Shown: piece after piece, positions 1 to 64,000 of the stretch | How positions within the stretch are numbered: the first letter of the stretch is position 1 | How the letters are laid out: the number at the start of each line of letters is the position of its first letter | NCBI GenBank assembly: GCA_964016885.1 | Contig: OZ024740.1 | Location: 744,001 to 808,000, forward strand | Reading direction: 5' to 3' | Source of the DNA: Eledone cirrhosa | Lineage: Eukaryota | Length of the DNA: 64,000 bases | Position numbers and translations under genes: made by a program | The notes under the pieces: generated by a model | Told to the model about the DNA's origin: nothing | What the model saw: only the letters and a program-made list of their open reading frames with translations | Database searches by the model: none

Positions 1-961
1 GTTATATTATTATCTTTGAGGTCCCAGATGTGGCCCGAAAGTGTAGTGGCATGTCACCGGACCAGTTTTCGGAAAGTATGTCGGTGTTGGTAGAGCCGGG
101 TCTTGAAGTCACAAGCAGTTAATCCAATATAAGCTTTTTTGGAGGTGTCCGTCCTCACGTTGCACTGGTATATCACGTTACGTTCTCGGCATCTGTTGTT
201 GAGGGGGCACATAGATCTATCAGGGTAGTTACACCTCCTGGTCGGCTCTCCACTGATGTCTAGGTTGTTTCTTCCATAGGGGTTGAGTTTTTGTTGTTTG
301 AGGAGACGATGTTTTGTGCGAAGTTAGGTGTGGTGCTGTAGGAGAGTTTGATGGTGTTTTTGTTGATTATGTTGTGGTAGCGGTGTTGTAGTGGGAAGTG
401 TTTTTCGAGGAGCCTAAAGAAGATTTTCCCGATAGGTGTTGCCACCTCGGCATTGTGGGGAGGATTGAACCACGTTATGTTGCGTGAGCGGCGGTGTCGC
501 CTGCTGGTTCCGCTAAGGGAAGCTGGATAAAAGGATATTTCCTCCCAGAAGCCACTCCGCTTGAGGGCCTGGTTGTAATGAGGCACATGTTCGTCGAATA
601 TCTGCTCATTAGCGGACAAACGAGATATGCGGAGGGAGATGTTTTTAACCAAGTTATTGGTGATGTTTCTAGGATGGTTAGAGCGACAGTGGATGTAGTG
701 TAGGTTGTTGTTTGGTTTCCAGTATGGGTAGTACAGATCATTTTCGAGGTTAAGGGTAACGTCCAGGAAATTTACTCGGGTTAGGGACGTTTGTAGGGTG
801 ATTTTAAATCCCCAGTCCCAGAAGAAGCTGATTACTTGTTTACGGACCCGATCTGTACTACTGGGGTTGTACCCTTTGAGAATGAGGATCCCATCATCTC
901 GGTACAATCCACCGCTGAATGCAGGAAACATTTCGGTGAGTTTAAATAGTAGGAATAATCC
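1..961 (-). mobile_element. Inverted partial copy of the Naiad-type Penelope-like element (RT C-terminal half plus GIY-YIG start)
   Basis: Reverse complement of ~1450-2385. ORF 260..988 has LYRDDG and FLDVTL. Runs off the window start. Confidence 0.9.
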
Positions 962-3769
962 CCGACCGCACTGAACCCTTAGACCCACGGACTCCCTACT
1001 TCACACTGAAGGACAACAAATCCGACTTCGACCGCAAACCATTCATCAGGCTTATAAACCCAACGAAGTCGGACATAGGGAGAATCAGTAAAAAAAAAAT
1101 CCTAGATCGCGTTATACCAAAAGTTAAGCAAAACGCGAGACTTAGCCTATGGGTCAGGACCCAGGAAGTAATCTCATGGTTCAGCAATATGGAGGACAAA
1201 CGAGACACAAAATTCATCCAGTTTGAGATAGAGAGTTACTATGCATCTATTACCTTACCGCTCCTTACGGCCGCCTTGGACTTTGCCGAAACACTCACAC
1301 CCATCACTGAACAGGAAAGAAATATCATTCTCCACGCCAGGAAGACAGTCCTAATTTTCGACAACTTTAAGTGGATAAAGAGAACTCCCAACTCCTCCTT
1401 CGACGTCAGTATCGGCGCGACGGATTCGGCCGAGGTCACAGATCTTATAGGATTATTCATACTATTTAAACTCGCCGAAATGTTTCCTGCATTCGGCGGT
1501 GGATTGTACCGAGATGATGGGATCCTCACCCTCAAAGGGTACGACCCCAGTAGTACAGATCGGGTCCGTAAACAAGTAATCAGCTTCTTCTGGGACTGGG
1601 GATTTAAAATCACCCTACAAACGTCCCTAACCCGAGTAAATTTCCTGGACGTTACCCGTAACCTCGAAAATGATCTGTACTACCCATACTGGAAACCAAA
1701 CAACAACCTACACTACATCCACTGTCGCTCTAACCATCCTAGAAACATCACCAATAACTTGGTTAAAAACATCTCCCTCCGCATATCTCGTTTGTCCGCT
1801 AATGAGCAGATATTCGACGAACATGTGCCTCATTACAACCAGGCTCTCAGGCGGAGTGGCTTCCGGGAGGAAATATCCTTTTATCCAGCTTCCCTTAGCG
1901 GAACCAGCAGGCGACACCGCCGCTCACGCAACGTAACATGGTTCAATCCTCCACACAATGCCGAGGTGGCAACACCTATCGGGAAAATCTTCTTTAGGTT
2001 CCTCGAAAAGCACTTCCCACTACAACACCGCTACCACAACATAATCAACAAAAACACCATCAAACTCTCCTACAGCACCACACCTAACTTCGCACAAAAC
2101 ATCGTCTCCTCAAACAACAAAAAATTAAACCCTTATGGAAGAAATAACCTAGACATCAGTGGAGAGCTGACCAGGAGGTGTAACTGCCCTGATAGATCTA
2201 TGTGCCCCCTCAACAATAGATGCCGAGAACATAATGTGATCTACCAAAAAAGCTTATATAGGATTAACCGCTTGTGACTTCAAGACTCGGCTCTACCAAC
2301 ACCGACATACTTTCCGAAACCTGGTCCGGTGACATGCCACTACACTTTCGGGCCACATCTGGGACCTCAAAGATAATAATATAACCTACAATCTCACTTG
2401 GAGCTTACTGTCCAGAGCTAACTCTTACATGAGAGGACGCCGTCCGTGTAACTTATGCTTGGAGGAAACATTACAAATGCTGTTTTCGAAGGACCAACTT
2501 CTAAACAAGAAAGACGAACTGGTAACCGCACGCAAACACAGATTGCGTAGGACCTACTTCGCCCTCAAACCCCATAACGACCCGGGTGGGTAGACAAGGG
2601 CTGATACCCCCCCCCCCCCACTTGCCAAATAAGTAAGGGTAAATCCCAGCTTACATAGGTAGACGTACCTCTTTTCTTTTCCTCTACGTTTTCTCTCCCC
2701 CCCCCGTCTCGTCCTATCACTTCCTTCCACCCCCGATCTTCTTCTTCGTCTGTTTTTCCCCTTTCGCCTACCCCGATGCAGCTCATCGGTCCTCTGTAGC
2801 CTCAGTACCCCCACCCCTGTAATTTAAAGATAGAATTGGCCGATTACGCTTTACTTACCATTTATAGCAGATATGTTAGACCCCTGTAATTCTGTATCTT
2901 TTTTGTTACTACTCCAATTCTACAATTTCAAATTTCTTATTTAGTATTTTCTATTCTCAACTTATTAACCCGTAATTGTAAGATAGCATTGGCGAATTAC
3001 GCTTTACTAACTATTTATAGCAGCTGTGTTAGACCCCTGAAAAGTTTGCATTATATTTTTCACTACCCACTTCTACAATTTCTTATTTAGTATTTTCCAT
3101 TCTCAACTTATTAAACTTTTCTATAGCTTTGCCATACAACCTACACCTACTAATTATAGCAGCTGTTTCTAGACTTTACTGTTTTTGTTTTTTTATTCAT
3201 TTCTCACTATCTAATTTTTTATATATATTTTTTTTCATTGTCTCCTACTCTCATTTGACTTACCTATTCTTTAAACTCCCCTCCCCCTTTTTCTCCAGAA
3301 CAATTTTTCGACTTTTCATACACTATCCTTAGAATCTGCTGTATAGATTTCACTTTCAACGCCTGACTGGCTTTACTCCCTCCCTCATTGTTCTACAGGC
3401 AAGTTCAGCCAGCCCTGCCTCCCACCAAATGCCATGATAGATTTATTTGTGTTTACAACAAATTTTGACCAATCCTCTTGACAACTACAATCTTCCCATA
3501 TAAGGAACTACCCCTTGACAAGTTCGGCTATTTATTTACCAGGCTAAAAATTCTAATTCAGTCCAGAAATAACCGTCGAAACAGCTTGAGCTCTGCCGTC
3601 GGGGTCATACTTTTTCCTATTACCCACTCTACTACCCTAAGTATTGAGTACTCTGGTGCGTTATGGTCCATCTGGTTCCTTACCACAATTCCCTCATTAT
3701 ATATATATATATATATGTTATTAAATATATTATGATGCAACACTGAATCCTTGTTCCTTATCCTTATAG

Positions 3770-3770
<1 letters not shown>
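962..3770 (+). mobile_element. Penelope-like retroelement, Naiad-type (RT + CxCx5Cx5C linker + GIY-YIG), 5'-truncated and disrupted
   Basis: TLKDNK..RLINPTKSDIGRISK, LYRDDG, CNCPDRSMCPLNNRC, VIYQ..AYIGLT, CNLCLEE, LLNKKDEL; stop near 2594. Frameshift in the A-run at ~1095 and a ~25-nt deletion at ~2245. The 3' boundary at (TA)n is inferred. Confidence 0.85.
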
Positions 3771-3811
<41 letters not shown>

Positions 3812-3906
3812 GTAATAATAATAAATTTGAAGACTAAAATCTAAAGAGGGCTCATATAAGGATAAATATATATCAAATATATAAGAACTGTAGAGCAAAT
3901 ATTTAT

Positions 3907-3999
3907 TAAAATAACAGATTAAAGTTTAAGCAAAGAATCGCTGCTTTCACCCTTAACAGGATCTTCTGAAGATCCCGTTAAGGGTGAAAGCAACAATTC
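3907..3999. repeat. Palindrome centred at 3967, right arm continues at 5961-5992
   Basis: GCTTTCACCCTTAACAGGATCTTC-T-GAAGATCCCGTTAAGGGTGAAAGC. A single-arm copy lies at ~44875-44937. Confidence 0.85.
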
Positions 4000-5964
4000 A
4001 TCATCATCATCATCATCACCGTTTTACGTCCGTTCTTCCATGCTAGCGTGGGTTAGACAGGTTGTCCTGTTGTAGGCAGTGTCTGGTCGGCTGACCATGC
4101 CTTGCTCATACAGGGACTGATTTTGGCTTGATTTCTACAGCTGGATGCCCTTCCTAACACCAACCTCATTTACAGTGTGGGCTGGGTGCTTTTTTGCTGT
4201 GGCACCTCCATGACCACCTTGCAGTGGGAGAGTGTGGGGGCATATTGTCTATATGCTTCAGCTTGTACCCATGGGAGGTCGGGTACTCTGTATTACTGCG
4301 TGACGCCAGAGGTCACGGTCGTGTGTCATCGCCTTTGAGAGGTGTAAATGGGTATGGTCGGCTTTTATCACCTCATCCCAGGTCTTCTTGGGTCTCCCCA
4401 CTCCGCGGTTTCCATTGACTTCTAGTGCTCTGCACCTTTTTATGCAGCTGTCATCCTTCATACGCATCACATGTCCATACCAACACAACCGCCTCTCCTG
4501 CACACAGCATTTGATTCCCCTTATGCTCAGTCTCTCTCTCAATTCATTTATGCTTTGTCGTTCGCGTATATTACTATTACACATCCATCGGAGCATGTAG
4601 GCTTCTTTTCTTTCTAATCTACGTAAGTCTTCCACCTTCAGCGTCCAGGTCTCACTACCATGTAACATTGCTGTTCGGATACACGCATCATACAGTCTGC
4701 CTTTCATTTTGAGGGAGAAGCCTTTTGAAGCTAGCAGTGGCAGTAGTTCCTTGAACTTCTTCCATCCCGTTCTTACCCTTGTTAGTGTACTTTCTGAACA
4801 CCCACCACCGCTGCTAATTCGATCACCTAGGTAGCAGAAGCTGTCTACTGTTTCTACAGAGCCCTCCCAGAGATTGGAGGTACTTGTTTCCTGTGGCTGT
4901 TTGCTGCTTGCTGTCTCAGCACAGCTGCTGCATGTGAAGCCTACATTCTTAATTAAGCTTCCTGAGATCCCGCTACATCTCTTGTGTACCCATTGTTTGC
5001 ATTTGGGGCAGAGAATGGAGTTCCTACCTACACTTTTCCTACATACTGAGCAAGGCCATTTCCCTGAGGGGATCTGGGTTCTGTTTTCTCGTCTACTTAC
5101 AAGGACCTTAATCTTTGTCATGTTGACTTTGAGACCCTTTCTTTCTAGTCCCTGTTTCCAAGTTTGGAATTTCTTCTCTAGTTCTACCATAGATTCAGCT
5201 ATAAGTGCGAGGTCATCAGCATACACGAGTTCCTATGGGCATCCTGTCTTAAACTCCTCCGTTATTGCCTGCAGGACTATGATGAACAGGAGAGGGCTAA
5301 GAACAGAGCCCTGGTGGACACCAACCTGTATGCTAAATTCCTCGCTATACTCATTGCTAAACCTAACTTTGCTGACTGCTCCCCTATACATGGCTTGTAC
5401 AGCTTTCACAAGCCATTCATCTACTCCTAGTTTTCTAAGAGCCCACCAGATTACAGCACGTGGAACTCTGTCAAAGGCTTTCTCAAGATCGACGAATGCC
5501 AGGTAGAGTGGCTTACTTTTAGCTAGGTACTTTTCCTGTAACTGCCTCACAAGGAAGAGGGCATCAGTGGTGCCTCTTCCTGGTACAAACCCAAATTGCA
5601 TCTCATCTAGTTTCACCCGGTCCCTAATCAACTGTGCTATAACTCTTTCTGTTACTTTCATGACCTGGTCCATCAGCTTTATACCTCTATAGTTTCCTCT
5701 ATCTAGTGCATCACCTTTACCTTTGTAGCAGTTGACAATGATGCTACTGCACCAATCTTCTGGTATGACACCTTCTAGTATTACCAGGTTAACAATACGT
5801 GTGGTTATAGTGTGACCTACAGACCCAGATGCTTTCAGCACTCGGCAGCTATACCCGATGGACCGGTTGCCTTCCCCATCTTCATATCTTTGATTGCCTT
5901 ACTTACTACGCTGCTACTGACTTGTACTGCTGGCCCCTCTATAGGGTCTACTTGGGGTAGATTC
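4000..5964 (-). mobile_element. RTE-clade LINE, 5'-truncated
   Basis: ORFs 5233..5841 and 4258..5226 (FVDLEKAFD, GVHQGSVLSP, YADD) split by a stop; (GAT)n tail. Confidence 0.92.
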
Positions 5965-5985
5965 TTTGCTTAAACTTTAATCTGT

Positions 5986-6054
<69 letters not shown>

Positions 6055-6056
<2 letters not shown>

Positions 6057-6800
6057 CTGTATATAGCTATGGTGCGGCCACACTTAGAATTTGCATCACC
6101 AGTCTGGAACCCCTATCTTGCTCAGAACATTGACCACCTGGAAACTGTTCAGAGACATGCAACCAAGCGAATACCCTCCATCAGGCATCTATCATACTCT
6201 GAATGCCTTGCTTCCCTGGGCATGGATACATTGAAGCTCCAACGTCTGGCGCAACTGACTTCGTAAACACACACAAAATTATTAACCATCTTGCCAACAA
6301 CAACACTGAGTACCTTTTTGATTTCTATGTGTCTAACACCCATGTGCATGCCTACAAAGTCAGAAAACAGCACAGCTCCCATGACTTTCGGAAACATTTT
6401 TTCATGGTCAGAGTTGCTGAAGCATGTTACAAACTACCTGCATCAGTTATTAGCTGTCGAGACACTGCATCCTTTAAAACCACCATGGAACAAACTACTT
6501 GCATCAGTTGTTAGCTGTCGAGACACTGCATCCTTTAAAACCACCATGGAACAAACTACCTGCATCAGTTATTAGCAGTTGAGACACTGCATCCTTTAAA
6601 TCTTCCATGCTTCCTGAGATTCACCAACACTACACCTAATATTCCCCCTCCATACACACGCACATATGTATATCATGACTCACACTATTCACTTCCCTGA
6701 CATTTGAATATTATTCTATGTACTATACATGCACCTTTGACGAGCTGTAGTGCACCTGAGCACTGTACACAATAATTTCATTATTTCATTATTATTATTA
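6055..6800 (+). mobile_element. CR1-like LINE 3' fragment
   Basis: VRPHLEFASPVWNPYL..LETVQRHATKRIP; (ATT)n tail; internal ~60-bp triplication. Confidence 0.8.
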
Positions 6801-7473
6801 TTCATTATTATATATATAAAGTACCAGTAATGCACTCGATAAAATAAAGTACCAGTAATGCACTGGGTGATTGCTGGTCTTGTGCCAAAAAGTAGAAACA
6901 ATTATTATATATATATATATATTTGCTGCACGCGTACTTATTTTTTAACACAATTGGATTTTGTACTCATGCTTGTTTGAGAAATATTTGAAGGAAGTAT
7001 GATACATAACCTTATCAACAGTTTATCATAATAAATTACGGTATTTCAAAGTTTTTTAACATCTCCACTTTTTCCAGTTTTTATATTTAAAAAAGAAATT
7101 CTTTATATATATCATCATCATCATCATCATCGTTTAACGTCCATCTTCCACGCTAGCATGGGTTAGACGGTTTTGTTCCCTTTGATGCGGGAATGATTGG
7201 GAGACCATGTCTTGCTCGCACAGAAGCGTCTCTGGCAGGTTTTTTCTAACACCAACCACATAATTCGATTTAAGAAAGCTAGACTGCTACCACAGTGTTC
7301 ATAACTCCAGTAGCATATCAAAAACAAAAGCACCACAACTTTGCACCTGTCTGAAGAGAACATGTCAAAGGGTTATTTTGCCATCTTCAAAATACGTATA
7401 ACAGGATTATATAATAAGCAGAGGATGTAGATTTAAAACCGTCTCTCTTCTTTATAATATATATATATATATA

Positions 7474-8792
7474 TAGTGTACGATAAACACGAAATGTGTT
7501 TACATTGCAACAGACAAAGTTAGCTATTAATGAAATAAACTAATAAAAGTGAATACAATTTGTCTGTCTCGATATAAGTCAATAAAGACAATATTATATT
7601 GGCAACTGCCATGATTCCTGGACATATTTAAATTTCAAAATTCAAACCTGTTCTGTAGACGAATTTGAACCTCGAAACCCAAACAAGTTTCGCAACGGTG
7701 GAATGTGAATTGAAAAATAAAGAGAATCGAAATGGAATAGAAATAAAAGAGTGAGATACCCAAATCTTCTGTGCTTATCAACAGGAATCCAGTAAGATTA
7801 GTCTATATCACATCAAAAATTTTTCAGGACTGACTACACGTGGGTAGGCAGGCCAAAACTAGCTATCCCACATTCACGGTGCTAGAAATAACAGCCGCTT
7901 ATGCAGGATTAAGGATCAGCTCTTACAATAAAGGAGCAATACATTATATTATATTTTGAGAATAAACTCTCAGTCGTTTACAATAATTAAGCTCGAGGAA
8001 GGGGCTCTTCCGAGCAGTCAATAGTGTACGATAAACACGAAATGTGTTTACATTGCAACAGACAAAGTTAGCTATTAATGAAATAAACTAATAAAAGTGA
8101 ATACAATTTGTCTGCCTCGATATAAGTCAATAAAGACAATATTATATTGGCAACTGCCATGATTCCTGGACATATTTAAATTTCAAAATTCAAACCTGTT
8201 CTGTAGACGAATTTGAACCTCGAAACCCAAACAAGTTTCGCAACGGTGGAATGTGAATTGAAAAATAAAGAGAATCGATCCTTAATCCTGCATAAGCGGC
8301 TGTTATTTCTAGCACCGTGAATGTGGGATAGCTAGTTTTGGCCTGCCTACCCACGTGTAGTCAGTCCTGAAAAATTTTTGATGTGATATAGACTAATCTT
8401 ACTGGATTCCTGTTGATAAGCACAGAAGATTTGGGTATCTCACTCTTTTATTTCTATTCCATTTCGATTCTCTTTATTTTTCAATTCACATTCCACCGTT
8501 GCGAAACTTGTTTGGGTTTCGAGGTTCAAATTCGTCTACAGAACAGGTTTGAATTTTGAAATTTAAATATGTCCAGGAATCATGGCAGTTGCCAATATAA
8601 TATTGTCTTTATTGACTTATATCGAGACAGACAAATTGTATTCACTTTTATTAGTTTATTTCATTAATAGCTAACTTTGTCTGTTGCAATGTAAACACAT
8701 TTCGTGTTTATCGTACACTATTGACTGCTCGGAAGAGCCCCTTCCTCGAGCTTAATTATTGTAAACGACTGAGAGTTTATTCTCAAAATATA

Positions 8793-8799
<7 letters not shown>
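7474..8799. repeat. ~547-bp unit in partial tandem plus inverted arrangement, flanked by (TA)n
   Basis: 7474-7730 recurs at 8021-8277. 8276-8721 is the reverse complement of 7474-7917, and 8721-8799 of 7943-8021. Confidence 0.9.
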
Positions 8800-8833
<34 letters not shown>

Positions 8834-9136
8834 TCATCATCATCATTTTACATCCACTTTACATCCAGTCCTAAATAAATGAGGTCGTGTAGGTGTCACA
8901 ACAAAAAACACACAGTCCACGCTGTAATGTGGTCGTGTAGGTAACACGGTAAAAACCTCCCAGTCCACCCTGTAAACATGGTTGGTGTTAGGAAGGGCAT
9001 CCAGCCATAGAAAACCCGCCAGACAGTCCTATACGAGCAAGACAACCAATCTTGCCTCAAGTAGGACAATTCCCGTCCAAACCCATGCTAGCATGGAAGA
9101 TGGACGTTAAACGATGGTGATGATGATGATGATGAT

Positions 9137-10250
9137 GTTCCCTGCTTGCAAGGGTAGGACAGGTCATATTCAGCACAGCATCTCTCCACTTGTCATGGTC
9201 CTTCGTCATCTCCTCCATGAGCCTCAGCGATCTGTGGTCTGCTCTCACCACCTCCGTCCATGTTTTTCGTGGTCTTCCTCTACTGCATCTTCCTTCCTTC
9301 TACTGGGATTTCTTTACCCAGAGGTCATCCTCCATGCAAATCACATGCCCATACCATTGCAGTCTTCTCTTCTGCACACTATAACTTATCGCTCTTATAC
9401 ACAGTTTCTCACTCAACTCACCCATGCTCAGTCGTTCAAGTACATTGACAGTGCACATCCAACGGAGCATGCTTGCTTCATTTCTCTTCAACCATCACAT
9501 ATCCTCTGCAGTTGCTGCCCATGTCTCACTACCATGCAGCATCGCGCATCTCACATAGGCATCATATAACCGGCCTTTCATTCATAGGCAGAAACCCTTC
9601 TTTGTCAAACTTCTTCCAACCCGCCCTTATTCTAGATACTAGAATAAGGACAGGTTGGAAGCACCCTCCTCCCTTGCTAATCTGATCACCTAGGTACCAG
9701 ACGCTATCCACCACTTCTATAACATCCGCCTGCATTTGAAAAATGTGTCTATCAATGCGACTTCTGCTGTCAAATTTCCCTGTACATCTACTGCATACGT
9801 AGTTTTCACTAACTGTTAGTTTGCCTGCTACCCCACTACATCTCTTGTGTACCCAAGATCTGCATTGTGTACATTTCATAGAATTTATGCCAGTTCCTTT
9901 TCTACATATCAAACATGGCCATTTCCCTGATGGAATCAACAACACTTTTGTCTTAGTTAGGTTCACTTTCAGTCCTCTTGATTCCAACTGCTGTTTCCAT
10001 AGCCAGAATTTATTCTCTAGCTCCTCTACTGATTCTGCTATAAGTACCAGATCGTCAGCATAGAGAAGTTCCCATGGGCAGCCAGTCTTAAACTTCTCTG
10101 TTATGGCTTGGAGGACTATAATGAACAAGAGTGGGCTGAGGACCGAACCCTGATGTACACCTACTTGTATCTGGAATTCCTCACTAAACTCCGTTCCTAC
10201 TCTCACTTTACTGACAGCACCCCTGTACATAGCGTGCACTGTCCTCCTCA
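9137..10250 (-). mobile_element. RTE LINE fragment, tail-to-tail with a + strand RTE 3' UTR (8870-9136)
   Basis: ORF 9562..10251 with GVHQGSVLSP and LYADD. Confidence 0.9.
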
Positions 10251-10482
10251 CATATATATATATATATAGGGAATGTAACGTCCAGTTACCGTAGGTTACA
10301 GATCAAACCTTGAGCTGATCAATAGTGAAACATGCATCACTACTCAATAACCATAATGAAGACATAACAAATCATCCTTATTATTATTGATATATATATA
10401 TATATATATTGAAGATATTATATGGTTGTGGACTTAGCAAGTCATAGTGAAAACAATCCATCTAGGAAAGCAGTATAATAAT

Positions 10483-10663
10483 TGTTTCTACTTTTGGCAC
10501 AAGGCCAGCAATTACCCAGTACATTACAGGTACTTTATTTTATCGACCCCATAAGGATGAAAGGCAAAGTCAACCTCGGCGGGATTTGAACTCAGATCGT
10601 AAAGGGACATAACTATTCTAGAAAGCATGGCATCCGACCCTCCACCGATACTGCCAATCCACC
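10483..10663 (-). mobile_element. tRNA-derived SINE with 16-bp target-site duplication
   Basis: A/B boxes (TGGCAGTATCGG, GAGTTCAAATCC); core GCCTTTCATCCTTATGGGGTCGATAAAATAAAGTACC; TSD AAAGCAGTATAATAAT at 10467 and 10664. Confidence 0.85.
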
Positions 10664-11314
10664 AAAGCAGTATAATAATGGAAATGATATATATTCACAT
10701 TGCCCCAGTTTACTCAGCAGCAAAAATGAGATGATAGGACTGGGGTCCCTATCATTCTACTGCAAAGTGGTCATGGAGGTGCCACGGAAAAAAAGCACCC
10801 AGCACTCACTGTAAATGAGGTTGGTGTTAGGAAAGGCATCCAGCTGTAGAAATCAAGCCAGAATCAGTTCCCGTATGAGCAAGACAAGGTCAGCCGACTA
10901 GACACTGCCCACAACAGGACAACCCGTCTAACCCATGCTAGCGTGGAAGAATGGACGTAAAACGGTGATGATGATAGACTCTTTGTAAACTGTAGTGAAG
11001 GCAACCCATCAATGAACATAGTTACTCTGAATAAAAACTGATATAGTGTTGCAAAGATACTTATGTTCTGACAGGCAACTCTCTAGTGCTGGTGGTATGA
11101 TAGAATACATCCAGTCCACACTGTAAAGTTGTTGCTGATAAGAAGAACATCCAATCTGAAAAACTATGCTAAAACTATGAAATATATATATATAACATAG
11201 CGGTAAAAGAATGATAGTCACAGAAACACATAATTATGTATACATGTAAAATGTTCAAAAATGTTTGAATTTCCAAGGTTGTCAGCCCTAAAATTTACTT
11301 CCATTATTTTAATA

Positions 11315-11500
11315 GGTGGATTGGCAGTATCGGTAGAGAGTCGGACACCATGCTTTGAAGCATAAAGTTACGTCCCTTTATGATCTGAGTTCAAATCCCA
11401 CCGAGGTTAACTTTGCCTTTCATCCTTACGGGGTCGATAAAATAAAGTACCAGTAATGTACTGGGTATTTGCTGGCCTTGTGCCAAAAATAGAAACAATT
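11315..11500 (+). mobile_element. tRNA-derived SINE, same family
   Basis: Same head and core; TSD-like ATTATTTTAATA. Further copies at ~11900, 42575, 43800, 49875, 53735, 54790(-), 58063, 59550. Confidence 0.85.
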
Positions 11501-12611
11501 ATTTTAATATATTTTATTATTTAAATACCCAGTGTAAAACCTTCCTAGACTGTAATCCTATAAGAGAGAACCAAGTTTGTTCAGGTGTTGTTTGAATAAC
11601 ATGGTGCATTCTTTGTCTTCTTTCTCATAAATTACATTGAATTATTTGCTTTTGAAATGTGTGAAATTTGTTTTAAGTCATTCCCTTTCTCTACCAGTAT
11701 GTTGTTTTCTTTCATAGCCATTATTTCTCTATCCCCCCCCCCCCCACCTTTCTCTTGACTCAGTGTTATTCATAAATCTTTAGTGTATAACATTCAAACA
11801 TCTTTGAATAAATAACAGAAACATATTTCCAAGAGGTAACAGGAATGTCATCAGTAAATAATTGTCTTGAAACAATTGTATTTTAAGAGTCTTATAGTTA
11901 CAGTGAATTGGCAAAGTTGTTTGAATGTCAGATAGAATACTTTACAATATTCATTCTGACTCACTGCTTTCTGAGTTCAAATCCTGCTGAGGTGAATTTT
12001 GCCTTTCATCCATTCAAGGTCGATATAAAAAGTACCAATCTAATACTGGGGTTAATTCTTCCTCGATATCACTTTCTCACTTCTTCTCACTTTCTATCTT
12101 TCTGTGGAAGAAATCTAACGTATTCAGACCTGGAGATGGGCTCCCCCAGGTTTAAAGAATGTCCTAGAAACACTTGGTCAATGCAGCACCCCTCCAGTAC
12201 CTTCACGATTTACACGACCATCCATGCATAGTTACAGTTATTACATTATTTACATAAAGTTAGCAGCTGTGTGTGATGATGATAAGGTGTTCTTCTCCCA
12301 CATTGTTTTTGTTGTATATTTATGTCACCTGGATAAATTACTCACTCATGTCTCTAATCAGCCAGCTTCAGTAGGTCAATAATTATGTGAAGAAGATCAG
12401 GTATTTATAACCATTTGCTTGTCTCATTTCCTGGTGAAGATGAAGTCTTTTTGTCTTGTATGCCTCTCCCCCACCCTCATTCGTAGGTAATCAGATGGTT
12501 GGCTGGTTTATTGAAATTTGTGTTACAGATTATTAAGTCAAGAGCATCACAGAACTCCAGCCTAGTTCATTCCTCATTTCTTGTGCCATATCTATAGCCT
12601 CCATGTATGCC

Positions 12612-12730
12612 AGGGAAGGCACGTGGCTTAGTGGTTAGAGAGTTGGATTTGCAATCGTGAGGTTGCAAGTTCAATTCTCAGACTTGGTGATGCATTGTGT
12701 TCTTGACACTTTATTTCATGTTGCTCCTTC
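12612..12730 (+). mobile_element. Second tRNA-derived SINE family, head
   Basis: TGGCTTAGTGGTTAG and AGTTCAATTC boxes followed by CACTTTATTTCATGTTGCTCC. Relatives at ~18690, 43110, 50110(-), 50885(-). Confidence 0.7.
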
Positions 12731-12977
12731 TGCCAGGAGTTGCAGCCTGTAGATAGTTATCAGCAACGGAAAGACCAATGGAAACATTGTTTTCTTGGTC
12801 CAATTTGACAAGGTCCACCCCACTGGGCAAGCGAATAAGGTCTGGGATCCTATCAATCAATCAGAGCAATATCATGGGAACCTGTCCTGTTTCCCAACAT
12901 GCCCATTGAAGTCACCAGTTGTGAACATCTGTCATCTGTCATTGTAATAATCTGTAATTATTCAATCTTTTTTTCAG

Positions 12978-13227
12978 TTTCCATGCAAACATGTTAAATA
13001 AATTGACCAAAAGGGAAATAAAACTTCATCTCCCAGTTGACAAAGAAACTCTAATCCTAAACTTGACTCTAAACATGTCAGTTCTTCACCCTGATTCGGT
13101 TGTTAGCATTGCCAATAGTTACAAAGAAGAAATGGTGGATATCAAAGATTTGAAATCTTGTTATCTCGTTGGAAATATCATCTCACATGGAGGCACAGCT
13201 ACTTTCTCATATTGTGGGGAAATACTA
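12978..13227 (+). CDS. ADAMTS exon A (prodomain)
   Basis: ttttcag|; ..SCYLVGNIISHGGTATFSYCGEIL; |gtaagt, phase 0. Confidence 0.85.
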
Positions 13228-15795
13228 GTAAGTAGGATTATTAATGTGTATATCTTGTTATCTGCTACCTCCTGTCTTACGGCAATGGGCCACGGCACTT
13301 TTCCATCTTTCTCTGTCTCTGGCATCTTTCTCTGTCTCAGCTTATGCCACACGTGTGCCGGTCATCTTTCAGGGTGGAGCTCAAGGCCTTCTTTGGCCTA
13401 TCCTTTGGTCTTTTCCCACCAGCTGGCAATGTTGACATTGCATTTCTTGCTGGTATACGACTTTTATTCTCTATAATCAATGAGTTTACATATATTTTCC
13501 AAATTAATGTTATGGTATACCTTTCTGTAAGGGGTAGATCTGGCTGTATAGGAAAGCAGAGGAAAGGACTATGAAAGCCATAAATGAGAGGAAGGGGGGG
13601 GGGGGAGCAAGGACTCTAGGGCTACAGAAGAAAGACAGGGAGCAGCAGTGCTGGAGTTGGAGACAGTCCGCGCTATTTGTTTGTCTTCTTTTTCTCTGCA
13701 TTGCGGGCCACAGTTCCAGGGATTGTGACTGAAGTGAGTAAGTTGGAGGCAGAGAACATGTCACATGGGGTATCCCAGATGAGAGATCTACCTCCTTCAA
13801 ATGGGAAGAGGATCCGTCAGTATACTGTCCCTCATTTGTAGGACAGTCTCTACCAGCTGCATTCCTCTGCTCTTTATGTGTATGGTTATAATACATCTTA
13901 TGACATTGTTGTGACATGTTATTGTATGGTACAACTACCTGTTGTTATGACACTACCACCTGTTGTTATGCTACTGTGATGATATAATACCACTTCTTAT
14001 TGTTATGACACTATCTTTTCATATGATGCTACTATCTGTGGTAATGACACTGTTACGACACTGTTACGACACTGTTATGACACTGTTAAGCCACTGTTAC
14101 AACACTGTTACGACACTGTTATGACACTGCTATGACACTGTTATGACACTGTTATGACACTGTTATGACACTGCTACGACACTGTTACAACACTGTTATG
14201 ATACTGTTATGACACTGTTATGACACTGTTATGACACTGTTACGACACTGTTACAACACTGTTATGACACTGTTATGACACTGTTATGACAGTTACGACA
14301 CTGTGTCATAGTCTACAACAATAAGTTGTTATACCACTAAATGTCCACATATTCTGCCATTAGGAAGGAACTATGTTGATTAACAAGAATGAGATGTTGG
14401 TGAAAAGTTTACCAGAACATCTTCACCGCCGCCATCGGAGATCAGTTAATGACCAACCATTTCTTCTGGCCAGCAGACAACTGAATTACTCAACTAATTA
14501 TATTACAACAAGTAAGTTGTCATATGCTTCACTTTTCTACACCTATCACACCAAACACTACTATCTCATATTGATATATGTGTGTATATATATATATATA
14601 TATGCTGAGATGCTGAAAGCATCAGAAGTAGTAACTAAACTGGTTACATGCATCGTCAATCAAGCTATATATGGCGGTGTCATACCCAAAGACTGGTGCA
14701 GCAGTATTCTTATAAATTGCTACAAAGGTAAAGGGGATGCTCTGGAGAGGAGCAATTATAGGAGCATAAAACTGATGGATTAGGTTATGAAAGTGGCAGA
14801 AAGGATATTAGTGCAACTAAGATACAGTTTGGTAGTCCCTAAGGAAACTAGGTGTAGAGGAATGGCTTGTGAGGACAGTGCAAGCTATGTACAGGGGTGC
14901 TGTCAGTAAAGTGAGAATAGGAATGCAGTTTAGTGAGGAATTCCAGATACAAGTAGGTGTACATCAAGGTTCGGTCCTCAGCCCACTCTTGTTCATTATA
15001 GTCCTCCAAGCCATAACAGAGAAGTTTAAGACTGGCTGTCCATGGGAACTTCTCTATGCTGACGATCTGGTACTTATAGCAGAATCAGTAGAGGAGCTAG
15101 AGAATAAATTCTGGCTATGGAAATAGCAGTTGGAATCAAGAGGCCTGAGAGTGAACCTAGCTAAGACTAAAGTGTTGGTAAGTAGAAAAGAGGACAAAAC
15201 TCTGATTCCATCAGGGAAATGGCCATGTTCGATATGCAGAAAAGGAACTGTCATAAATTCTATAAAATGTACACAATGCAGATCTTGAGTACACAAGAGA
15301 TGTAGTGTGATAGCAGGCAAACTAATAGGTAGGGAAAACTACATATGCATTAGATGTACAAGGAAATTTGATAGTAGAAGTCGCAGTGATAGACACATTT
15401 TTCAAATGCAGGTAGATTCTATAGAAGTGGTTGATAGCGTCCGGTACCTAGGTGATCAGATTAGCAAAGGAGGAGGGTGCTTCCAGCCCGTCCTTATTCT
15501 AGTATCTAGAATAAGGACAGGTTGGAAGAAGTTTAGGGAGCTGCTTCCTCTGTTGACAAAGAAGGGTTTCTGCCTATGAATGAAAGGCCAGTTATATGAT
15601 GCCTGTGTGAGATACGCGATGCTGGGTAAAGAAGTGCCAAGAAATCCAAATGGAAGGAAGATGCAGTAGAGGAAGACCACGAAAATCATGGGCAGAGGTG
15701 TTGAGAGCTGACCTCATATCGCTGAAGCTCACAGATATATATGTATCAATATGTAGGCATATGTATATATATATGTAGGCATATATATATATGTA

Positions 15796-15833
<38 letters not shown>

Positions 15834-16266
15834 TGTATAGTGGTAGCTATGTTGCTTCCGTAGGCGGTATGCCAAAATTAGCACTCGATATTCATCAGAG
15901 TAGAGTGTATATATTATCAAGAAAACGAAAAATCAGTGATGTATCTGGACTTAGTTTATATCGTGTTACAAATGTTTCACTGGCATGTAGCTCGAGTCAT
16001 GGTCCTTGTATGGATCTGGCTGATTCTACTTCTGCAGGTTCTTTCAGACACGTCTGTTATGTCCGGAGCAAATTTTATCACTGTGATAAAATTTGCTGAG
16101 TGATAAAATTTGCTCCGGACATAACAGACGTGTCTGAAAGAACCCGCAGAAGTAGAATCAGCCAGATCCATACAAGGACCATGACTCGAGCTACATGCCA
16201 GTGAAACATTTGTAACACGATATAAACTAAGTCCAGATACATCACTGATTTTTCGTTTTCTTGATA

Positions 16267-16307
<41 letters not shown>

Positions 16308-18549
16308 TGAAGGCCCATGGCTTAGTGGGGGGTTGCAATTGAAAGCAGTATAATAATGGAAATGATATATATTCACATTGCCCCAGTTTACTCAGCAGCA
16401 AAAATGAGATGATAGGACTGGGGTCCCTATCATTCCACTGCAAAGTGGTCGTGGAGGTGCCACGGCAAAAAAGCCCCCAGCACTCACTGTAAATGAGGTT
16501 GGTGTTAGGAAGGGCATCCATCCAGCTGTAGAAATCAAGCCAGAATCAGTTCCCGTATGAGCAAGACAAGGTCAGCCGACTGGACACTGCCCACAACAGG
16601 ACAACCCATCTAACCCATGCTAGCATGGAAGAACGGACGTAAAACGGTGATGATGATGATGATGATAATGATACACACATATCAATATGGGATAATTGAC
16701 TGTTTAGCATGTATGTATATGTGTGTGTATATATCTATATATAACTATATATATGTATGTGTATATTATATTATGTGATCAATCCTAGCTTAATAAATAT
16801 TTCCATCATAGACTTCAGGCCAAACAGTTTTACTAAAGACAATCTTTAAATCAAACCCCAATATTTTATCACAAAGTATTTCCCCTCACCCCTACTCTCC
16901 TAATTCTACTACACCCCCGACCAGCTCCACCACTACTTCCTAGCTTAATCATCGATTAATTTGACAAAACAACAGTTATGAAAATTTTTTAATAAAACAG
17001 TATTTCAAATCTTTTGATACCAAACCTCCTGGAATAACACCTGGTTCTGCGATACTAAGCTCTTTATATTATCTAAAAACCTTCCATCATAACTTTCTGT
17101 AAAAACCTGAAGTTAAACTCCAAACACAAGCTTAATAATGAGCAAGTTATCTATATAACACACATGGGCATGCCTACAAAATCAGAAAACAGCACAGTTC
17201 CCATGATTTTCAGAAACATTTTTTCACGCTCAGAGTTGCTGAAGCATGGAACAAACTACCTGCATCAGTTGTTAGCTGTCGAGACACTGCATCCTTTAAA
17301 ACCTCCATGCTTCCTGAGATTCACCAACACTACACCTAATGTTCCCCCTCCATACACATAAACACATGTATATCATGACTCATACACTATTCACTTCCCT
17401 GACATTTGTATATTATTCTATGTACTATACATGCACCTTTGACGAGTTGTAGTGCACCTGAGCAGCACTTTACACAATAATTTCATTATTATTATTTTAT
17501 TACTAAATCCTTCCAAATTCTTGATTATTTTCAAAATTACCTGAAAGTAACAGGCAATGTCTTTCATTAGAAATAATGAAAAGATTAAATGAATCTGTTC
17601 TAGATCCCAATATTAGAGAAATTTACAAGAAAAGAAGATTAAATCTATTGAGAAATTTGACAATAGAAATTGCCGTTTATGTAGACTCTGTTTTAACCAA
17701 CTCTCTGGAAGCAGTTCATAATTTGAAATCTATGCAACAGAAAATAGATTTTGTCGTCATTAAATACAACGCAGTAAGTATTTCTATTAAATTGGTTTGT
17801 GTAAGTATATTACCTTGTTTTTATTGAACAAAAGTTATACAATAATGGAAATATTAAAAATGATAAAAACAAAATTAAGTAATGAAAAAAAGGGTGAAGG
17901 GATAAAGAAGAGCAGATCTGGCTGTATAGGAAAATGAAGGAAAGGACTATAAATGCCATAAATGAGAAGAAAAGGAGGGAAAAAGCAAGGACTATTGTTG
18001 TGGGCAAAAAGCCCTGAATACCCCCGCGTAACTAAAAGTGGACTAGGCAAAACTATAAATAAGAACTGAAGTGAATTGTCATGGTTGTGTATACAGAGCC
18101 TCATTGTAGTCTCTCGTTGATAGTTTGGAATTACACCTGTTGAATACCTTGGGTGTTACCCTCGTTTAATACCGATATACTAAACAGGTGTGTCACACCA
18201 TCATAACAACTATTAGGCAACATGTAAAAGAGAGGGAAGGGAGAGGGTGACAGACTTTACACCCAGTTTGAGGCGGTGTTTCAACCGCACCCCGCAGACA
18301 AAATTACAAAGGTATTTCTGGGGACAATGGCCAGCAGCACCCACTGAAACAGCCAAGCCCATATCAAGGGGCTCGTCCCTCAGACAGGCTGCTGACTTCC
18401 GATTTTATAGGGGAGCTTAGCTGTACGGGGTCTGAGGATGCCTAAAGTCTTGATGGTGACCGGTGCAAAGAGGAAGCAGCCAGACATGCCCTGGTATTTG
18501 CTTGTCTTCCTGTCCTCATGTGTATATGTTTGTGCGTGTGTTTGTGCAT

Positions 18550-18586
<37 letters not shown>

Positions 18587-21500
18587 TAACCCATGCAAAA
18601 GTGAAAAAAAATGGACGTTAAATAATGATGATAATGATGATGATGATATAAATTATTTTTAGAAAATAAGCAAAAATAAATCCAATGTGATGGCCCATTG
18701 GTTAGGGTGTGAGATTCACAATCATAAGGTGATGGGTTTGATTTCTGGACCAGGTGATCTTCTTGAACAAGACACTTCATTTCACATTGTTTCAGTTCAC
18801 TCAGCTAAGAAAATAAAAATAGTACAAGCTGCTGCTGGGAGTTAACCCTTATGATGGACTAGTATCCTATCCAGGGTTAAGTCTTGTATCCTCAATTACT
18901 TAACACCAATAAAGCTGGGATAAACTTAAAGCTCTCAGCTTGAGAAAGACTTTATATTTTTTTGATTTGATTTTCATTTTGTTTTTGCTTATATTCTTTC
19001 TGTGTTATTTCTGTTCTTTCAATTATTGTTCTATGCTGCTACTACTGCTGCTGTTGTATGAAGGTCCAATATGAATATTGGAGGGAGAGGCTTACTGATC
19101 TCCATATCACCATTCAACTTAAGAAGATACTCTTCTTCATTGAAGATCCAGTGAGTAACATAAGCTCTATTAACAATAAGTTGATCAGAATAATAAAAAT
19201 AACATTATTACTATTGGCCCCTATATGCAGACCCTTGTGGCCAATAAAGAAAGAATTATTATTATTATTATTATTTCCATTATTATTTTTATTGCCCATC
19301 ATTACCAAGCACAGCTCTGTGTGCCTTGGATATGAACAGTATAGACTTTGCTGATGTTGTTTCTCTTGTATTGATAGTACTTTTCGTAATATGTGTGCAG
19401 TGCCTAGTAGTGCTATCTTTTGTATGCTGTGTATCATCATCATCATCATCATCATCGTTTAACGTCCATGTTCCATGCTTGCATGGGTTTGGACGGGAGT
19501 TTTCCCACTTGAGGCAAGAGTGGTTGTCTTGCTCACATAGGACTGTCTGGCGGGTTTTCCACAGCTGGATGCCCTTCCTAACACCAACCACATTTACAGT
19601 GTGGGGCTGGGAGGTTTTTACCGTGTTGCCTACACGGCCACATTACAGCGTGGACTGTATGTTTTTTTGTCGTGACACCTACACGATCTCATTTGTTTCG
19701 GCCTGGATGTTGTGGCACCAACATAACTTTACATTGAAAGGGGCGGTGTGGATGGGGTGGGGGTGGTGGGACGGGGGGTGTTTTGTTAGAGATGCCTACT
19801 GACTGTAGTAGGTTTACTTTGTATTTAGGCAAGGCGAGTCTTCTCTATTACTGAGTACCGCCAAAGATCTCGGTCCAGTGACATTGTCTTGGAGAGGTGT
19901 AAGCGTGTGAGGTCGGAATTTATCAGGTCGTCCCAGGTTTTTCTGGGTCTGCCTACTCCGTGGCTACCGTCTATCTTTATTGCCCTGCACCTTTTTATAC
20001 AGCTGTCGTTTTTCATGCTCATCACGTGACCATACCAACGTAGCCTTCTCTCGACTAAACAACATCTGATCCCTCTTATTTCTAATTTTTCCCTTAGTTC
20101 ATTGTATATATATATGTAAGTCTTGGGGTACTCTATATAATATATAGAGTAGTGCATAATATAGTAGTGCATCATTGGGGCACTAGGAAAAGTCTCTAGA
20201 TATCTTACATAAAAAGCCTTGAGATTCCCGACTTCATAGGCAGTGCCCAATCCTATGAGATATATTGAGACTCTGAGATGAGGGACTGATCTGAGGCCAA
20301 GTAACACGTTGCACCTAGAGAAACCTTACATTGTCATTATTGTTTGAGGAATAACACACATTGAGTCATGTTCCAGGAGAGCCCCACATGTTTGAGGAAT
20401 AACACACACTGAGTCATGTACCAGGAGAGCCCCACATGTTTGAGGAATAACACACACTGAGTCATGTACCAGGAGAGTCCCACATGTTTGAGGAATAACA
20501 CACACTGAGTCATGTACCAGGAGAGTCCCACATGCTTGAAGAATAACACACACCGAGTCATGTACCAGGAGAGCCCCACATGTTTGAAGAATAACACACA
20601 CCGAGTCATGTACCAACTTAGGAGAGTCCCACATGTTTGAGGAATAACACACATCAAGTCGAGTACCAACTTTGGAGAGTCCCACATATTAAAGAGTCAT
20701 GTACTAGCTTTGGAGAGTCCCACATGTTAAAGAGTCATGTACTAGCTTTGGAGAGTCCCACATGTTTGAGGAATAGCATGCATCGAGTTAAGAACCCGGT
20801 TTGGAGAGTCCCACATGTTTGAGGAATAAGTTAAGGTACAATTATAAAAACTACCTATTTCAGCATCTTTTTAAAATTATTTTTTTTGCCTTTTTCTCTT
20901 TATTCTTTCATCTTTTTAGATGGAACACTCCAAAGAAAATAATTTAGACTCAATCTTAGAATCTTTTTGTTCCTGGCAGCGATTCAGTATTCCTCAATAT
21001 GATCACGTGATGCTCTTATCAATGTAAATATAGTTTTAACTTCAGATAAGCTTTATTTTCAATTGTATAAATAACATTACAAAAGAGGAGGAAGTAAAGA
21101 AGGACAGATCTGGCTGTGTGGGAAAGTAGAGGAAAGGACTATAAATGCCATAAATGAGAGGAAAGGGAGGGGGAAAGGTAAAGGGTGATAGGCTCTGGGT
21201 CTAGGGCACAGTATTGTTGGAGTTGTGCCCCATGGACAAAACTGCAAAAGTATTTCCACGGACAGTGGCCAGCGACACTTGCTGCAACAGCCCCACCCCA
21301 CACCACCTTGCGGGTCTACTGATGTTCCAATCTTGCGGAGGAGCTCGGCAGGGTCCGGGGACTATAATAAGTTCCTTTCCTAACACACATACATATGCAC
21401 ATACATACATATACCCACACATACATACATACACACATGCACATACACACATGCACATACACACATTGGGTTTGAAGTTAATATATAAATCATCATCAAG

Positions 21501-24500
21501 ATCATAATTTAACATCCACTTTCCCTGCAAGAGTTAGACATATCATCCCAGACCAAATCAGGAGTGTAGCAGGGCTACTGACCACCCAGACAGACCAGGG
21601 GTCTACATCTCAATTATGACTAAATCAACCCACAGCAGTATATGAGATCAGAAGCTAAACACAGCACTTCATATATGCCAATAATGTTTAAAAACATTGT
21701 CATATTTGGGGAGGATCATGTTGTTCTAATATTGCCAGAAAAATATAGTAAAACACACTCACTGTTTGGTTTGGTTTTCACTTCAGTATATTTTTATATT
21801 TCTAAAAATAATTTAGCTGGCTAGCAATGTTTATCATTGATTGACCAACAGGTAAAAATATAAATATAAATATACTTTCTCAGAGTTTTTTTGTCACACA
21901 TATCTGTGACATCATCAGTGATTATCATGTTTCTATGTTCCCCCCGTTGTGTTTAAAAGCATTTCTGCTAAATCGTTCATAGCATTGTCATTGTTCTATA
22001 TTAAATACAAAAATGTTAATATGATACAGAAAACCATCAATAAAACCCGGAGGGCGAGCATACAGACCAGGAGTTTGCAGGTCATCGTTGCACTGTGCTG
22101 TCAATAATGAAGCAATGTGGGGGTTTTGGTACCTAGAAGCACATGAATTAGGACACAAGTAAGTACTGATGATGTTTATCTATGTCTCAATTAATATATT
22201 TATATGGTCATACACACACACACATATATATATATATATCAACATCCTCATCATTAGTATGGAAAATGGATGCTAAATGATGACTTATCATCATCATCAT
22301 CATCATCATCGTTTAACGTCCATCTTCCACGCTTGCATGGGTTTGGACCGGAGGTTTCCCACTTGAGGCAAGATTTGTTGTCCTGCTCGCATAGGACTGT
22401 CTGGCGGGTTTTCTACGGCTGGATGCCCTTCCTAACACCAACCACATTTACAGTGTGGAACTGGGAGGTTTTTACCGTGTTACCTACATGGCCACATTAC
22501 AGTGTGGACTGTGTTTTTTTGTCATGACACCTACACGACCTCATTTGTTTCGGACTGGATGTTGTGGTACCAACATAACTTCACATTTAAGGGGGTGGTG
22601 TGGATGGGGTGGGGTGGTGGGACGGGGGTGTATTTTGTTAGAGGTGCCTACTGACTGTAGGTTTCGCTTTGTACTTAGGCAAGGCATGTCTTCTGTATGA
22701 CTGTGTAGTGCCAAAGATCTCGGTCCAGTGACATTGTCTTGGAGTAAGTGTGTGAGGTCGGATTTATTAGGTCGTCCCAGGTTTTTCTGGGTCTGCCTAC
22801 TCCATGGCTACCGTCTATTTTTATCGCCCTGCACTTTTTTATACAGCTGTCGTCTTTCATGCGCATCACGTGACCATACCAACGTAGTTTTCTCTCGAGT
22901 AAACAACATCTGATCCCTCTTATTCCTAATTTCTCCTTTAGTTCGTTTATGCTTTGCCGTTCACGTATATTACTATTACACATCCAGCGGAGCATGCAAG
23001 CTTCGTTCTTCTCCAGTCTGCGTATATCCTCTGCACACAATGCCCCGGTCTCACTGCCTTGCAACATTGCTGTTCGTATGCAGGCATCATACAGCCTGTC
23101 TTTCATTTTTAGAGAGAACCCTTTAGCGGCTAATAGTGGTATAAGCTCTCTAAACTTTTTCCATCCCGTTCTGACTCTAGCTACTCTACTCTCAGAACCC
23201 CCCCCCCCTCCCCACTGCTGATTTTGTCACCCAGGTAATGGAAGGTGTCCACTATTTCTATAGAACCATATATATATATTTCCAGATCTGCCGCCTTTGT
23301 AGCCGAGATGCGGACATCGGGACGCAAGCCCTTTCTCTGGTCCATCATTTCACCTGGAGGGGTTACCCAGCTCCCTCGTCCACGCCGCCCTCGCCCACCT
23401 GTTTCACTCCCCCCTCTCCTACCACCCCACCACCCTACTCCTCCAACAAACCATCCTCGCCTCTTCCGACGCCTCCAGTCTGATCCTTCCACCTCCCTCG
23501 TCTTCCCGCTAGCACCCACCCTCCTTCAAACGCACACACAACCTCCACAACCTCCTCTTCTGCAGCTCCCTACACCCCAACCGCCATTTCTCCCCGGTTC
23601 CCTTCCCTGCTCCAGACCCCGCTGCCACACATGCCCCCAGATTACCAACACCACCACCTTCCAGGGACCCAACGGCCACACTCTCTCTCTGTCCGGCATT
23701 CCTCTCACTGCACCTCCTCCAGCCTTTTTATGGCCTCTGCTGCACGGAGTATGGCGCAACCTATTTAGGATAGACCAGACGCCATCTGGCCGACTTAGGG
23801 CTGAACAACGCACCATCTTCCTATTACAGACTTGCACCACCACCCCTCTTCCTTTAGCCTTCGACTGACCCTCTACCTGTCCCCTACCCCTACTAGCACC
23901 ACTAACCTCTACCCACACACACCTCACCACCCCACTACTAATACTATCAAATACTGCCCCACCTTCCTTCCTCCCCACAACACACACGCACTCACACCCC
24001 AAACACACACACACACCAGTATATATACACTCACATGTATGTACACATGTATCTTCCCCTCTCCTGTCCCCTCTCCCTCTACTAGCACCACTAACCTCTA
24101 CCCACACACCTACCTCTCATCACCCTTTCCGTCAACATTACTACTGTTCACCACAACACGCACACACCTTACCTTCCGCCATCCCCGCTCAGACTCCAAT
24201 TTTCTTGCTTCCCTCTCCTTCCCACTTCATGCACCCCTTACACATTCCCCAACCCTTTCCTCCCGGACCCATACACCGCTCCCACCCCTCTTCACTCTCA
24301 TTTTCTTTAAATTCTGTTTTTTTTATATATTCCGTTTCATTCTGTTTCTATTTATTTTGATTTCATGTTTTGTTTTTATTTCTATTTTTCCCGTCCTTTC
24401 ATGCTTTTCCTGCTAACTCCCCCACCCCACTCCCTCTCAGAGTTCCCCCCTACTCTCCTGATGAAGGACTTATGTCCGAAACGTCGTAACCCTCCCCCCC

Positions 24501-24578
24501 ATTCTCACGAAGCATGATGCTAATAACACCATGTACCATTGACTTCTGCATTTGTTTGTTATTTTGAACTATATATAT

Positions 24579-24611
<33 letters not shown>

Positions 24612-26405
24612 GTTTAACGTCCATCTTCCACGCTTGCATGGGTTTGGACGGGAGTTTTCCCACTTGAGGCAAGATTGGTTGTCTTGCTCGCATAGGACTG
24701 TCTGGCGGGTTTTCTACGGCTGGATGCCCTTCCTAACACCAACCACGTTTACAGTGTGGACTGGGAGGTTTTTACTGTGTTACCTACACGGCCACATTAC
24801 AGCGTGGACTGTGTGTTTTTTTGTCGTGACACCTACACGTCTGGCGGGTTTTCTACGGCTGGATGCCCTTCCCAACACCAACCAAAATACATTGGTTACC
24901 TAGGTGACAACCTCAGTAGTTAGGGAGGTCTCACAGTAATCAGAGTGAGATCAGGTTGGAGAAAATTCAGGGAGCTACTACCGTTACTAACTACAAAAGG
25001 TTTTTCTCTCAAAATGAAAGGCAGACTGTATGATACATGTATACGAACAACAATGTTGCATGGCAGCGAGACCTGATCACTGTGTGAAGATTGGAAAGGA
25101 ATGAAGTCTCCATGCTTCGCTGGATATGCAATAGCAATATACCTGAATGGCAAAGTATAAATGTACTGCGTAAAATATTAGGCTTAAGAAGGATCAGTTG
25201 TTGTATGCAGGAGAGGAGATTGTGTTGGTATGAAGGATGACAGCTGTATATTAAGGTGCAAAACGCTCAAAATCGATGTAAACCGTGGTGTGGGTAGGCC
25301 TAGGAAGACTTGGGATGAGGTAATAAAAGCTGACCTTGCACAATTACACCTCTCAAAGGCAATGACTCAGGACCGCAACCTCTGGCGCTATGCAGTTTTA
25401 TGAAAGACCCGCCCTCTATTGTTCTCAGGATGAGGCTTATACCTAGCAGGCCACACCTTCCTCAACCTGCTATCCCTTCATTCACCTCCCTTAGCGGTAA
25501 CCATACTTCCCCTACCACCCTGTCCATATTTTCCTCAAGCTTCCTGCTCCCTCCCTAGTACCAAGACAAAAGGGCCCAGGCCCCACTGTAATGTGGCCGT
25601 GTAGGTGACACGACAAAAAGCACCGAGCACACACTGTAAATGTGGTTGGCAGTAGGAAAGGTACCCAGCTGTAGAAACCAAGCCAAAATCTGCCCCAGGT
25701 GAGCTAAACAAGGGTCAATCCGTCCAACCCATGAATGATGGACGTTATTCAACGAGGTTGATGATATATTTATGTGTGTATATATATGAAGTGTGTATGT
25801 ATATGTATGATATGTGTATGTATATTACATATATGGTATATGTATATGCATGCAAATATATATATATGTGTATATCAGTATCATGATATGTTCATGTATG
25901 TATATGTATATATATGTATATTATACTGGTACCACAAAACATCCAGCCCACACTGTAGAGTGGTCATGTAGGTGTCACGACAAAAAGCACCCAGTCCACA
26001 CTGTCAATGTGGTTGGTGTTAGGAAGGGCATCCATAGAAAACCAGTCAGAAACTCTCCTATAAGAGTGAGACATGGTCACCCAAACCAACTTGCCTCTAA
26101 ATGGGACAAACCCGTCTAACCCATGCTAGCGTGGAAGATAGACGTTAATCGATGATGCTGACGATGATAAACAAGAGTATTAATGAAAAAATTTAACTTC
26201 TTTTATGGAAGAAAGAAGTTGAATGTTTCCATTAAAACTTTTATATTTGCTCTGCCTTCATAACCACTCTCCCACACTAATACATAAATGCATTGAACAA
26301 TTCCTTTTTTTTAAACTGGCAACTACATACTATCATTTTAATTCTCTACTTTCCTTTGAGAATTGTTTGTATACTTCTACCTTTGATATATATATATGAT
26401 GTGTG

Positions 26406-26454
<49 letters not shown>

Positions 26455-29400
26455 CATATTTGTCATACTTTTCATGTTTTTGGCAGGGTTTTTCTGGCTG
26501 GAAGCTCTTCCTATCACCAACCACTCTACACTATGGACTGGGTGCATTATTCATGCCACCAGCATTAGAGAGATTGTCTTACTAGACTCTTCTTCTTCTT
26601 CTTCTTCTTTTTCTTCTTTTTCTTCTTCTTCTTCTTCTTCTTCTTCTTCTTCTTCTTCTTCTTCTTCTTCTTCTTCTTCTTCTTCTTCTTCTTCTTCTTC
26701 TTCTTCTTCTTCTTCTTCCTGAAAAGGTCTGGCAACCAAACTCATAGATGTTATCCAACCATCTTGCTCATGGTCTACCCCTTGCTGTAAAATCTGTCCA
26801 GTGATTCTTTCCTGAGACATTCTTTGATCTCTCAATTCCAAGAAGTAGAGGCTCTACCTGGAATAACTCTCTCATCTCCAAGCTGCACTCTATTCATCAT
26901 CATCATCATCATCATCATCATTTAACGTCCATTTTCCACGCTAGCATGGGTTAGACGAGAGTTGTCCCACTTGAGGCAAGATTGTCTCGCTCATATAGGA
27001 CTATCTGGCAGGTTTTCTACGGCTGGATGCCCTTCTAACACCAACCACATTTACAGCGTGGACCTGGGAACTTTTTACCGTGTTACCTACACGGCCACAT
27101 GACAGCGTGGACTGTGTGTTTTTTCTCGTGACACCTACACGATCTCGATCTCATTATCTCATTTATTTGGACTGGATGTTGTGGTACCTACTTTATAGAG
27201 AAAGGGTGGTGTTGGTGGGAGTGGGAGGATAGGGTAGGGGTAGTGGATTGGGGTGTATATTTGGTTAAGAGGTGCCTACTGACTGTAGGTTTCGCTTTGT
27301 ACTTAGGCAGGGTGGGTCTTCTGTATTACTGCGTAGCGCCAAAGATCTCGGTCCAGTGACATTGTCTTAGAGAGGTGCAAGTATGTAAGGTCGGAATTTA
27401 TCAGATTGTCCCAGGTTTTTCTGGGTCTAGCTACTCCCTCCAAAGACCCTTCAGAGGAAAGCCATTTCAGATGCTTTTGTTCTCAATCATATTATTTCGG
27501 TAATTACCCAAGATTCATGACCATAGGTAAGGGTTGGCCTGAATACCAAATTGAAGATAACAAGTTTGTATGCTGTATATATTTGTAAGTCTTGGAATTT
27601 TGGTTATGTATTTGTCCGTGTTTTTATCATTCCTAGAGCACCTATTATTGTAGGTATTGTTTCTGTCTTCATCATCTCTAGATCTTTATATTTAGATAGT
27701 TTCTCCATTTCCTTGGTAGATATATTGTCATCTGTGTGGTTATTTGTCTTTGATCTCCTCATCCGTGTGTATGGGCATATCCCTATCCACTGCTCTATTA
27801 TAATTGCTGATATTGTGTCAAAAGTAGAAACAATTATTATTACTAGCTGGACCCGTGAAAAAATTCACAGATAATCCTTCTCTCTATATTATAACCCCCT
27901 CTCTCTAAATATATCAAAACCCATCCCTTTCTCTATATATTAAAACCACCCTCTCTATATATTATAACACCACCCTCTCTATATATATATTTAACCTCCT
28001 CTCTCTATATATATTTTAACCCTCCTTTCTCTATATTATAACCCCCTCTCTCTATATTATAACCCCTCTCTTTAAATATAGTATAACCCTCTCTCTCTAT
28101 ATGTATTATAACCCCCTCTCTCTATATATATATATAATAACCCATCCCTCTCTCTATATATATTATAACCCCCTCTCTCTAAATATATTATAACCCCCTC
28201 TCTCTATATATATTATAAGCCCCTCTCTCTCTATATATATAATAACCCACCCTCTCTCTCTAAATATATTATAACCCCCTCTCTCTCTCCTTTCCAAACG
28301 TTGCAGCGCTCTTTGATCTTCTTTCACCGTAGATTTTCGTAGATTGTTTACCACCCCCTTTCATTGTTTTAGCATGTCTCACTGACGTCATTCGACTTTT
28401 ATTTATATTACTGAAAGTGTGAGACACACGGTCGGACATACGGTACGTAGGTATTAGAGTATTAATATATAGATTATTATCCTTATTATTATTGTTGTTG
28501 TTGTCATTGTTGTCGTTGTTTTGTCCTAAAACTGTTATTAAATGGAATAGAAAAGCTTACCTGGTTGTCCTTCCCTACCCAATCTCCACCAGTCTAGGAA
28601 TGGCTCACAGCGATGAAACAATAAAATGTACATCAAGGCCAGAAAGTGATGGAGTTATGGGAACTCAGAGGACTGGATGGAGTAGTTGTTCCAGAGAATC
28701 TCTACTGTCATTGATAAAGTAAGTCTACACTACCACATGGCAATACCACACCACATGAGTAAGTCTACACTACCACATGGCAATGTCACACCACATGAGT
28801 AAGTCTACACTACCACATGGCAATGTCACACCACATGAGTAAGTCTACACTACCACATGGCAATACCACACCACATGAGTAAGTCTACACTACCACATGG
28901 CAATACCACACCACATGAGTAAGTCTACACTACCACATGGCAATGTCACACCACATGAGTAAGTCTACACTACCACATGGCAATGTCACACCACATAAGT
29001 AAGTCTACACTACCACATGGCAATACCACACCACCACCACTGCCCCCCACCACCACCATCCACCACTGTTTTCTCTTCACAGTAACCACCACTGCCCCCC
29101 CCCCCCCCCCCCTACCACCGCCACCACCCACCACTGTGTTCTCTTCACAGTAACCACCACTGCCCCCCCCCCCCCCCCCCCCCGCCACCACCCACCACTA
29201 CCACCGCCACCACCCACCACTGTGTTCTCTTCACAGTAACCACCACTGCCCCCCCCCCCCACCACCACCACCGCCACCACCCACCACTGTGTTCTCTTCA
29301 CAGTAACCACCACTGCCCCCCCCCCACCACCACCACCGCCACCACCCACCACTGTGTTCTCTTCACAGTAACCACCACTGCCCCCCCCCCCCCCCCCCCC

Positions 29401-32400
29401 CACCACCACCACCACCGCCACCACCCACCACTACCACCGCCACCACCCACCACTGTGTTCTCTTCACAGTAACCACCACTGCCCCCCCCCCCCCCACCAC
29501 CACCACCACCGCCACCACCCACCACTACCACCGCCACCACCCACCACTGTGTTCTCTTCACAGTAACCACCAAGCTGAATGTCTGTTTCAAGAGAACGTC
29601 AAACCAGAATATGTGGAAGACAACAATAGAAATATTACAGCAAATGGTCTTTTACCAGGTCAGTACACTCCTTCTTCTCCTCCTCCTCATCACCGCCACC
29701 ACCACCTCACCACCACCACTACCACAACCACCATCATCAGCACTACCACCACCACCACCACCACCACTACCACCCCCACACCACCACGCCACCACCACCA
29801 CCACCACCACTGCCACCACAACCACCACCACTACCACCACCACCACCACAATCACCACCACCACTACTACCACCACCACCAGCACAACCACCACCACCAC
29901 TACCACCACCACAACCACCGCCACTACCACCACCACAACCACCACCACTACCACCACTACCACCACTACCACCACCACTATCATCATCATTATCATCATC
30001 TCTTTTATGTTCATCTTACATTCCATGTTTTCATGTTCTGAACTAGACATGACAGAAGATCATGTGTTGCTCATAATCTTCCATCTTGGCAAGGTCTTTA
30101 TGGCTGGATGCCCTTCTATTGCCAATTATTTAACAGACTCTACTGGGTGCATTTAATCATGACATTAGTGCTTCATAGAGTGTACTGGGTACATTTTAAT
30201 GTGACATCAGCACTGCTACTTCATAGCTTGTAATGGGTTCATCTTATCATGGCACCAGAATTACTACTTTACAGAGTGTACTAGGTGCATTTTAACATAG
30301 CACCAGCACTAAAGAGTAGATTGGGTACATTTTATCATACCACCAATACAACCACTTTACAGAGTGTACTCGGTGCATTTTATCATGACACCAACACAAC
30401 CACTTTACAGAGTGTACTGGGTGCATTTTAACGTAGCACCAACAGAGTGTACTATAATTATTATCTCTTTTTAAGTTAACTACTACTACTACTACCACCA
30501 CATACACCACACTACTACTACTACTATCATCATCTACACCACACTACTACTACTACTATCATCATTACACCACCACACTACTGCTACTACTACTAGTTTT
30601 AAATTGCCAAAGTCTGCTGTATATTACTACGGCACCCCTACAACTCTATCATCCCTGAAGAGGGACGTGCCCTGCCAGATTTAAGGATCAGAGACATGCT
30701 GTATATTACTATGCCCCCTCCCCCTACAATTCCAGCATGATTTAAAGACCCATGCATGTACTATGACACAATTTAAATGCAAGAGAATTAATCTATTTTT
30801 TGCACTTTTGGATTTTATATCGAATGATAATAATATACAAGCAAACAGCCTCATTACGCTATATTTTATAGATGACCATCACTATCCTTTTGTTCTAGCA
30901 GTGGCAGAAAGAAACAATCCTGTCATCACTAGAACAAAAGGACGGTGATGGTCATCTATAAAACATAGTGTAATGAGGCTGTTTGCTTGCAAATGAATCA
31001 AATATTATTATTCAATATAAAACTCCTGAATGCATTTATGTATCCTCTATGTTAGAACGAAAAACGAAATTCTAATTTTTTATTTTTTTATGTATTCTAA
31101 TCTTCCTTAATCCCCTAGGTCTCTACCTTACACCAGATGATACATGTGAGTTAAATTATGGACCAGGTTTCCGATATAGGCCATATCCAGGAGAAACCCC
31201 TCATGTAAATATTTTATACCATCTTCTGTAAAACTGACCAAGAAGGCTGAGTCAGCAAGGCCAATATTTCACTAGTGCTGTGTTTTATACATTGTCAAAA
31301 TAATACAGCTACTAGTGCTGTGTTTTATACATTGTCAAAATAATACAGCTACTAGTGCTGTGTTTTATACATTGTCAAAATAATACAGCTACTAGTGCTG
31401 TGTTTTATACATTGTCAAAATAATACAGCTACTAGTGCTGTGTTTTATACATTGTCAAAATAATACAGCTACTAGTGCTGTGTTTTATACATTGTAAAAT
31501 ACTAAGCCCTCAGTGATCCAGATCACATTTATTTATTTATTTATTTATTCATTTAATCAGTTTTAACGTCTGTATAAGCCACGACAGACTAGGGGAAGTA
31601 TTGAGTATTTGTTACAGTTGTTAATCAAAAAGAACTAATGAGACAAGTAATAAAAATAAATATTTCAAATATTGAAGGCCAATGGGAGGCAGATTATGCC
31701 TAAGAAAAAGAAAGAAAATAGTAAAGAAAGGAAGCTGTAAAACAGAAGTTTCTCTTGTTGAATCTTTTCATAGCTACCATGTACTCCAAGTTTCTCTTGT
31801 TGAATCTTTTCATAGCTACCATGTACTCCAAGTTTCTCTTGTTGAATCTTTTCATAGCTACCATGTACTCCAAGTTTCTCTTGTTGAATCTTTTCATAGC
31901 TACCATGTACTCCAAGTTTCTCTTGTTGAATCTTTTCATAGCCACCATGTACTCAAAGTTTTTGTTTATATTTGGTAGATCTTTAATCATGTATTGAACT
32001 TCCAATGTTGGTAATTTTTTAAAGATATTATTAAACCATTTTTTTTAACAACCAAACACTTATCACATAAAAGAATTTTTATAATCAAAACAATCACTGA
32101 AAGAATACAATCACAAATACAATCAGCCGAGTCTTTGGAGTATAATTTATTTACTAATTAGCAATTAAACCATTAATTAACTTACTAATCAACAATGAAT
32201 AATTCATTTAATAATTACCAGTTTAATTAACTAACAATGTTGTTTCAGACGGAATGTAAGTTCCATTCCTGTACATATTTGGTCCATAATGAAAGATTTG
32301 GTGAGATGAAGGTGAATCGTCATGGGATAGCTGGTGCTTATTGTGGTCAGAACATGGTAAGTTGATCTAAACACACAATTGTGGTCAGAACATGGTAAGT

Positions 32401-34618
32401 TCATCTAAACACACAATTGTGGTCAGAACATGGTAAGTTCATCTAAACACACAATTGTGGTCAGAACATGGTCAGTTCATCTAAACACACAATTGTGGTC
32501 AGAACATGGTAAGTTCATCTAAACACACAATTGTGGTCAGAACATGGTCAGTTCATCTAAACATACACTTGTGGTCAGAACATGGTAAGTTCATCTAAAC
32601 ACACAATTGTGGTCAGAACATGGTCAGTTCATCTAAACACACAATTGTGGTCAGAACATGGTAGGTTCATCTAAACATACAATTGTGGGCAGAACATGGT
32701 AAGTTCATCTAAACACACAATTGTGGTCAGAACATGGTAGGTTCATCTAAACATACAATTGTGGGCAGAACATGGTAAGTTCATCTAAACACACAATTGT
32801 GGTCAGAACATGGTAAGTTCATCTAAACACACAATTGTGGTCAGAACATGGTAGGTTCATCTAAACATACAATTGTGGGCAGAACATGGTAAGTTCATCT
32901 AAACACACAATTGTGGTCAGAACATGGTAGGTTCATCTAAACACACAATTGTGGTCAGAACATGGTAAGTTCATCTAAACACACATACATATTTAACCAT
33001 TTAGCATTTATATGTAGAGAGAGACTAGGCATAAGAGGAATCAAATGTTGTGTGCAGGAGAGGAGATTATGTTGGTATGAAGGATGACAGCTGCATAAAA
33101 AGATGCAGAGCACTAAAAGTCAATGGAAATCTTGGAGTGGGGAGACCCAAGAAGACCTGGGATGAGGTGATAAAAGCTGACCTTACTCAATTGCACCTCT
33201 CAAAGGCGATGACACAGGACCGTGACCTCTGGTGTGACGCAGTAATACAGAAGACCCAACTTCCCACGGGTACAAACCGAAGCTGAAGCATATAGACAAT
33301 ATGCTCCCACCCCTCCCACTGTAAAGTGGTCGTGTAGGTATAACAACAAAAACACACCCAGTCCACACTGTAAAATGGTCGTGTAGGTGCCACGGTAAAA
33401 AAGCACTCAGTGCTCACTGTAACTGAGGTTGGTGTTAGGAAGGGCATCCAGCTGTAGAAATCAAGCTAAAATCAGCTCTGTATCAGCAAGACAAGGTACC
33501 CTGACCTGGCATTGCCCACAACAGGACAACCCACCTAACCCAAGCTAGCGTGGAAGAACGGATGTAAAATGGTGATGATGAAACCAAGCCAAAATCAGTT
33601 CTGTATGAGCAAGACTTGATCACCTGACCTGACATTGTTCACAATAGGATAACTCGTCTAACCCATGCAAGCATGGAAAAATGTACATTAAATGGTGATG
33701 ATGATGATTATGATTACTCTATATTAACTATTGTATTTTCATGATAAACACTTTATTTCATATAATTATCTCACATACAACATTATCTCGCCAACAACAA
33801 CTCTGAGCACCTTTTTGATCTCCATGTGTCTAACACATGTGGACATGTCTACAAAATCAGAAAACAGCACAGCTCCCATGACTTTCGTAAACATTTTTTC
33901 ACGCTCAGAGTTGCTGAAGCATGGAACAAACTGCCTGCGTCAGTTGTTAGCTGCCAAGACACTGCATCCTTTAAAACCCTCATGCTTCCCGAAATATGCC
34001 AAAACTACACCTGATGTATCCCTTCCATACACATGCACACATGTGTATATCATGACTCATGCACTGTTCATTTTCCTGACATTTGTACATTACCCTATGT
34101 ACTATACATACACTTTTTGATGAGTTGTAGTGCACCTGAGCACTGTACACAATATTTCATTATTATTATTATTATTATTATTATAATATCGAATCTACGA
34201 GATTTTGATATTTATTTTGAGAACAATACCTTAACATAAGTATGAGCACCCAGTTTGAACAGAAAGAGATGAAATAATCCTGACCAGATATGGCCGATTT
34301 AAATGCTAAAAGATTAAGCTCAAATGTCTGGCAACTGACTTCGTAGACACCCACAAGATTATTAACCATCTTGCCAACACCCATGGACATGCTTGTAAAA
34401 TCAGAAAATAGTACATTTCCCATGACTTTCGGAAACATTTTTTCATGTTCAGAGTTGCTGAAGCATGGAACAAATTATCTGCATCAATTCTTAGCTGTTG
34501 GGACACTGCATCTTTCAAAACCGCCATGCTTCCTGAAATTCACATACCTACCTACCCAGGTGTAAAACTGTCCTATAACTTGGAGCATACATATATACAG
34601 TGATTTTTACCTATTACT

Positions 34619-34653
<35 letters not shown>

Positions 34654-37181
34654 TTTACGTCCGCTTTTCCCTGCTTGCAAGGGTGGGACGGGTCTTATTC
34701 AGCACAGCATCTCTCCACTCTTCACGGTCCCTCGTCATCTCCACCGTGAGCTTCAATGATCTGAGGTCTGTTCTCACCACCTCCGCCCATGTTTTTCGTG
34801 GTCTACCTCTACCACGTCTTCCTTCAACTGCCAATTCCTGGCACTTCTTCACCCATCGGTCATCCTCCATGCGCATCACATGTCCATACCACCTCAGTCT
34901 CCTCTCCCGTACACTACATTCTATCCCTCTCAGACACAGTTTCTCTCTCAACACATTTATGCTGGGTCGTTCACGCACATTTACACTGCACATCCAACGG
35001 AGCATGCTTGCCTCATTTCTCTCCAGCCGTCGCATATCCTCTGCAGTTGCTGCCCATGTCTCACTACCATGCAGCATCGCGCTCCTCACACAGGCATCAT
35101 ACAACCGGCCTTTCATACGCAGGGAGAAACCCTTCTTCATCAACAGAGGAAGCAGCTCCCTAAACTTCTTCCAGCCCGTCCTTATTCTAGATACTATGGC
35201 CTCGGAACACCCTCCTCCCATGCTAATCTGATCTCCTAGGTACCGGAAGCTATCCATCACTTCTATAGCGCCCTCTTGCATTTGAAAAATGTGTCTATCA
35301 GTGCGACTTCTACTGTCTAATTTCCCTGTACATCTACTGCATACATATTTCTCCCTACCTGTTAGTTTGCCTGCTATCCTGCTACATCTCTTGTGTACTA
35401 TATATTGTTTATTTTTTTCCCACTTTCAGGTTTGTGTACTAAACCTACAATGTGTCAATATCAAGACCCTAAATTTAAGGGTACCTATAACTGTAACAGC
35501 TGGTGGCTGGGGATTGTGGGGTGCATGGTCTGAATGTATTTCTGTTTGTGGACCTGGGATCAGATACCGTGAACGATTATGTACAAACCCAAAGTAAGTT
35601 TTCACATGGATTTCACTGACACTGTTATTGTTTAACCCCAGCTTTGATGTAATCTAGCACACATATGGTCCAGGGCCTCCTTGAGGTGTTCATCCTGTTT
35701 ATTTTCCCCCTTTCAGACTCCACCATCTCGTGTATAAGGTTTGGTATGTTGGTATGTTGGTAGTCAGTGTTAAAGTAATTGTGAAAACTAGTGTATAAGG
35801 TTTACTATGTTGGTATGTCAGTGTTAACATAATTGTAGAGTCTGGTATATAAGGTTTGGTATGTCTGTGTTTAAAATAATTGTGGAGACTGGTGCATAAG
35901 GTTTACTATGTTGTATGTCAGTGTTAAAATAATTGTAGAGTCTAGTGTATAAGGTTTGGTATGTTGGTATGTCTGTGTTAAAATAATTGTAGAGTCTGGT
36001 GTATAAGGTTTGGTATGTTGTATGTCAGTGTTAAAATAATTGTAGAGTCTGGTGTATAAGGATAACTATGTTGGTATGTCTGTGTTAAAATAATTGTAGA
36101 GACTGGTGTATAAGGTTTGGTATGTTGTGTCTGTGTTAAAATAATTGTAGAGACTGGTGTATAAGGTTTGGTATGTTGTGTCTGTGTTAAAATAATTGTA
36201 GAGACTGGTGTATAAGGTTTGGTATGTTGTGTCTGTGTTAAAATAATTGTAGAGACTGGTGTATAAGGTTTGGTATGTCTGTGTTAAAATAATTGTAGAG
36301 ACTGGTGTATAAGGTTTGGTATGTTGAGTCTGTGTTAAAATAATTGTGGAGACTGGTGTATAAGGTTTGGTATATTGTATCTGTGTTAAAATAATTGTGG
36401 AGACTGGTGTATAAGGTTTGGTATGGAGACATGTATATGAGGATTTTTATGTCGTGTTTGTGTTAAAAATAATTGTTGATGAAGTGAAAGACAAACATGT
36501 TTATTTGATAAATTTGAAACCTCTATTTCAGACCACTGAATAGTCCACAGTGTAAAGGACAGCAATACAGTTCTGTGGCCTGTACTGGAAAGGTAGGAAA
36601 ATGTATGACACCGTATGTGTATATTTCCTCGGTGTTGTTTTATGTCTGAGACAAGCAGTGTTAAAAAATCATCATTATTGTTGCAAGCAGGCTTGCCTCA
36701 AAGTGTTCCGTTGACTCTTATGATGTGTGACTGATTGTCACACTTAATGGTGAATTGATGGTCGTTTTTGCTTCCCCTCTTTTTTTTCTTTTTTTTTTCC
36801 TTTCTCTCACTATGTTTATGTGTTCTGGTGCGTTGTTTATATGAGCTTCTTTCCATGGCTGTATTTGTTATATGTGTTTATTTCTGTGTTTATCAACGAC
36901 ATTATATTTCTAATGTTATTCATAAAAATGTGAATAAAATTATAGAAAATAGAAAAAATTAAAAATGATTTAATTCATGCATTTCAAAAGTCTATTTTCA
37001 CTTTTACATTGGTGTGTGATGTCATAAAAGTATTTCTTTCACCATACCAAGCTGAACCTAATTATCAAGCAGGCTTTGATTCCAGTTAAAATGTGGTGGC
37101 TCGTCTCAAAAATTATAAGAGGGAAGCTCTGGTGCCACTCCTTTTTCTCTCCTTTTTTTAAGTTCTGTATACATATGTGTG

Positions 37182-37219
<38 letters not shown>

Positions 37220-40200
37220 GGTTTGAAGGTTCACCACTGGACAATTCCGTATGGTCAATCTTGATATAATAATATGGAGAGTACTCAACGTAAAGCAGCT
37301 CAACCGTCCTCATTTGTGTAGTTGGTGGTGCGAGTACGGAGTTAAATATTATAATAAAATAACAGGAGGCTGGACTTGTGTAAATCCTTGAAAGGTTTAT
37401 TATACTATGATCATTTCAATGACCGGGTTCCGTATGAATCCGGCGATATCATCAGGTATTCTAAATATAATAAATGAATGTAACAGATAAAATCCATGGG
37501 GCTGAAAATCGTAGACCGAGGATGACCGACCATCTAGCATCTTCCACTTTAGCCGGTCGCCCTCAAGTGTTGCCCATTCAGCCTACTTAAGGCTATCTGG
37601 TGAGGGGGCTAAAGCTTATAGTGTGCTACTAACCTCCCGGTCAAAGAGAAGAAAAACAGAAAGGAAGAAGAAGAAAAGTCAGCGTTAATGTCATGCTACA
37701 AGAAAAAAGACAGAAAGAAAGAGAAAGAAAAGTCAGCATTAATGCCATGCTACAGTCAGGCCAGGAATTGCCGTGAAAAAAGTTATTCTAAAGGACCCGT
37801 ATCTTAGCAGAGGTATATATAGTGGGGGTCTACATGGTATAATGGGTGAGTAGAAGATTGGAACGTTAAATTTTGTTTAGATTTATAGGATGAAGTTAAA
37901 AAAATTAAAGATTAACATTAGAAAATTAAAAAATTAGAAAATTGAAAATTAAACAGTTTAAAAAATTTTTTAAGGTTTTGGGGTGTGAGGTTTAGTTAAA
38001 GAAAGAGTCTTTTATGAAGAAACTTTAATTGTATTATAGAGATCCTCTATAAGTTATCCGAGTGGGATGTAGAGTAAAGATTATGTCCTTGTTTAGCAGT
38101 CAAACAGCATGCGGCGACTGCAGACCCCGGCCAGCCCATCCTAACCACATGTCAGCCATTCCAAGTGAGATCGCCTAGCGAAAGATATGGAAATCAATTT
38201 TTCCAAGCACTCTAGGAATGTATTCCAGGCTTCAGGTGTGCTAGTGGGAAGTCAGCCATCGTTGTTAGACCATTGTTATACCAAATGAGTACTATAAATT
38301 TACACAGGAGGGGGATTTGTTTAAGTAGAGGGAGGCATGATACAGCTAATAGTTATGATTAGGCCTAGAATTTAAAGGTACTATATGGCGGTCAAAAAAC
38401 GGCTGCGTGGCGGGCCCCAGGGCGAATCAAGCTGCTCCGAGTTATTTCATTTACCGAAGGAAGGGGAATTTGAACTATATTGTATTTCTCCTATGTTTTG
38501 ATTTCTCCGTTTTACTCCACCACCACTCTAGTTATTTTTATTTGTTTATTTATATATTTCTACCTTTTTACTTTATTCATCATCATCATCATCATCACCG
38601 TTTTACGTCCGTTCTTCCACGCTAGCATGGGTTAGACGGGTTGTCCTGTTGTGGGCAGTGTCTGGTCAGCTGACCATGCCTTGCTCATACAGGAACTGAT
38701 CTGGCTTGATTTCTACAGCTGGATGCCCTTCCTAACACCAACCTCATTTACAGTGAGTGCTGGGTGCTTTTTCGTGGCGCCTACACGTCCACTTTACAGT
38801 GTGGGCTGGGTGCTTTTTTGCCGTGGCACCTCCACGACCACCTTGCGGTGGGGGAGGGGGGCATATTGTTTATATGCTTCAGCATGTACCCATGGGAGGT
38901 CGGGTACCCTGTATTACTGCGTGACGCCAGAAGTCACGGTCGTGTGTCATTGACTTTGAGAGGTGTAGTTGGGTAAGGTCGGCTTTTATCACCTCATCCC
39001 AAGTCATCTTGGGTCTCCCCACTCCGCGGTTTCCATCAACTTCTAGTGCTCTGCACCTTTTTATGCAGCTGTCATCCTTCATACGCATCACATGTCCATA
39101 CCAGCGTAACCGCCTCTCCTGCACGCAGCATTTGATTCCTCTTATGCTCAGTCTCTCTCTCAATTCCTTTATGCTTTGTCGTTCACGTATATTACTGTTA
39201 CACATCCATCGGAGCATGCAGGCTTCGTTTCTCTCTAATCTACGTAAGTCTTCCACCTTCAGCGCCCAGGTCTCACTACCATGCAACATCGCTGTTCGGA
39301 TACACGCATCATACAGTCTGCCTTTCATTCTGAGGGAGAAGCCTTTTGCAGCTAGCAGTGGTAGTAGTTCCCTAAACTTCTTCCATCCCGTTCTTACCCT
39401 AGTTATTGTACTTTCTGAGCACCCACCTCCGTTGCTAATTCGGTCACCTAGGTAGCAGAAGCTGTCTACTGTTTCTACAGGGCCCTCCCAGAGATTGGTG
39501 GTACTTGTTTCCTGTGGCTGTTTGCTTGCTGTTTCAGCACAGCTGCTGCATGTGAATCCTACATTCTTAATTAAGCTTCCTGAAATCCCGCTACATCTCT
39601 TGTGTACCCATTGTTTGCATTTGGGGCAGAGAATGGAGTTCCTACCTACACCTTTCCTACATACTGAGCAAGGCCATTTCCCTGAGGGGATCTGGGTTCT
39701 GTTTTCTCGTCTACTTATAAGGACCTTAGTCTTTGTCATGTTGACTTTGAGGCCCTTTCTCTCTAGTCCCTGCTTCCAGGTTTGGAATTTATTCTCTAGT
39801 TCTACCATAGATTCAGCTATGAGTGCGAGGTCATCAGCATACAGGAGTTCCCATGGGCATCCGGTCTTAAACTCCTCCGTTATTGCCTGCAGGACTATGA
39901 TGAACAGGAGAGGGCTAAGAACAGAGCCCTGGTGGACCCCAACCTGTACGCTAAATTCCTCGCTATACTCATTGCCAATCCTAACTTTGCTGACTGCTCC
40001 CCTATACATGGCTTGTACCGCTTTCACAAGCCATTCATCTACTCCTAGTTTTCTAAGAGCCCACCAGATTACTGCACGTGGAACTCTGTCAAAGGCTTTC
40101 TCAAGGTCGACAAATGCCAAGTAGAGTGGCTTACTTTTAGCTAGGTACTTTTCCTGTAATTGCCTCACAAGGAAGAGGGCATCAGTGGTGCCTTTCCCTG

Positions 40201-43200
40201 GTACAAACCCAAATTGCATCTCGTCTATATTCACCCGGTCCCTAATCAGCTGTGCTATAACTCTTTCTGTTACTTTCATGACCTGGTCCATTATTAATGT
40301 GTTTTATCTACGTATTCTACTTTTATCTATCTATGTCTTTTTTATTCCTTGTACTCACTTGTACCCACAACACTAGAATATCTCCCCCTGAGAACAACAA
40401 TACCTATTACCCGGACTATCTGGGGACCTAGATATAGTCTATTTGCGCTTTTCATTGAGTTTTACAATTGATTACACACGATGATCCGACTGGTGTGGTG
40501 GTTTTCCTGGCTGTGAGACCGGCCTCCTGGTGCATGGGCCAACCTTAAGTGCTTGGAAAAATAAATTTCCCCTTCTTTCGGTATATGAAATAACTCGGAG
40601 CAGCTTGATTCGCCCTGGGGCCCGCTGCGCAGCCATTTTTTGACCGCACTATATATACCTCTGCTAAGATACGGGTCCTTTAGAATAACTTTTTTCGCGG
40701 CAATTCCTGGCCTGACTGTAGCATGGCATTAATGCTGACTTTTCTTCCTCTTTCTTTCTGTCTTTTTTCTTGTAGCATGACATTAACGCTGACTTTTCTT
40801 CTTCTTCCTGTCTGTTTTTCTTCTCTTTGACCAGAAGGTTAGTAGCACACTATAAGCTTTAGCCCCCTCACCAGATAGCCTTAAGTAGGCTGAATGGGCA
40901 ACACTTGAGGGCGACCGGCTAAAGTGGAAGATGCTAGATGGTTGGTTGTCCTCGGTCTACGATTTTCAGCCCCATGGATTTTATCTGTTACATTCATTTA
41001 TTATATTTAGAATACCTGATGATATCACCGGATTCATACGCAACCCGGTCATAGTATAATAAACCTTTCAAGGATTTACACAAGTCCAGCCTCCTGTTAT
41101 TTTATTATAATATATATATATCATCACTGCTTAACATCCATTTCTCCACGCTAGCATGGGTTAGAGTGATTGTCCCATTTGAGGCAAGTTGGGTCAGGTG
41201 ACTGTGTCTTGCTCACACAGAACTCTTTCTGGCTTGGTTTCTATGCCTAGATGCCCTTCCTAACACCAACCACATTTAAATTGTGGGCTGGGTCATGACA
41301 CCTACATTTACCACCTGGTGTGGTGTGTGTGTGTGTATGTGTGTGGGTGTATGTGTGTGCGCACATGTGTGTGTGTGTGTGTGTGCGCGCGTGTTTGTGC
41401 ATGTGTTTGTGTGTGCATGAAACAGCCAATACAAAACATAATCCATTTATAAGATACATTGCTGTCCTCTTACTGTAGCCATGTTCAATAAGACAGCCAA
41501 TACACTATATAATCCATTAATAAGATACAATAACTATAATGCTGTCCTGTTGTTGTAGCCATGTTCAAGAAGAGAGCCAATACACAATAACTATAATGCT
41601 GTCCTCTCTATTGTAGCCATGTTCTAGAAGAGAGCCAATACACAACATAATCCAGAAGTCTATTAATGATTTATGCCAACGTTTTGTGAATCTTGGAATA
41701 CTGAAAAAAGAACACTACAGTGAAGGAAGACTATTTGGTTCTGGTAGAGTTTTTCTAATGATTCTAACCGTTTTGTTAATCCAATCAGTCATAGAGGGCA
41801 GCACCAACAATGGGATGAGGAATTAAGGGGTTCTCTGTAGCAGCAACCTGGTGCAGTCTGCAACTAATCCAGGCTCTGCTGCACTTTGGGCCAAGGAACG
41901 TAAACTCTCCAAATATCAGTCGCTCTCCAACAGGTTTGTAGTCGAACCCATAGCAGTGAAGGCTTCTTGAGTCCTTGGCCCTAGGACCACCTCCCTACTC
42001 ACCACCATCAGCATGGAGTTGGCTGCCTGCAGGTTTGAGTCTTGCAAGCTGGAATGGCTCTTCCAACGTGTCTCTCTCACCATCCTCCAGGGAAATGCCT
42101 TTTCTATTCTATCTACTGGGACCGCGTGGTGGCCCGAGTGTGGCCTCCCATTTGCTTATAATAGTAAGAGATGGGGAGAGATGGAGGCAGTGACTATACC
42201 AGCATTGCTGAATTATTTTGTAGAAATCACTTAACTTTTAAGTTAAATGATTTCATTTCTACATAGCTTTCTAACTTCAATTATGTATATAATAGTTGTT
42301 GACTCTAACCCTTTGTTAATCCAACCAATCCTAGAGGGCAACACCAACCATGTTGACTATACTCCACTGTAAGAACTGTTATTGTGTTATTGTTTCACTC
42401 TGTTCAGGCCAAGTTCAAGGAGTTTATATTGATAATCATTGATATGACTATATTAATTTGTAGGTATCAGGTAAAGTTTGCCTTTCATTTTTTTGGGGCC
42501 GATAAAAACAATACTATATCTCTATCGCAAATTTTGAGTTCAACAATGTTACCACCCCTTAAGGGCTTAAGGGTGGTGGTTTGACAGAATTAGTAGAGCA
42601 TCAGGTAAAATACTATTGTGGTATTTGTTCTGGCTCTTTACATTCTGAGTTCAAATCCTGTGAAGGTCAACTTTGCCTTTCCTCCTTCTGAGGTTAATAA
42701 AATGAAGTATCAGTCAAATACTTTGGTTGATTTAAGCAATTTTGCCCTTTCCCCGAATTTGCTGACCTTGTGCCATGATTAGAAATCAATATAAACAGGG
42801 TGTCCCAAAAAAACCTGTTGAAGTGTGTATGCATTTTTTGGAACATCTTGTATATTCTATATATTTTTATTTAACGATCAGATAAATTAACCGCATGTGA
42901 AGTAATTTGTCATTCCAACCCAAGATTGAAAACTGACCGATTGAATAGATATGGTTTACTTCCTGATGGAACTCCGTGTGAACTTCCTGGGTCTTACCTT
43001 GATCCAATGAGATGGAAAAAGAAGGCAATTTGTATCAATGGGGCCTGTGAAGTAAGTTTGTAGAACATTTAATATTTTCTTTGAGATTTGCTGAGTAAAA
43101 TTGTGAAGTTGTGTGGCCCAGTGTGTAGGTCTTATCTCATGATTGTAAGGTCATGTGTCGGATCTCCATACTGGGTCGTACTTTGTATCCTTGAGCAAGG

Positions 43201-46200
43201 TATTTCATTTCACATTACTCCAGTTCATTTCTGTAAACAACTGAGTATCACCATCAGGCATCCTTTACTCTCAGATACTTAGTATCTCATGAAATTAGGA
43301 TAAGCTCTGATCTAATGGCCCTCTAGCCTCAACAATGACTTTAAAAAAAGGTAAAATCTGAAGCATTACTAAACAGAAAGTCTTGATGTGTTAGGCTGGT
43401 TTTAATGGCGGGCAAAGGGGAAGATTTCCCCAGGCCCCTGCAGTGGTGGTGGTAGGGGGGGGGGGGGGCACCAGCAATTTATTTGTGCCCTCAGCTAGGC
43501 TTTTTAGTTTTAGGATGGTTAGAATTTTTGTTTTTAAAACCTGTATGTATAACTTTTCAATTCCAATTACTTGAGTCAAGATAACTTTGATATGTAAAAT
43601 TGGGGAGTCTGCTGTGTATTCTAATATTTTGTGTATGAGGGGCCCCACAAACTTGAAATGCCCCAGGCCCTTCAATGTCTAAATCCGACTCTGGGTAGAA
43701 GTGAAATTTCTGATCTGTTTAATTCTTTAAGATTGAAATGAAGTCTTGAGATTTTGAGAAATATTTACACTTATATTTTACTTTACTATTCAGCAACTTA
43801 GTAAATTGGCAGAGTTGTTAGGTTATTGGACTAAATGCTTCACAGAATTTATTGCAGTTCTCTGACCTTTGAGTTCAAACCCTACCTAGCTCAACTTTAC
43901 ATTTCACTCTTTTGAAGCTGATCAAAGAAAAGTACCAGTCCAGAACAGTGGATTTGTCTATTTCAAATCTTACCCTACTCTCTTCAAAAACGAAAACATT
44001 GGTTAATGTAATCCAAGATACATTATGGCTGAATGTAATGGGAAATGGTCATAGCTGGAAATCCTTTGATCATAGGTCTGCTGTATCAAAGTTAACCAGA
44101 GCTAAAAAGTAACAATAATTTATAGATTGGCCATCAATAATTCAATATTCTAGTGGGGTCAAGTATCTCTTTTCCACTCAGCGCTTCAGAAAACAGAAAC
44201 CAGTGTCGAGGAAGGATTTAGAGAAAAAAAGATACTAATATATATAAAAGAAATAAGATTTCGCTTCAAGCATAGCTTTATACAATACTAGCAGTGGTAC
44301 CCGGCGTTGCACGGGATAAGGTATTTTGGAACGCGGGCCGCCAACAGACTTAATCGTGGAAAAACTGCATGCCTGGACAATATGTCAAGAAAATAAACCG
44401 AATACTCTGATGGCTGGATAATCTAAGATTTTCCTCGATGAAGCTAGGAATTTTTTTTATGAGCATAATATGCCTTGAAATTTCAGGAAAATCGGCTAGA
44501 CGTAATGCCTCAAAAAAGCCCTAAAAAGCTGAAAGAAATTAAGTTTTTCACCTAATGCGGGCCCTAGGCCATAAAAAAGTTGGATTTTCTTTGCTTATGG
44601 TATGAAGAACAGACTGATTAATACATAGTTACAATTTCAAGGAAATCGGTCTGACGTAACGCCTCAAAAAAACCCTAAAACCTTGAAAAACGCAGTTTTT
44701 CACCTAATGCGGGCCCTAGGTGATCAAAAAATTTAATTTATTTTATGTGCATAACACTCCCTGGAATATAAGTAATACACATGTAAAGTTTGAAAAAGAT
44801 CATACACACATACATACATACATACATACATACATACATCCTTCCTCAGTTTTATATATATACATATATAGATTAAAATAACAGATTAAAGTTTAAGAAA
44901 AGAATCGTTGCTTTCACCCTTAACGGGATCTTCTGAAACTAAAAACATCAATCTGTGAACGCAGATGTAAATATTTTGAAAAACGTTGCAACTGAAGGAA
45001 AACAGGAAGACGATACTTTGGTTCGTGAAGACGTTCCCTGGCATTGAACGGATAATAGCGAACATAATACATCCCCAATGTTTGTCAGAATGTCGTCATG
45101 CAGACAGCCAGGCATACAGACATATATTATAAAAGTGCGACGGAGATGGATAACCGGCGCCTAACATCCCTTTAACAACAGAAAATTTAAAAATAAAAGG
45201 AATATATAAATGCAAGTGACTACATAATTATTGCTGGTGACCTAAATGGTCACGTTGGACAACATTGTGATGGCTATGACGGAATCCATGGAGGCTATGG
45301 GTTTGGTACTAGAAATGAGGAAGGCTCCAGAATCCTGGAATTCTGCGACGCAAATAACCTAACTATCTGTAATACTAACTTCAAAAAACGAGACAATCAC
45401 TTGATCACCTATAGATCAGGGGAACACACCAATCAGATAGATTATATCCTTACCGGAAGACGTGATAGAGTGTCTGTTGTAAACACTAAATCCCTCCCCC
45501 ATGAAGAATGCACCTCCCAACATAGACTCATAGTCAGGACAAGACGTACTCGACAACAGAGGAGGACTATCCTCAGGAGAAAAATATGGAAGCTAAAGGA
45601 CCCCACAGCCAGTAATAAATTTAAAAGCATATTACTTGATGCTTTCGACAATAAGGAAGAGCAATTAGAGTCGTACAATATAGAGGAACAGTGGGAATTC
45701 CTGAAAGCTAACCTGCTGAAGGCGGCAGATGAAGTTTGTGGCTGTAGCAGGCCTATAGGCAGGAGTAGAGTAACGTGGTGGTGGAGGAGTCAATTAAGGC
45801 AAAAAAGCAGGCTTGGAAAGCATGGCGGGATGGGGGAAGTAGAGAAGACTATCAAGTGGCCAGGAGGGAAGCTAGGAGACAAGTGTACTTCGCAAGAAGA
45901 GATGCAGAGGAAAGAAAGTTCAGGCATGTTCTACAACGCGAGGACCAAAAACGTGAGGTGTTCAGGATTGCTAGGCAATGTGTCAAGGAAAACCGTGATA
46001 TTGTCGGGGAGAAGTGTGTCCTTTATGATGATGGTGTACTTGCCATCACTGATGCTGATAAGAAGGTAGCTTGGAAGTGTCACTACGAAAGGCTACTAAA
46101 TGAGGAGAATAAATGGGAGAAAGACAGTCTCCCCCACATCAATCCAATAGAGGGACCAGCAGTGCGAGTTGAAGGTAGTATAATAAGTAAGGCAATCAAA

Positions 46201-49200
46201 GATATGAAGACGGGTAAGGCGGCCAGGCCTTCGGAAATAGTTGCTGAAATGCTGAAAGCATCTGGAATGGTGGGACACACTATGGTCACCCGGATAGTAA
46301 ACCAAGTCATACAGAATGGGGCCGTTCTGAAGGACTGGTGTAGCAGCATCATCATTAACTGCTACAAGGGTAAAGGAGATGCTCTTGATAGGGGTAACTA
46401 TAGAGGCATTAAATTAATCGACCAGGTCATGAAGGTCACAGAAAAAGTAATAGCGCAACTAATCAGAGAACGAATTGATCTAGATGAAATGCAGTTCGGG
46501 TTTGTGTCAGGTAAAAGTACCACAGACGCTCTTTTCATTGTACGACAACTACAAGAGAAGTACCTAGCTAAAAGTAAACCCTTATACTTAGTTTTTGTTG
46601 ACTTGGAGAAAGCCTTTGACAGAGTCCCCCTGCTCCATTATCTGGTGGGCGCTTAGAAAACTAGGTGTTGATGAATGGCTTGTGAGAGCTATACAAGCCA
46701 TGTATAAAGAAAAAGTCAGCAAGGTTAGAATTAACAACGAATATAGTGAAGAGTTTAGCGTAAAAGTTGGTGTTCATCAGGGCTCCGTTCTTAGCCCCTA
46801 CTATTTATTATTGCCCTTCAGGTTATAACAGAGGAGTTCAAGACCGGCTGCCCATGGGAACTCCTATATGCAGATGATCTAACGCTCATAGCTGAATCAA
46901 TGGCTGAACTAGAGAAGAAATTCCAAACATGGAAGCATGGCCTAGAATCAAAAGGCCTTAAAGTTAACTTGTCTAAGACTAAAGTTCTAGTTTGTAGGAA
47001 GGAAAACAGGGCACCGGTCCCATCTGGGAAATGGCCATGCTCAGTGTGTAGGAAAGGAGTAGGCAAAAACTCCATTTTATGTCCCAAATGCAAAGTATGG
47101 ATGCATAAAAGATGTAGTGGGATCACAGGTAAGCTAACTAAGAATATAGATTTTATATGTGGCCGGTGCTCTGGTGCAATAAGTAGCATCAAGTACCCAC
47201 TGAATACTAGCTCATTCCATTGCACAGATGGTACTATAGAAATAGTGGACAGCTTCCGTTACCTGGGTGACAAAATCAGCAGTGGGGGGGAGGGTGCTCT
47301 GAAAGTACAGTAGCTAGAGTCAGAACGGAATGTAAAAAGTTCAGAGAGCTTATACCACTATTGGCCGCTAAAGGGTTCTCTCTAAAAATGAAAGGCAGGC
47401 TGTATGATGCCTGCATACGAACAGCAATGTTACATGGCAGTGAGACCTGGGCATTGTGTGCAGAGGATATACACAGACTGGAGAGAAACGAAGCTTGCAT
47501 GCTCCGCTGGATGTGCAATAGTAATATACGTGAACGGCAAAGCATAAACGAACTAAGGGAGAAATTAGGAATAACAGGGATCAGATGTTGTTTACTCGAG
47601 AGAAGACTACGTTGGTACGGTCACGTGATGCGCATGAAAGACGACAACTGTATAAAAAAAGTGCAGGGCGATAAAAACAGACGGTAGCCACAGAGTAGGC
47701 AGACCCAGATAAACCTGGGATGACTTGATAAATTCCGACCTCACACACTTACACCTCTCCAAGACAATGTCACTGGACTGAGATCTTTAGCACTACACAG
47801 TCATACAGAAGACCCGCCTTGCCTAAGTACAAAGCGAAACCTACAGTCAATAGGCACCTCTAACAAAATACCCCACCGCATCCACACCACCCCTTTAAAT
47901 GTGAAGTTATGTTGGTACCACAACATCCAGTCCGAAACAAATGAGGTCGTGTAGGTGTCACGACAAAAAAAAACATACAGTCCACGCTGTAATGTGGTCG
48001 TGTAGGTAACAGGTTAAAAACCTCCCAGTCCACACTGTAAACATGGTTGGTGTTAGGAAGGGCATCCAGCCATAGAAAACCCGTAAGACAATCCTATACG
48101 TGCAGGACAACAAATCTTGCCTCAAGTGGGAAAACTCCCGTCCAAACCCATGCAAGCGTGGAACATGGACGTTAAACGATGATGATGATGATGATGATGA
48201 TGATTTGCAAAAATGAGGACACACACACACAGACACACAACATCAGTTTTATATATATAGATATAGATGTATAGAAATTTCGTATTTCTAAAGAAATACG
48301 GTTTTAGGAAGCTGTAGCTACGCAAACACCAGGGGAGGGGGGGGGCACTAATGCCCTCTGGTAGTGTCCAGCAGAAGCAAGGGGGACAACCGTCTATGCA
48401 TTTCAGGTTTGATTGGCCTTCATCAGGATGGTCCCTCCCACCGCTTGCTACTGCTGGACTTGAAAACAGTCGAGAATATATAGTTTTCTTGACTGTGTAA
48501 ATGAGGCGATTAATCTCATTTGTATATGAAGCTGCATAAGTTGGCTCAACTTATAATAGAAAAGAAATAAGATTTCGCTTCAAGCATAGCTTTATACAAT
48601 ATGTATAGAAATTTTGTATTTCTAAAGAAATACAATTTTAGGAAACCGTAGCTATGCAAACCTAAAGAATGGGTAGAAAATGGCAGAATTGGCAGAGTAT
48701 GGGACCAAATACCTTGTGGTATTTGGTTACATCTCTTAATATTTTGAGTTCATATTCCACCCAGATTATCTTTGCATTTAATCTTTCCATCTTCTTCTCC
48801 CACTTATTCCTGAGAGGGTCATGGGAACAGAATCCTCAAACACTTCTTCCAGAAGGTTCTGTCAGAAGCAACCGTCTCCAACTGATCTGACTGGATCCCC
48901 AAGTGAGACTAGTGAAGCTCATGGATGTTATCCAACCATCTTACTTGAGGTCTACCCCTGGGTCTCCTGCCGGTTGGTTTTTCCCGTAAAATCTGTCCAG
49001 CGATCCTTTCCTGAGACATTCTAACCACATGTGCATAGTGATCTATCAATTCAGAGAAGTAGCTGGTCTACCTGTGACACTCTCATCTCCGAGCTACACA
49101 CTCTATTGAGTAACATGACTCCAAAGATCCTTCGGAGGAACCCTAACCATTTGGAGTAAAATAAAGTAACGACCAAAGTACAGGAGTTGATATAATTGAC

Positions 49201-52200
49201 TATCATCATCATCATCATCGTTTAATGTCCATCTTCCACACTAGCATGGGTTAGACAGTTTTGTTCCATTTGATGCGGGAATGGTCGGAAGACCATGTCT
49301 CACTCATACAGAAGTGTTTCTGGCAGTTTTTTTATAGCTGGATGCCTTTCCTAACACCAACTACATTTACAGTGTGGACTATAGTCTTTTTACCATGTCT
49401 CCTACATGGCCACCTTACAGTATGGACTGTTGTGTCATTGACATAGTGGACAGAATGGGAAAGGGAGGACGGGGTAGGGGGTGTGGGGTGTATATATGAA
49501 AATAGTGCCCCAGTGTGGCCATAATCCAATGACTGCAACCATTACATATATATGACTTAAAGAGGTATCAACAATTACTTTTTAACATCATTCTTACACT
49601 TGAAAACAACTAATTGAACCGAGACAATTGTTTCATTATATTTCAGCCAATAGGATGTGATGGTCTCTTGTATGGTAAACAATTTGATGAATGTGGTGTT
49701 TGTGGTGGCCATGGTGATGCATGTGTGAAAATATCTGGGACTATTTTCTTGCCTGAACTCCCTGGTAAGTTACCATGTTCCACATCTTTTCTATGGTACC
49801 TCTGTCTTTAGTTGTCTGTATTTTGGTTTTGTTGATTCTTTTATGTTTTATGTTATTGTTGTTATGTATTGGGGTGGATTGGCAGCAATCGGTAGAGTGT
49901 CAGACAACATGCTTTTCGGCATAGAGTTATGGCCCTTTACATTCATTATGGGGCAGTGGCTTAGCAGAGTCATTAGAACAGTGGACAAAATGTTTCGCAG
50001 TATTTATTCCCATTCTTTATGTTCTGAGTTCAAATCCTGCTGAGGTTAGCTTTACTTTTCATCCTTACAGGGTTGATAAAATGAAGTACCTGTAATACAC
50101 TCTAAAAAGTTTAAAGCCTGTCTCAAGCCTGGAGGCTCATAAGGCCATTGCTAATCACAGTTTCCATGGTGTGAAGTAACTGAGAGTATAAGACTTCCCC
50201 CCTGGACAGGACGCCAGCCAATCGCAGAGTTAAACCCCCAGTTATTGCTGGTACTTGTATTTTTTTCCGCTGAGTATAATGGAGCAACATGAAATGAAGA
50301 GTTTTGCTTAAGAACACAACATGCAACCCAGCCCAGGAATGGAATCCACAACATTATAAGTCTAACAGTATTACCACTAGTCCACTGGGGTTGATTTAAT
50401 CCACTTTCTGCTCCCCGCAAAGTTGTTGGCCTTCTGCCTAAATCAGAAACCATTATTATGTTTTCTATGTTGTTTGATATATCCACATCTTCACTACCGC
50501 CCCTTGGTGGGGGCGTCGAGAAGGTTCAGAGGGCGCTAGGGCCTAACGGGGTGGTTGGGGTTGCCATGAATTTATTATTTATAATACTATTATAGTATTG
50601 TATATATATGCTATAATAGTATATTAAATATCAAAGGATACATATTATATATAAATATAATAAATTAAAAATTATATATTTATTTATGCATAGTATATAT
50701 TATATTATCTATTCATCATCATTCATCATTTCATTTTACGTCCGCTTTTTCCCTGCTTGCAAGGGTGGGACGGGAACTGATTCTGGCTTGATTTCTACAG
50801 CTGGATGCCCTTCCTAACACCAACCTCATTTACAGTGAGTGCTGGGTGCTTTTATGCCGTGGCACCTACACGTCCACTTTACAGCTGAGTAAACTGGAGC
50901 AATGTGAAATAAAGTGTCTTGCTCAAGGAAACAACACATCGCTCGGTCTGAGAATTGAACTCATAACCTTTCGATTGCAAGGCCAATGCTCTAACCACTA
51001 AGCCATGTGCCTCCATGTAGCCATGTGCCTCTATTATATCAAATAAATTAGTGATTTTATTTATTATATATTATTTACAATTTGCGTGTAGGTAGATCTC
51101 TCTGGAAATAGGGGCTGGGGGTGTAGAGGGTATTGTGTAGCTGTGAGATGGGGGGGGGGGGGGCAAAGGTTTGAGAACCTCTGTTTTATGATAACATACA
51201 CCCGTCTCTCGCTCCCATTCATGTAACTAGATGTTGTATGACAATGAGTGCTCCTCTTGATTCAATCACCAAAACAGCCTACTCATGAAATTAATGTGCA
51301 ATTGGCTGAGCACCCTTAACTTAGGGAGATTCAGCATAAGGCTGGCCTCTCAAATTACTGATACAACTCTGAGCACCCTTAACTTAGGGAGATTCAGCAT
51401 AAGGCTGGCCTCTCAAATTACTAATACAACTCTGAGCACCCTTAACTTAGGGAGATTCAGCATAAGACTGGCCTCTCAAATTACTGATACAACTCTGAGC
51501 ACCCTTAACTTAGGGAGATTCAGCATAAGGCTGGCCTCTCAAATTACTGATACAACTCTGAGCACCCTTAACTTAGGGAGATTCAGCATAAGGCTGGCCT
51601 CTCAAATTACTAATACAACTCTGAGCACCCTTAACTTAGGGAGATTCAGCATAAGACTGGCCTCTCAAATTACTGATACAACTCACTTTTGCCAGCTGTG
51701 TGGACTGGAGAAATGTGAAATAAAGTGTTTTGCTCAAGGACAACAATGCACCATCAAGGCTGTGAGCCAAACACCTTAAACCAGGCATGTGAAACTGAGG
51801 GTCTTCCGAGGGCCACATGGGTCACATATGAGTTGTCTGAGGGCCACACATGACAACTAATATTTCTTATTTTATATTACACTCGTGCTGTAAAAACCTT
51901 TGTGTGGACTGCAGGTGTGCTTGTAAAGGGCTGCATGTGGCCTGCGGGCCACATGTTTGACATGCCTGCCTTAACCACTAAGCTACATATACAAAGGTAG
52001 GCTGAATAGTTCATAGGCTGATTATGAAGTAAGGCTATGAAATCTTGCATGCATTAATTTCAAACCTTTTTATTAATAATTTCATTGTTTTTTTTCTAGG
52101 AACTATGTTGAAAAATATACTTCATTTGGTCATTCCATGAGAGTATCTTGGTCAGCCTATGAACCTTTCAGCGAACCCTTGTATACCTTCACACTTTAGG

Positions 52201-54157
52201 GATGGAGCAGGGAAGAGGGTGATAGGCTGTGGGCCTAGGGCAGGGCAGTGTTTGGGCTGCGCCCCACCGACAAAATAATGTGGAGAGTTGTCAAATTCTA
52301 AATACACATCAGAGCCATATATTCGTAAAAATTGATCAAATTTAACCTTCACACCTATATTATAAGCTGAGGCTGTAACTAATCTCAATGTTAAATATCA
52401 CTTAATGTCTCAAGTTTAAAATAAGAGACATTTCTTAACCTCTTCAGTGCCGTAGATGAGATAACTCATCCCAACATGTTTGAACTCTTTTCCAACAGTT
52501 CATAACTTCAAAGCTAGATGGAGTTACTAGTCTATTGATGTGACATTTGTCAATCAGTCAGATATGTGTTGTTAATAAATATTTGTTTTAAAAAAAGTGT
52601 CATTTTATTGGAAAAAAACCGGCACAGCAACTGTAGCTGTGTAAAATATACACAGCAGTCAACACAGCAACTGTAGCTGTGTAAAATATACACAGCAGTC
52701 AACACAGCAACTGTAGCTGTGTAAAATATACATGGCAGTCAACACAGCAACTGTAGCTGTGTAAAATATACACATCAGTCAACACAGCAACTGTAGCTGT
52801 GTAAAATATACACAGCAGTCAACACAGCAACTGTAGCTGAGTAAAATATACACAGCAGTCAACACAGCAACTGTAGCTGAGTAAAATATACACAGCAGTC
52901 AACACAGCAACTGTAGCTGTGTAAAATATACACAGCAGTCAGTGCAGCAACTGTAGCTGTGTAAAATATACACAGCAGTCAACACAGCAACTGTAGCTGA
53001 GTAAAATATACACAGCAGTCAACACAGCAACTGTAGTTGTGTAAAATATACATGGCAGTCAACACAGCAACTGTACCTGTGTAAAATATACACAGCAGTC
53101 GAAACAGCAACTGTAGCTGTGTAAAATATACACAGCAGTCAACACAGCAACTGTAGCTGTGTAAAATATACACAGCAGTCAACACAACAACTGTAGCTGA
53201 GTAAAATATACACAGCAGTCAACAGGTTAATTTCAGGATTAATTTTCAGTTGTTCAACCTGCTGCATCATATGTAAATGGTTCCAGAAGATAAGTGTTGT
53301 ATTTATCAGAAAAAAATCATCTTAGATACTATATAGTGTTATATCACCATTGTTGTGTATATCATATTTAAACCTCACCTGCCTTGCCATCACCTGCAGT
53401 AATGCTGCCAGTGTGTTTGCTTGCCTCAAAAATTTCCAATCTCCTTGTAGTGAGTGACTGATTGATCTACGTAGTATTGAATTGATGGGGGTTTTTTTCT
53501 CGCTTTGATTCTATATTTTTGTGCATTATGTTTATAAAGTTCCTAGCAGTAATTAATTGATTATATATGTGTGTACTTCTATTTAATCTTATTTATTTGT
53601 TATATGATTTTAAAATAAAATTGATTGTGAAAACATCATATACTATTTAAAACATTGTGAAAACATCATATTATAACCTATTTATACCATTATGATAACA
53701 TCATATTATATCCTATTTATTTAACCCAATGGATAGGCACTATCGGTTCAGCATCAGACACCATGCTTTGCAGCATGAGTTGTGGCCCTATCTAGTCCGA
53801 GTTCAAATCCCACCGAGGTTAGCTTTGCCTTTTGTCCTTATAGGGTCGATAAAATAAAGTACCAGTAATGCACTGGAGTAATTGCTGGCCTTGTGCCAAA
53901 AGAAGAAACAATTATATTTTATTTATACCAATATGATAACATTATGTTGTATCCTATTTATACCATTGTAATAACATCATAATATATCTTATTTATACCA
54001 TTGTAAAACATCATGTATCCTATTTATACCATTGTAATAACATCATGTTGTATCCTATTTATCTCATAAGGCTATCTATTGGAAGTGAAAATTCCTAAAA
54101 ATGCAGTCAATATCAAATTTAAACTTTCTGACTCAACTAAAGGTTATCTCATGATTT
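12978..54157 (+). CDS. ADAMTS-family zinc metalloprotease, partial multi-exon gene (16 exons, ~687 aa)
   Basis: All 15 introns are GT-AG with matching phases and no stops in the joined frame. Domain order is prodomain, reprolysin, disintegrin-like, TSP1, Cys-rich, spacer. Confidence 0.92.
14047..14305. repeat. 11-bp minisatellite (ATGACACTGTT)
   Basis: Direct tandem copies. Confidence 0.95.
14364..14511 (+). CDS. ADAMTS exon B (prodomain, furin-like RHRR)
   Basis: cattag|EGTMLINKNEMLVKSLPEHLHRRHRRS..|gtaagt, phase 1. Confidence 0.85.
14602..15730 (+). mobile_element. RTE LINE, internally deleted
   Basis: NCYKGKGDAL, GVHQGSVLSP, LYADD, with stops. Confidence 0.9.
15908..16273. repeat. Near-perfect palindrome with ~175-bp arms
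   Basis: 15908-16082 versus 16099-16273; the ORF track shows the same peptide on both strands. Confidence 0.95.
17160..17500 (+). mobile_element. CR1-like LINE 3' end
   Basis: Similar to 6340-6800. Other copies at ~33790-34180, 34315-34550, 58425-59080. Confidence 0.8.
17571..17773 (+). CDS. ADAMTS exon C (end of prodomain, start of catalytic domain)
   Basis: ttcattag|..KKRR..LTIEIAVYVDSVL..YNA|gtaagt, phase 0. Confidence 0.87.
19064..19150 (+). CDS. ADAMTS exon D
   Basis: aag|VQYEYWRERLTDLHITIQLKKILFFIEDP|gtgagt. Confidence 0.8.
19434..20103 (-). mobile_element. RTE LINE 3' end
   Basis: RRLRWYGHV..GRPRKTWD; (GAT)n tail. Confidence 0.88.
20341..20830. repeat. ~45-bp minisatellite
   Basis: GAGTCATGTACCAGGAGAGTCCCACATGTTTGAGGAATAACACACACT-like units. 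Confidence 0.92.
20920..21023 (+). CDS. ADAMTS exon E
   Basis: tttttag|..ILESFCSWQ..YDHVMLLS|gtaaat, phase 2; matches the ADAMTS SFCxWQ/HDxAILLT motifs. Confidence 0.9.
22030..22158 (+). CDS. ADAMTS exon F (HExxH)
   Basis: acag|..GRAYRPGVCRSSLHCAVNNE..EAHELGH|gtaagt, phase 2. Confidence 0.92.
22288..23267 (-). mobile_element. RTE LINE 3' part
   Basis: ORF 22675..23106; closely matches the reverse complement of ~47230-48200. Confidence 0.9.
23280..24570 (+). mobile_element. Penelope-like remnant (Neptune-type), between (TA)n runs
   Basis: ICRLCS..FTWRGYP thumb-like motif, PCSRPRCHTCP zinc knuckle, pyrimidine-rich 3' region, hammerhead core at the end. Confidence 0.75.
24452..24490 (+). ncRNA. 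Minimal type-I hammerhead ribozyme motif
   Basis: CTGATGA-AGGAC-TTAT-GTCC-GAAA-CG-TC. Palindromic stem III (ACGT); stem I weak. Confidence 0.7.
24581..25425. mobile_element. RTE 3' UTR (-) followed by a degenerate RTE fragment (+)
   Basis: (CAT)n-CGTTTAACGTCC tail, then GWRKFRELLPLL-like sequence. Confidence 0.75.
26589..26720. repeat. (TTC)n microsatellite, probably the tail of a - strand LINE fragment (26720-27550)
   Basis: Direct. A related fragment lies at 48790-49145; an RTE 3' end is nested at 26896-27437. Confidence 0.85.
27843..28473 (-). mobile_element. Non-autonomous Helitron-like element with internal CT-rich repeats
   Basis: - strand begins a|TCTATATAT and ends CTAG|t; subterminal hairpin GTGAA-AAAA-TTCAC. 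Confidence 0.7.
28593..28718 (+). CDS. ADAMTS exon G (third zinc His and Met-turn)
   Basis: ccag|(N)LGMAHSDETIKC..GVMG..WSSCSRESL|gtaagt, phase 2. Confidence 0.93.
28719..29035 (+). repeat. 40-bp minisatellite starting with the splice donor GTAAGT (8 copies)
   Basis: GTAAGT at 28719, 28759 ... 28999. Confidence 0.95.
29036..29571 (+). repeat. C-rich minisatellite containing the splice acceptor TTCTCTTCACAG|TAACCACC (7 copies)
   Basis: AG ending at 29082, 29150, 29236, 29303, 29368, 29469, 29563. Confidence 0.93.
29564..29658 (+). CDS. ADAMTS exon H
   Basis: ttcacag|NHQAECLFQE..GLLP(G)|gtcagt, phase 1. Confidence 0.88.
29690..29998. repeat. (CAC)n/(CAT)n microsatellite
   Basis: Direct. Confidence 0.95.
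30801..31034. repeat. Imperfect palindrome, MITE-like
   Basis: CAAGCAAACAGCCTCATTAC..TTGTTCTAG versus CTAGAACAA..GTAATGAGGCTGTTTGCTTG. Confidence 0.85.
31119..31204 (+). CDS. ADAMTS exon I (disintegrin-like)
   Basis: ccctag|GLYLTPDDTCELNYGPG..H|gtaaat. Confidence 0.85.
31271..31500. repeat. ~40-bp minisatellite
   Basis: ACTAGTGCTGTGTTTTATACATTGTCAAAATAATACAGCT, about 6 copies. Confidence 0.95.
31747..31960. repeat. 42-bp minisatellite
   Basis: AGTTTCTCTTGTTGAATCTTTTCATAGCTACCATGTACTCCA, 5 copies. Confidence 0.95.
32249..32356 (+). CDS. ADAMTS exon J
   Basis: tttcag|TECKFHSC..AGAYCGQNM|gtaagt. Confidence 0.87.
32341..32985 (+). repeat. 38-bp minisatellite spanning the exon J/intron junction (17 copies)
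   Basis: TTGTGGTCAGAACATG|GTAAGTTCATCTAAACACACAA. Confidence 0.95.
33016..33705 (+). mobile_element. RTE LINE 3' end with duplicated tail
   Basis: GRPKKTWDEV; (GAT)n tails. Confidence 0.85.
34620..35398 (-). mobile_element. RTE LINE 3' fragment ending ~30 nt before the exon K acceptor
   Basis: ORF 34655..35281. Confidence 0.9.
35430..35593 (+). CDS. ADAMTS exon K (TSP1 repeat)
   Basis: tttcag|[39 protein letters not shown]|gtaagt. Confidence 0.95.
35730..36425. repeat. Variable ~45-50-bp minisatellite
   Basis: GTGTTAAAATAATTGTAGAGACTGGTGTATAAGGTTTGGTATGTT units. Confidence 0.92.
36532..36592 (+). CDS. ADAMTS exon L (end of TSP1)
   Basis: tttcag|PLNSPQCKGQQYSSVACTGK|gtagga. Confidence 0.87.
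37402..37460 (-). ncRNA. Type-I hammerhead ribozyme motif
   Basis: ATAC-CTGATGA-..CCGGATTC-ATACG-GAACCCGG..-GAAA-TGATCA-TA-GTAT. Stem I ATAC/GTAT; palindromic stem III ATGATCAT. Confidence 0.8.
38578..40292 (-). mobile_element. RTE LINE, 5'-truncated, uninterrupted 470-aa RT ORF (38879..40291)
   Basis: Full RT motifs without stops; (GAT)n tail. Confidence 0.95.
41617..41743 (+). CDS. ADAMTS exon M (Cys-rich domain start)
   Basis: ttgtag|PCSRREPIH..DLCQRF..FGS|gtagag, phase 1. The donor is less certain. Confidence 0.75.
41830..42192 (+). mobile_element. CRE-like non-LTR retrotransposon 3' fragment (restriction-like endonuclease)
   Basis: EPIAV..VLGP..LFQRVSLTILQGNAFSIL. Second copy at ~54580-54790 (VETSGVLGP). 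Confidence 0.65.
42795..42850. mobile_element. Tiny Tc1-like inverted-repeat remnant
   Basis: CAGGGTGTCCCAAAAAA..TTTTTTGGAACATCTTG-TA. Related end at ~56190-56232. Confidence 0.55.
42882..43051 (+). CDS. ADAMTS exon N (Cys-rich)
   Basis: atcag|..CEVICH..LPDGTPC..ICINGACE|gtaagt. Confidence 0.92.
43392..43693. mobile_element. hAT-like MITE, degenerate
   Basis: AGGCTGGTTTTA...TAAATCCGACTCTG ends with GGCCCC subterminal motifs. Confidence 0.5.
44288..44872 (-). mobile_element. Non-autonomous Helitron-like element
   Basis: - strand a|TCTATATAT...CTAG|t; subterminal hairpin CCCGGCGTTGCACGGG; internal ~170-bp duplication; (TACA)n. Confidence 0.75.
45228..48203 (+). mobile_element. Near full-length RTE LINE (APE endonuclease + RT), frameshifted
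   Basis: AGDLNGHVG, NQIDYIL, SQHRL (APE); FVDLEKAFD, LYADD (RT); (GAT)n tail. Confidence 0.93.
48267..48661 (-). mobile_element. 334-nt retrozyme-like unit with partial tandem repeat
   Basis: 48267-48327 recurs at 48601-48661; a hammerhead lies inside; no ORF. Confidence 0.65.
48390..48431 (-). ncRNA. Minimal type-I hammerhead ribozyme motif
   Basis: CCATC-CTGATGA-AGG-CCAATCAAA-CCT-GAAA-TGCA-TA-GACGG. Confidence 0.82.
49647..49764 (+). CDS. ADAMTS exon O (end of Cys-rich)
   Basis: tttcag|[31 protein letters not shown]..|gtaagt. Confidence 0.95.
51306..51685. repeat. 63-bp minisatellite, 6 copies
   Basis: CTGAGCACCCTTAACTTAGGGAGATTCAGC... Confidence 0.95.
51782..51968. mobile_element. hAT-type MITE
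   Basis: TIR CAGGCATGT/ACATGCCTG; 8-bp TSD CCTTAAAC/CCTTAACC. Confidence 0.8.
52621..53224. repeat. 40-bp minisatellite, ~15 copies
   Basis: AACACAGCAACTGTAGCTGTGTAAAATATACACAGCAGTC. Confidence 0.95.
54071..54157 (+). CDS. ADAMTS exon P (spacer domain start)
   Basis: cataag|(G)YLLEVKIPKNAVNIKF..GYLMI|gtaagt; matches spacer GY..IP.GA.NI. Confidence 0.88.
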
Positions 54158-54168
54158 GTAAGTATTGT

Positions 54169-54471
54169 TTAACCATTTAGTATTTACATTACTCTACATA
54201 TACTACTATATTTTCATGGTAAGGGCTTTACCTCACAATTATCTCACATAATATCTCACATAACATTTACATTACTCTATATATATACTACTATATTTTT
54301 ACGGTAAGGGCTTTACCTCACATAATATCTCACATATCAAATCTATGAGATTTTGATATTATTTATTTTGAGAACAATACCTTAACATCAGTATGAGCAG
54401 CTGGTTACAGCCAGTTTGAACAGAAAGAGAATTCTGGCTGGATATAGCTGGTTTAAATAGTAAAGGGTTAA
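54169..54471. mobile_element. TTAA-flanked piggyBac-like MITE
   Basis: TTAA-CCATTTAGTATTTA...TAAATAGTAAAGGG-TTAA. A split copy has ends at ~32993 and ~34318. Confidence 0.65.
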
Positions 54472-55089
54472 TCCTTCTGGGTCAATAAAATAAAGTACTA
54501 GTCAAGTACTAGAATTGATTTCATTGATCCCCCCACACACACGCACTCAAGATTACTGGCTTTGTGCCAAGATTAGAAATAATAGTGGAGACTTCTGGTG
54601 TCCTTGGCCCTAGGACCACCTCCCTACTCCCAACCATCAGCATGGGGTTGGCTACCTGCTGCTGTGTGAGCTGGAATGTATCTTTCAATGTACCTCCCTC
54701 ACCATCCCCCAAGGAGACACCTTTGCTATTCTGTCTGCCGGGGGGGGGGGGACTGGCAGCCTGTGTGTGGGCTCCCATTTCCTTCAAATAATTGTTTCTA
54801 CTTTTGACACAAGGACAGCAATTACCCAATGTATTATTGGTACTTTATTTTATCGACCCCATAAGGATGAAAGGCAAAGTTAACCTCGGCGGGATTTGAA
54901 CTCAGAATGGAAAGGGCCATAACTCTTTTGCATCAAAGCATGGCATCCGACCCTCTACCGATACGGCAGAGTGAGAGAGATGGAGGCAGAGAGTGAAAGA
55001 GAGAGAGAACACTTGACAAGACAAAGAAAGTTGAGAAAAGTTAACTAAGTGATCACTAGGAGTACATATTTAGCATCCTTACCCCTTTA

Positions 55090-55472
55090 GAATTTACATT
55101 ACTCTATATTTACGTTACTCTAAGTTACATTACTCTATATTTACACTACTCTATATTTACATTACTCTATAATTACATTACTCTATAATTACATTACTCT
55201 ATATTTACACTACTCTATATTTACATTACTCTATATTTACTTTACTATATAATTACATTACTCTATATTTACACTACTCTATAATTACATTACTCTAAAT
55301 TTACACTACTCTATAATTAGATTACTCTATATTTACACTACTCTAAATTTACACTACTCTATATTTACATTATTTATATTTACACTACTCTATATTTACA
55401 TTACTCTATATTTATATTACTCTATATTTACGTTACTCTATATTTACACTACTCTATATTTACATTACTCTA
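55090..55472. repeat. 16-bp satellite (TACTCTATATTTACAY), left part
   Basis: Direct. Confidence 0.95.
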
Positions 55473-55623
55473 TCTGTTAGAACACGAAAAGTGTGAAACA
55501 ACAGAATGTTCACTTTTCGTGTTCTAATATATATGCCTAACATCTTCATAAATTTTTCGGGGATAGCCGTGGTGGTGGTGATCGTATGTCATTGGCTAAT
55601 TTTCAACCAATCAGAGTAAGTGT

Positions 55624-55673
<50 letters not shown>

Positions 55674-56998
55674 TATTCCCCCTCTCTCTATATATATCTT
55701 ACGCTTTCGCTTTACACTCCTCCCCTTCAATAACACATTTCCCCCTCTCTATATATCTCTTCCACTGTTACTTACGCCTGTTTCTCTCTATCTGTTCCGT
55801 CTCTATATATATCTCTCTTACTCTTTCGCTTTGCACTCCTCCCCTTCAATACCATCTCTCCCCCTCTCTATATATTTGTTACTCTATCGCTGCACGCTCC
55901 TCTCCTTCAATATATCAATTACACACGCTTTACACTCCTTTATCCCCAGCGCCCCTATATATACACCCCCTCCCGCATCTATATTTTAATGTTCCGTTGC
56001 ACCGTGAATATATGTGTCTATATATATATATATACATATATATTGTATATACACATTCATGTATGTGTATACACACTCATGTATGTATATACACTGGTTT
56101 TATGTGTGTATTGTAAATTTGTACTGTTAAAACACGAAACTAACATTCGATTGACACTTTGATTACCTGTACAGGCAATAGTTATTAGAATGCTGTTGAA
56201 GTGTGTATATATTTTTGGGGGACATCCTGTATATACACACATTATATATAATACAATAAACAGATAAATACACACATATATATATGAGCTTATTTAATTA
56301 TAAATATTGTGAATTTTTAACTCAGTTCAATTATATATATAAATGGCTTCTACAGGACTAGAACTGTTTCATTCGAAAGAAATCATCATAATATTGAGAG
56401 GGGGGACTAGATAAAATATTTCAAATCAAATGTGTATAAGTTATAAGTTAAAATGTATAAATAGAGACGATAGTGGAGGTATATCTGTTTAGTGGAACAG
56501 TAGACGATAGAATTAAATACAGACGAGAATCTCCCTTTAATGAAACAGCAGACGATAGAATTAAGGCAATTTAAATTTTAAGCATTTGCATTTCATCGTT
56601 ACGGGGTCGATAAAATAAAGTACCAGTAATACACTGTCACTATAAGTAGACGACTTTCAAATTGAATTGTTGGTTCCATTTCTTTAGTATTTTCAATTGT
56701 AGTTATCTACTTAAAAAGCGTTACACGGTTAGAGACATAATTGGTAAGTTATATCTTCCCTATTAAACCATTGCATTATTTCGCCTACAATAGAACAAAA
56801 ATGAAATGTTCTTTAAAGAAACAGGAATATAACTTTATAAAAAAAAAAGTTGCATCCGCTTCTTTTATCATTGATAATTTTTTCGTTTTAATATTAATTG
56901 TTTTTTGTAGTTGTTTATATTAAAAATCTTACTGTAATATTTACTTAAACGAAGGCAGACATCTAAACTTATAGATTAATCTTGAGCGAAGGACTAGA

Positions 56999-57081
<83 letters not shown>

Positions 57082-57572
57082 GAAGAATGATAACATTTCA
57101 AGCAAAGAGTTTAATTAGGTAATGACTTACAAATTTGTTTCAGTATATATTTAATATAATATTAATATATTTTGTAATATTATTAACTAATTATTATAAT
57201 TAGCGCTTCAGGCTTTGTCTATATACTGAAACAAATTTGTAAGTCATTACCTAATTAAACTCTTTGCTTGAAATTTTATCACTCTTCGTTTTGAATTTCT
57301 CCTAAGTATTCAATACTCTGTTGAGAAATACATTTTACATAAACAGTCTTTGTACCATTTATACGGTATTAATTACTTATATTTATATATATATATATAT
57401 ATATAGCGTATGATTAGAACTGTGTTTATTATTAATATTTTAATGGATTTAATGAAAAATTTTAGGTGTTCATATATATATTCTAAAAATGCGCGAAATC
57501 GTGAATCCGCGATAGTTGAACCGCCAAGTAGCGAGGTATCACTGTATATATGTTTAAATATATAGTGTAGCT

Positions 57573-58037
57573 GTGATGTATCTCGCGAGTGAATCGAGAC
57601 CTGTCACTGATTTTGGTGTCCCCACTGCCGATGTGAATGAGCAACGCTGCACTTGTGAATTGGGTCTTGATGTTGCAGGCAGTTCATATACTTACAATGA
57701 TGCGGTCCCACAAGCTTGTTCACATTCCTGTGCTAATAATCTAGATGGGCGTATTAAATTGGATGTGAAAGCAGCTTACCGGATGCGGAATCGGGAGAAG
57801 TTGAGACAAAAACAGGCCGATTATAGAGCTGTGAATTTTGCTAAATTAACACAAAAACAGGCCAAGTATAGATGTTCAAAACGGAATGAGTTGGCAAACA
57901 AGCAGGCCAAGTATAGATCTGCAAATTCAGCTATTATATCTCAAAAGCAAGCCGAGCGTAGAGCTTCTAAACGTACCGAGTTGGCTAAAGAGCAGACCGA
58001 GTACAGATCTGCAAATATCTTATTGCACAAACAATAA
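57573..58037 (+). other. ORF with degenerate 14-aa basic repeats, inside the Helitron-like element
   Basis: KQADYRAVNFAKLT/QKQAKYRCSKRNEL/ANKQAKYRSANSAI...; product unknown. Confidence 0.4.
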
Positions 58038-60891
58038 TTCTGCACAAATGTTGCTCCATTATTTTGGCAGTATTGGTAGAGGGTCGGATGCCATACTTTC
58101 CAGCATAGTTACGTCCCTTTACGATCTGAGTTCAAATCCTGCCGAGGTTGACTTTGCCTTTCATCCTTACGGGGTAGATAAAATAAAGTACCAGTAATGC
58201 ACTGGGTAATTGCTGGCCTTGTGCCTAAAGTAGAAACAATTATTAGATCTAATGTTGCAACGATACAGTTAAATGTTGTCTGTGTATTTTAAAAAAGATT
58301 TGCTTATAATCTTTTCAAATTTCATTACGCCAATGATTCAAGCTCAAATTGACATTATCTAAAAAATTGTACAAACAGCGGTGGATTAGCAGTAGTGAAC
58401 AGATAAATCAGTCAATTTATTAAGATTGACTTGGCATCAATCAGCAAGACCTTCATTAGCTGCTCTCCAGCCATCTATTTAAAGCTGTATACATCTATGG
58501 TACGAATACACTTGGAGTTCGCGTCATCAGTCTGGAACCCCTATCTTGCTCAGAACATTGACCTCCTGGAAACTGTTCAGAGACATGCAACCAAGCGCAT
58601 ACCCTCCATCAGACACCTACCATACCCTGAATATTTTGCTTCCCTCTGGCAATGGACTTGGTAAACACCCACAAAGTTATTAACCATCCGACCAACAACA
58701 ACCCCGAACACCTTTTTGATCTCCATGTGTCTAACACGTGGACATGCCTACAAAGTCAGAAAACAACACAGCTCCCATGACTTTAGGAAATATTTCTTCA
58801 TGCTCAGAGTTGCTGAAGGATGGAACAAACTTCCTGCATCAGTTGTTAGCTGATGACACACTGCATCCTTTAAAACCATCATACATTCCGAAATACACCA
58901 AAACTACACCTGATGTCCCCTTCCATACACATGCACATATGTGTATATCATGACTCATGCACTGTTCTTTTTTCCTGACGTTTTTATATTACCCTATGTA
59001 TTATATATGCACTTTTGATGAGTTGTAGTGCACCTCAGCATTGTACACAATATTTTCATTATTATTATCATTATTATTATTACACTCATTGATCCATTTT
59101 GCACTAACTCTGCATCAAGCACCCTCACCTAAATATTAACCAATCAAGGATCCAATACAGCTATCTGTTGGATGAGTATTGTATAGTGCCAAAAACGAAA
59201 CCAATCAGTTTAACAGAAAGTTTCCAGACAAGAAACACGCATATTTTGCTATCCTCAAACACGTTTACACATGGCATGAAATATAACTAATCCGAGATGG
59301 CTAGGTTTCATCTTCTAACTGGATATACGAAATCCATTATGTCTTGACAACAACATGAGGTAACATTATGTTATTCACAGACACACTTTGTACACTGTTC
59401 CATATCAGAATGTATTTCCTTCGTCACATTCACAAACAGTATTGAAAATATGTTCTTCGGCAAATAAAAATGTTTTGTTCATAATATTTCAACTAGCGAT
59501 TGCTCTACTCCACGCACGACCACCATAAATTAATGACCAGCTCAACACAAGTATTGGTAGAGCGTCAGACACCATGCTTTGCAGTATTGTTATGGTCCTT
59601 TGCATTCTAAGTTCAAATCCTGCCGAGGTTAACTTCGACTTTCATACTTACTAATTCGATAAAATAAAGTACCAGTAATGGACTGCCGTAATGGATTTGT
59701 GCCGAAAAATAGAAACACTATTAATGTGCAATAAGAGCAAAATATAACGACATTGCTCAATTATTTTATCTAATGTTGTAATAACACAAGGAAATGTTGT
59801 TTGTGTATTTTTTTATATATTTGCTCATAGGCTTTTACAATTTCGCTCAGCCAACAACTATTAAAAAGTGAGTTGCTTAAGATAACAATTTAATCACAAA
59901 TTGTTGCTATCTTTTAATACACTCCAACAAGTCATCAAATTATGTACAATAAAAACAAATCTTATTAATTTGCTCAGGGAATATAAAGAAAATGTATATA
60001 CACTGATAATTGCAATTGTATGTAAATATTTTGTTTTTGTATTGTTTATTTTATGTTTTCTATTATGTATAATATATTGATTTAATATTGATTGTTTTTT
60101 GTAGTTGTTTATATTAAAAGTCTGAAAATATTTTTATACATCTTACACTAATATTTATAAGATAATTTATAATAACAATTACATAATCTAATTACATTAC
60201 AACGATAATTTATTATTAATATATATCCTCTTTAACTAGAGTTATTACAAGCGTTGCCTTAAAAAAATATTAAACTAGACATGAAAAATGCGCAAGCTCA
60301 AAAGTGCCACAGAATGTTATAATAAACCTTCAAAAGTGTGGGACTAGAGTTGTTGCTAAAAAATATTGTAATCATTATATATCGTACATTCTGTGGCATC
60401 CTTTATAAAAATAGCTTAAACCAACGAAGCCTTTATTTTTACGCTATTTCACTTAGTTAATTCTTAGAGTGTAACATATAAAAATAAATACATCTATGTT
60501 TAATGTAATAACAGCTATAAATAATTACGTAATATTATTATCATATACTCATAGTAACAAAATAATTGTGTTGAAAATTAATATGATGCTTATATGAACG
60601 ATCAAATCTATAATGATAATTTCTTAAATATACTAATAGTAAAATAATTTAGTTATCTATTGTTACATTTTCATAGAACTATAATATTAACAATCGTATT
60701 GCATTATCAAATTTTTATCACTACAAACTTTCATATTGGAATTACCTTAAGCCACTTATTATTACTTCGCTTTCGTACTTTTACAGCTGTAGATATTGCG
60801 CTGTATCTTATATCTAATATCAATATCTCATGGTAATTTGCATGCAGTGTAAAATAGGTTTATTAATAACTTTAATATGAAATGTATTATA

Positions 60892-60979
60892 CAGGGCTGC
60901 GGAGTCGGCCAAAAATTGACTGGCTCCAACTCAGGATCCGATATTCCATTATTTCCTAAATTTCAGCTCCGCAGCTCTG
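60892..60979. mobile_element. Mini hAT-type MITE
   Basis: CAGGGCTGCGGAG...CTCCGCAGCTCTG; 8-bp TSD GTATTATA/TTATTATA. Confidence 0.7.
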
Positions 60980-61229
60980 TTATTATATTAATTAATTTAT
61001 TTTATAGTTGTAAATCATAATTTTATATGTTACACTCTAAGAATTAACTAAGTGAAATAGCGTAAAAATAAAGGCTTCGTTGGTTTAACCTATTTTTATA
61101 AAGGATGCCACAGAATGTACGATATATAATGATTACAATATTTTTTAGCAACAACTCTAGTCCCACACTTTTGAAGGTTTATTATAACATTCTGTGGCAC
61201 CTTTGAGCTTGCGCATTTTTCATGTCTAG

Positions 61230-64000
61230 TAATTACATTACTCTATATTTACATTACTCTATAATTACATTACTCTAAATTACATTACTCTATATATACA
61301 CTACTCTAAATTTACACTACTCTATATTTACATTACCCTATAATTACACTAGTCTATATTTAGATTACACTATATTTACACTACTCTATATTTACACTAC
61401 ACTATATTTACACTACTCTATATTTACACTACTCTATATTTACATTACTTTATATTTACATTACACTATATTTACATTACTCTATATTTACATTACTCTA
61501 TATTTACACTACTTTATATTTACACTACTCTATATTTACATTACTCTATATTTATATTACTCTATAATTACATTATTCTATAATTACATTAATCTATATT
61601 TACACTAATCTATATTTACATTACTCTATATTTACACTAATCTATAATCACAATGCTCTATAATTACATTACTCTATAATTACATTACTCTATATTTACA
61701 CTACTCTATATTTACATTACTCTATATTTACATTACTCTATATTTACAATACTTTATATTTACACTACTCTATATTTACATTACTCTATATTTATATTAC
61801 TCTATAATTACATTATTCTATAATTACATTAATCTATATTTACAATATTCTATATTTACATTACTCAATATTTACACTACTCTATAATTACACTACTTTA
61901 TATTTACATTACTCTATATTTACACTACTCTATATATACATTACTCTATATTTACATTACTATATATTTACACTACTCTATAATTACAATACTCTATAAT
62001 TACATTACTCTATATTTACACTACTCTATAATTACATTACTCTATAATTAAATTACTCTATATTTACACTACTCTATATTAACACTACTCTATATTTACA
62101 CTACTCTATATTTACATTACACAATATTTACACTACTCTATATATACATTACTCAATATTTATGTTACTCTATAATTACATTACTCTATATTTACATTAC
62201 TCTATAATTACATTACTTTATATTTACACTACTCTATATTGAAACTACTCTATATTTACACTACTCTATATTTACATTACTCTATAATTACACTACTTTA
62301 TATTTACACTACTCTATATTTACATTACTCTTTATTTACACTACTCTATATTTACATTACTCTATTTTTACACTACTCTATATTTACATTATTCTATAAT
62401 TATATTACTCTATATTTACATTACTCTATATTTACATTACTCTATATTTACATGACTCTATAATTACAATACTCTATAATTACATTGCTCTATATTTTCA
62501 CTACTCTATATTTACACTACTCTATATTTACACTACTCTATATTTACATTACACTATATTTACACTACTCTATATATACATTACTATATATTTACACTAC
62601 TCTATATTTACATTACTCTATATTTACATTACTCTATGTTTACATTACTCTATATTTACAATACTTTATATTTACACTACTCTATATTTACATTACTCTA
62701 TATTTATATTACTCTATAATTACATTATTCTATAATTACATTAATCTATATTTACACTACTCTATATTTACATTACTCTCTATTTACACTACTCTATAAT
62801 TACAATACTCTATAATTACATTACTCTATATTTACACTACTCTATAATTACATTACTCTATAATTAAATTACTCTATATTTACACTATATATTTACACTA
62901 CTCTATATTTTCACTACTCTATATTTACATTACTCAATATTTACATTACCCTAAATTACATTACTCTATAATTACATTACTCTATATTTACATTACTCTA
63001 TAATTAAGTAACTCTATATTTACATTACTCTAAATTACATTATTCTATATTTACACTACACTATATTTACACTGCTCTATATTTACATTACTCTATATTT
63101 ACACTACTCTATATTTACACTACTCTATATTTACACTACTCTATAATTACACTATTCTATATTTACCTTACTCTATATATGTATTACTCTATATTTACAT
63201 TACTCTATATTTACACTACTCTATAATTACAATACTCTATAATTACATTGCTCTATATTTACACTACTCTATATTTACACTACTCTATATTTACATTAGA
63301 CTATATATACATTACTCTATATATACATTACTCTATATTTACACTACTCTATATTTACATTACTCTATATTTACATTACTCTAAATTACATTACTCTATA
63401 TTTACACTACTCTATTTTTACACTACTCTATATTTACATTACTTTATATTTACACTACTCTATATTTAAATTAATCTATATTTACACTACTCTATATTTA
63501 AATTACTCTATATTTACACTACTCTATATTTACATTACTCTATAATTACATTATTCTATATTTACACTACACTATATTTACACTGCTCTATATTTACATT
63601 ACTCTATATTTACACTACTCTATATTTACACTACTCTATATTTACACTACTCTATAATTACATTACTCTATATTTACACTACTCTATAATTACATTACTC
63701 TATATTTGCATTACTCTATATTTACACTACTCTATATTTACACTACTTTATATTTACATTACTCTATATTTACACTACTCTATATTTACATTACTCTATA
63801 TTTACACTACTCTATATTTACATTACTCTATATTTACACTACTCTATATTTACATTACTCTATATTTACACTACTCTATATTTACATTACTTTATAATTA
63901 CATTACTTTATAATTACATTACTCTATATTTACATTACACTATATTTACATTACTCTATAATTACATTACTCTATATTTAAATTACTCTAAATTACATTA
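61230..64000. repeat. 16-bp satellite, right part, runs off the window
   Basis: Direct; ORF translations show a 16-aa period (3 x 16 nt). Confidence 0.97.

Follow-up and report, generated by a model that had tools for sequence, protein, structure and literature searches.

The G/H intron of an ADAMTS-like metalloprotease gene, which occupies positions 28719-29563 (845 nt, + strand) of the 64,000-nt stretch of DNA analysed here (the window), is composed of eight tandem donors followed by seven tandem acceptors. The 8-copy donor array abuts the 7-copy acceptor array with no spacer, and the two together cover all 845 nt and leave no unique sequence in the intron (Table 1). This arrangement was put forward in the original prediction, agrees with the positions of the splice-site motifs, and is far beyond chance. 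We consider it probable that the intron consists of two abutting minisatellites that likely arose by independent tandem duplications, that its outermost sites (D1 and A7) are joined in one step, and that the arrays are functionless. In our analysis, the intron is likely a tolerated repeat accident, belonging to a class known in humans and lancelets. The kind is known, and what is unusual is to find arrays at the 5' and 3' ends of the same intron with no spacer between them.

Table 1. Coordinates of the G/H intron, its arrays and related features of the host gene (window positions)
Feature	Position	Strand	Basis
Host gene, partial 16-exon model, ADAMTS-like metalloprotease	12978..54157	+	tblastn, Pfam, open frame
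Exon 7 (G), 126 nt, phase-2 end, second half of zinc site and Met-turn	28593..28718	+	
Outermost donor D1, likely authentic 5' splice site	28719..28724	+	sole frame-keeping donor; gapless join to P0003
Donor minisatellite, eight 40-nt units that open with GTAAGT	28719..29034	+	TRF, motif positions
Innermost pair D8-A1, 84-nt complete mini-intron	28999..29082	+	length; folding accessibility
Acceptor minisatellite, 65-101-nt units carrying 7 acceptors	29035..29572	+	motif positions, unit alignment
Inner acceptor A5, sole inner site in open frame with D1, +65 Pro/Thr/His-rich residues	29367..29368	+	
Outermost acceptor A7, likely authentic 3' splice site	29562..29563	+	frame; gapless join
Exon 8 (H), 95 nt, end of protease domain	29564..29658	+	
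Second donor minisatellite, 17 copies of 38 nt (donor with 17 nt of exon 10)	32340..32985	+	
Exon 13 acceptor boundary in 3 diverged copies, an older duplication	41445..41645	+	

The host gene model comprises 687 codons without a stop; its first and last exons were not found. It encodes propeptide, reprolysin, TSP1 and cysteine-rich domains, and a complete HExxHxxGxxH motif spans exons 6 and 7, as is characteristic of ADAMTS-like (M12B) proteases. Pfam analysis of the homolog P0001 places TSP_1 and ADAMTS_CR_3 above cut-off and Reprolysin and the propeptide just below it, and one exon in the window itself yields TSP_1 above cut-off. The whole model is 67% identical over 660 columns to the Octopus vulgaris protein P0003, to which the D1-A7 join aligns without a gap, and the exons on either side of the intron show similar identity to this protein. 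Exon 7 matches P0001 at 63% (tblastn) and has an open frame in the 16-exon model; a protein search with this exon gave no match at E <= 1. Neither P0001 nor P0003 carries an insert at the G/H junction, and P0004 (Argonauta, partial) stops just past it and is uninformative there. No transcript-derived protein spanning the junction was found in the protein searches. The open frame indicates that the gene has been kept; it does not measure the current share of correct splicing.

GTAAGT occurs at 28719 + 40k for k = 0 to 7, and TRF reports a period of 40 with 7.9 copies and a 96% match, a likeness among units from which it follows that the arrays may be young. Two types of donor unit alternate as ABBAABBA, a pattern suggestive of the doubling of a four-unit block. 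This same order also suggests a recent change in copy number. The base at -2 is G in donor units 2-7 and A in the true donor and unit 8. In a test chosen post hoc, G at this position alters the opening energy by +1.9 kcal/mol, a value equalled by 2 of 104 substitutions; we discounted it as a sign of selection because the test is post hoc and the base may derive from the unit's inner repeat. Folding revealed no significant hairpins over the donors (z of -0.13 to 1.17, four of four folds).

The acceptor motifs end at 29082, 29150, 29236, 29303, 29368, 29469 and 29563, and TRF resolves this array into several overlapping periods of 67-94. In each unit, CAC repeats, a pyrimidine tract and CAG accompany a poly-C run (6-21), and the opening 9 nt of the following exon are copied as well; the 7-nt direct repeat ACCACCA is present at both unit ends. 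A2 through A6 are identical to the true acceptor over at least the last 30 intron nucleotides and the first 9 exon nucleotides. Both arrays have the properties of boundary minisatellites: their units (40 nt and 65-101 nt) are head-to-tail and within the range of ~10-160 nt, every copy keeps its GT or AG, and it is the edge units, D1 and A7, whose boundaries agree with the homologs. On its + strand, the window contains no further copy of the donor unit or of the acceptor unit. Donors precede acceptors because each boundary was copied into its own intron, so that geometry forces the order. Minus its arrays the intron would measure 84 nt, as against at least 938 nt for introns elsewhere in the gene; even with them it is the shortest, the remaining 14 introns being 938-6595 nt long. 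The 84-nt D8-A1 mini-intron is a candidate for the ancestral intron, or it may have arisen by deletion between the arrays. A joint at 29067-29112 (side 21 nt) was dismissed as a repeat artefact.

Only two of the 56 donor-acceptor pairs, D1-A7 and D1-A5, are open, and the remaining 54 encounter a stop. As originally predicted, the outermost pair gives the normal frame, which is open and gapless against P0003; every inner donor leads to a stop, in all 49 pairs one codon past the exon; and most inner acceptors fail with D1, five of the six giving a stop and the one at 29368 adding 65 in-frame residues. A stop following a phase-2 GTAAGT donor is automatic and is no sign of design. Chance alone predicts 0.91 open inner acceptors, with a probability of 0.50 for at least one, and the single in-frame inner acceptor is thus at chance level. 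Moreover, the D1-A5 frame hinges on two poly-C lengths and is open in two of nine combinations of ±1 poly-C errors. The prediction also placed the stop right after the catalytic core, whereas the cut falls inside the protease domain. The Pfam Reprolysin match in P0001 extends to residue 373 and the intron junction lies near residue 364, so an inner-donor stop would remove ~9 protease-domain residues, among them a Cys kept in the Octopus proteins. Transcripts that acquire a stop through an inner site would be predicted targets of nonsense-mediated decay.

On sequence grounds, D1-A7 is likely the pair used in RNA. A short-homology slip or template switch could have copied each boundary, after which unequal exchange would have altered copy number. 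Such copies may survive because one true boundary always remains beside the exon. The first donor would win by position, as in human F7, and by giving the shortest exon (126 nt, versus 166-406 nt). The last acceptor would win by pairing across the 95-nt exon with the donor after exon 8, for which strong U1 pairing is predicted, the corresponding distances for inner acceptors being 189-576 nt. Wrong products, having an early stop and at least eight downstream junctions, would be degraded.

The reading of two boundary minisatellites spliced at the outer pair is favoured by the gapless join to P0003, the uninterrupted 687 codons and the arrays at two other boundaries of the gene, as well as by the lack of AGGT in the intron, the chance-level inner in-frame acceptor and the finding of 0 inverted-repeat pairs between the donor and acceptor arrays. 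Published precedent points the same way. Boundary arrays are an already described class in which the authentic site is mostly used, at least in the available portions of the reports (PMC1557585, PMC3087553, PMC3902484). Within the same portions, amphioxus mirages at either boundary leave splicing undisturbed (PMC3087553, PMC3902484), and the human F7, LMNB2 and PDGF arrays use the first donor alone (PMC1557585). However, predicted U1 pairing is identical for D1, D2 and D8 (-5.6 kcal/mol), and therefore D1 is not singled out by sequence alone. Local folding predictions likewise count against the outer pair, A7 being the least accessible of the seven acceptors, whereas the donor and acceptor predicted to be most open are D8 and A1. 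In human 6-16 and CBS, moreover, two inner donors are used too, according to the accessible part of PMC1557585.

We regard as unlikely an alternative in which inner pairs, starting with the 84-nt D8-A1 core, are removed first and the remainder is re-spliced from the inside out to the correct product. Such a 'nesting-doll' intron would be self-buffering, each array partly buffering the other, and this equally unlikely proposal would have repeat number set the amount of correct mRNA. As expected for nested intrasplicing, intronic donors lie upstream of acceptors in 42 inner-inner pairs (84-711 nt). These 42 of the 56 pairings spare both outer sites, with a shortest remainder of 134 nt; with arrays at the two ends, three of every four pairings would only shorten the intron. 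When sites are chosen without preference in a toy model, 1.8% of the product is correct after a single step and 26% if re-splicing is unlimited; a single array would give 1 in 8 or 1 in 7. The predicted openness of D8 and A1 fits inner-first removal, and intrasplicing is reported for human introns of 500-5000 nt in the available text of 10.1101/159350. However, strict peeling fails, since eight donors against seven acceptors leave 40 nt and a stop, and even a yield of 26% is low enough that the outer sites would have to be preferred in any case. Furthermore, re-splicing close to a newly formed junction is suppressed by the exon junction complex (PMC8184009, as available in part), and the lengths of the 14 other introns suggest exon definition rather than short-intron definition. 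If true, inner-first splicing would be a clean case of a short intron removed in multiple steps, and the nesting-doll arrangement would be a test bed for intron versus exon definition with identical sites.

Quite unlikely, in our assessment, is a leaky decoy array whose inner sites divert transcripts to stop forms, with copy number tuning the protease by allele. The 54 of 56 pairings that stop, and the identity of A2-A6 to the true acceptor, are compatible with such leakage. Accessible parts of the literature also describe use of inner donors in human 6-16 and CBS (PMC1557585) and, in a human catalogue, ties between tandem repeats and splicing variation (PMC10078293). Against this, F7 alleles with 5-9 copies use the first donor only (PMC1557585, in the part available), and the stop is, as noted above, automatic.

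It is very unlikely that the arrays reflect an assembly artefact in which copy numbers were inflated or unique sequence between the arrays was lost. Short-read contigs from one sample (runs X1, X2 and X7, which behave as genomic DNA and are possibly the assembly source) support both arrays as multi-copy DNA. Contig depth fits the assembled multiplicity, being ~4 for single-copy sequence and 16.8 for the donor-unit contig (3.9-fold expected), and inner-acceptor-like contigs have depths of 12.9 and 15.1 and carry the three differences expected of inner units. Exact contigs include one of 254 nt over exon 7 into D1, the D7-D8 variant is also covered, and differences among units are patterned. Nevertheless, none of the contigs listed bridges the array-array junction; most of the acceptor array (29151-29548) lay outside the comparison; and the array-free length of 84 nt is out of keeping with the other introns. 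Poly-C runs, up to 21 here, are prone to error. Of 23 sequencing runs listed, none contained at least half of the locus words; the locus was recovered from a single sample, as contigs, and from no RNA run. Run X3 (0.11) covers simple repeats only, and the other 19 runs, with small shares, are given no weight as evidence. Exon 8 has no contig cover in the four runs examined, which carries no evidential weight.

Still more improbable is a selected isoform, either with a 65-residue linker via 29368 or as a short protease-only form via an inner donor. D1-A5 is open in the assembly, but at the rate and with the poly-C sensitivity given above, and no insert is present at the junction in P0001 or P0003; the stop form would lack the last part of the Pfam domain, leaving the predicted route to a catalytic-domain-only isoform unsupported. 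Recursive (ratchet) splicing, which likewise involves several splice signals in one intron and was also suggested originally, requires AG immediately before GT so that a donor is regenerated, and it fails here because the intron, the shortest in the gene, has no AGGT among its 22 AG dinucleotides, its acceptors being followed by TA.

The closest known systems, compared through the available parts of their reports, are the amphioxus mirages (Adh3, troponin C, globins BflGb6/BflGb9, PGBD5), which share tandem boundary copies at the 5' or 3' end, units of tens of nucleotides, diverged edge units and several arrays per gene (PMC3087553, PMC3902484). They differ in that here both intron ends are arrayed and touching, with no unique intron sequence, in a cephalopod-like host; length polymorphism and normal splicing were demonstrated for the mirages, whereas the present arrays are known from DNA. 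The human F7 intron 7 37-bp VNTR and its like (6-16, CBS, LMNB2, PDGF) resemble the donor array in having a ~40-nt unit, a first copy that is the true donor, 5-9 copies that include few exon bases, and inner copies that are potential donors (PMC1557585). However, F7 has one acceptor, and here seven compete; choice of the last is inexplicable by a first-come rule. Nested intrasplicing (10.1101/159350) also involves removable-first donor-acceptor pairs within an annotated intron, but these are unrelated cryptic sites found in RNA, whereas the inner sites here duplicate the outer ones exactly. Duplicated signals recognisable by the spliceosome are also a feature of intron gain by tandem duplication (PMC3265369); here there is no new intron position and the exon join is gapless to homologs. 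Among the accessible papers searched, none was found that describes a single intron arrayed at its two ends, or boundary arrays of this kind in a cephalopod.

With its near-identical donors and near-identical acceptors, the double array is a natural experiment in which position can be weighed against sequence as a determinant of splice-site choice, on the donor and the acceptor side simultaneously. The acceptor side is less studied in the literature covered, and there the last copy must win although it is transcribed last. Annotators should also be aware that such arrays can yield false exons and broken models in repeat-rich cephalopod genes.

Two other boundaries of the host gene are arrayed. 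The second donor array contains 10 GTAAGT, 4 GTAGGT and 3 GTCAGT motifs, and the exon 13 copies lie near 41478 and 41558, with the true site at 41616. With the focal arrays left out, minisatellites lie closer to splice sites than random (median 287 versus 733 nt, p 0.027). Enrichment of boundary-spanning arrays has p 0.005 (4/17), which becomes p 0.11 (2/15) when the focal arrays are removed. Given two to four arrayed boundaries among ~30, a double-ended intron would be expected in 7-21% of 15-intron genes.

The motif scan agrees with the original prediction that eight tandem donors (D1 to D8, 5' to 3') followed by seven tandem acceptors (A1 to A7) fill the focal intron, all 845 nucleotides of which belong to one array or the other, with no spacer. 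On the + strand, the rest of the window contains no further copy of either unit, and no inverted repeats were detected in 28500–29800. Donor units are of two types, arranged ABBAABBA, and acceptor units vary by their poly-C run (10–21) and by a 22-nucleotide inner duplication, the first unit (A1) being the most diverged. A 6-bp hairpin, which has no power to tell inner from outer sites, is predicted over the pyrimidine tract and AG of the true acceptor (29546–29564) and of one inner copy (z of -2.0 and -2.7), with its stem broken in unit 1. G-rich strands of the G-quadruplex type can drive instability of repeat arrays, and the G-rich minus strand at 29030–29570 (poly-G runs up to 21, three matches to the G-quadruplex pattern) could be such a driver for the acceptor array. 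Approximately 97 CAC units at 29691–29978 begin 33 nucleotides 3' of exon 8, and thus this exon has CAC-rich DNA on both flanks.

Contig depths support both arrays as real multi-copy DNA rather than assembly artefacts. Among 23 runs listed, three of one sample contained 0.44, 0.20 and 0.11 of the words, and no RNA run contained the locus. Contigs were examined from four runs, with 29151–29548 outside the stretch compared, and none of those listed bridges the donor and acceptor arrays. Contigs of this sample are genomic because they start in the intron before exon 7, cross that exon and reach D1, with zero differences. Compared with depths of 3.9 and 4.0 for single-copy contigs, a 70-nucleotide donor contig reaches 16.8 in a sister run (3.9 copies are predicted from the assembly), and two contigs crossing an acceptor into poly-C reach 12.9 and 15.1, although depth is a rough guide only and the sample may be the same as the one assembled. 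These two acceptor contigs carry three differences from unit 1, which by count is the number expected of inner units.

Of 56 candidates in a search with a single-exon query, one matched: P0001, an ADAMTS7-like protein of Octopus sinensis, whose cluster includes O. bimaculoides and O. vulgaris members. The partial 16-exon gene model has GT-AG ends, 687 codons, zero stops and a complete HExxHxxGxxH pattern, and is 67% identical to the O. vulgaris protein (P0003) over 660 columns; the first and last exons were searched for and not located. By this similarity, the DNA probably comes from an octopod. The exon at 22030–22158, which holds the zinc site's first half, is absent in P0001, likely through an annotation gap, and present in P0003 and the partial Argonauta protein P0004.

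Among the 56 donor-acceptor pairings, 54 lead to a stop. As originally predicted, the outermost pair (D1-A7) gives the normal frame, leaving the model open and the join gapless against P0003. The remaining pairing, D1 with the acceptor at 29368, is open and adds the 65 residues foreseen for it, with the expected dependence on poly-C length (it stays open under 2 of 9 small poly-C errors); random unit lengths would by chance give 0.91 open inner acceptors, versus one observed. All inner donors do produce an immediate stop, and this is automatic because a phase-2 GTAAGT donor that is read through yields TAA. The resulting product, proposed to stop right after the catalytic core, instead falls about 9 residues short of completing the Pfam Reprolysin match. 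Recursive splicing, also suggested earlier, would need AGGT at a ratchet point, and there is none among the 22 AG dinucleotides of the intron. Nor can a pseudo-exon be defined within it, because every donor precedes every acceptor, an order that must arise when each boundary is copied into its own intron.

Use of the outer sites yields the shortest exons (126 and 95 nucleotides; gene range 61–250), and splicing would be expected to proceed in this manner. Predicted pairing with the U1 motif is the same for D1, D2 and D8, which suggests that position must decide, as in human F7, whose first donor wins by position. One report describes F7 intron 7 as carrying 5–9 copies of a 37-nucleotide donor unit with only the first used, LMNB2 and PDGF as likewise using the first donor copy only, and 6-16 and CBS as using two inner copies as well (PMC1557585). 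Local folding predicts the greatest openness at D8 and A1 and the lowest at A7, which counts against use of the outer pair and keeps alive a route in which inner pairs are spliced first and the shortened intron is re-spliced. In a toy model with no site preference, 1.8% of the product is correct without re-splicing and 26% with it. However, re-splicing is reportedly suppressed by junction complexes (PMC8184009), and we consider such inside-out removal improbable. The double array is most likely neutral.

A 7-nucleotide direct repeat, which occurs both within the intron and where the exon begins, delimits the acceptor unit, as expected if this array arose by short-homology duplication. The donor unit starts at the boundary, with a few exon bases at most. 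The innermost pair (D8-A1) encloses 84 nucleotides, and the other 14 introns of the gene span 938–6595; this core is either the ancestral intron or the remnant of a longer one that lost its middle.

Within the gene span, 4 of 17 minisatellites (period at least 30) cross a splice site, compared with 0.71 expected (p 0.005; 20000 placements, one gene, simple null). When the two focal arrays are removed, 2 of 15 do so (p 0.11), and the remaining minisatellites still lie close to splice sites (median 287 versus 733 nucleotides at random, p 0.027). By a stricter 16-mer scan, 3 of 32 boundaries have copies; the scan misses the diverged exon 13 repeat, which is an older array of the splice-boundary kind. 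From the observed rates, 7–21% of such genes would be expected to contain a double-ended intron (one gene, simple null). The donor array that follows exon 10 has 16 inner copies, of which 7 are altered at position +3 or +4 of the donor; an in-frame TGA lies just 3' of the donor in the first copy only.

Arrays and minisatellites at or near splice sites of the gene
Feature	Position	Strand	Description
Focal donor array, boundary-spanning	starts 28719	+	8 GTAAGT at 40-nt spacing; sequence and motif scan
Focal acceptor array, boundary-spanning	acceptor ends 29082, 29150, 29236, 29303, 29368, 29469, 29563	+	7 acceptors; sequence and motif scan
Donor array after exon 10, boundary-spanning	32340–32985	+	17 x 38 nt
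Exon 13 acceptor array, boundary-spanning	41445–41645	+	three diverged boundary copies
Minisatellites near exons, boundary not spanned	14044–14304, 20341–20766, 31271–31501, 35749–36425, 53920–54062		8–270 nt from exon

The focal arrays are real and, judged on two of four class features, are structurally splice-boundary minisatellites, in which the edge unit of a tandem array is the authentic site. Amphioxus 'mirages' are copies of either boundary that reportedly leave splicing undisturbed (PMC3087553, PMC3902484). Within limited literature coverage, we did not find a published example of the touching double form, of arrays at both ends of one intron, or of splice-boundary arrays in cephalopods.

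Elsewhere in the window, 1–2600 holds a reverse-transcriptase-like frame in two opposed copies (260–1000 minus, 946–2277 plus), and a long frame of this type (38879–40303 minus, within 37647–40824) is flanked at 37647 and 40717 by two inverted 54-nucleotide x 2 repeats. At 15800–16320, some 200 nucleotides are present twice, in opposite orientations, with the same translation on both strands. A 16-nucleotide AT-rich satellite occupies 55092–55473 (24 copies) and 61233–64000 (at least 173 copies), and a similar motif lies just 3' of exon 16.

Follow-up and report, generated by a model that had tools for sequence, protein, structure and literature searches.

Four splice junctions of an ADAMTS-like metalloprotease gene in the octopod Eledone cirrhosa lie within tandem arrays that carry additional copies of the authentic splice site into the intron. 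These arrays are mirage minisatellites that probably arose by ordinary minisatellite birth, a process whose products seem to be usually purged at junctions but tolerated at one satellite-rich chromosome tip. Genome-wide, junction arrays are depleted; arrays crowd near exons, yet they avoid the splice signal itself. Since this is a dense example of an already known kind of repeat, the main value of the present work lies in the genome-wide junction test. The window, i.e. the whole stretch of 64,000 nt analysed here and numbered from 1, corresponds to positions 744,001–808,000 of scaffold C1 (OZ024740.1) and is located ~0.75 Mb from the start of this 443-Mb scaffold, in a genome of 3.0 Gb. By "C1 tip" we mean proximity to the start of the scaffold; a telomere is not part of the definition.

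The gene extends past both ends of the window, within which 16 exons (A–P), all with GT–AG introns, join into 676 codons (676 aa) with zero stops. Its product has the domain order propeptide, zinc protease with the HELGHNLGMAH motif (straddling the F/G exon junction), TSP1, Cys-rich region and spacer, with the reprolysin propeptide and TSP1 recognized by Pfam. Octopod proteins are the best protein matches, and the ADAMTS7-like protein of Octopus sinensis aligns colinearly with 438 identities over 676 columns (~65%), lacking a counterpart of exon F and losing identity around exons O and P. The exon letters G, H, J, M and P of the preliminary description fit this 16-exon model. A 31-nt exon candidate at 35716–35746, beside a 51-nt array, was rejected, as it breaks the K–L phase.

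Table 1. Features of the window discussed in the text (window numbering)
Feature	Positions	Strand	Description or basis
ADAMTS-like metalloprotease gene, exons A–P	12978–54157	+	Open frame, Pfam, octopus protein
Exon G	28593–28718	+	Frame, protein alignment
Exon H	29564–29658	+	Frame, protein alignment
Exon J	32249–32356	+	Frame, protein alignment
Exon M	41617–41743	+	Frame, protein alignment
Exon P	54071–54157	+	Frame, protein alignment
G donor mirage	28718–29034	+	40-nt unit ×7.9, 1 exonic base only; TRF and motif count
H acceptor mirage	29035–29572	+	CAC-rich variable unit, spacing 65–101 nt, 9 exonic bases
J donor mirage	32340–32985	+	38-nt unit ×17, 17 exonic and 21 intronic bases
M acceptor mirage	41420–41645	+	3 copies of the L–M intron end and exon M start
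Fifth array (two blocks)	53624–53720, 53920–54062	+	35-nt unit; not a junction array

Arrays occupy 4 of the 30 splice sites of the gene, namely two donors (G and J) and two acceptors (H and M). Recounting by TRF and motif searches confirmed the copy numbers first reported (G ×8, H ×7, J ×17, M ×3), the two methods agreeing for G and J. The G array contains 8 GTAAGT donors, of which the first alone keeps the frame, while the authentic site is the last of the 7 acceptors of the H array. Together, these two arrays make up the entire 845-nt G–H intron, in which 84 nt separate the innermost donor from the innermost acceptor. Among the 16 extra J donors, nine (GTAAGT) equal the real donor in score and seven are weakened (GTCAGT in three, GTAGGT in four). 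The AGs of the M array are found at 41478, 41558 and 41616, with spacings of 80 and 58 nt, and the farthest copy has diverged. The fifth array, near exon P, indeed excludes the AG, as previously noted, stopping 8 nt short of the exon. In the four junction arrays, a minisatellite-sized unit spans the authentic boundary, the extra copies are intronic and the exon is intact; GT or AG is retained in all 31 extra copies found by search motifs that demanded it. The repeat units of the four arrays are unrelated to one another.

An assembly artefact is an unlikely source of these arrays, because variant patterns recur among the units, as seen in J, and because contigs from one short-read sample enter the first unit from exons G and J, where they end. 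The recurring variants also suggest turnover of the arrays. The short-read sample may be the assembly's own.

As the preliminary description held, the copy adjoining the exon gives the canonical open frame in all four arrays, whereas 30 of the 31 extra copies would introduce a premature stop. With any of the extra donors of G or J, the frame ends at a stop inside the first repeat units, and stops likewise follow from both extra M acceptors and five of the six extra H acceptors. The exception, the H acceptor at 29368, stays open and would add 195 nt (65 codons) in frame; only 2 of the 56 pairings of a G donor with an H acceptor are open. On this frame argument, the exon-adjacent site is presumably the one used in splicing, and the extra sites would be mostly silent, by analogy with mammalian data. 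In the human F7 gene, the most upstream donor is the one used, according to the account in PMC1557585, and in introns longer than ~250 nt preference goes to the sites with the shortest distance across the exon, an exon-centric proximity rule reported in PMC9225289. A comparison of one RNA run (small share of words) with positions 28400–35700, a stretch to which exon M does not belong, returned simple-repeat matches only and no transcript of the gene. The G–H intron was probably near 100 nt long before its expansion, and the inner pair of sites is therefore the likeliest place for leaky splicing.

The preliminary description also suggested that tandem copies of a junction could be raw material for introns. 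Their contribution to intron growth is borne out by the G–H intron, which consists wholly of array, although the largest intron growth in the region is due to arrays without a junction. Intron gain fared less well: all arrays are intronic, and alignment to the colinear O. sinensis protein, a comparison made at the protein level, revealed no new exon split.

The preliminary description knew of no account of such arrays as a system, but closely similar repeats have been reported in amphioxus and in humans. The mirage minisatellites of amphioxus, described from Adh3, the globins BflGb6 and BflGb9, troponin C and PGBD5 (PMC3087553, PMC3902484), resemble the octopod arrays in that tandem copies cross the exon–intron boundary at donors as well as at acceptors, AG or GT is kept in most of them, and the unit sizes lie within or near the 10–160 bp given for amphioxus; the match is one of structure. 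The octopod differs in its host lineage, in having its arrays, to date, at a single chromosome tip together with a measured depletion elsewhere, and in having one intron filled from both ends. Intron gain has already been proposed as an outcome of the amphioxus mirages (PMC3087553, PMC3902484). Among human junction VNTRs, PMC1557585 lists F7 IVS7, IFI6, CBS intron 13, LMNB2 and PDGF intron 4, the F7 unit comprising 37 bp (4 exonic and 33 intronic) and the figure for IFI6 being 6–16; the G and J arrays share this design and size, with units of 38–40 nt and the first unit over the donor. The human cases listed there have one donor array per gene, whereas the octopod gene carries four arrays, two at donors and two at acceptors. 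In these amphioxus and human examples, splicing is described as normal or nearly so (PMC3087553, PMC3902484, PMC1557585). Internal tandem repeats at exon–intron boundaries of duplicated human genes (PMC2812944) are likewise of minisatellite size and lengthen introns; their new introns and alternative transcripts are presented there with RNA support, while the octopod arrays are known from DNA. The repeats treated in PMC10078293 are described as lying near junctions and not across them. In the literature searched, which took in few subscription journals, we found neither a report of cephalopod mirages nor a published genome-wide test for enrichment of junction arrays.

For such a test, we took the 18 intronic bases starting at GT or ending at AG and searched for copies 15–250 nt deeper in the intron, requiring zero copies on the exon side and using intronic positions 30–1000 nt away as the control. 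This self-match test was relied on because TRF counts with a unit-complexity filter lost real arrays, the strict cut removing G and H and the loose cut still removing H; the self-match test has its own blind spots, which are the M array and a TC-rich array in UFL1, both of them missed. Five Pfam searches, for exons of the myosin, kinase, kinesin, P450 and SNF families, supplied sample 1. From its 484 rows, 22 (long single-exon, multi-stop, first-exon or redundant) were removed by hand before the repeat analysis, and 380 of the remaining 462 were used. They yielded 609 splice sites, called by a repeat-blind weight matrix and thus predicted, not RNA-verified; 563 were left after removal of near-identical paralogues, and 449 of these passed a low-complexity filter and were testable. 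Sample 2 was drawn from extracellular-module exons, with 29 of 30 CUB loci and 12 of 30 Sushi loci (single-domain exons) as well as 14 TSP1 loci, and provided 102 predicted sites, 84 of them testable. The family searches also returned very long "open frames"; at the one locus checked, an ordinary intron was found.

Junction arrays of at least three copies were absent from sample 1 (0/449 versus 6.6 expected, P = 0.0013), and duplicates of any kind were scarce (4/449 versus 16.2, P = 0.0003), the four being single, mostly diverged copies such as a 91-nt duplicate of a P450 acceptor. The depletion persisted after masking of shared interspersed repeats (0/393 versus 4.3, P = 0.014). Sample 2 contained none either (0/84), and the pooled figure is 0 of 533 testable sites against 7.6 expected (P = 0.0005). 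Unfiltered TRF rows cover 6 of the 563 sample 1 sites, five with fewer than three copies and one being an 11-nt T-rich repeat. Array edges, by contrast with the empty junctions, peak at a distance of 60–120 nt, and do so in each of the three sets; for the genome sample, they amount to 3.5% at this distance, 1.2% beyond 200 nt and 0 at the site itself, with TRF giving 0.45 edges per kb in the peak versus 0.21 deeper in.

The window gene was selected for showing junction arrays. Its neighbours HECW2 and UFL1, which were not selected for repeats, were modelled from cephalopod proteins. The HECW2 model comprises 28 exons and 1891 aa, with a terminal stop only; UFL1, with 17 exons and one doubtful donor, was the only further gene that could be modelled when exons were predicted de novo across 664 kb. 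HECW2 has one mirage at 54 sites, an acceptor array of 141 copies that was spotted before the gene was modelled and occupies 5.6 of the 7.7 kb of its intron. UFL1 has two at 32 sites (37 nt ×3.9 and 30 nt ×9), while four further ADAMTS introns have none (0/8). Donor-like motifs within two other HECW2 intronic arrays (41-nt ×58 and 49-nt ×5.6) were dismissed as chance, there being no adjoining exon. The unselected neighbours thus total 3/94, compared with 0/665 in the genome samples (Fisher P = 0.002), and under the 18-mer test they stand at 2/75 versus 1.25 expected (P = 0.36). Tandem arrays make up 27% of the 664-kb region and include intronic arrays of 42, 24, 20, 9 and 7 kb (range 6–42 kb), several of the large ones ending 70–116 nt from an exon without contact. 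Within 1.2 kb of exons, array cover is 16–22% at the tip versus 14% in the genome sample, and therefore array density alone does not explain 3/94 versus 0/665. Close to other scaffold ends (up to 2 Mb away), none of the 26 testable sites sampled had a mirage, so the sample does not support a property of any chromosome end.

For the window gene itself, 4/30 compares with local array-edge rates of 2.8–6.2% (P = 0.010–0.11, post hoc), and the 18-mer test, which misses M, gives 3/28 (P = 0.04–0.43 depending on the background chosen). Its excess over the neighbours (4/30 versus 3/94, P = 0.015; Fisher P = 0.058) counts against our preferred explanation. The whole tip, with the selected gene included, has 7/124 against local rates of 1.7–3.4% (P = 0.005–0.12).

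These counts bear directly on the two origins originally offered. If mutation were directed at exon borders, arrays would be enriched at splice sites over control positions, as had been proposed for testing; we observed depletion genome-wide and, among the unselected neighbours, a rate near background, so that an exon-border-directed amplification system is not supported. Survival bias in a minisatellite-prone region agrees better with the intact exons and the tip junction rate close to background. Overlap at the chance level set by local minisatellite density, named in advance as evidence against junctions as seeds, is largely what was found locally and was exceeded genome-wide, where the departure is a depletion; the window gene stands modestly above background.

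In the explanation that we favour, a piece of 30–90 nt would be duplicated irrespective of the junction, likely with short direct repeats as the points of slippage or unequal exchange, as in the birth model summarised in PMC3389668. Short direct repeats indeed bound the H array (7 nt), the M array (4 nt) and the array at UFL1 exon 2 (8 nt), with none clear at G and J. The array would then expand through conversion. The exon-adjacent copy preserves the frame and nearly all others lead to premature stops, while upstream-donor scanning and cross-exon proximity, known from mammalian data, may keep the extra sites mostly silent. Such arrays likely persist because the spliceosome keeps choosing the exon-adjacent copy. 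Their absence from junctions in the rest of the genome makes it probable that they do slight harm. Background frequency was reached at the C1 tip only, where either expansion may be strong or selection weak.

A different reading places the cause in regional mutational bias, with small duplications starting preferentially at or near exon edges in some chromosome domains, for example through exon-focused breaks or recombination, and being masked elsewhere by selection. The elevated tip count and the 60–120-nt peak of array edges speak for it, but the unselected tip sites are at background, the excess comes from the chosen gene, depletion is strong genome-wide, and the same peak is expected if arrays grow in once-short introns and halt at splice signals; we regard this bias as rather unlikely. 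In its broader form, mirages would be a regional trait of octopod chromosomes, mostly purged and accumulating at the tip since duplications start near exon edges, with a tip rate that is perhaps two- to threefold that of introns (7/124 versus 0/665), and to this, too, we give only a small chance.

Two further explanations appear much less plausible. If constraint were relaxed in this one fast-evolving ADAMTS-like gene, it might bear decoy sites better than housekeeping genes do, in keeping with its ~65% identity to the O. sinensis protein, against 85–100% in most HECW2 exons, and with 4/30 sites compared with 1/54 in HECW2. Nevertheless, the conserved HECW2 and UFL1 carry mirages too (3/86 sites), extracellular-module exons elsewhere have 0/84 and the reading frame is intact, which makes this explanation very improbable. 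Similarly hard to credit is a regulatory device in which extra sites divert some transcripts to nonsense-mediated decay, with array length as the dose. The premature stops and the nine full-strength J donors would suit it, and the nearest extra sites are used in some human cases (IFI6 and CBS, as recounted in PMC1557585); however, any intronic insertion would yield premature stops, the units are mutually unrelated, 7 of the 16 extra J donors are weakened, and neither RNA nor conservation supports it.

Returning to purging with tolerance at the tip, splice junctions do not act as seeds of amplification in the E. cirrhosa genome, and junction arrays are under-represented outside one repeat-rich region. 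The depletion provides a rough gauge of selection against decoy splice sites, and decoy junctions call for caution from annotators and short-read mappers. The G–H and J arrays are natural substrates for studying how the cephalopod spliceosome chooses among identical sites. Were the regional trait true, it would allow, for the first time, the birth of decoy splice sites to be measured against their removal, and the G–H intron, in which eight donors face seven acceptors, would become a natural means of deciding between exon and intron definition in cephalopods.

Tandem minisatellites that copy an exon edge with its splice signal (mirages) are present in both neighbours of the window gene, HECW2 and UFL1, at the satellite-rich tip of scaffold C1 (Table). 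The HECW2 array occupies 5.6 kb within a 7.7-kb intron, and the real acceptor is its final copy. Beyond the tip, the duplicates in a P450 and a kinesin gene are two-copy mirages.

Four introns at the tip are filled to a large extent by single satellites, three of which stop 69–116 nt upstream of the acceptor. In the genome sample of predicted splice sites, descriptive frequencies of array edges are about two to three times higher at a distance of 60–120 nt from the splice site than further into the intron, and near zero at the site itself. The 16-nt satellite unit of the window is found also inside a short duplicated piece directly after exon P, and similar units are present in loci L096 and L101, which suggests that it derived from a dispersed repeat.

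Features in the window and at other loci of the assembly
Feature	Position	Strand	Description
Inverted duplication	window 7473–7917 / 8277–8721 (span 7473–8721)		445 nt, perfect
Inverted repeat pair	window 37343–37827 and 40644–41116		~475 nt, 97% identical
16-nt satellite unit	window 54185–54330, 55092–55473, 61233–64000		
Satellite, 7 kb	C1:673824–680606		single; much or most of intron
Satellite, 20 kb	C1:805233–824792 (from window 61233)		single; much or most of intron
Satellite, 42 kb	C1:833931–876177		single; much or most of intron
Satellite, 24 kb	C1:923096–946943		single; much or most of intron
HECW2 acceptor mirage (L014)	C1:702250–707810		38–41-nt unit ×141
UFL1 donor mirage (L010)	C1:902481	minus	30 nt ×9
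UFL1 donor mirage (L367)	C1:971683	minus	37 nt ×3.9
P450 duplicate (L279)	C1:296667452		acceptor and exon start; one diverged copy
Kinesin duplicate (L128)	C22:18819156		acceptor and exon start; one diverged copy

Two inverted structures also lie in the window. The arms of the perfect duplication enclose a direct copy of 258 nt (257/258 identical), and the whole reflects either an assembly artefact or a rearrangement of very recent date. The second pair, separated by 2.8 kb containing a LINE-like fragment, possibly represents DNA transposon ends.

Exon F (window 22030–22158), which encodes most of the zinc-binding motif (HELGH), is missing from the aligned Octopus sinensis ADAMTS7-like protein (P0001), and its absence there may reflect an isoform or an annotation gap.

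Follow-up and report, generated by a model that had tools for sequence, protein, structure and literature searches.

Minisatellites that repeat a donor splice site have been described in human genes. In intron 7 of human F7, a 37 bp VNTR places identical donors 37 nt apart, and only the most upstream of these was reported to be used; changes in monomer number (1-6 and 8-12 were tested) had no reported effect, minigenes showed no competition up to a consensus value of 91, and two stop-free pseudo-sites were likewise reported as unused (PMC1557585). Donor-spanning minisatellites of 10-25 units are also cited for human 6-16, CBS intron 13, LAMIN B2, and PDGF intron 4, with only the true donor used in LAMIN B2 and PDGF, and two pseudo-sites also used in 6-16 and CBS (cited in PMC1557585). 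In amphioxus, duplications of this kind at donors and acceptors are called mirages, and splicing was reported to be undisturbed by RT-PCR (PMC3087553; PMC3902484). The edge units of mirages are described as escaping homogenisation (PMC3087553). In HeLa cells, splicing of two identical globin donors was reported to shift to the intron-proximal site beyond a separation of about 30 nt, almost completely at 45 nt or more (PMC3413131). Among the literature matches listed, as far as their text was available, there was no report of mirage-type arrays in cephalopods or molluscs.

The array described here lies in a 64 000 nt stretch of the Eledone cirrhosa genome (contig OZ024740.1, positions 744 001 to 808 000; hereafter the window, to which all coordinates refer). 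Its host is an ADAMTS-like M12B metalloprotease gene (12978..54157, forward strand), identified from homologue identity, Pfam, and a zinc motif, in which 16 exons (A-P) were mapped; the first and last exons were not located within the window. The 676 aa model is stop-free and is 64.8 % identical to Octopus sinensis 'ADAMTS 7-like' (P0002), the '7-like' subfamily label being that of this source record alone, and 62.2 % identical to an Argonauta hians hypothetical protein (P0001). In the order of its parts (a putative propeptide, then the zinc protease, a Cys-rich region, TSP1, and ADAMTS Cys-rich) it resembles both. The putative reprolysin propeptide (PF01562) has an E of 5.7e-4 and 20.9 bits, below the 23.7 cut-off, the HExxHxxGxxH motif is at model residue 291, spread over exons F and G, and the TSP1 repeat, which follows the protease and the Cys-rich region (PF00090, E 1.3e-6), is above the Pfam cut-off. 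The P0002 model differs in being without the exon F stretch (gaps at 42 of 43 residues) that carries the zinc motif's first half, and there was no convincing match in the window to P0002 residues 1-64 or beyond about 700. The start of exon C was set at 17604 for its likeness to P0002; 17571 also keeps the frame, and 17554 breaks it.

Exon J (32249..32356, forward strand), the tenth of the 16 mapped exons, is 108 nt long and phase 0 at both ends, with 30 of 36 residues identical to P0002 (tblastn E 4e-15). The Cys-rich, disintegrin-like region that it appears to encode lies after the protease domain and ahead of the TSP1 repeat. Its partner, exon K (35430..35593, forward strand), starts the TSP1 repeat, as supported by Pfam TSP_1 and by 40 of 55 residues identical to P0002; a search for further orthologues with exon K found none among four candidates.

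At the exon J boundary, TRF identified a minisatellite at 32340..32985 (forward strand), with a period of 38, 17.0 copies, 94 % matches, 0 % indels, and a score of 1180. The authentic donor is thus repeated in 17 copies of the exon J 3' end, as the first-pass annotation had recognized. That annotation divided the unit into 16 exon and 22 intron nt from 32341; the 38 bp length stands, but from the unit table and flanks the boundary is moved by a one-base rotation, the first unit beginning at 32340 and combining the last 17 nt of exon J with the first 21 nt of intron J. The array ends in a whole unit and has microhomology at neither flank. Eight distinct units are present, with a mean pairwise identity of 95.7 %, and six columns vary (-17, -10, +3, +4, +8, and +18). 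The GT is retained in 17/17 copies, as is the layout of CAG, 6 nt, and GT that had been claimed for each unit. The three donor variants already noted were recovered as GTAAGT in ten copies (1, 2, 3, 5, 7, 10, 12, 13, 15, and 17), GTCAGT in three (4, 6, and 8), and GTAGGT in four (9, 11, 14, and 16). These are distributed in blocks, GTCAGT being confined to copies 4-8, and GTAGGT and the -10 variant, alternating, to copies 9-16. In a check of edge units against internal homogenisation, copy 17 is the majority unit, whereas copy 1 has a private base, G at +8 (1/17). There is no further copy of the unit in the window, the sole outside match being 11 nt (E 0.35). As a repeat, the array is far beyond chance, yet repeats of its class are common, minisatellite-like rows making up 15.9 % of the window.

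The exon J array is a splice-junction-spanning minisatellite, a kind already known from human F7 and the amphioxus mirages. Its minisatellite-size units are arranged head to tail, the unit crosses a real exon-intron boundary with the authentic site at the exon-side edge, and GT is present throughout. As in the published description of F7, the first monomer lies across the exon-intron boundary, the period is close (37 versus 38), and identical pseudo-donors follow the true one. The F7 repeat is described as having 4 exon nt copied, 5-9 units, and a weak donor (consensus value 74), whereas in the exon J array 17 exon nt are copied, 17 units are present, the GTAAGT donor is strong, the donor core is altered in 7/16 downstream copies, and copy 1 has a stop not shared by the others. 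For F7 there are measurements of usage and polymorphism, whereas the exon J array is known from one sequence alone. Its 17 units are within the 10-25 cited for 6-16, CBS, LAMIN B2, and PDGF. The mirages reported in amphioxus Adh3, globin, TnC, and PGBD5 are similar in being minisatellite-like boundary duplications at donors and acceptors, several per gene, with GT/AG retained, units of 10-160 bp, and a marine invertebrate host; they differ in phylum, and in that length instability and normal splicing are reported as demonstrated there. In comparison with the HeLa globin pair, the exon J donors are 38 nt apart, or at least 76 nt for non-adjacent copies.

The host gene contains 28 merged arrays, among which periods of 35-63 are common; 24 touch no splice site and four span one. 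In addition to the exon J array, the donor of exon G carries a second array (28718..29034, forward strand), with 7.9 copies of 40 bp, eight GTAAGT, only 1-2 exon nt copied, and all seven downstream donor sites behind an in-frame stop. An acceptor array before exon H (29043..29572, forward strand) holds seven acceptors, each followed by the initial 9 nt of the exon; the last (29564) is authentic. Likewise, the authentic copy is the last of three (exon starts 41479, 41559, and 41617), with about 25 exon nt, in the acceptor repeat before exon M (41456..41645, forward strand). In each of the four, the exon-side copy would rebuild the normal transcript. The seed null predicts 0.94 such arrays (P 0.013); limiting exon overlap to 30 nt gives a P of 0.005, and lifting this limit 0.44; P is 0.032 with interspersed repeats masked, and 0.06 and 0.11 once the exon J array is removed. 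The excess of arrays at splice sites is therefore weak and null-dependent, and is kept as a lead only.

Copy 1 (GTAAGT, 32357..32362, forward strand) is the true donor because homologues fix the junction there: the Cys-x5-Cys spacing across the J/K junction is the same as in 53 of 56 aligned homologues. It is also the only productive donor, being the only one of the 17 with a stop-free join to exon K. The 16 pseudo-donors (32395..32970, forward strand; GT at 32395 + 38k), one per 38 nt, comprise nine GTAAGT, four GTAGGT, and three GTCAGT. Nine match copy 1 over -3 to +7 and have an equal predicted U1 duplex energy (-9.1 kcal/mol), which is among the strongest predicted for the 16 donors of the host gene, and four more are predicted to be within 0.3 kcal/mol of copy 1. 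Weakening changes at +3 or +4 are found in seven of the 16. The donor core is not enriched in changes among copies 2-17 (2/5, P 0.34), and selection weakening the pseudo-donors was dropped as an explanation on this basis.

Based on frame analysis, each of donors 2-17 would, if used, lead to a premature stop. The in-frame stop directly after the true donor, reported earlier for copy 1 only, is present, the private +8 G creating a TGA at 32363..32365 (forward strand). The first-pass annotation gave this stop as the reason that all downstream donors are unproductive. The premature stops are supported, but not the reason, since they arise without the copy-1 TGA: a second in-frame stop, a TAA within the copy-2 donor (32396..32398, forward strand), closes donors 3-17 independently. 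With the majority base at +8, and hence no TGA, donors 3-17 are still stopped by the TAA at 32396, and donor 2 shifts the frame and meets a stop 10 nt into exon K. Such an early stop is not unusual: one within four codons, in frame, follows five of the 15 other donors of the gene, though only one of its six other phase-0 donors. The description of all downstream donors as unproductive holds for their direct use; it overlooked a route from donor 1 to a later CAG, in which 6 nt are retained, in frame and stop-free, adding two residues. The suggestion of a regulatory array of U1-binding sites in competition with the true donor is only partly supported.

A number of other functions were considered and rejected. 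The period is not a multiple of 3 and the longest stop-free runs are 37 aa on the forward strand and 23 aa on the reverse; the array is therefore non-coding, and a coding repeat or minus-strand gene is ruled out. There are no Rfam matches in the window and the RNA fold z is -0.87 versus shuffles, arguing against an RNA family or structured RNA element. Predicted accessibility is alike in all 17 donor copies (0.035-0.063), which with the same fold z argues against RNA structure hiding the pseudo-donors. A hairpin-driven origin was rejected on a mean DNA-fold z of -0.05 across 19 arrays chosen by hand; a 10 bp junction palindrome in the J unit was matched by 4/100 shuffles and is not significant among 19 tests. 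Protection by U1 against intronic polyadenylation was likewise rejected, with one polyA hexamer in the 3073 nt of intron J (0.33 per kb, near the bottom of the range for 15 introns).

The exon J array is best explained, with a probability of roughly three in four, as a near-neutral tandem expansion in which the pseudo-donors are silent or slightly leaky and donor 1 likely does nearly all of the splicing. It may have originated from a single chance 38 bp tandem duplication over the exon J donor. Expansion would have been by slippage or unequal exchange, the ordinary turnover of repeats, as suggested by the block-wise variants in copies 4-8 and 9-16, and the array may have survived because splicing at its exon-side copy restores the usual mRNA, a property it would share with the other three splice-site arrays. 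Human F7 and the amphioxus mirages suggest by analogy that the first site would be preferred. Silence of the pseudo-donors, which is taken from these other species, is likely, and if the spare donors are ignored as in the human and amphioxus repeats, the array is probably an ordinary mutational by-product. Any leak from the 16 spare donors would give stop-containing mRNA, which would be expected to undergo nonsense-mediated decay because at least five exon junctions are downstream. Counted against near-neutrality are the strong J donor (-9.1 kcal/mol), the downstream shift in HeLa cells, the use of pseudo-sites in 6-16 and CBS, and the fact that copy 1 has a single private variant and this creates a stop. 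The four splice-site arrays among 28, against 0.94 expected, also count against it, as purely random placement makes no such prediction.

It is possible, although unlikely, that the array is instead a copy-number rheostat, in which several U1 snRNPs would bind the array, downstream donors would draw splicing, their products would be decayed, and array length would set the output of the protease. Nine downstream copies equal to the true donor over -3 to +7, four more within 0.3 kcal/mol, and premature stops from 16/16 downstream routes are consistent with this, as are reports that strong duplicated donors favour the intron-proximal site (PMC3413131) and that tandem repeats alter splicing at many human loci (PMC10078293). 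However, the F7 minigenes are reported to be without competition up to a consensus value of 91 and without an effect of monomer number (PMC1557585), 7/16 copies have weakening +3 or +4 changes, albeit without enrichment, and the exon J array is set apart from the 27 others in the gene by position alone. Rather improbable is a broader proposal, that exon-intron junctions are favoured sites for the seeding of minisatellites in octopod genomes, as genome-wide mirages, and that the exon J array is such a rheostat, its ten U1-equivalent donors 38 nt apart diverting part of splicing to decay while the copy-1 stop guards the nearest competitor.

That the copy-1 TGA is itself a selected guard is very unlikely. 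As a stop before donor 2, it would silence the nearest competitor through stop-dependent suppression of latent donors and make the array tolerable. Were it not for the +8 G, donor 2 alone among the downstream donors would lack an in-frame stop ahead of it, the next, at 32396, being past its cut site; the variant is private to copy 1, a stop this early is seen in only one of six other phase-0 donors, and latent donors behind stops have been reported as unused in mammalian cells (PMC3510495). Set against this, it is a single base in a single array, homogenisation is known to spare edge units (PMC3087553), the two stop-free F7 pseudo-sites are still reported as unused (PMC1557585), and the polarity of the +8 change can be set only with an orthologous intron.

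There is very little to favour a micro-exon cassette or an intron gain under way, with splicing from donor 1 to a later CAG, 6 nt kept, and that copy's donor joined to exon K, adding two residues. The route is stop-free and in frame, and introns are reported to be able to arise from repeats at exon-intron boundaries (PMC2812944; PMC3087553). With a matrix from the host gene's acceptors, the CAGs score 1.6-3.0, and the commonest form, at 2.4, exceeds four of 16 authentic acceptors (leave-one-out), but this is well under the authentic median of 6.1 (range -1.7 to 11.6), and among 2350 AGs across the gene span it ranks at the 75th percentile. Pyrimidines number 6-8 of 17, and a donor and the adjacent CAG are separated by 32 nt, less than an intron requires. 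In addition, the J/K Cys-Cys spacing is 5 in 53, 4 in two, unreadable in one, and longer in none of the 56 aligned proteins. Least probable is an assembly artefact, in the copy number or the array itself, since although this is a single sequence, in which one haplotype may have set the copy number, eight distinct units in ordered blocks without indels form a pattern rarely produced by assembly errors.

As a near-neutral expansion, the exon J array extends the known class of splice-junction minisatellites to a cephalopod gene, and it is a warning to annotators that such arrays present many false donors and acceptors. First-site scanning, as in F7, and the intron-proximal rule from paired globin donors make opposite predictions for donors that are strong, identical, and spaced at 38 and 76 nt. 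A natural 17-mer with three sister arrays in one gene could decide between these rules in an invertebrate, from existing RNA-seq. Seeding of arrays on junctions, if genome-wide, would suggest a mutational process linked to the edges of exons, together with a source of new introns and of variation in expression.

The array at the exon J donor extends over 32340-32985 with 17.0 copies at a period of 38 and 94 % matches, free of indels (TRF), confirming the 17-copy donor array of the first-pass annotation, the unit boundary of which was one base off; cut at 32340, the 38-bp unit consists of the last 17 exon nucleotides and the first 21 intron nucleotides. As had been claimed, the donor variants GTAAGT, GTAGGT, and GTCAGT are present, in 10, 4, and 3 copies, and GT is kept in 17/17. 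The array finishes on a whole unit, with microhomology absent from both flanks, and neither of its strands is coding: stop-free runs reach at most 37 aa on the plus and 23 aa on the minus strand. No further copy of the unit was found elsewhere within the 64-kb window, and Rfam gave no matches in the window. A perfect 10-bp palindrome is present at the unit junction (32373-32382), equalled by 4 out of 100 shuffles, which is not significant given that 19 arrays were tested; as a class, the repeat units of these 19 arrays have no hairpin tendency (mean z -0.05).

A protein search with exon F returned one candidate, an Argonauta hians hypothetical protein (74 % identity), which in turn found the Octopus sinensis 'ADAMTS 7-like' protein (P0002), the one found among 1375 candidates. 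Alignment of both proteins to the window gave a host gene model of 16 exons (12978-54157; exon C start ambiguous, 17571 or 17604) with a stop-free frame of 676 residues, sharing 64.8 % identity with the O. sinensis protein and 62.2 % with the Argonauta protein. On these matches the window is probably octopod. The encoded protein has an HExxHxxGxxH motif and a TSP1 repeat, with a reprolysin propeptide match below cut-off. The stretch of exon F (22030-22158) carrying the first half of the zinc motif, present in the window and in the Argonauta protein, is missing from the O. sinensis protein, which reflects either incomplete annotation or a genuine loss. Exon J (32249-32356), the tenth exon, matches the O. 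sinensis protein at 30 of 36 residues. Judged from the reading frame, copy 1, the exon-side unit, is the true donor of exon J, because it is the sole donor with a stop-free join to exon K. Among the 56 of 151 proteins aligning over the J/K junction with a score of at least 300, 53 share the window's Cys-Cys spacing of 5, two have a spacing of 4, and one is unreadable.

On its sequence, the exon J array has the structural features of the splice-junction minisatellites. The closest comparison is the human F7 intron 7 VNTR, with a 37-bp unit over the exon boundary, against 38 bp here; in PMC1557585, splicing is from the most upstream donor only, pseudo-sites become active once earlier ones are destroyed, sites raised to consensus value 91 do not compete whereas perfect sites do, and changes in monomer number are without effect. 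As cited there, 6-16 and CBS use two pseudo-sites, and LAMIN B2 and PDGF use none. Amphioxus mirages are described as such donor or acceptor duplications, length-unstable and with splicing undisturbed (PMC3087553; PMC3902484).

The anatomy and reading frame of the array are direct observations; its origin is probably (about 0.75) a single chance 38-bp tandem duplication across the exon J donor. Growth would have followed by slippage or unequal exchange, and the variants sit in blocks, GTCAGT alternating in copies 4-8, GTAGGT and a -10 variant alternating in copies 9-16. It is likely that donor 1 carries nearly all splicing through a presumed first-site preference, and leak products would be cleared by nonsense-mediated decay, at least five junctions lying downstream.

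It is unlikely that the array is instead a copy-number rheostat. With an 11-nt U1 motif, predicted pairing of nine downstream copies equals that of the true donor (-9.1 kcal/mol), with -8.8 for the four GTAGGT copies and -5.0 kcal/mol for the three GTCAGT copies; across all 16 donors of the gene the values run from -1.6 to -9.4 kcal/mol. On these predicted energies, U1 could plausibly bind the pseudo-donors. Local RNA folding over the 17 copies did not set copy 1 apart.

It is very unlikely that the in-frame TGA at 32363-32365 (G at +8), found, as first noted, in the first copy only (1/17), is a selected stop guard. Frame checks in the gene model give a premature stop from every downstream donor (16/16), so they would be unproductive as proposed, but the TGA is unnecessary for this, since putting the majority base at +8 still leaves donors 3-17 behind a TAA (32396), and donor 2 then runs out of frame into a stop 10 nt inside exon K. 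A stop within four codons also follows 5 of the gene's 15 other donors, four of these in phase-2 introns, and just one of the six other phase-0 donors. Without the TGA, donor 2 would be the sole downstream site lacking a preceding stop, a point in favour of the earlier reader if stop-dependent suppression of latent donors (PMC3510495) works here.

Micro-exon or intron gain is highly improbable. Boundary repeats are reported as able to form introns (PMC2812944), and splicing from donor 1 to the CAG of a later copy, then from that copy's donor to exon K, would insert two residues in frame. The CAG is a mediocre candidate acceptor, with predicted scores of 1.6-3.0 where authentic acceptors have a median of 6.1, the commonest form beating 4/16 of these, and the insertion is absent from all aligned homologues (56 proteins across the junction, one unreadable). 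Hardly credible, and least probable of all, is an assembly artefact; the array comprises eight distinct units (mean identity 95.7 %, six variable columns).

From the 89 TRF rows, merging those with a period of at least 10 and an entropy of at least 1.5 gave 35 arrays, 28 of them within the gene; the rows so selected cover 15.9 % of the window. Four of the 28 span splice sites: donor arrays at exon G (40 bp, 7.9 copies) and exon J (38 bp, 17.0 copies), and acceptor arrays at exon H (7 copies) and exon M (41456-41645; 3 copies with about 25 exon nucleotides each, the two upstream leading to stops). Each of the four has its authentic site in the copy next to the exon, so that a normal transcript stays possible. 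Under a placement null the excess has P 0.005 if at most 30 exon nucleotides are covered and P 0.44 unrestricted; under a random one-unit seed null (expected 0.94) P is 0.013, or 0.032 with interspersed repeats masked, becoming 0.06 and 0.11 when the exon J array, for which the window was flagged, is dropped. Resting on one gene and varying with the null, the excess is a lead, not a result. For seven of the 28, a splice site is no more than 100 nt away (expected 3.0 or 5.6, depending on the null).

The 845-nt intron G is nearly all splice-site arrays (28718-29572), with eight donor copies 5′ and seven acceptor copies 3′. One of six upstream exon H acceptors (29369) is in frame and stop-free and would add 65 Pro/Thr/His-rich residues (29369-29563); this frame depends on poly-C run lengths, which are possibly assembly-sensitive. 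Arrays at 14044-14304, 31271-31501, 35749-36425, and 53920-54062 do not span a splice site but end near one, at distances of 60, 67, 107, and 9 nt. Many young arrays with periods of 35-63 bp occupy 20341-53224, five of 38-42 bp inside 28718-53224; the periods may reflect a shared mutational step size.

An AT-rich 16-bp satellite is present at 55092-55473 (24 copies) and 61233-64000 (173+ copies, reaching the window end), with related words near 54175-54310, just past the exon P donor. A non-LTR retroelement with reverse transcriptase (PF00078, E 2.5e-29) and PHD-like domains has several copies (38879-40303 and 4258-5898, minus strand; 45197-47687, plus strand), two of them 92 % identical over 1.7 kb; inverted copies of a twofold 54-bp repeat (37647-37754 and 40717-40824) flank the first. 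Inverted, partly overlapping ORFs of near-identical sequence (260-1000, minus; 946-2277, plus) had no significant Pfam match and presumably resemble a Penelope-type reverse transcriptase element.

Splicing change is associated with many human repeats (PMC10078293), and no cephalopod report of arrays such as that at exon J was among the matches listed in the open-licence literature. It is distinctly unlikely that junction-seeded arrays are an octopod-wide process with the exon J array acting as a rheostat; the array adds a case to an already known class.
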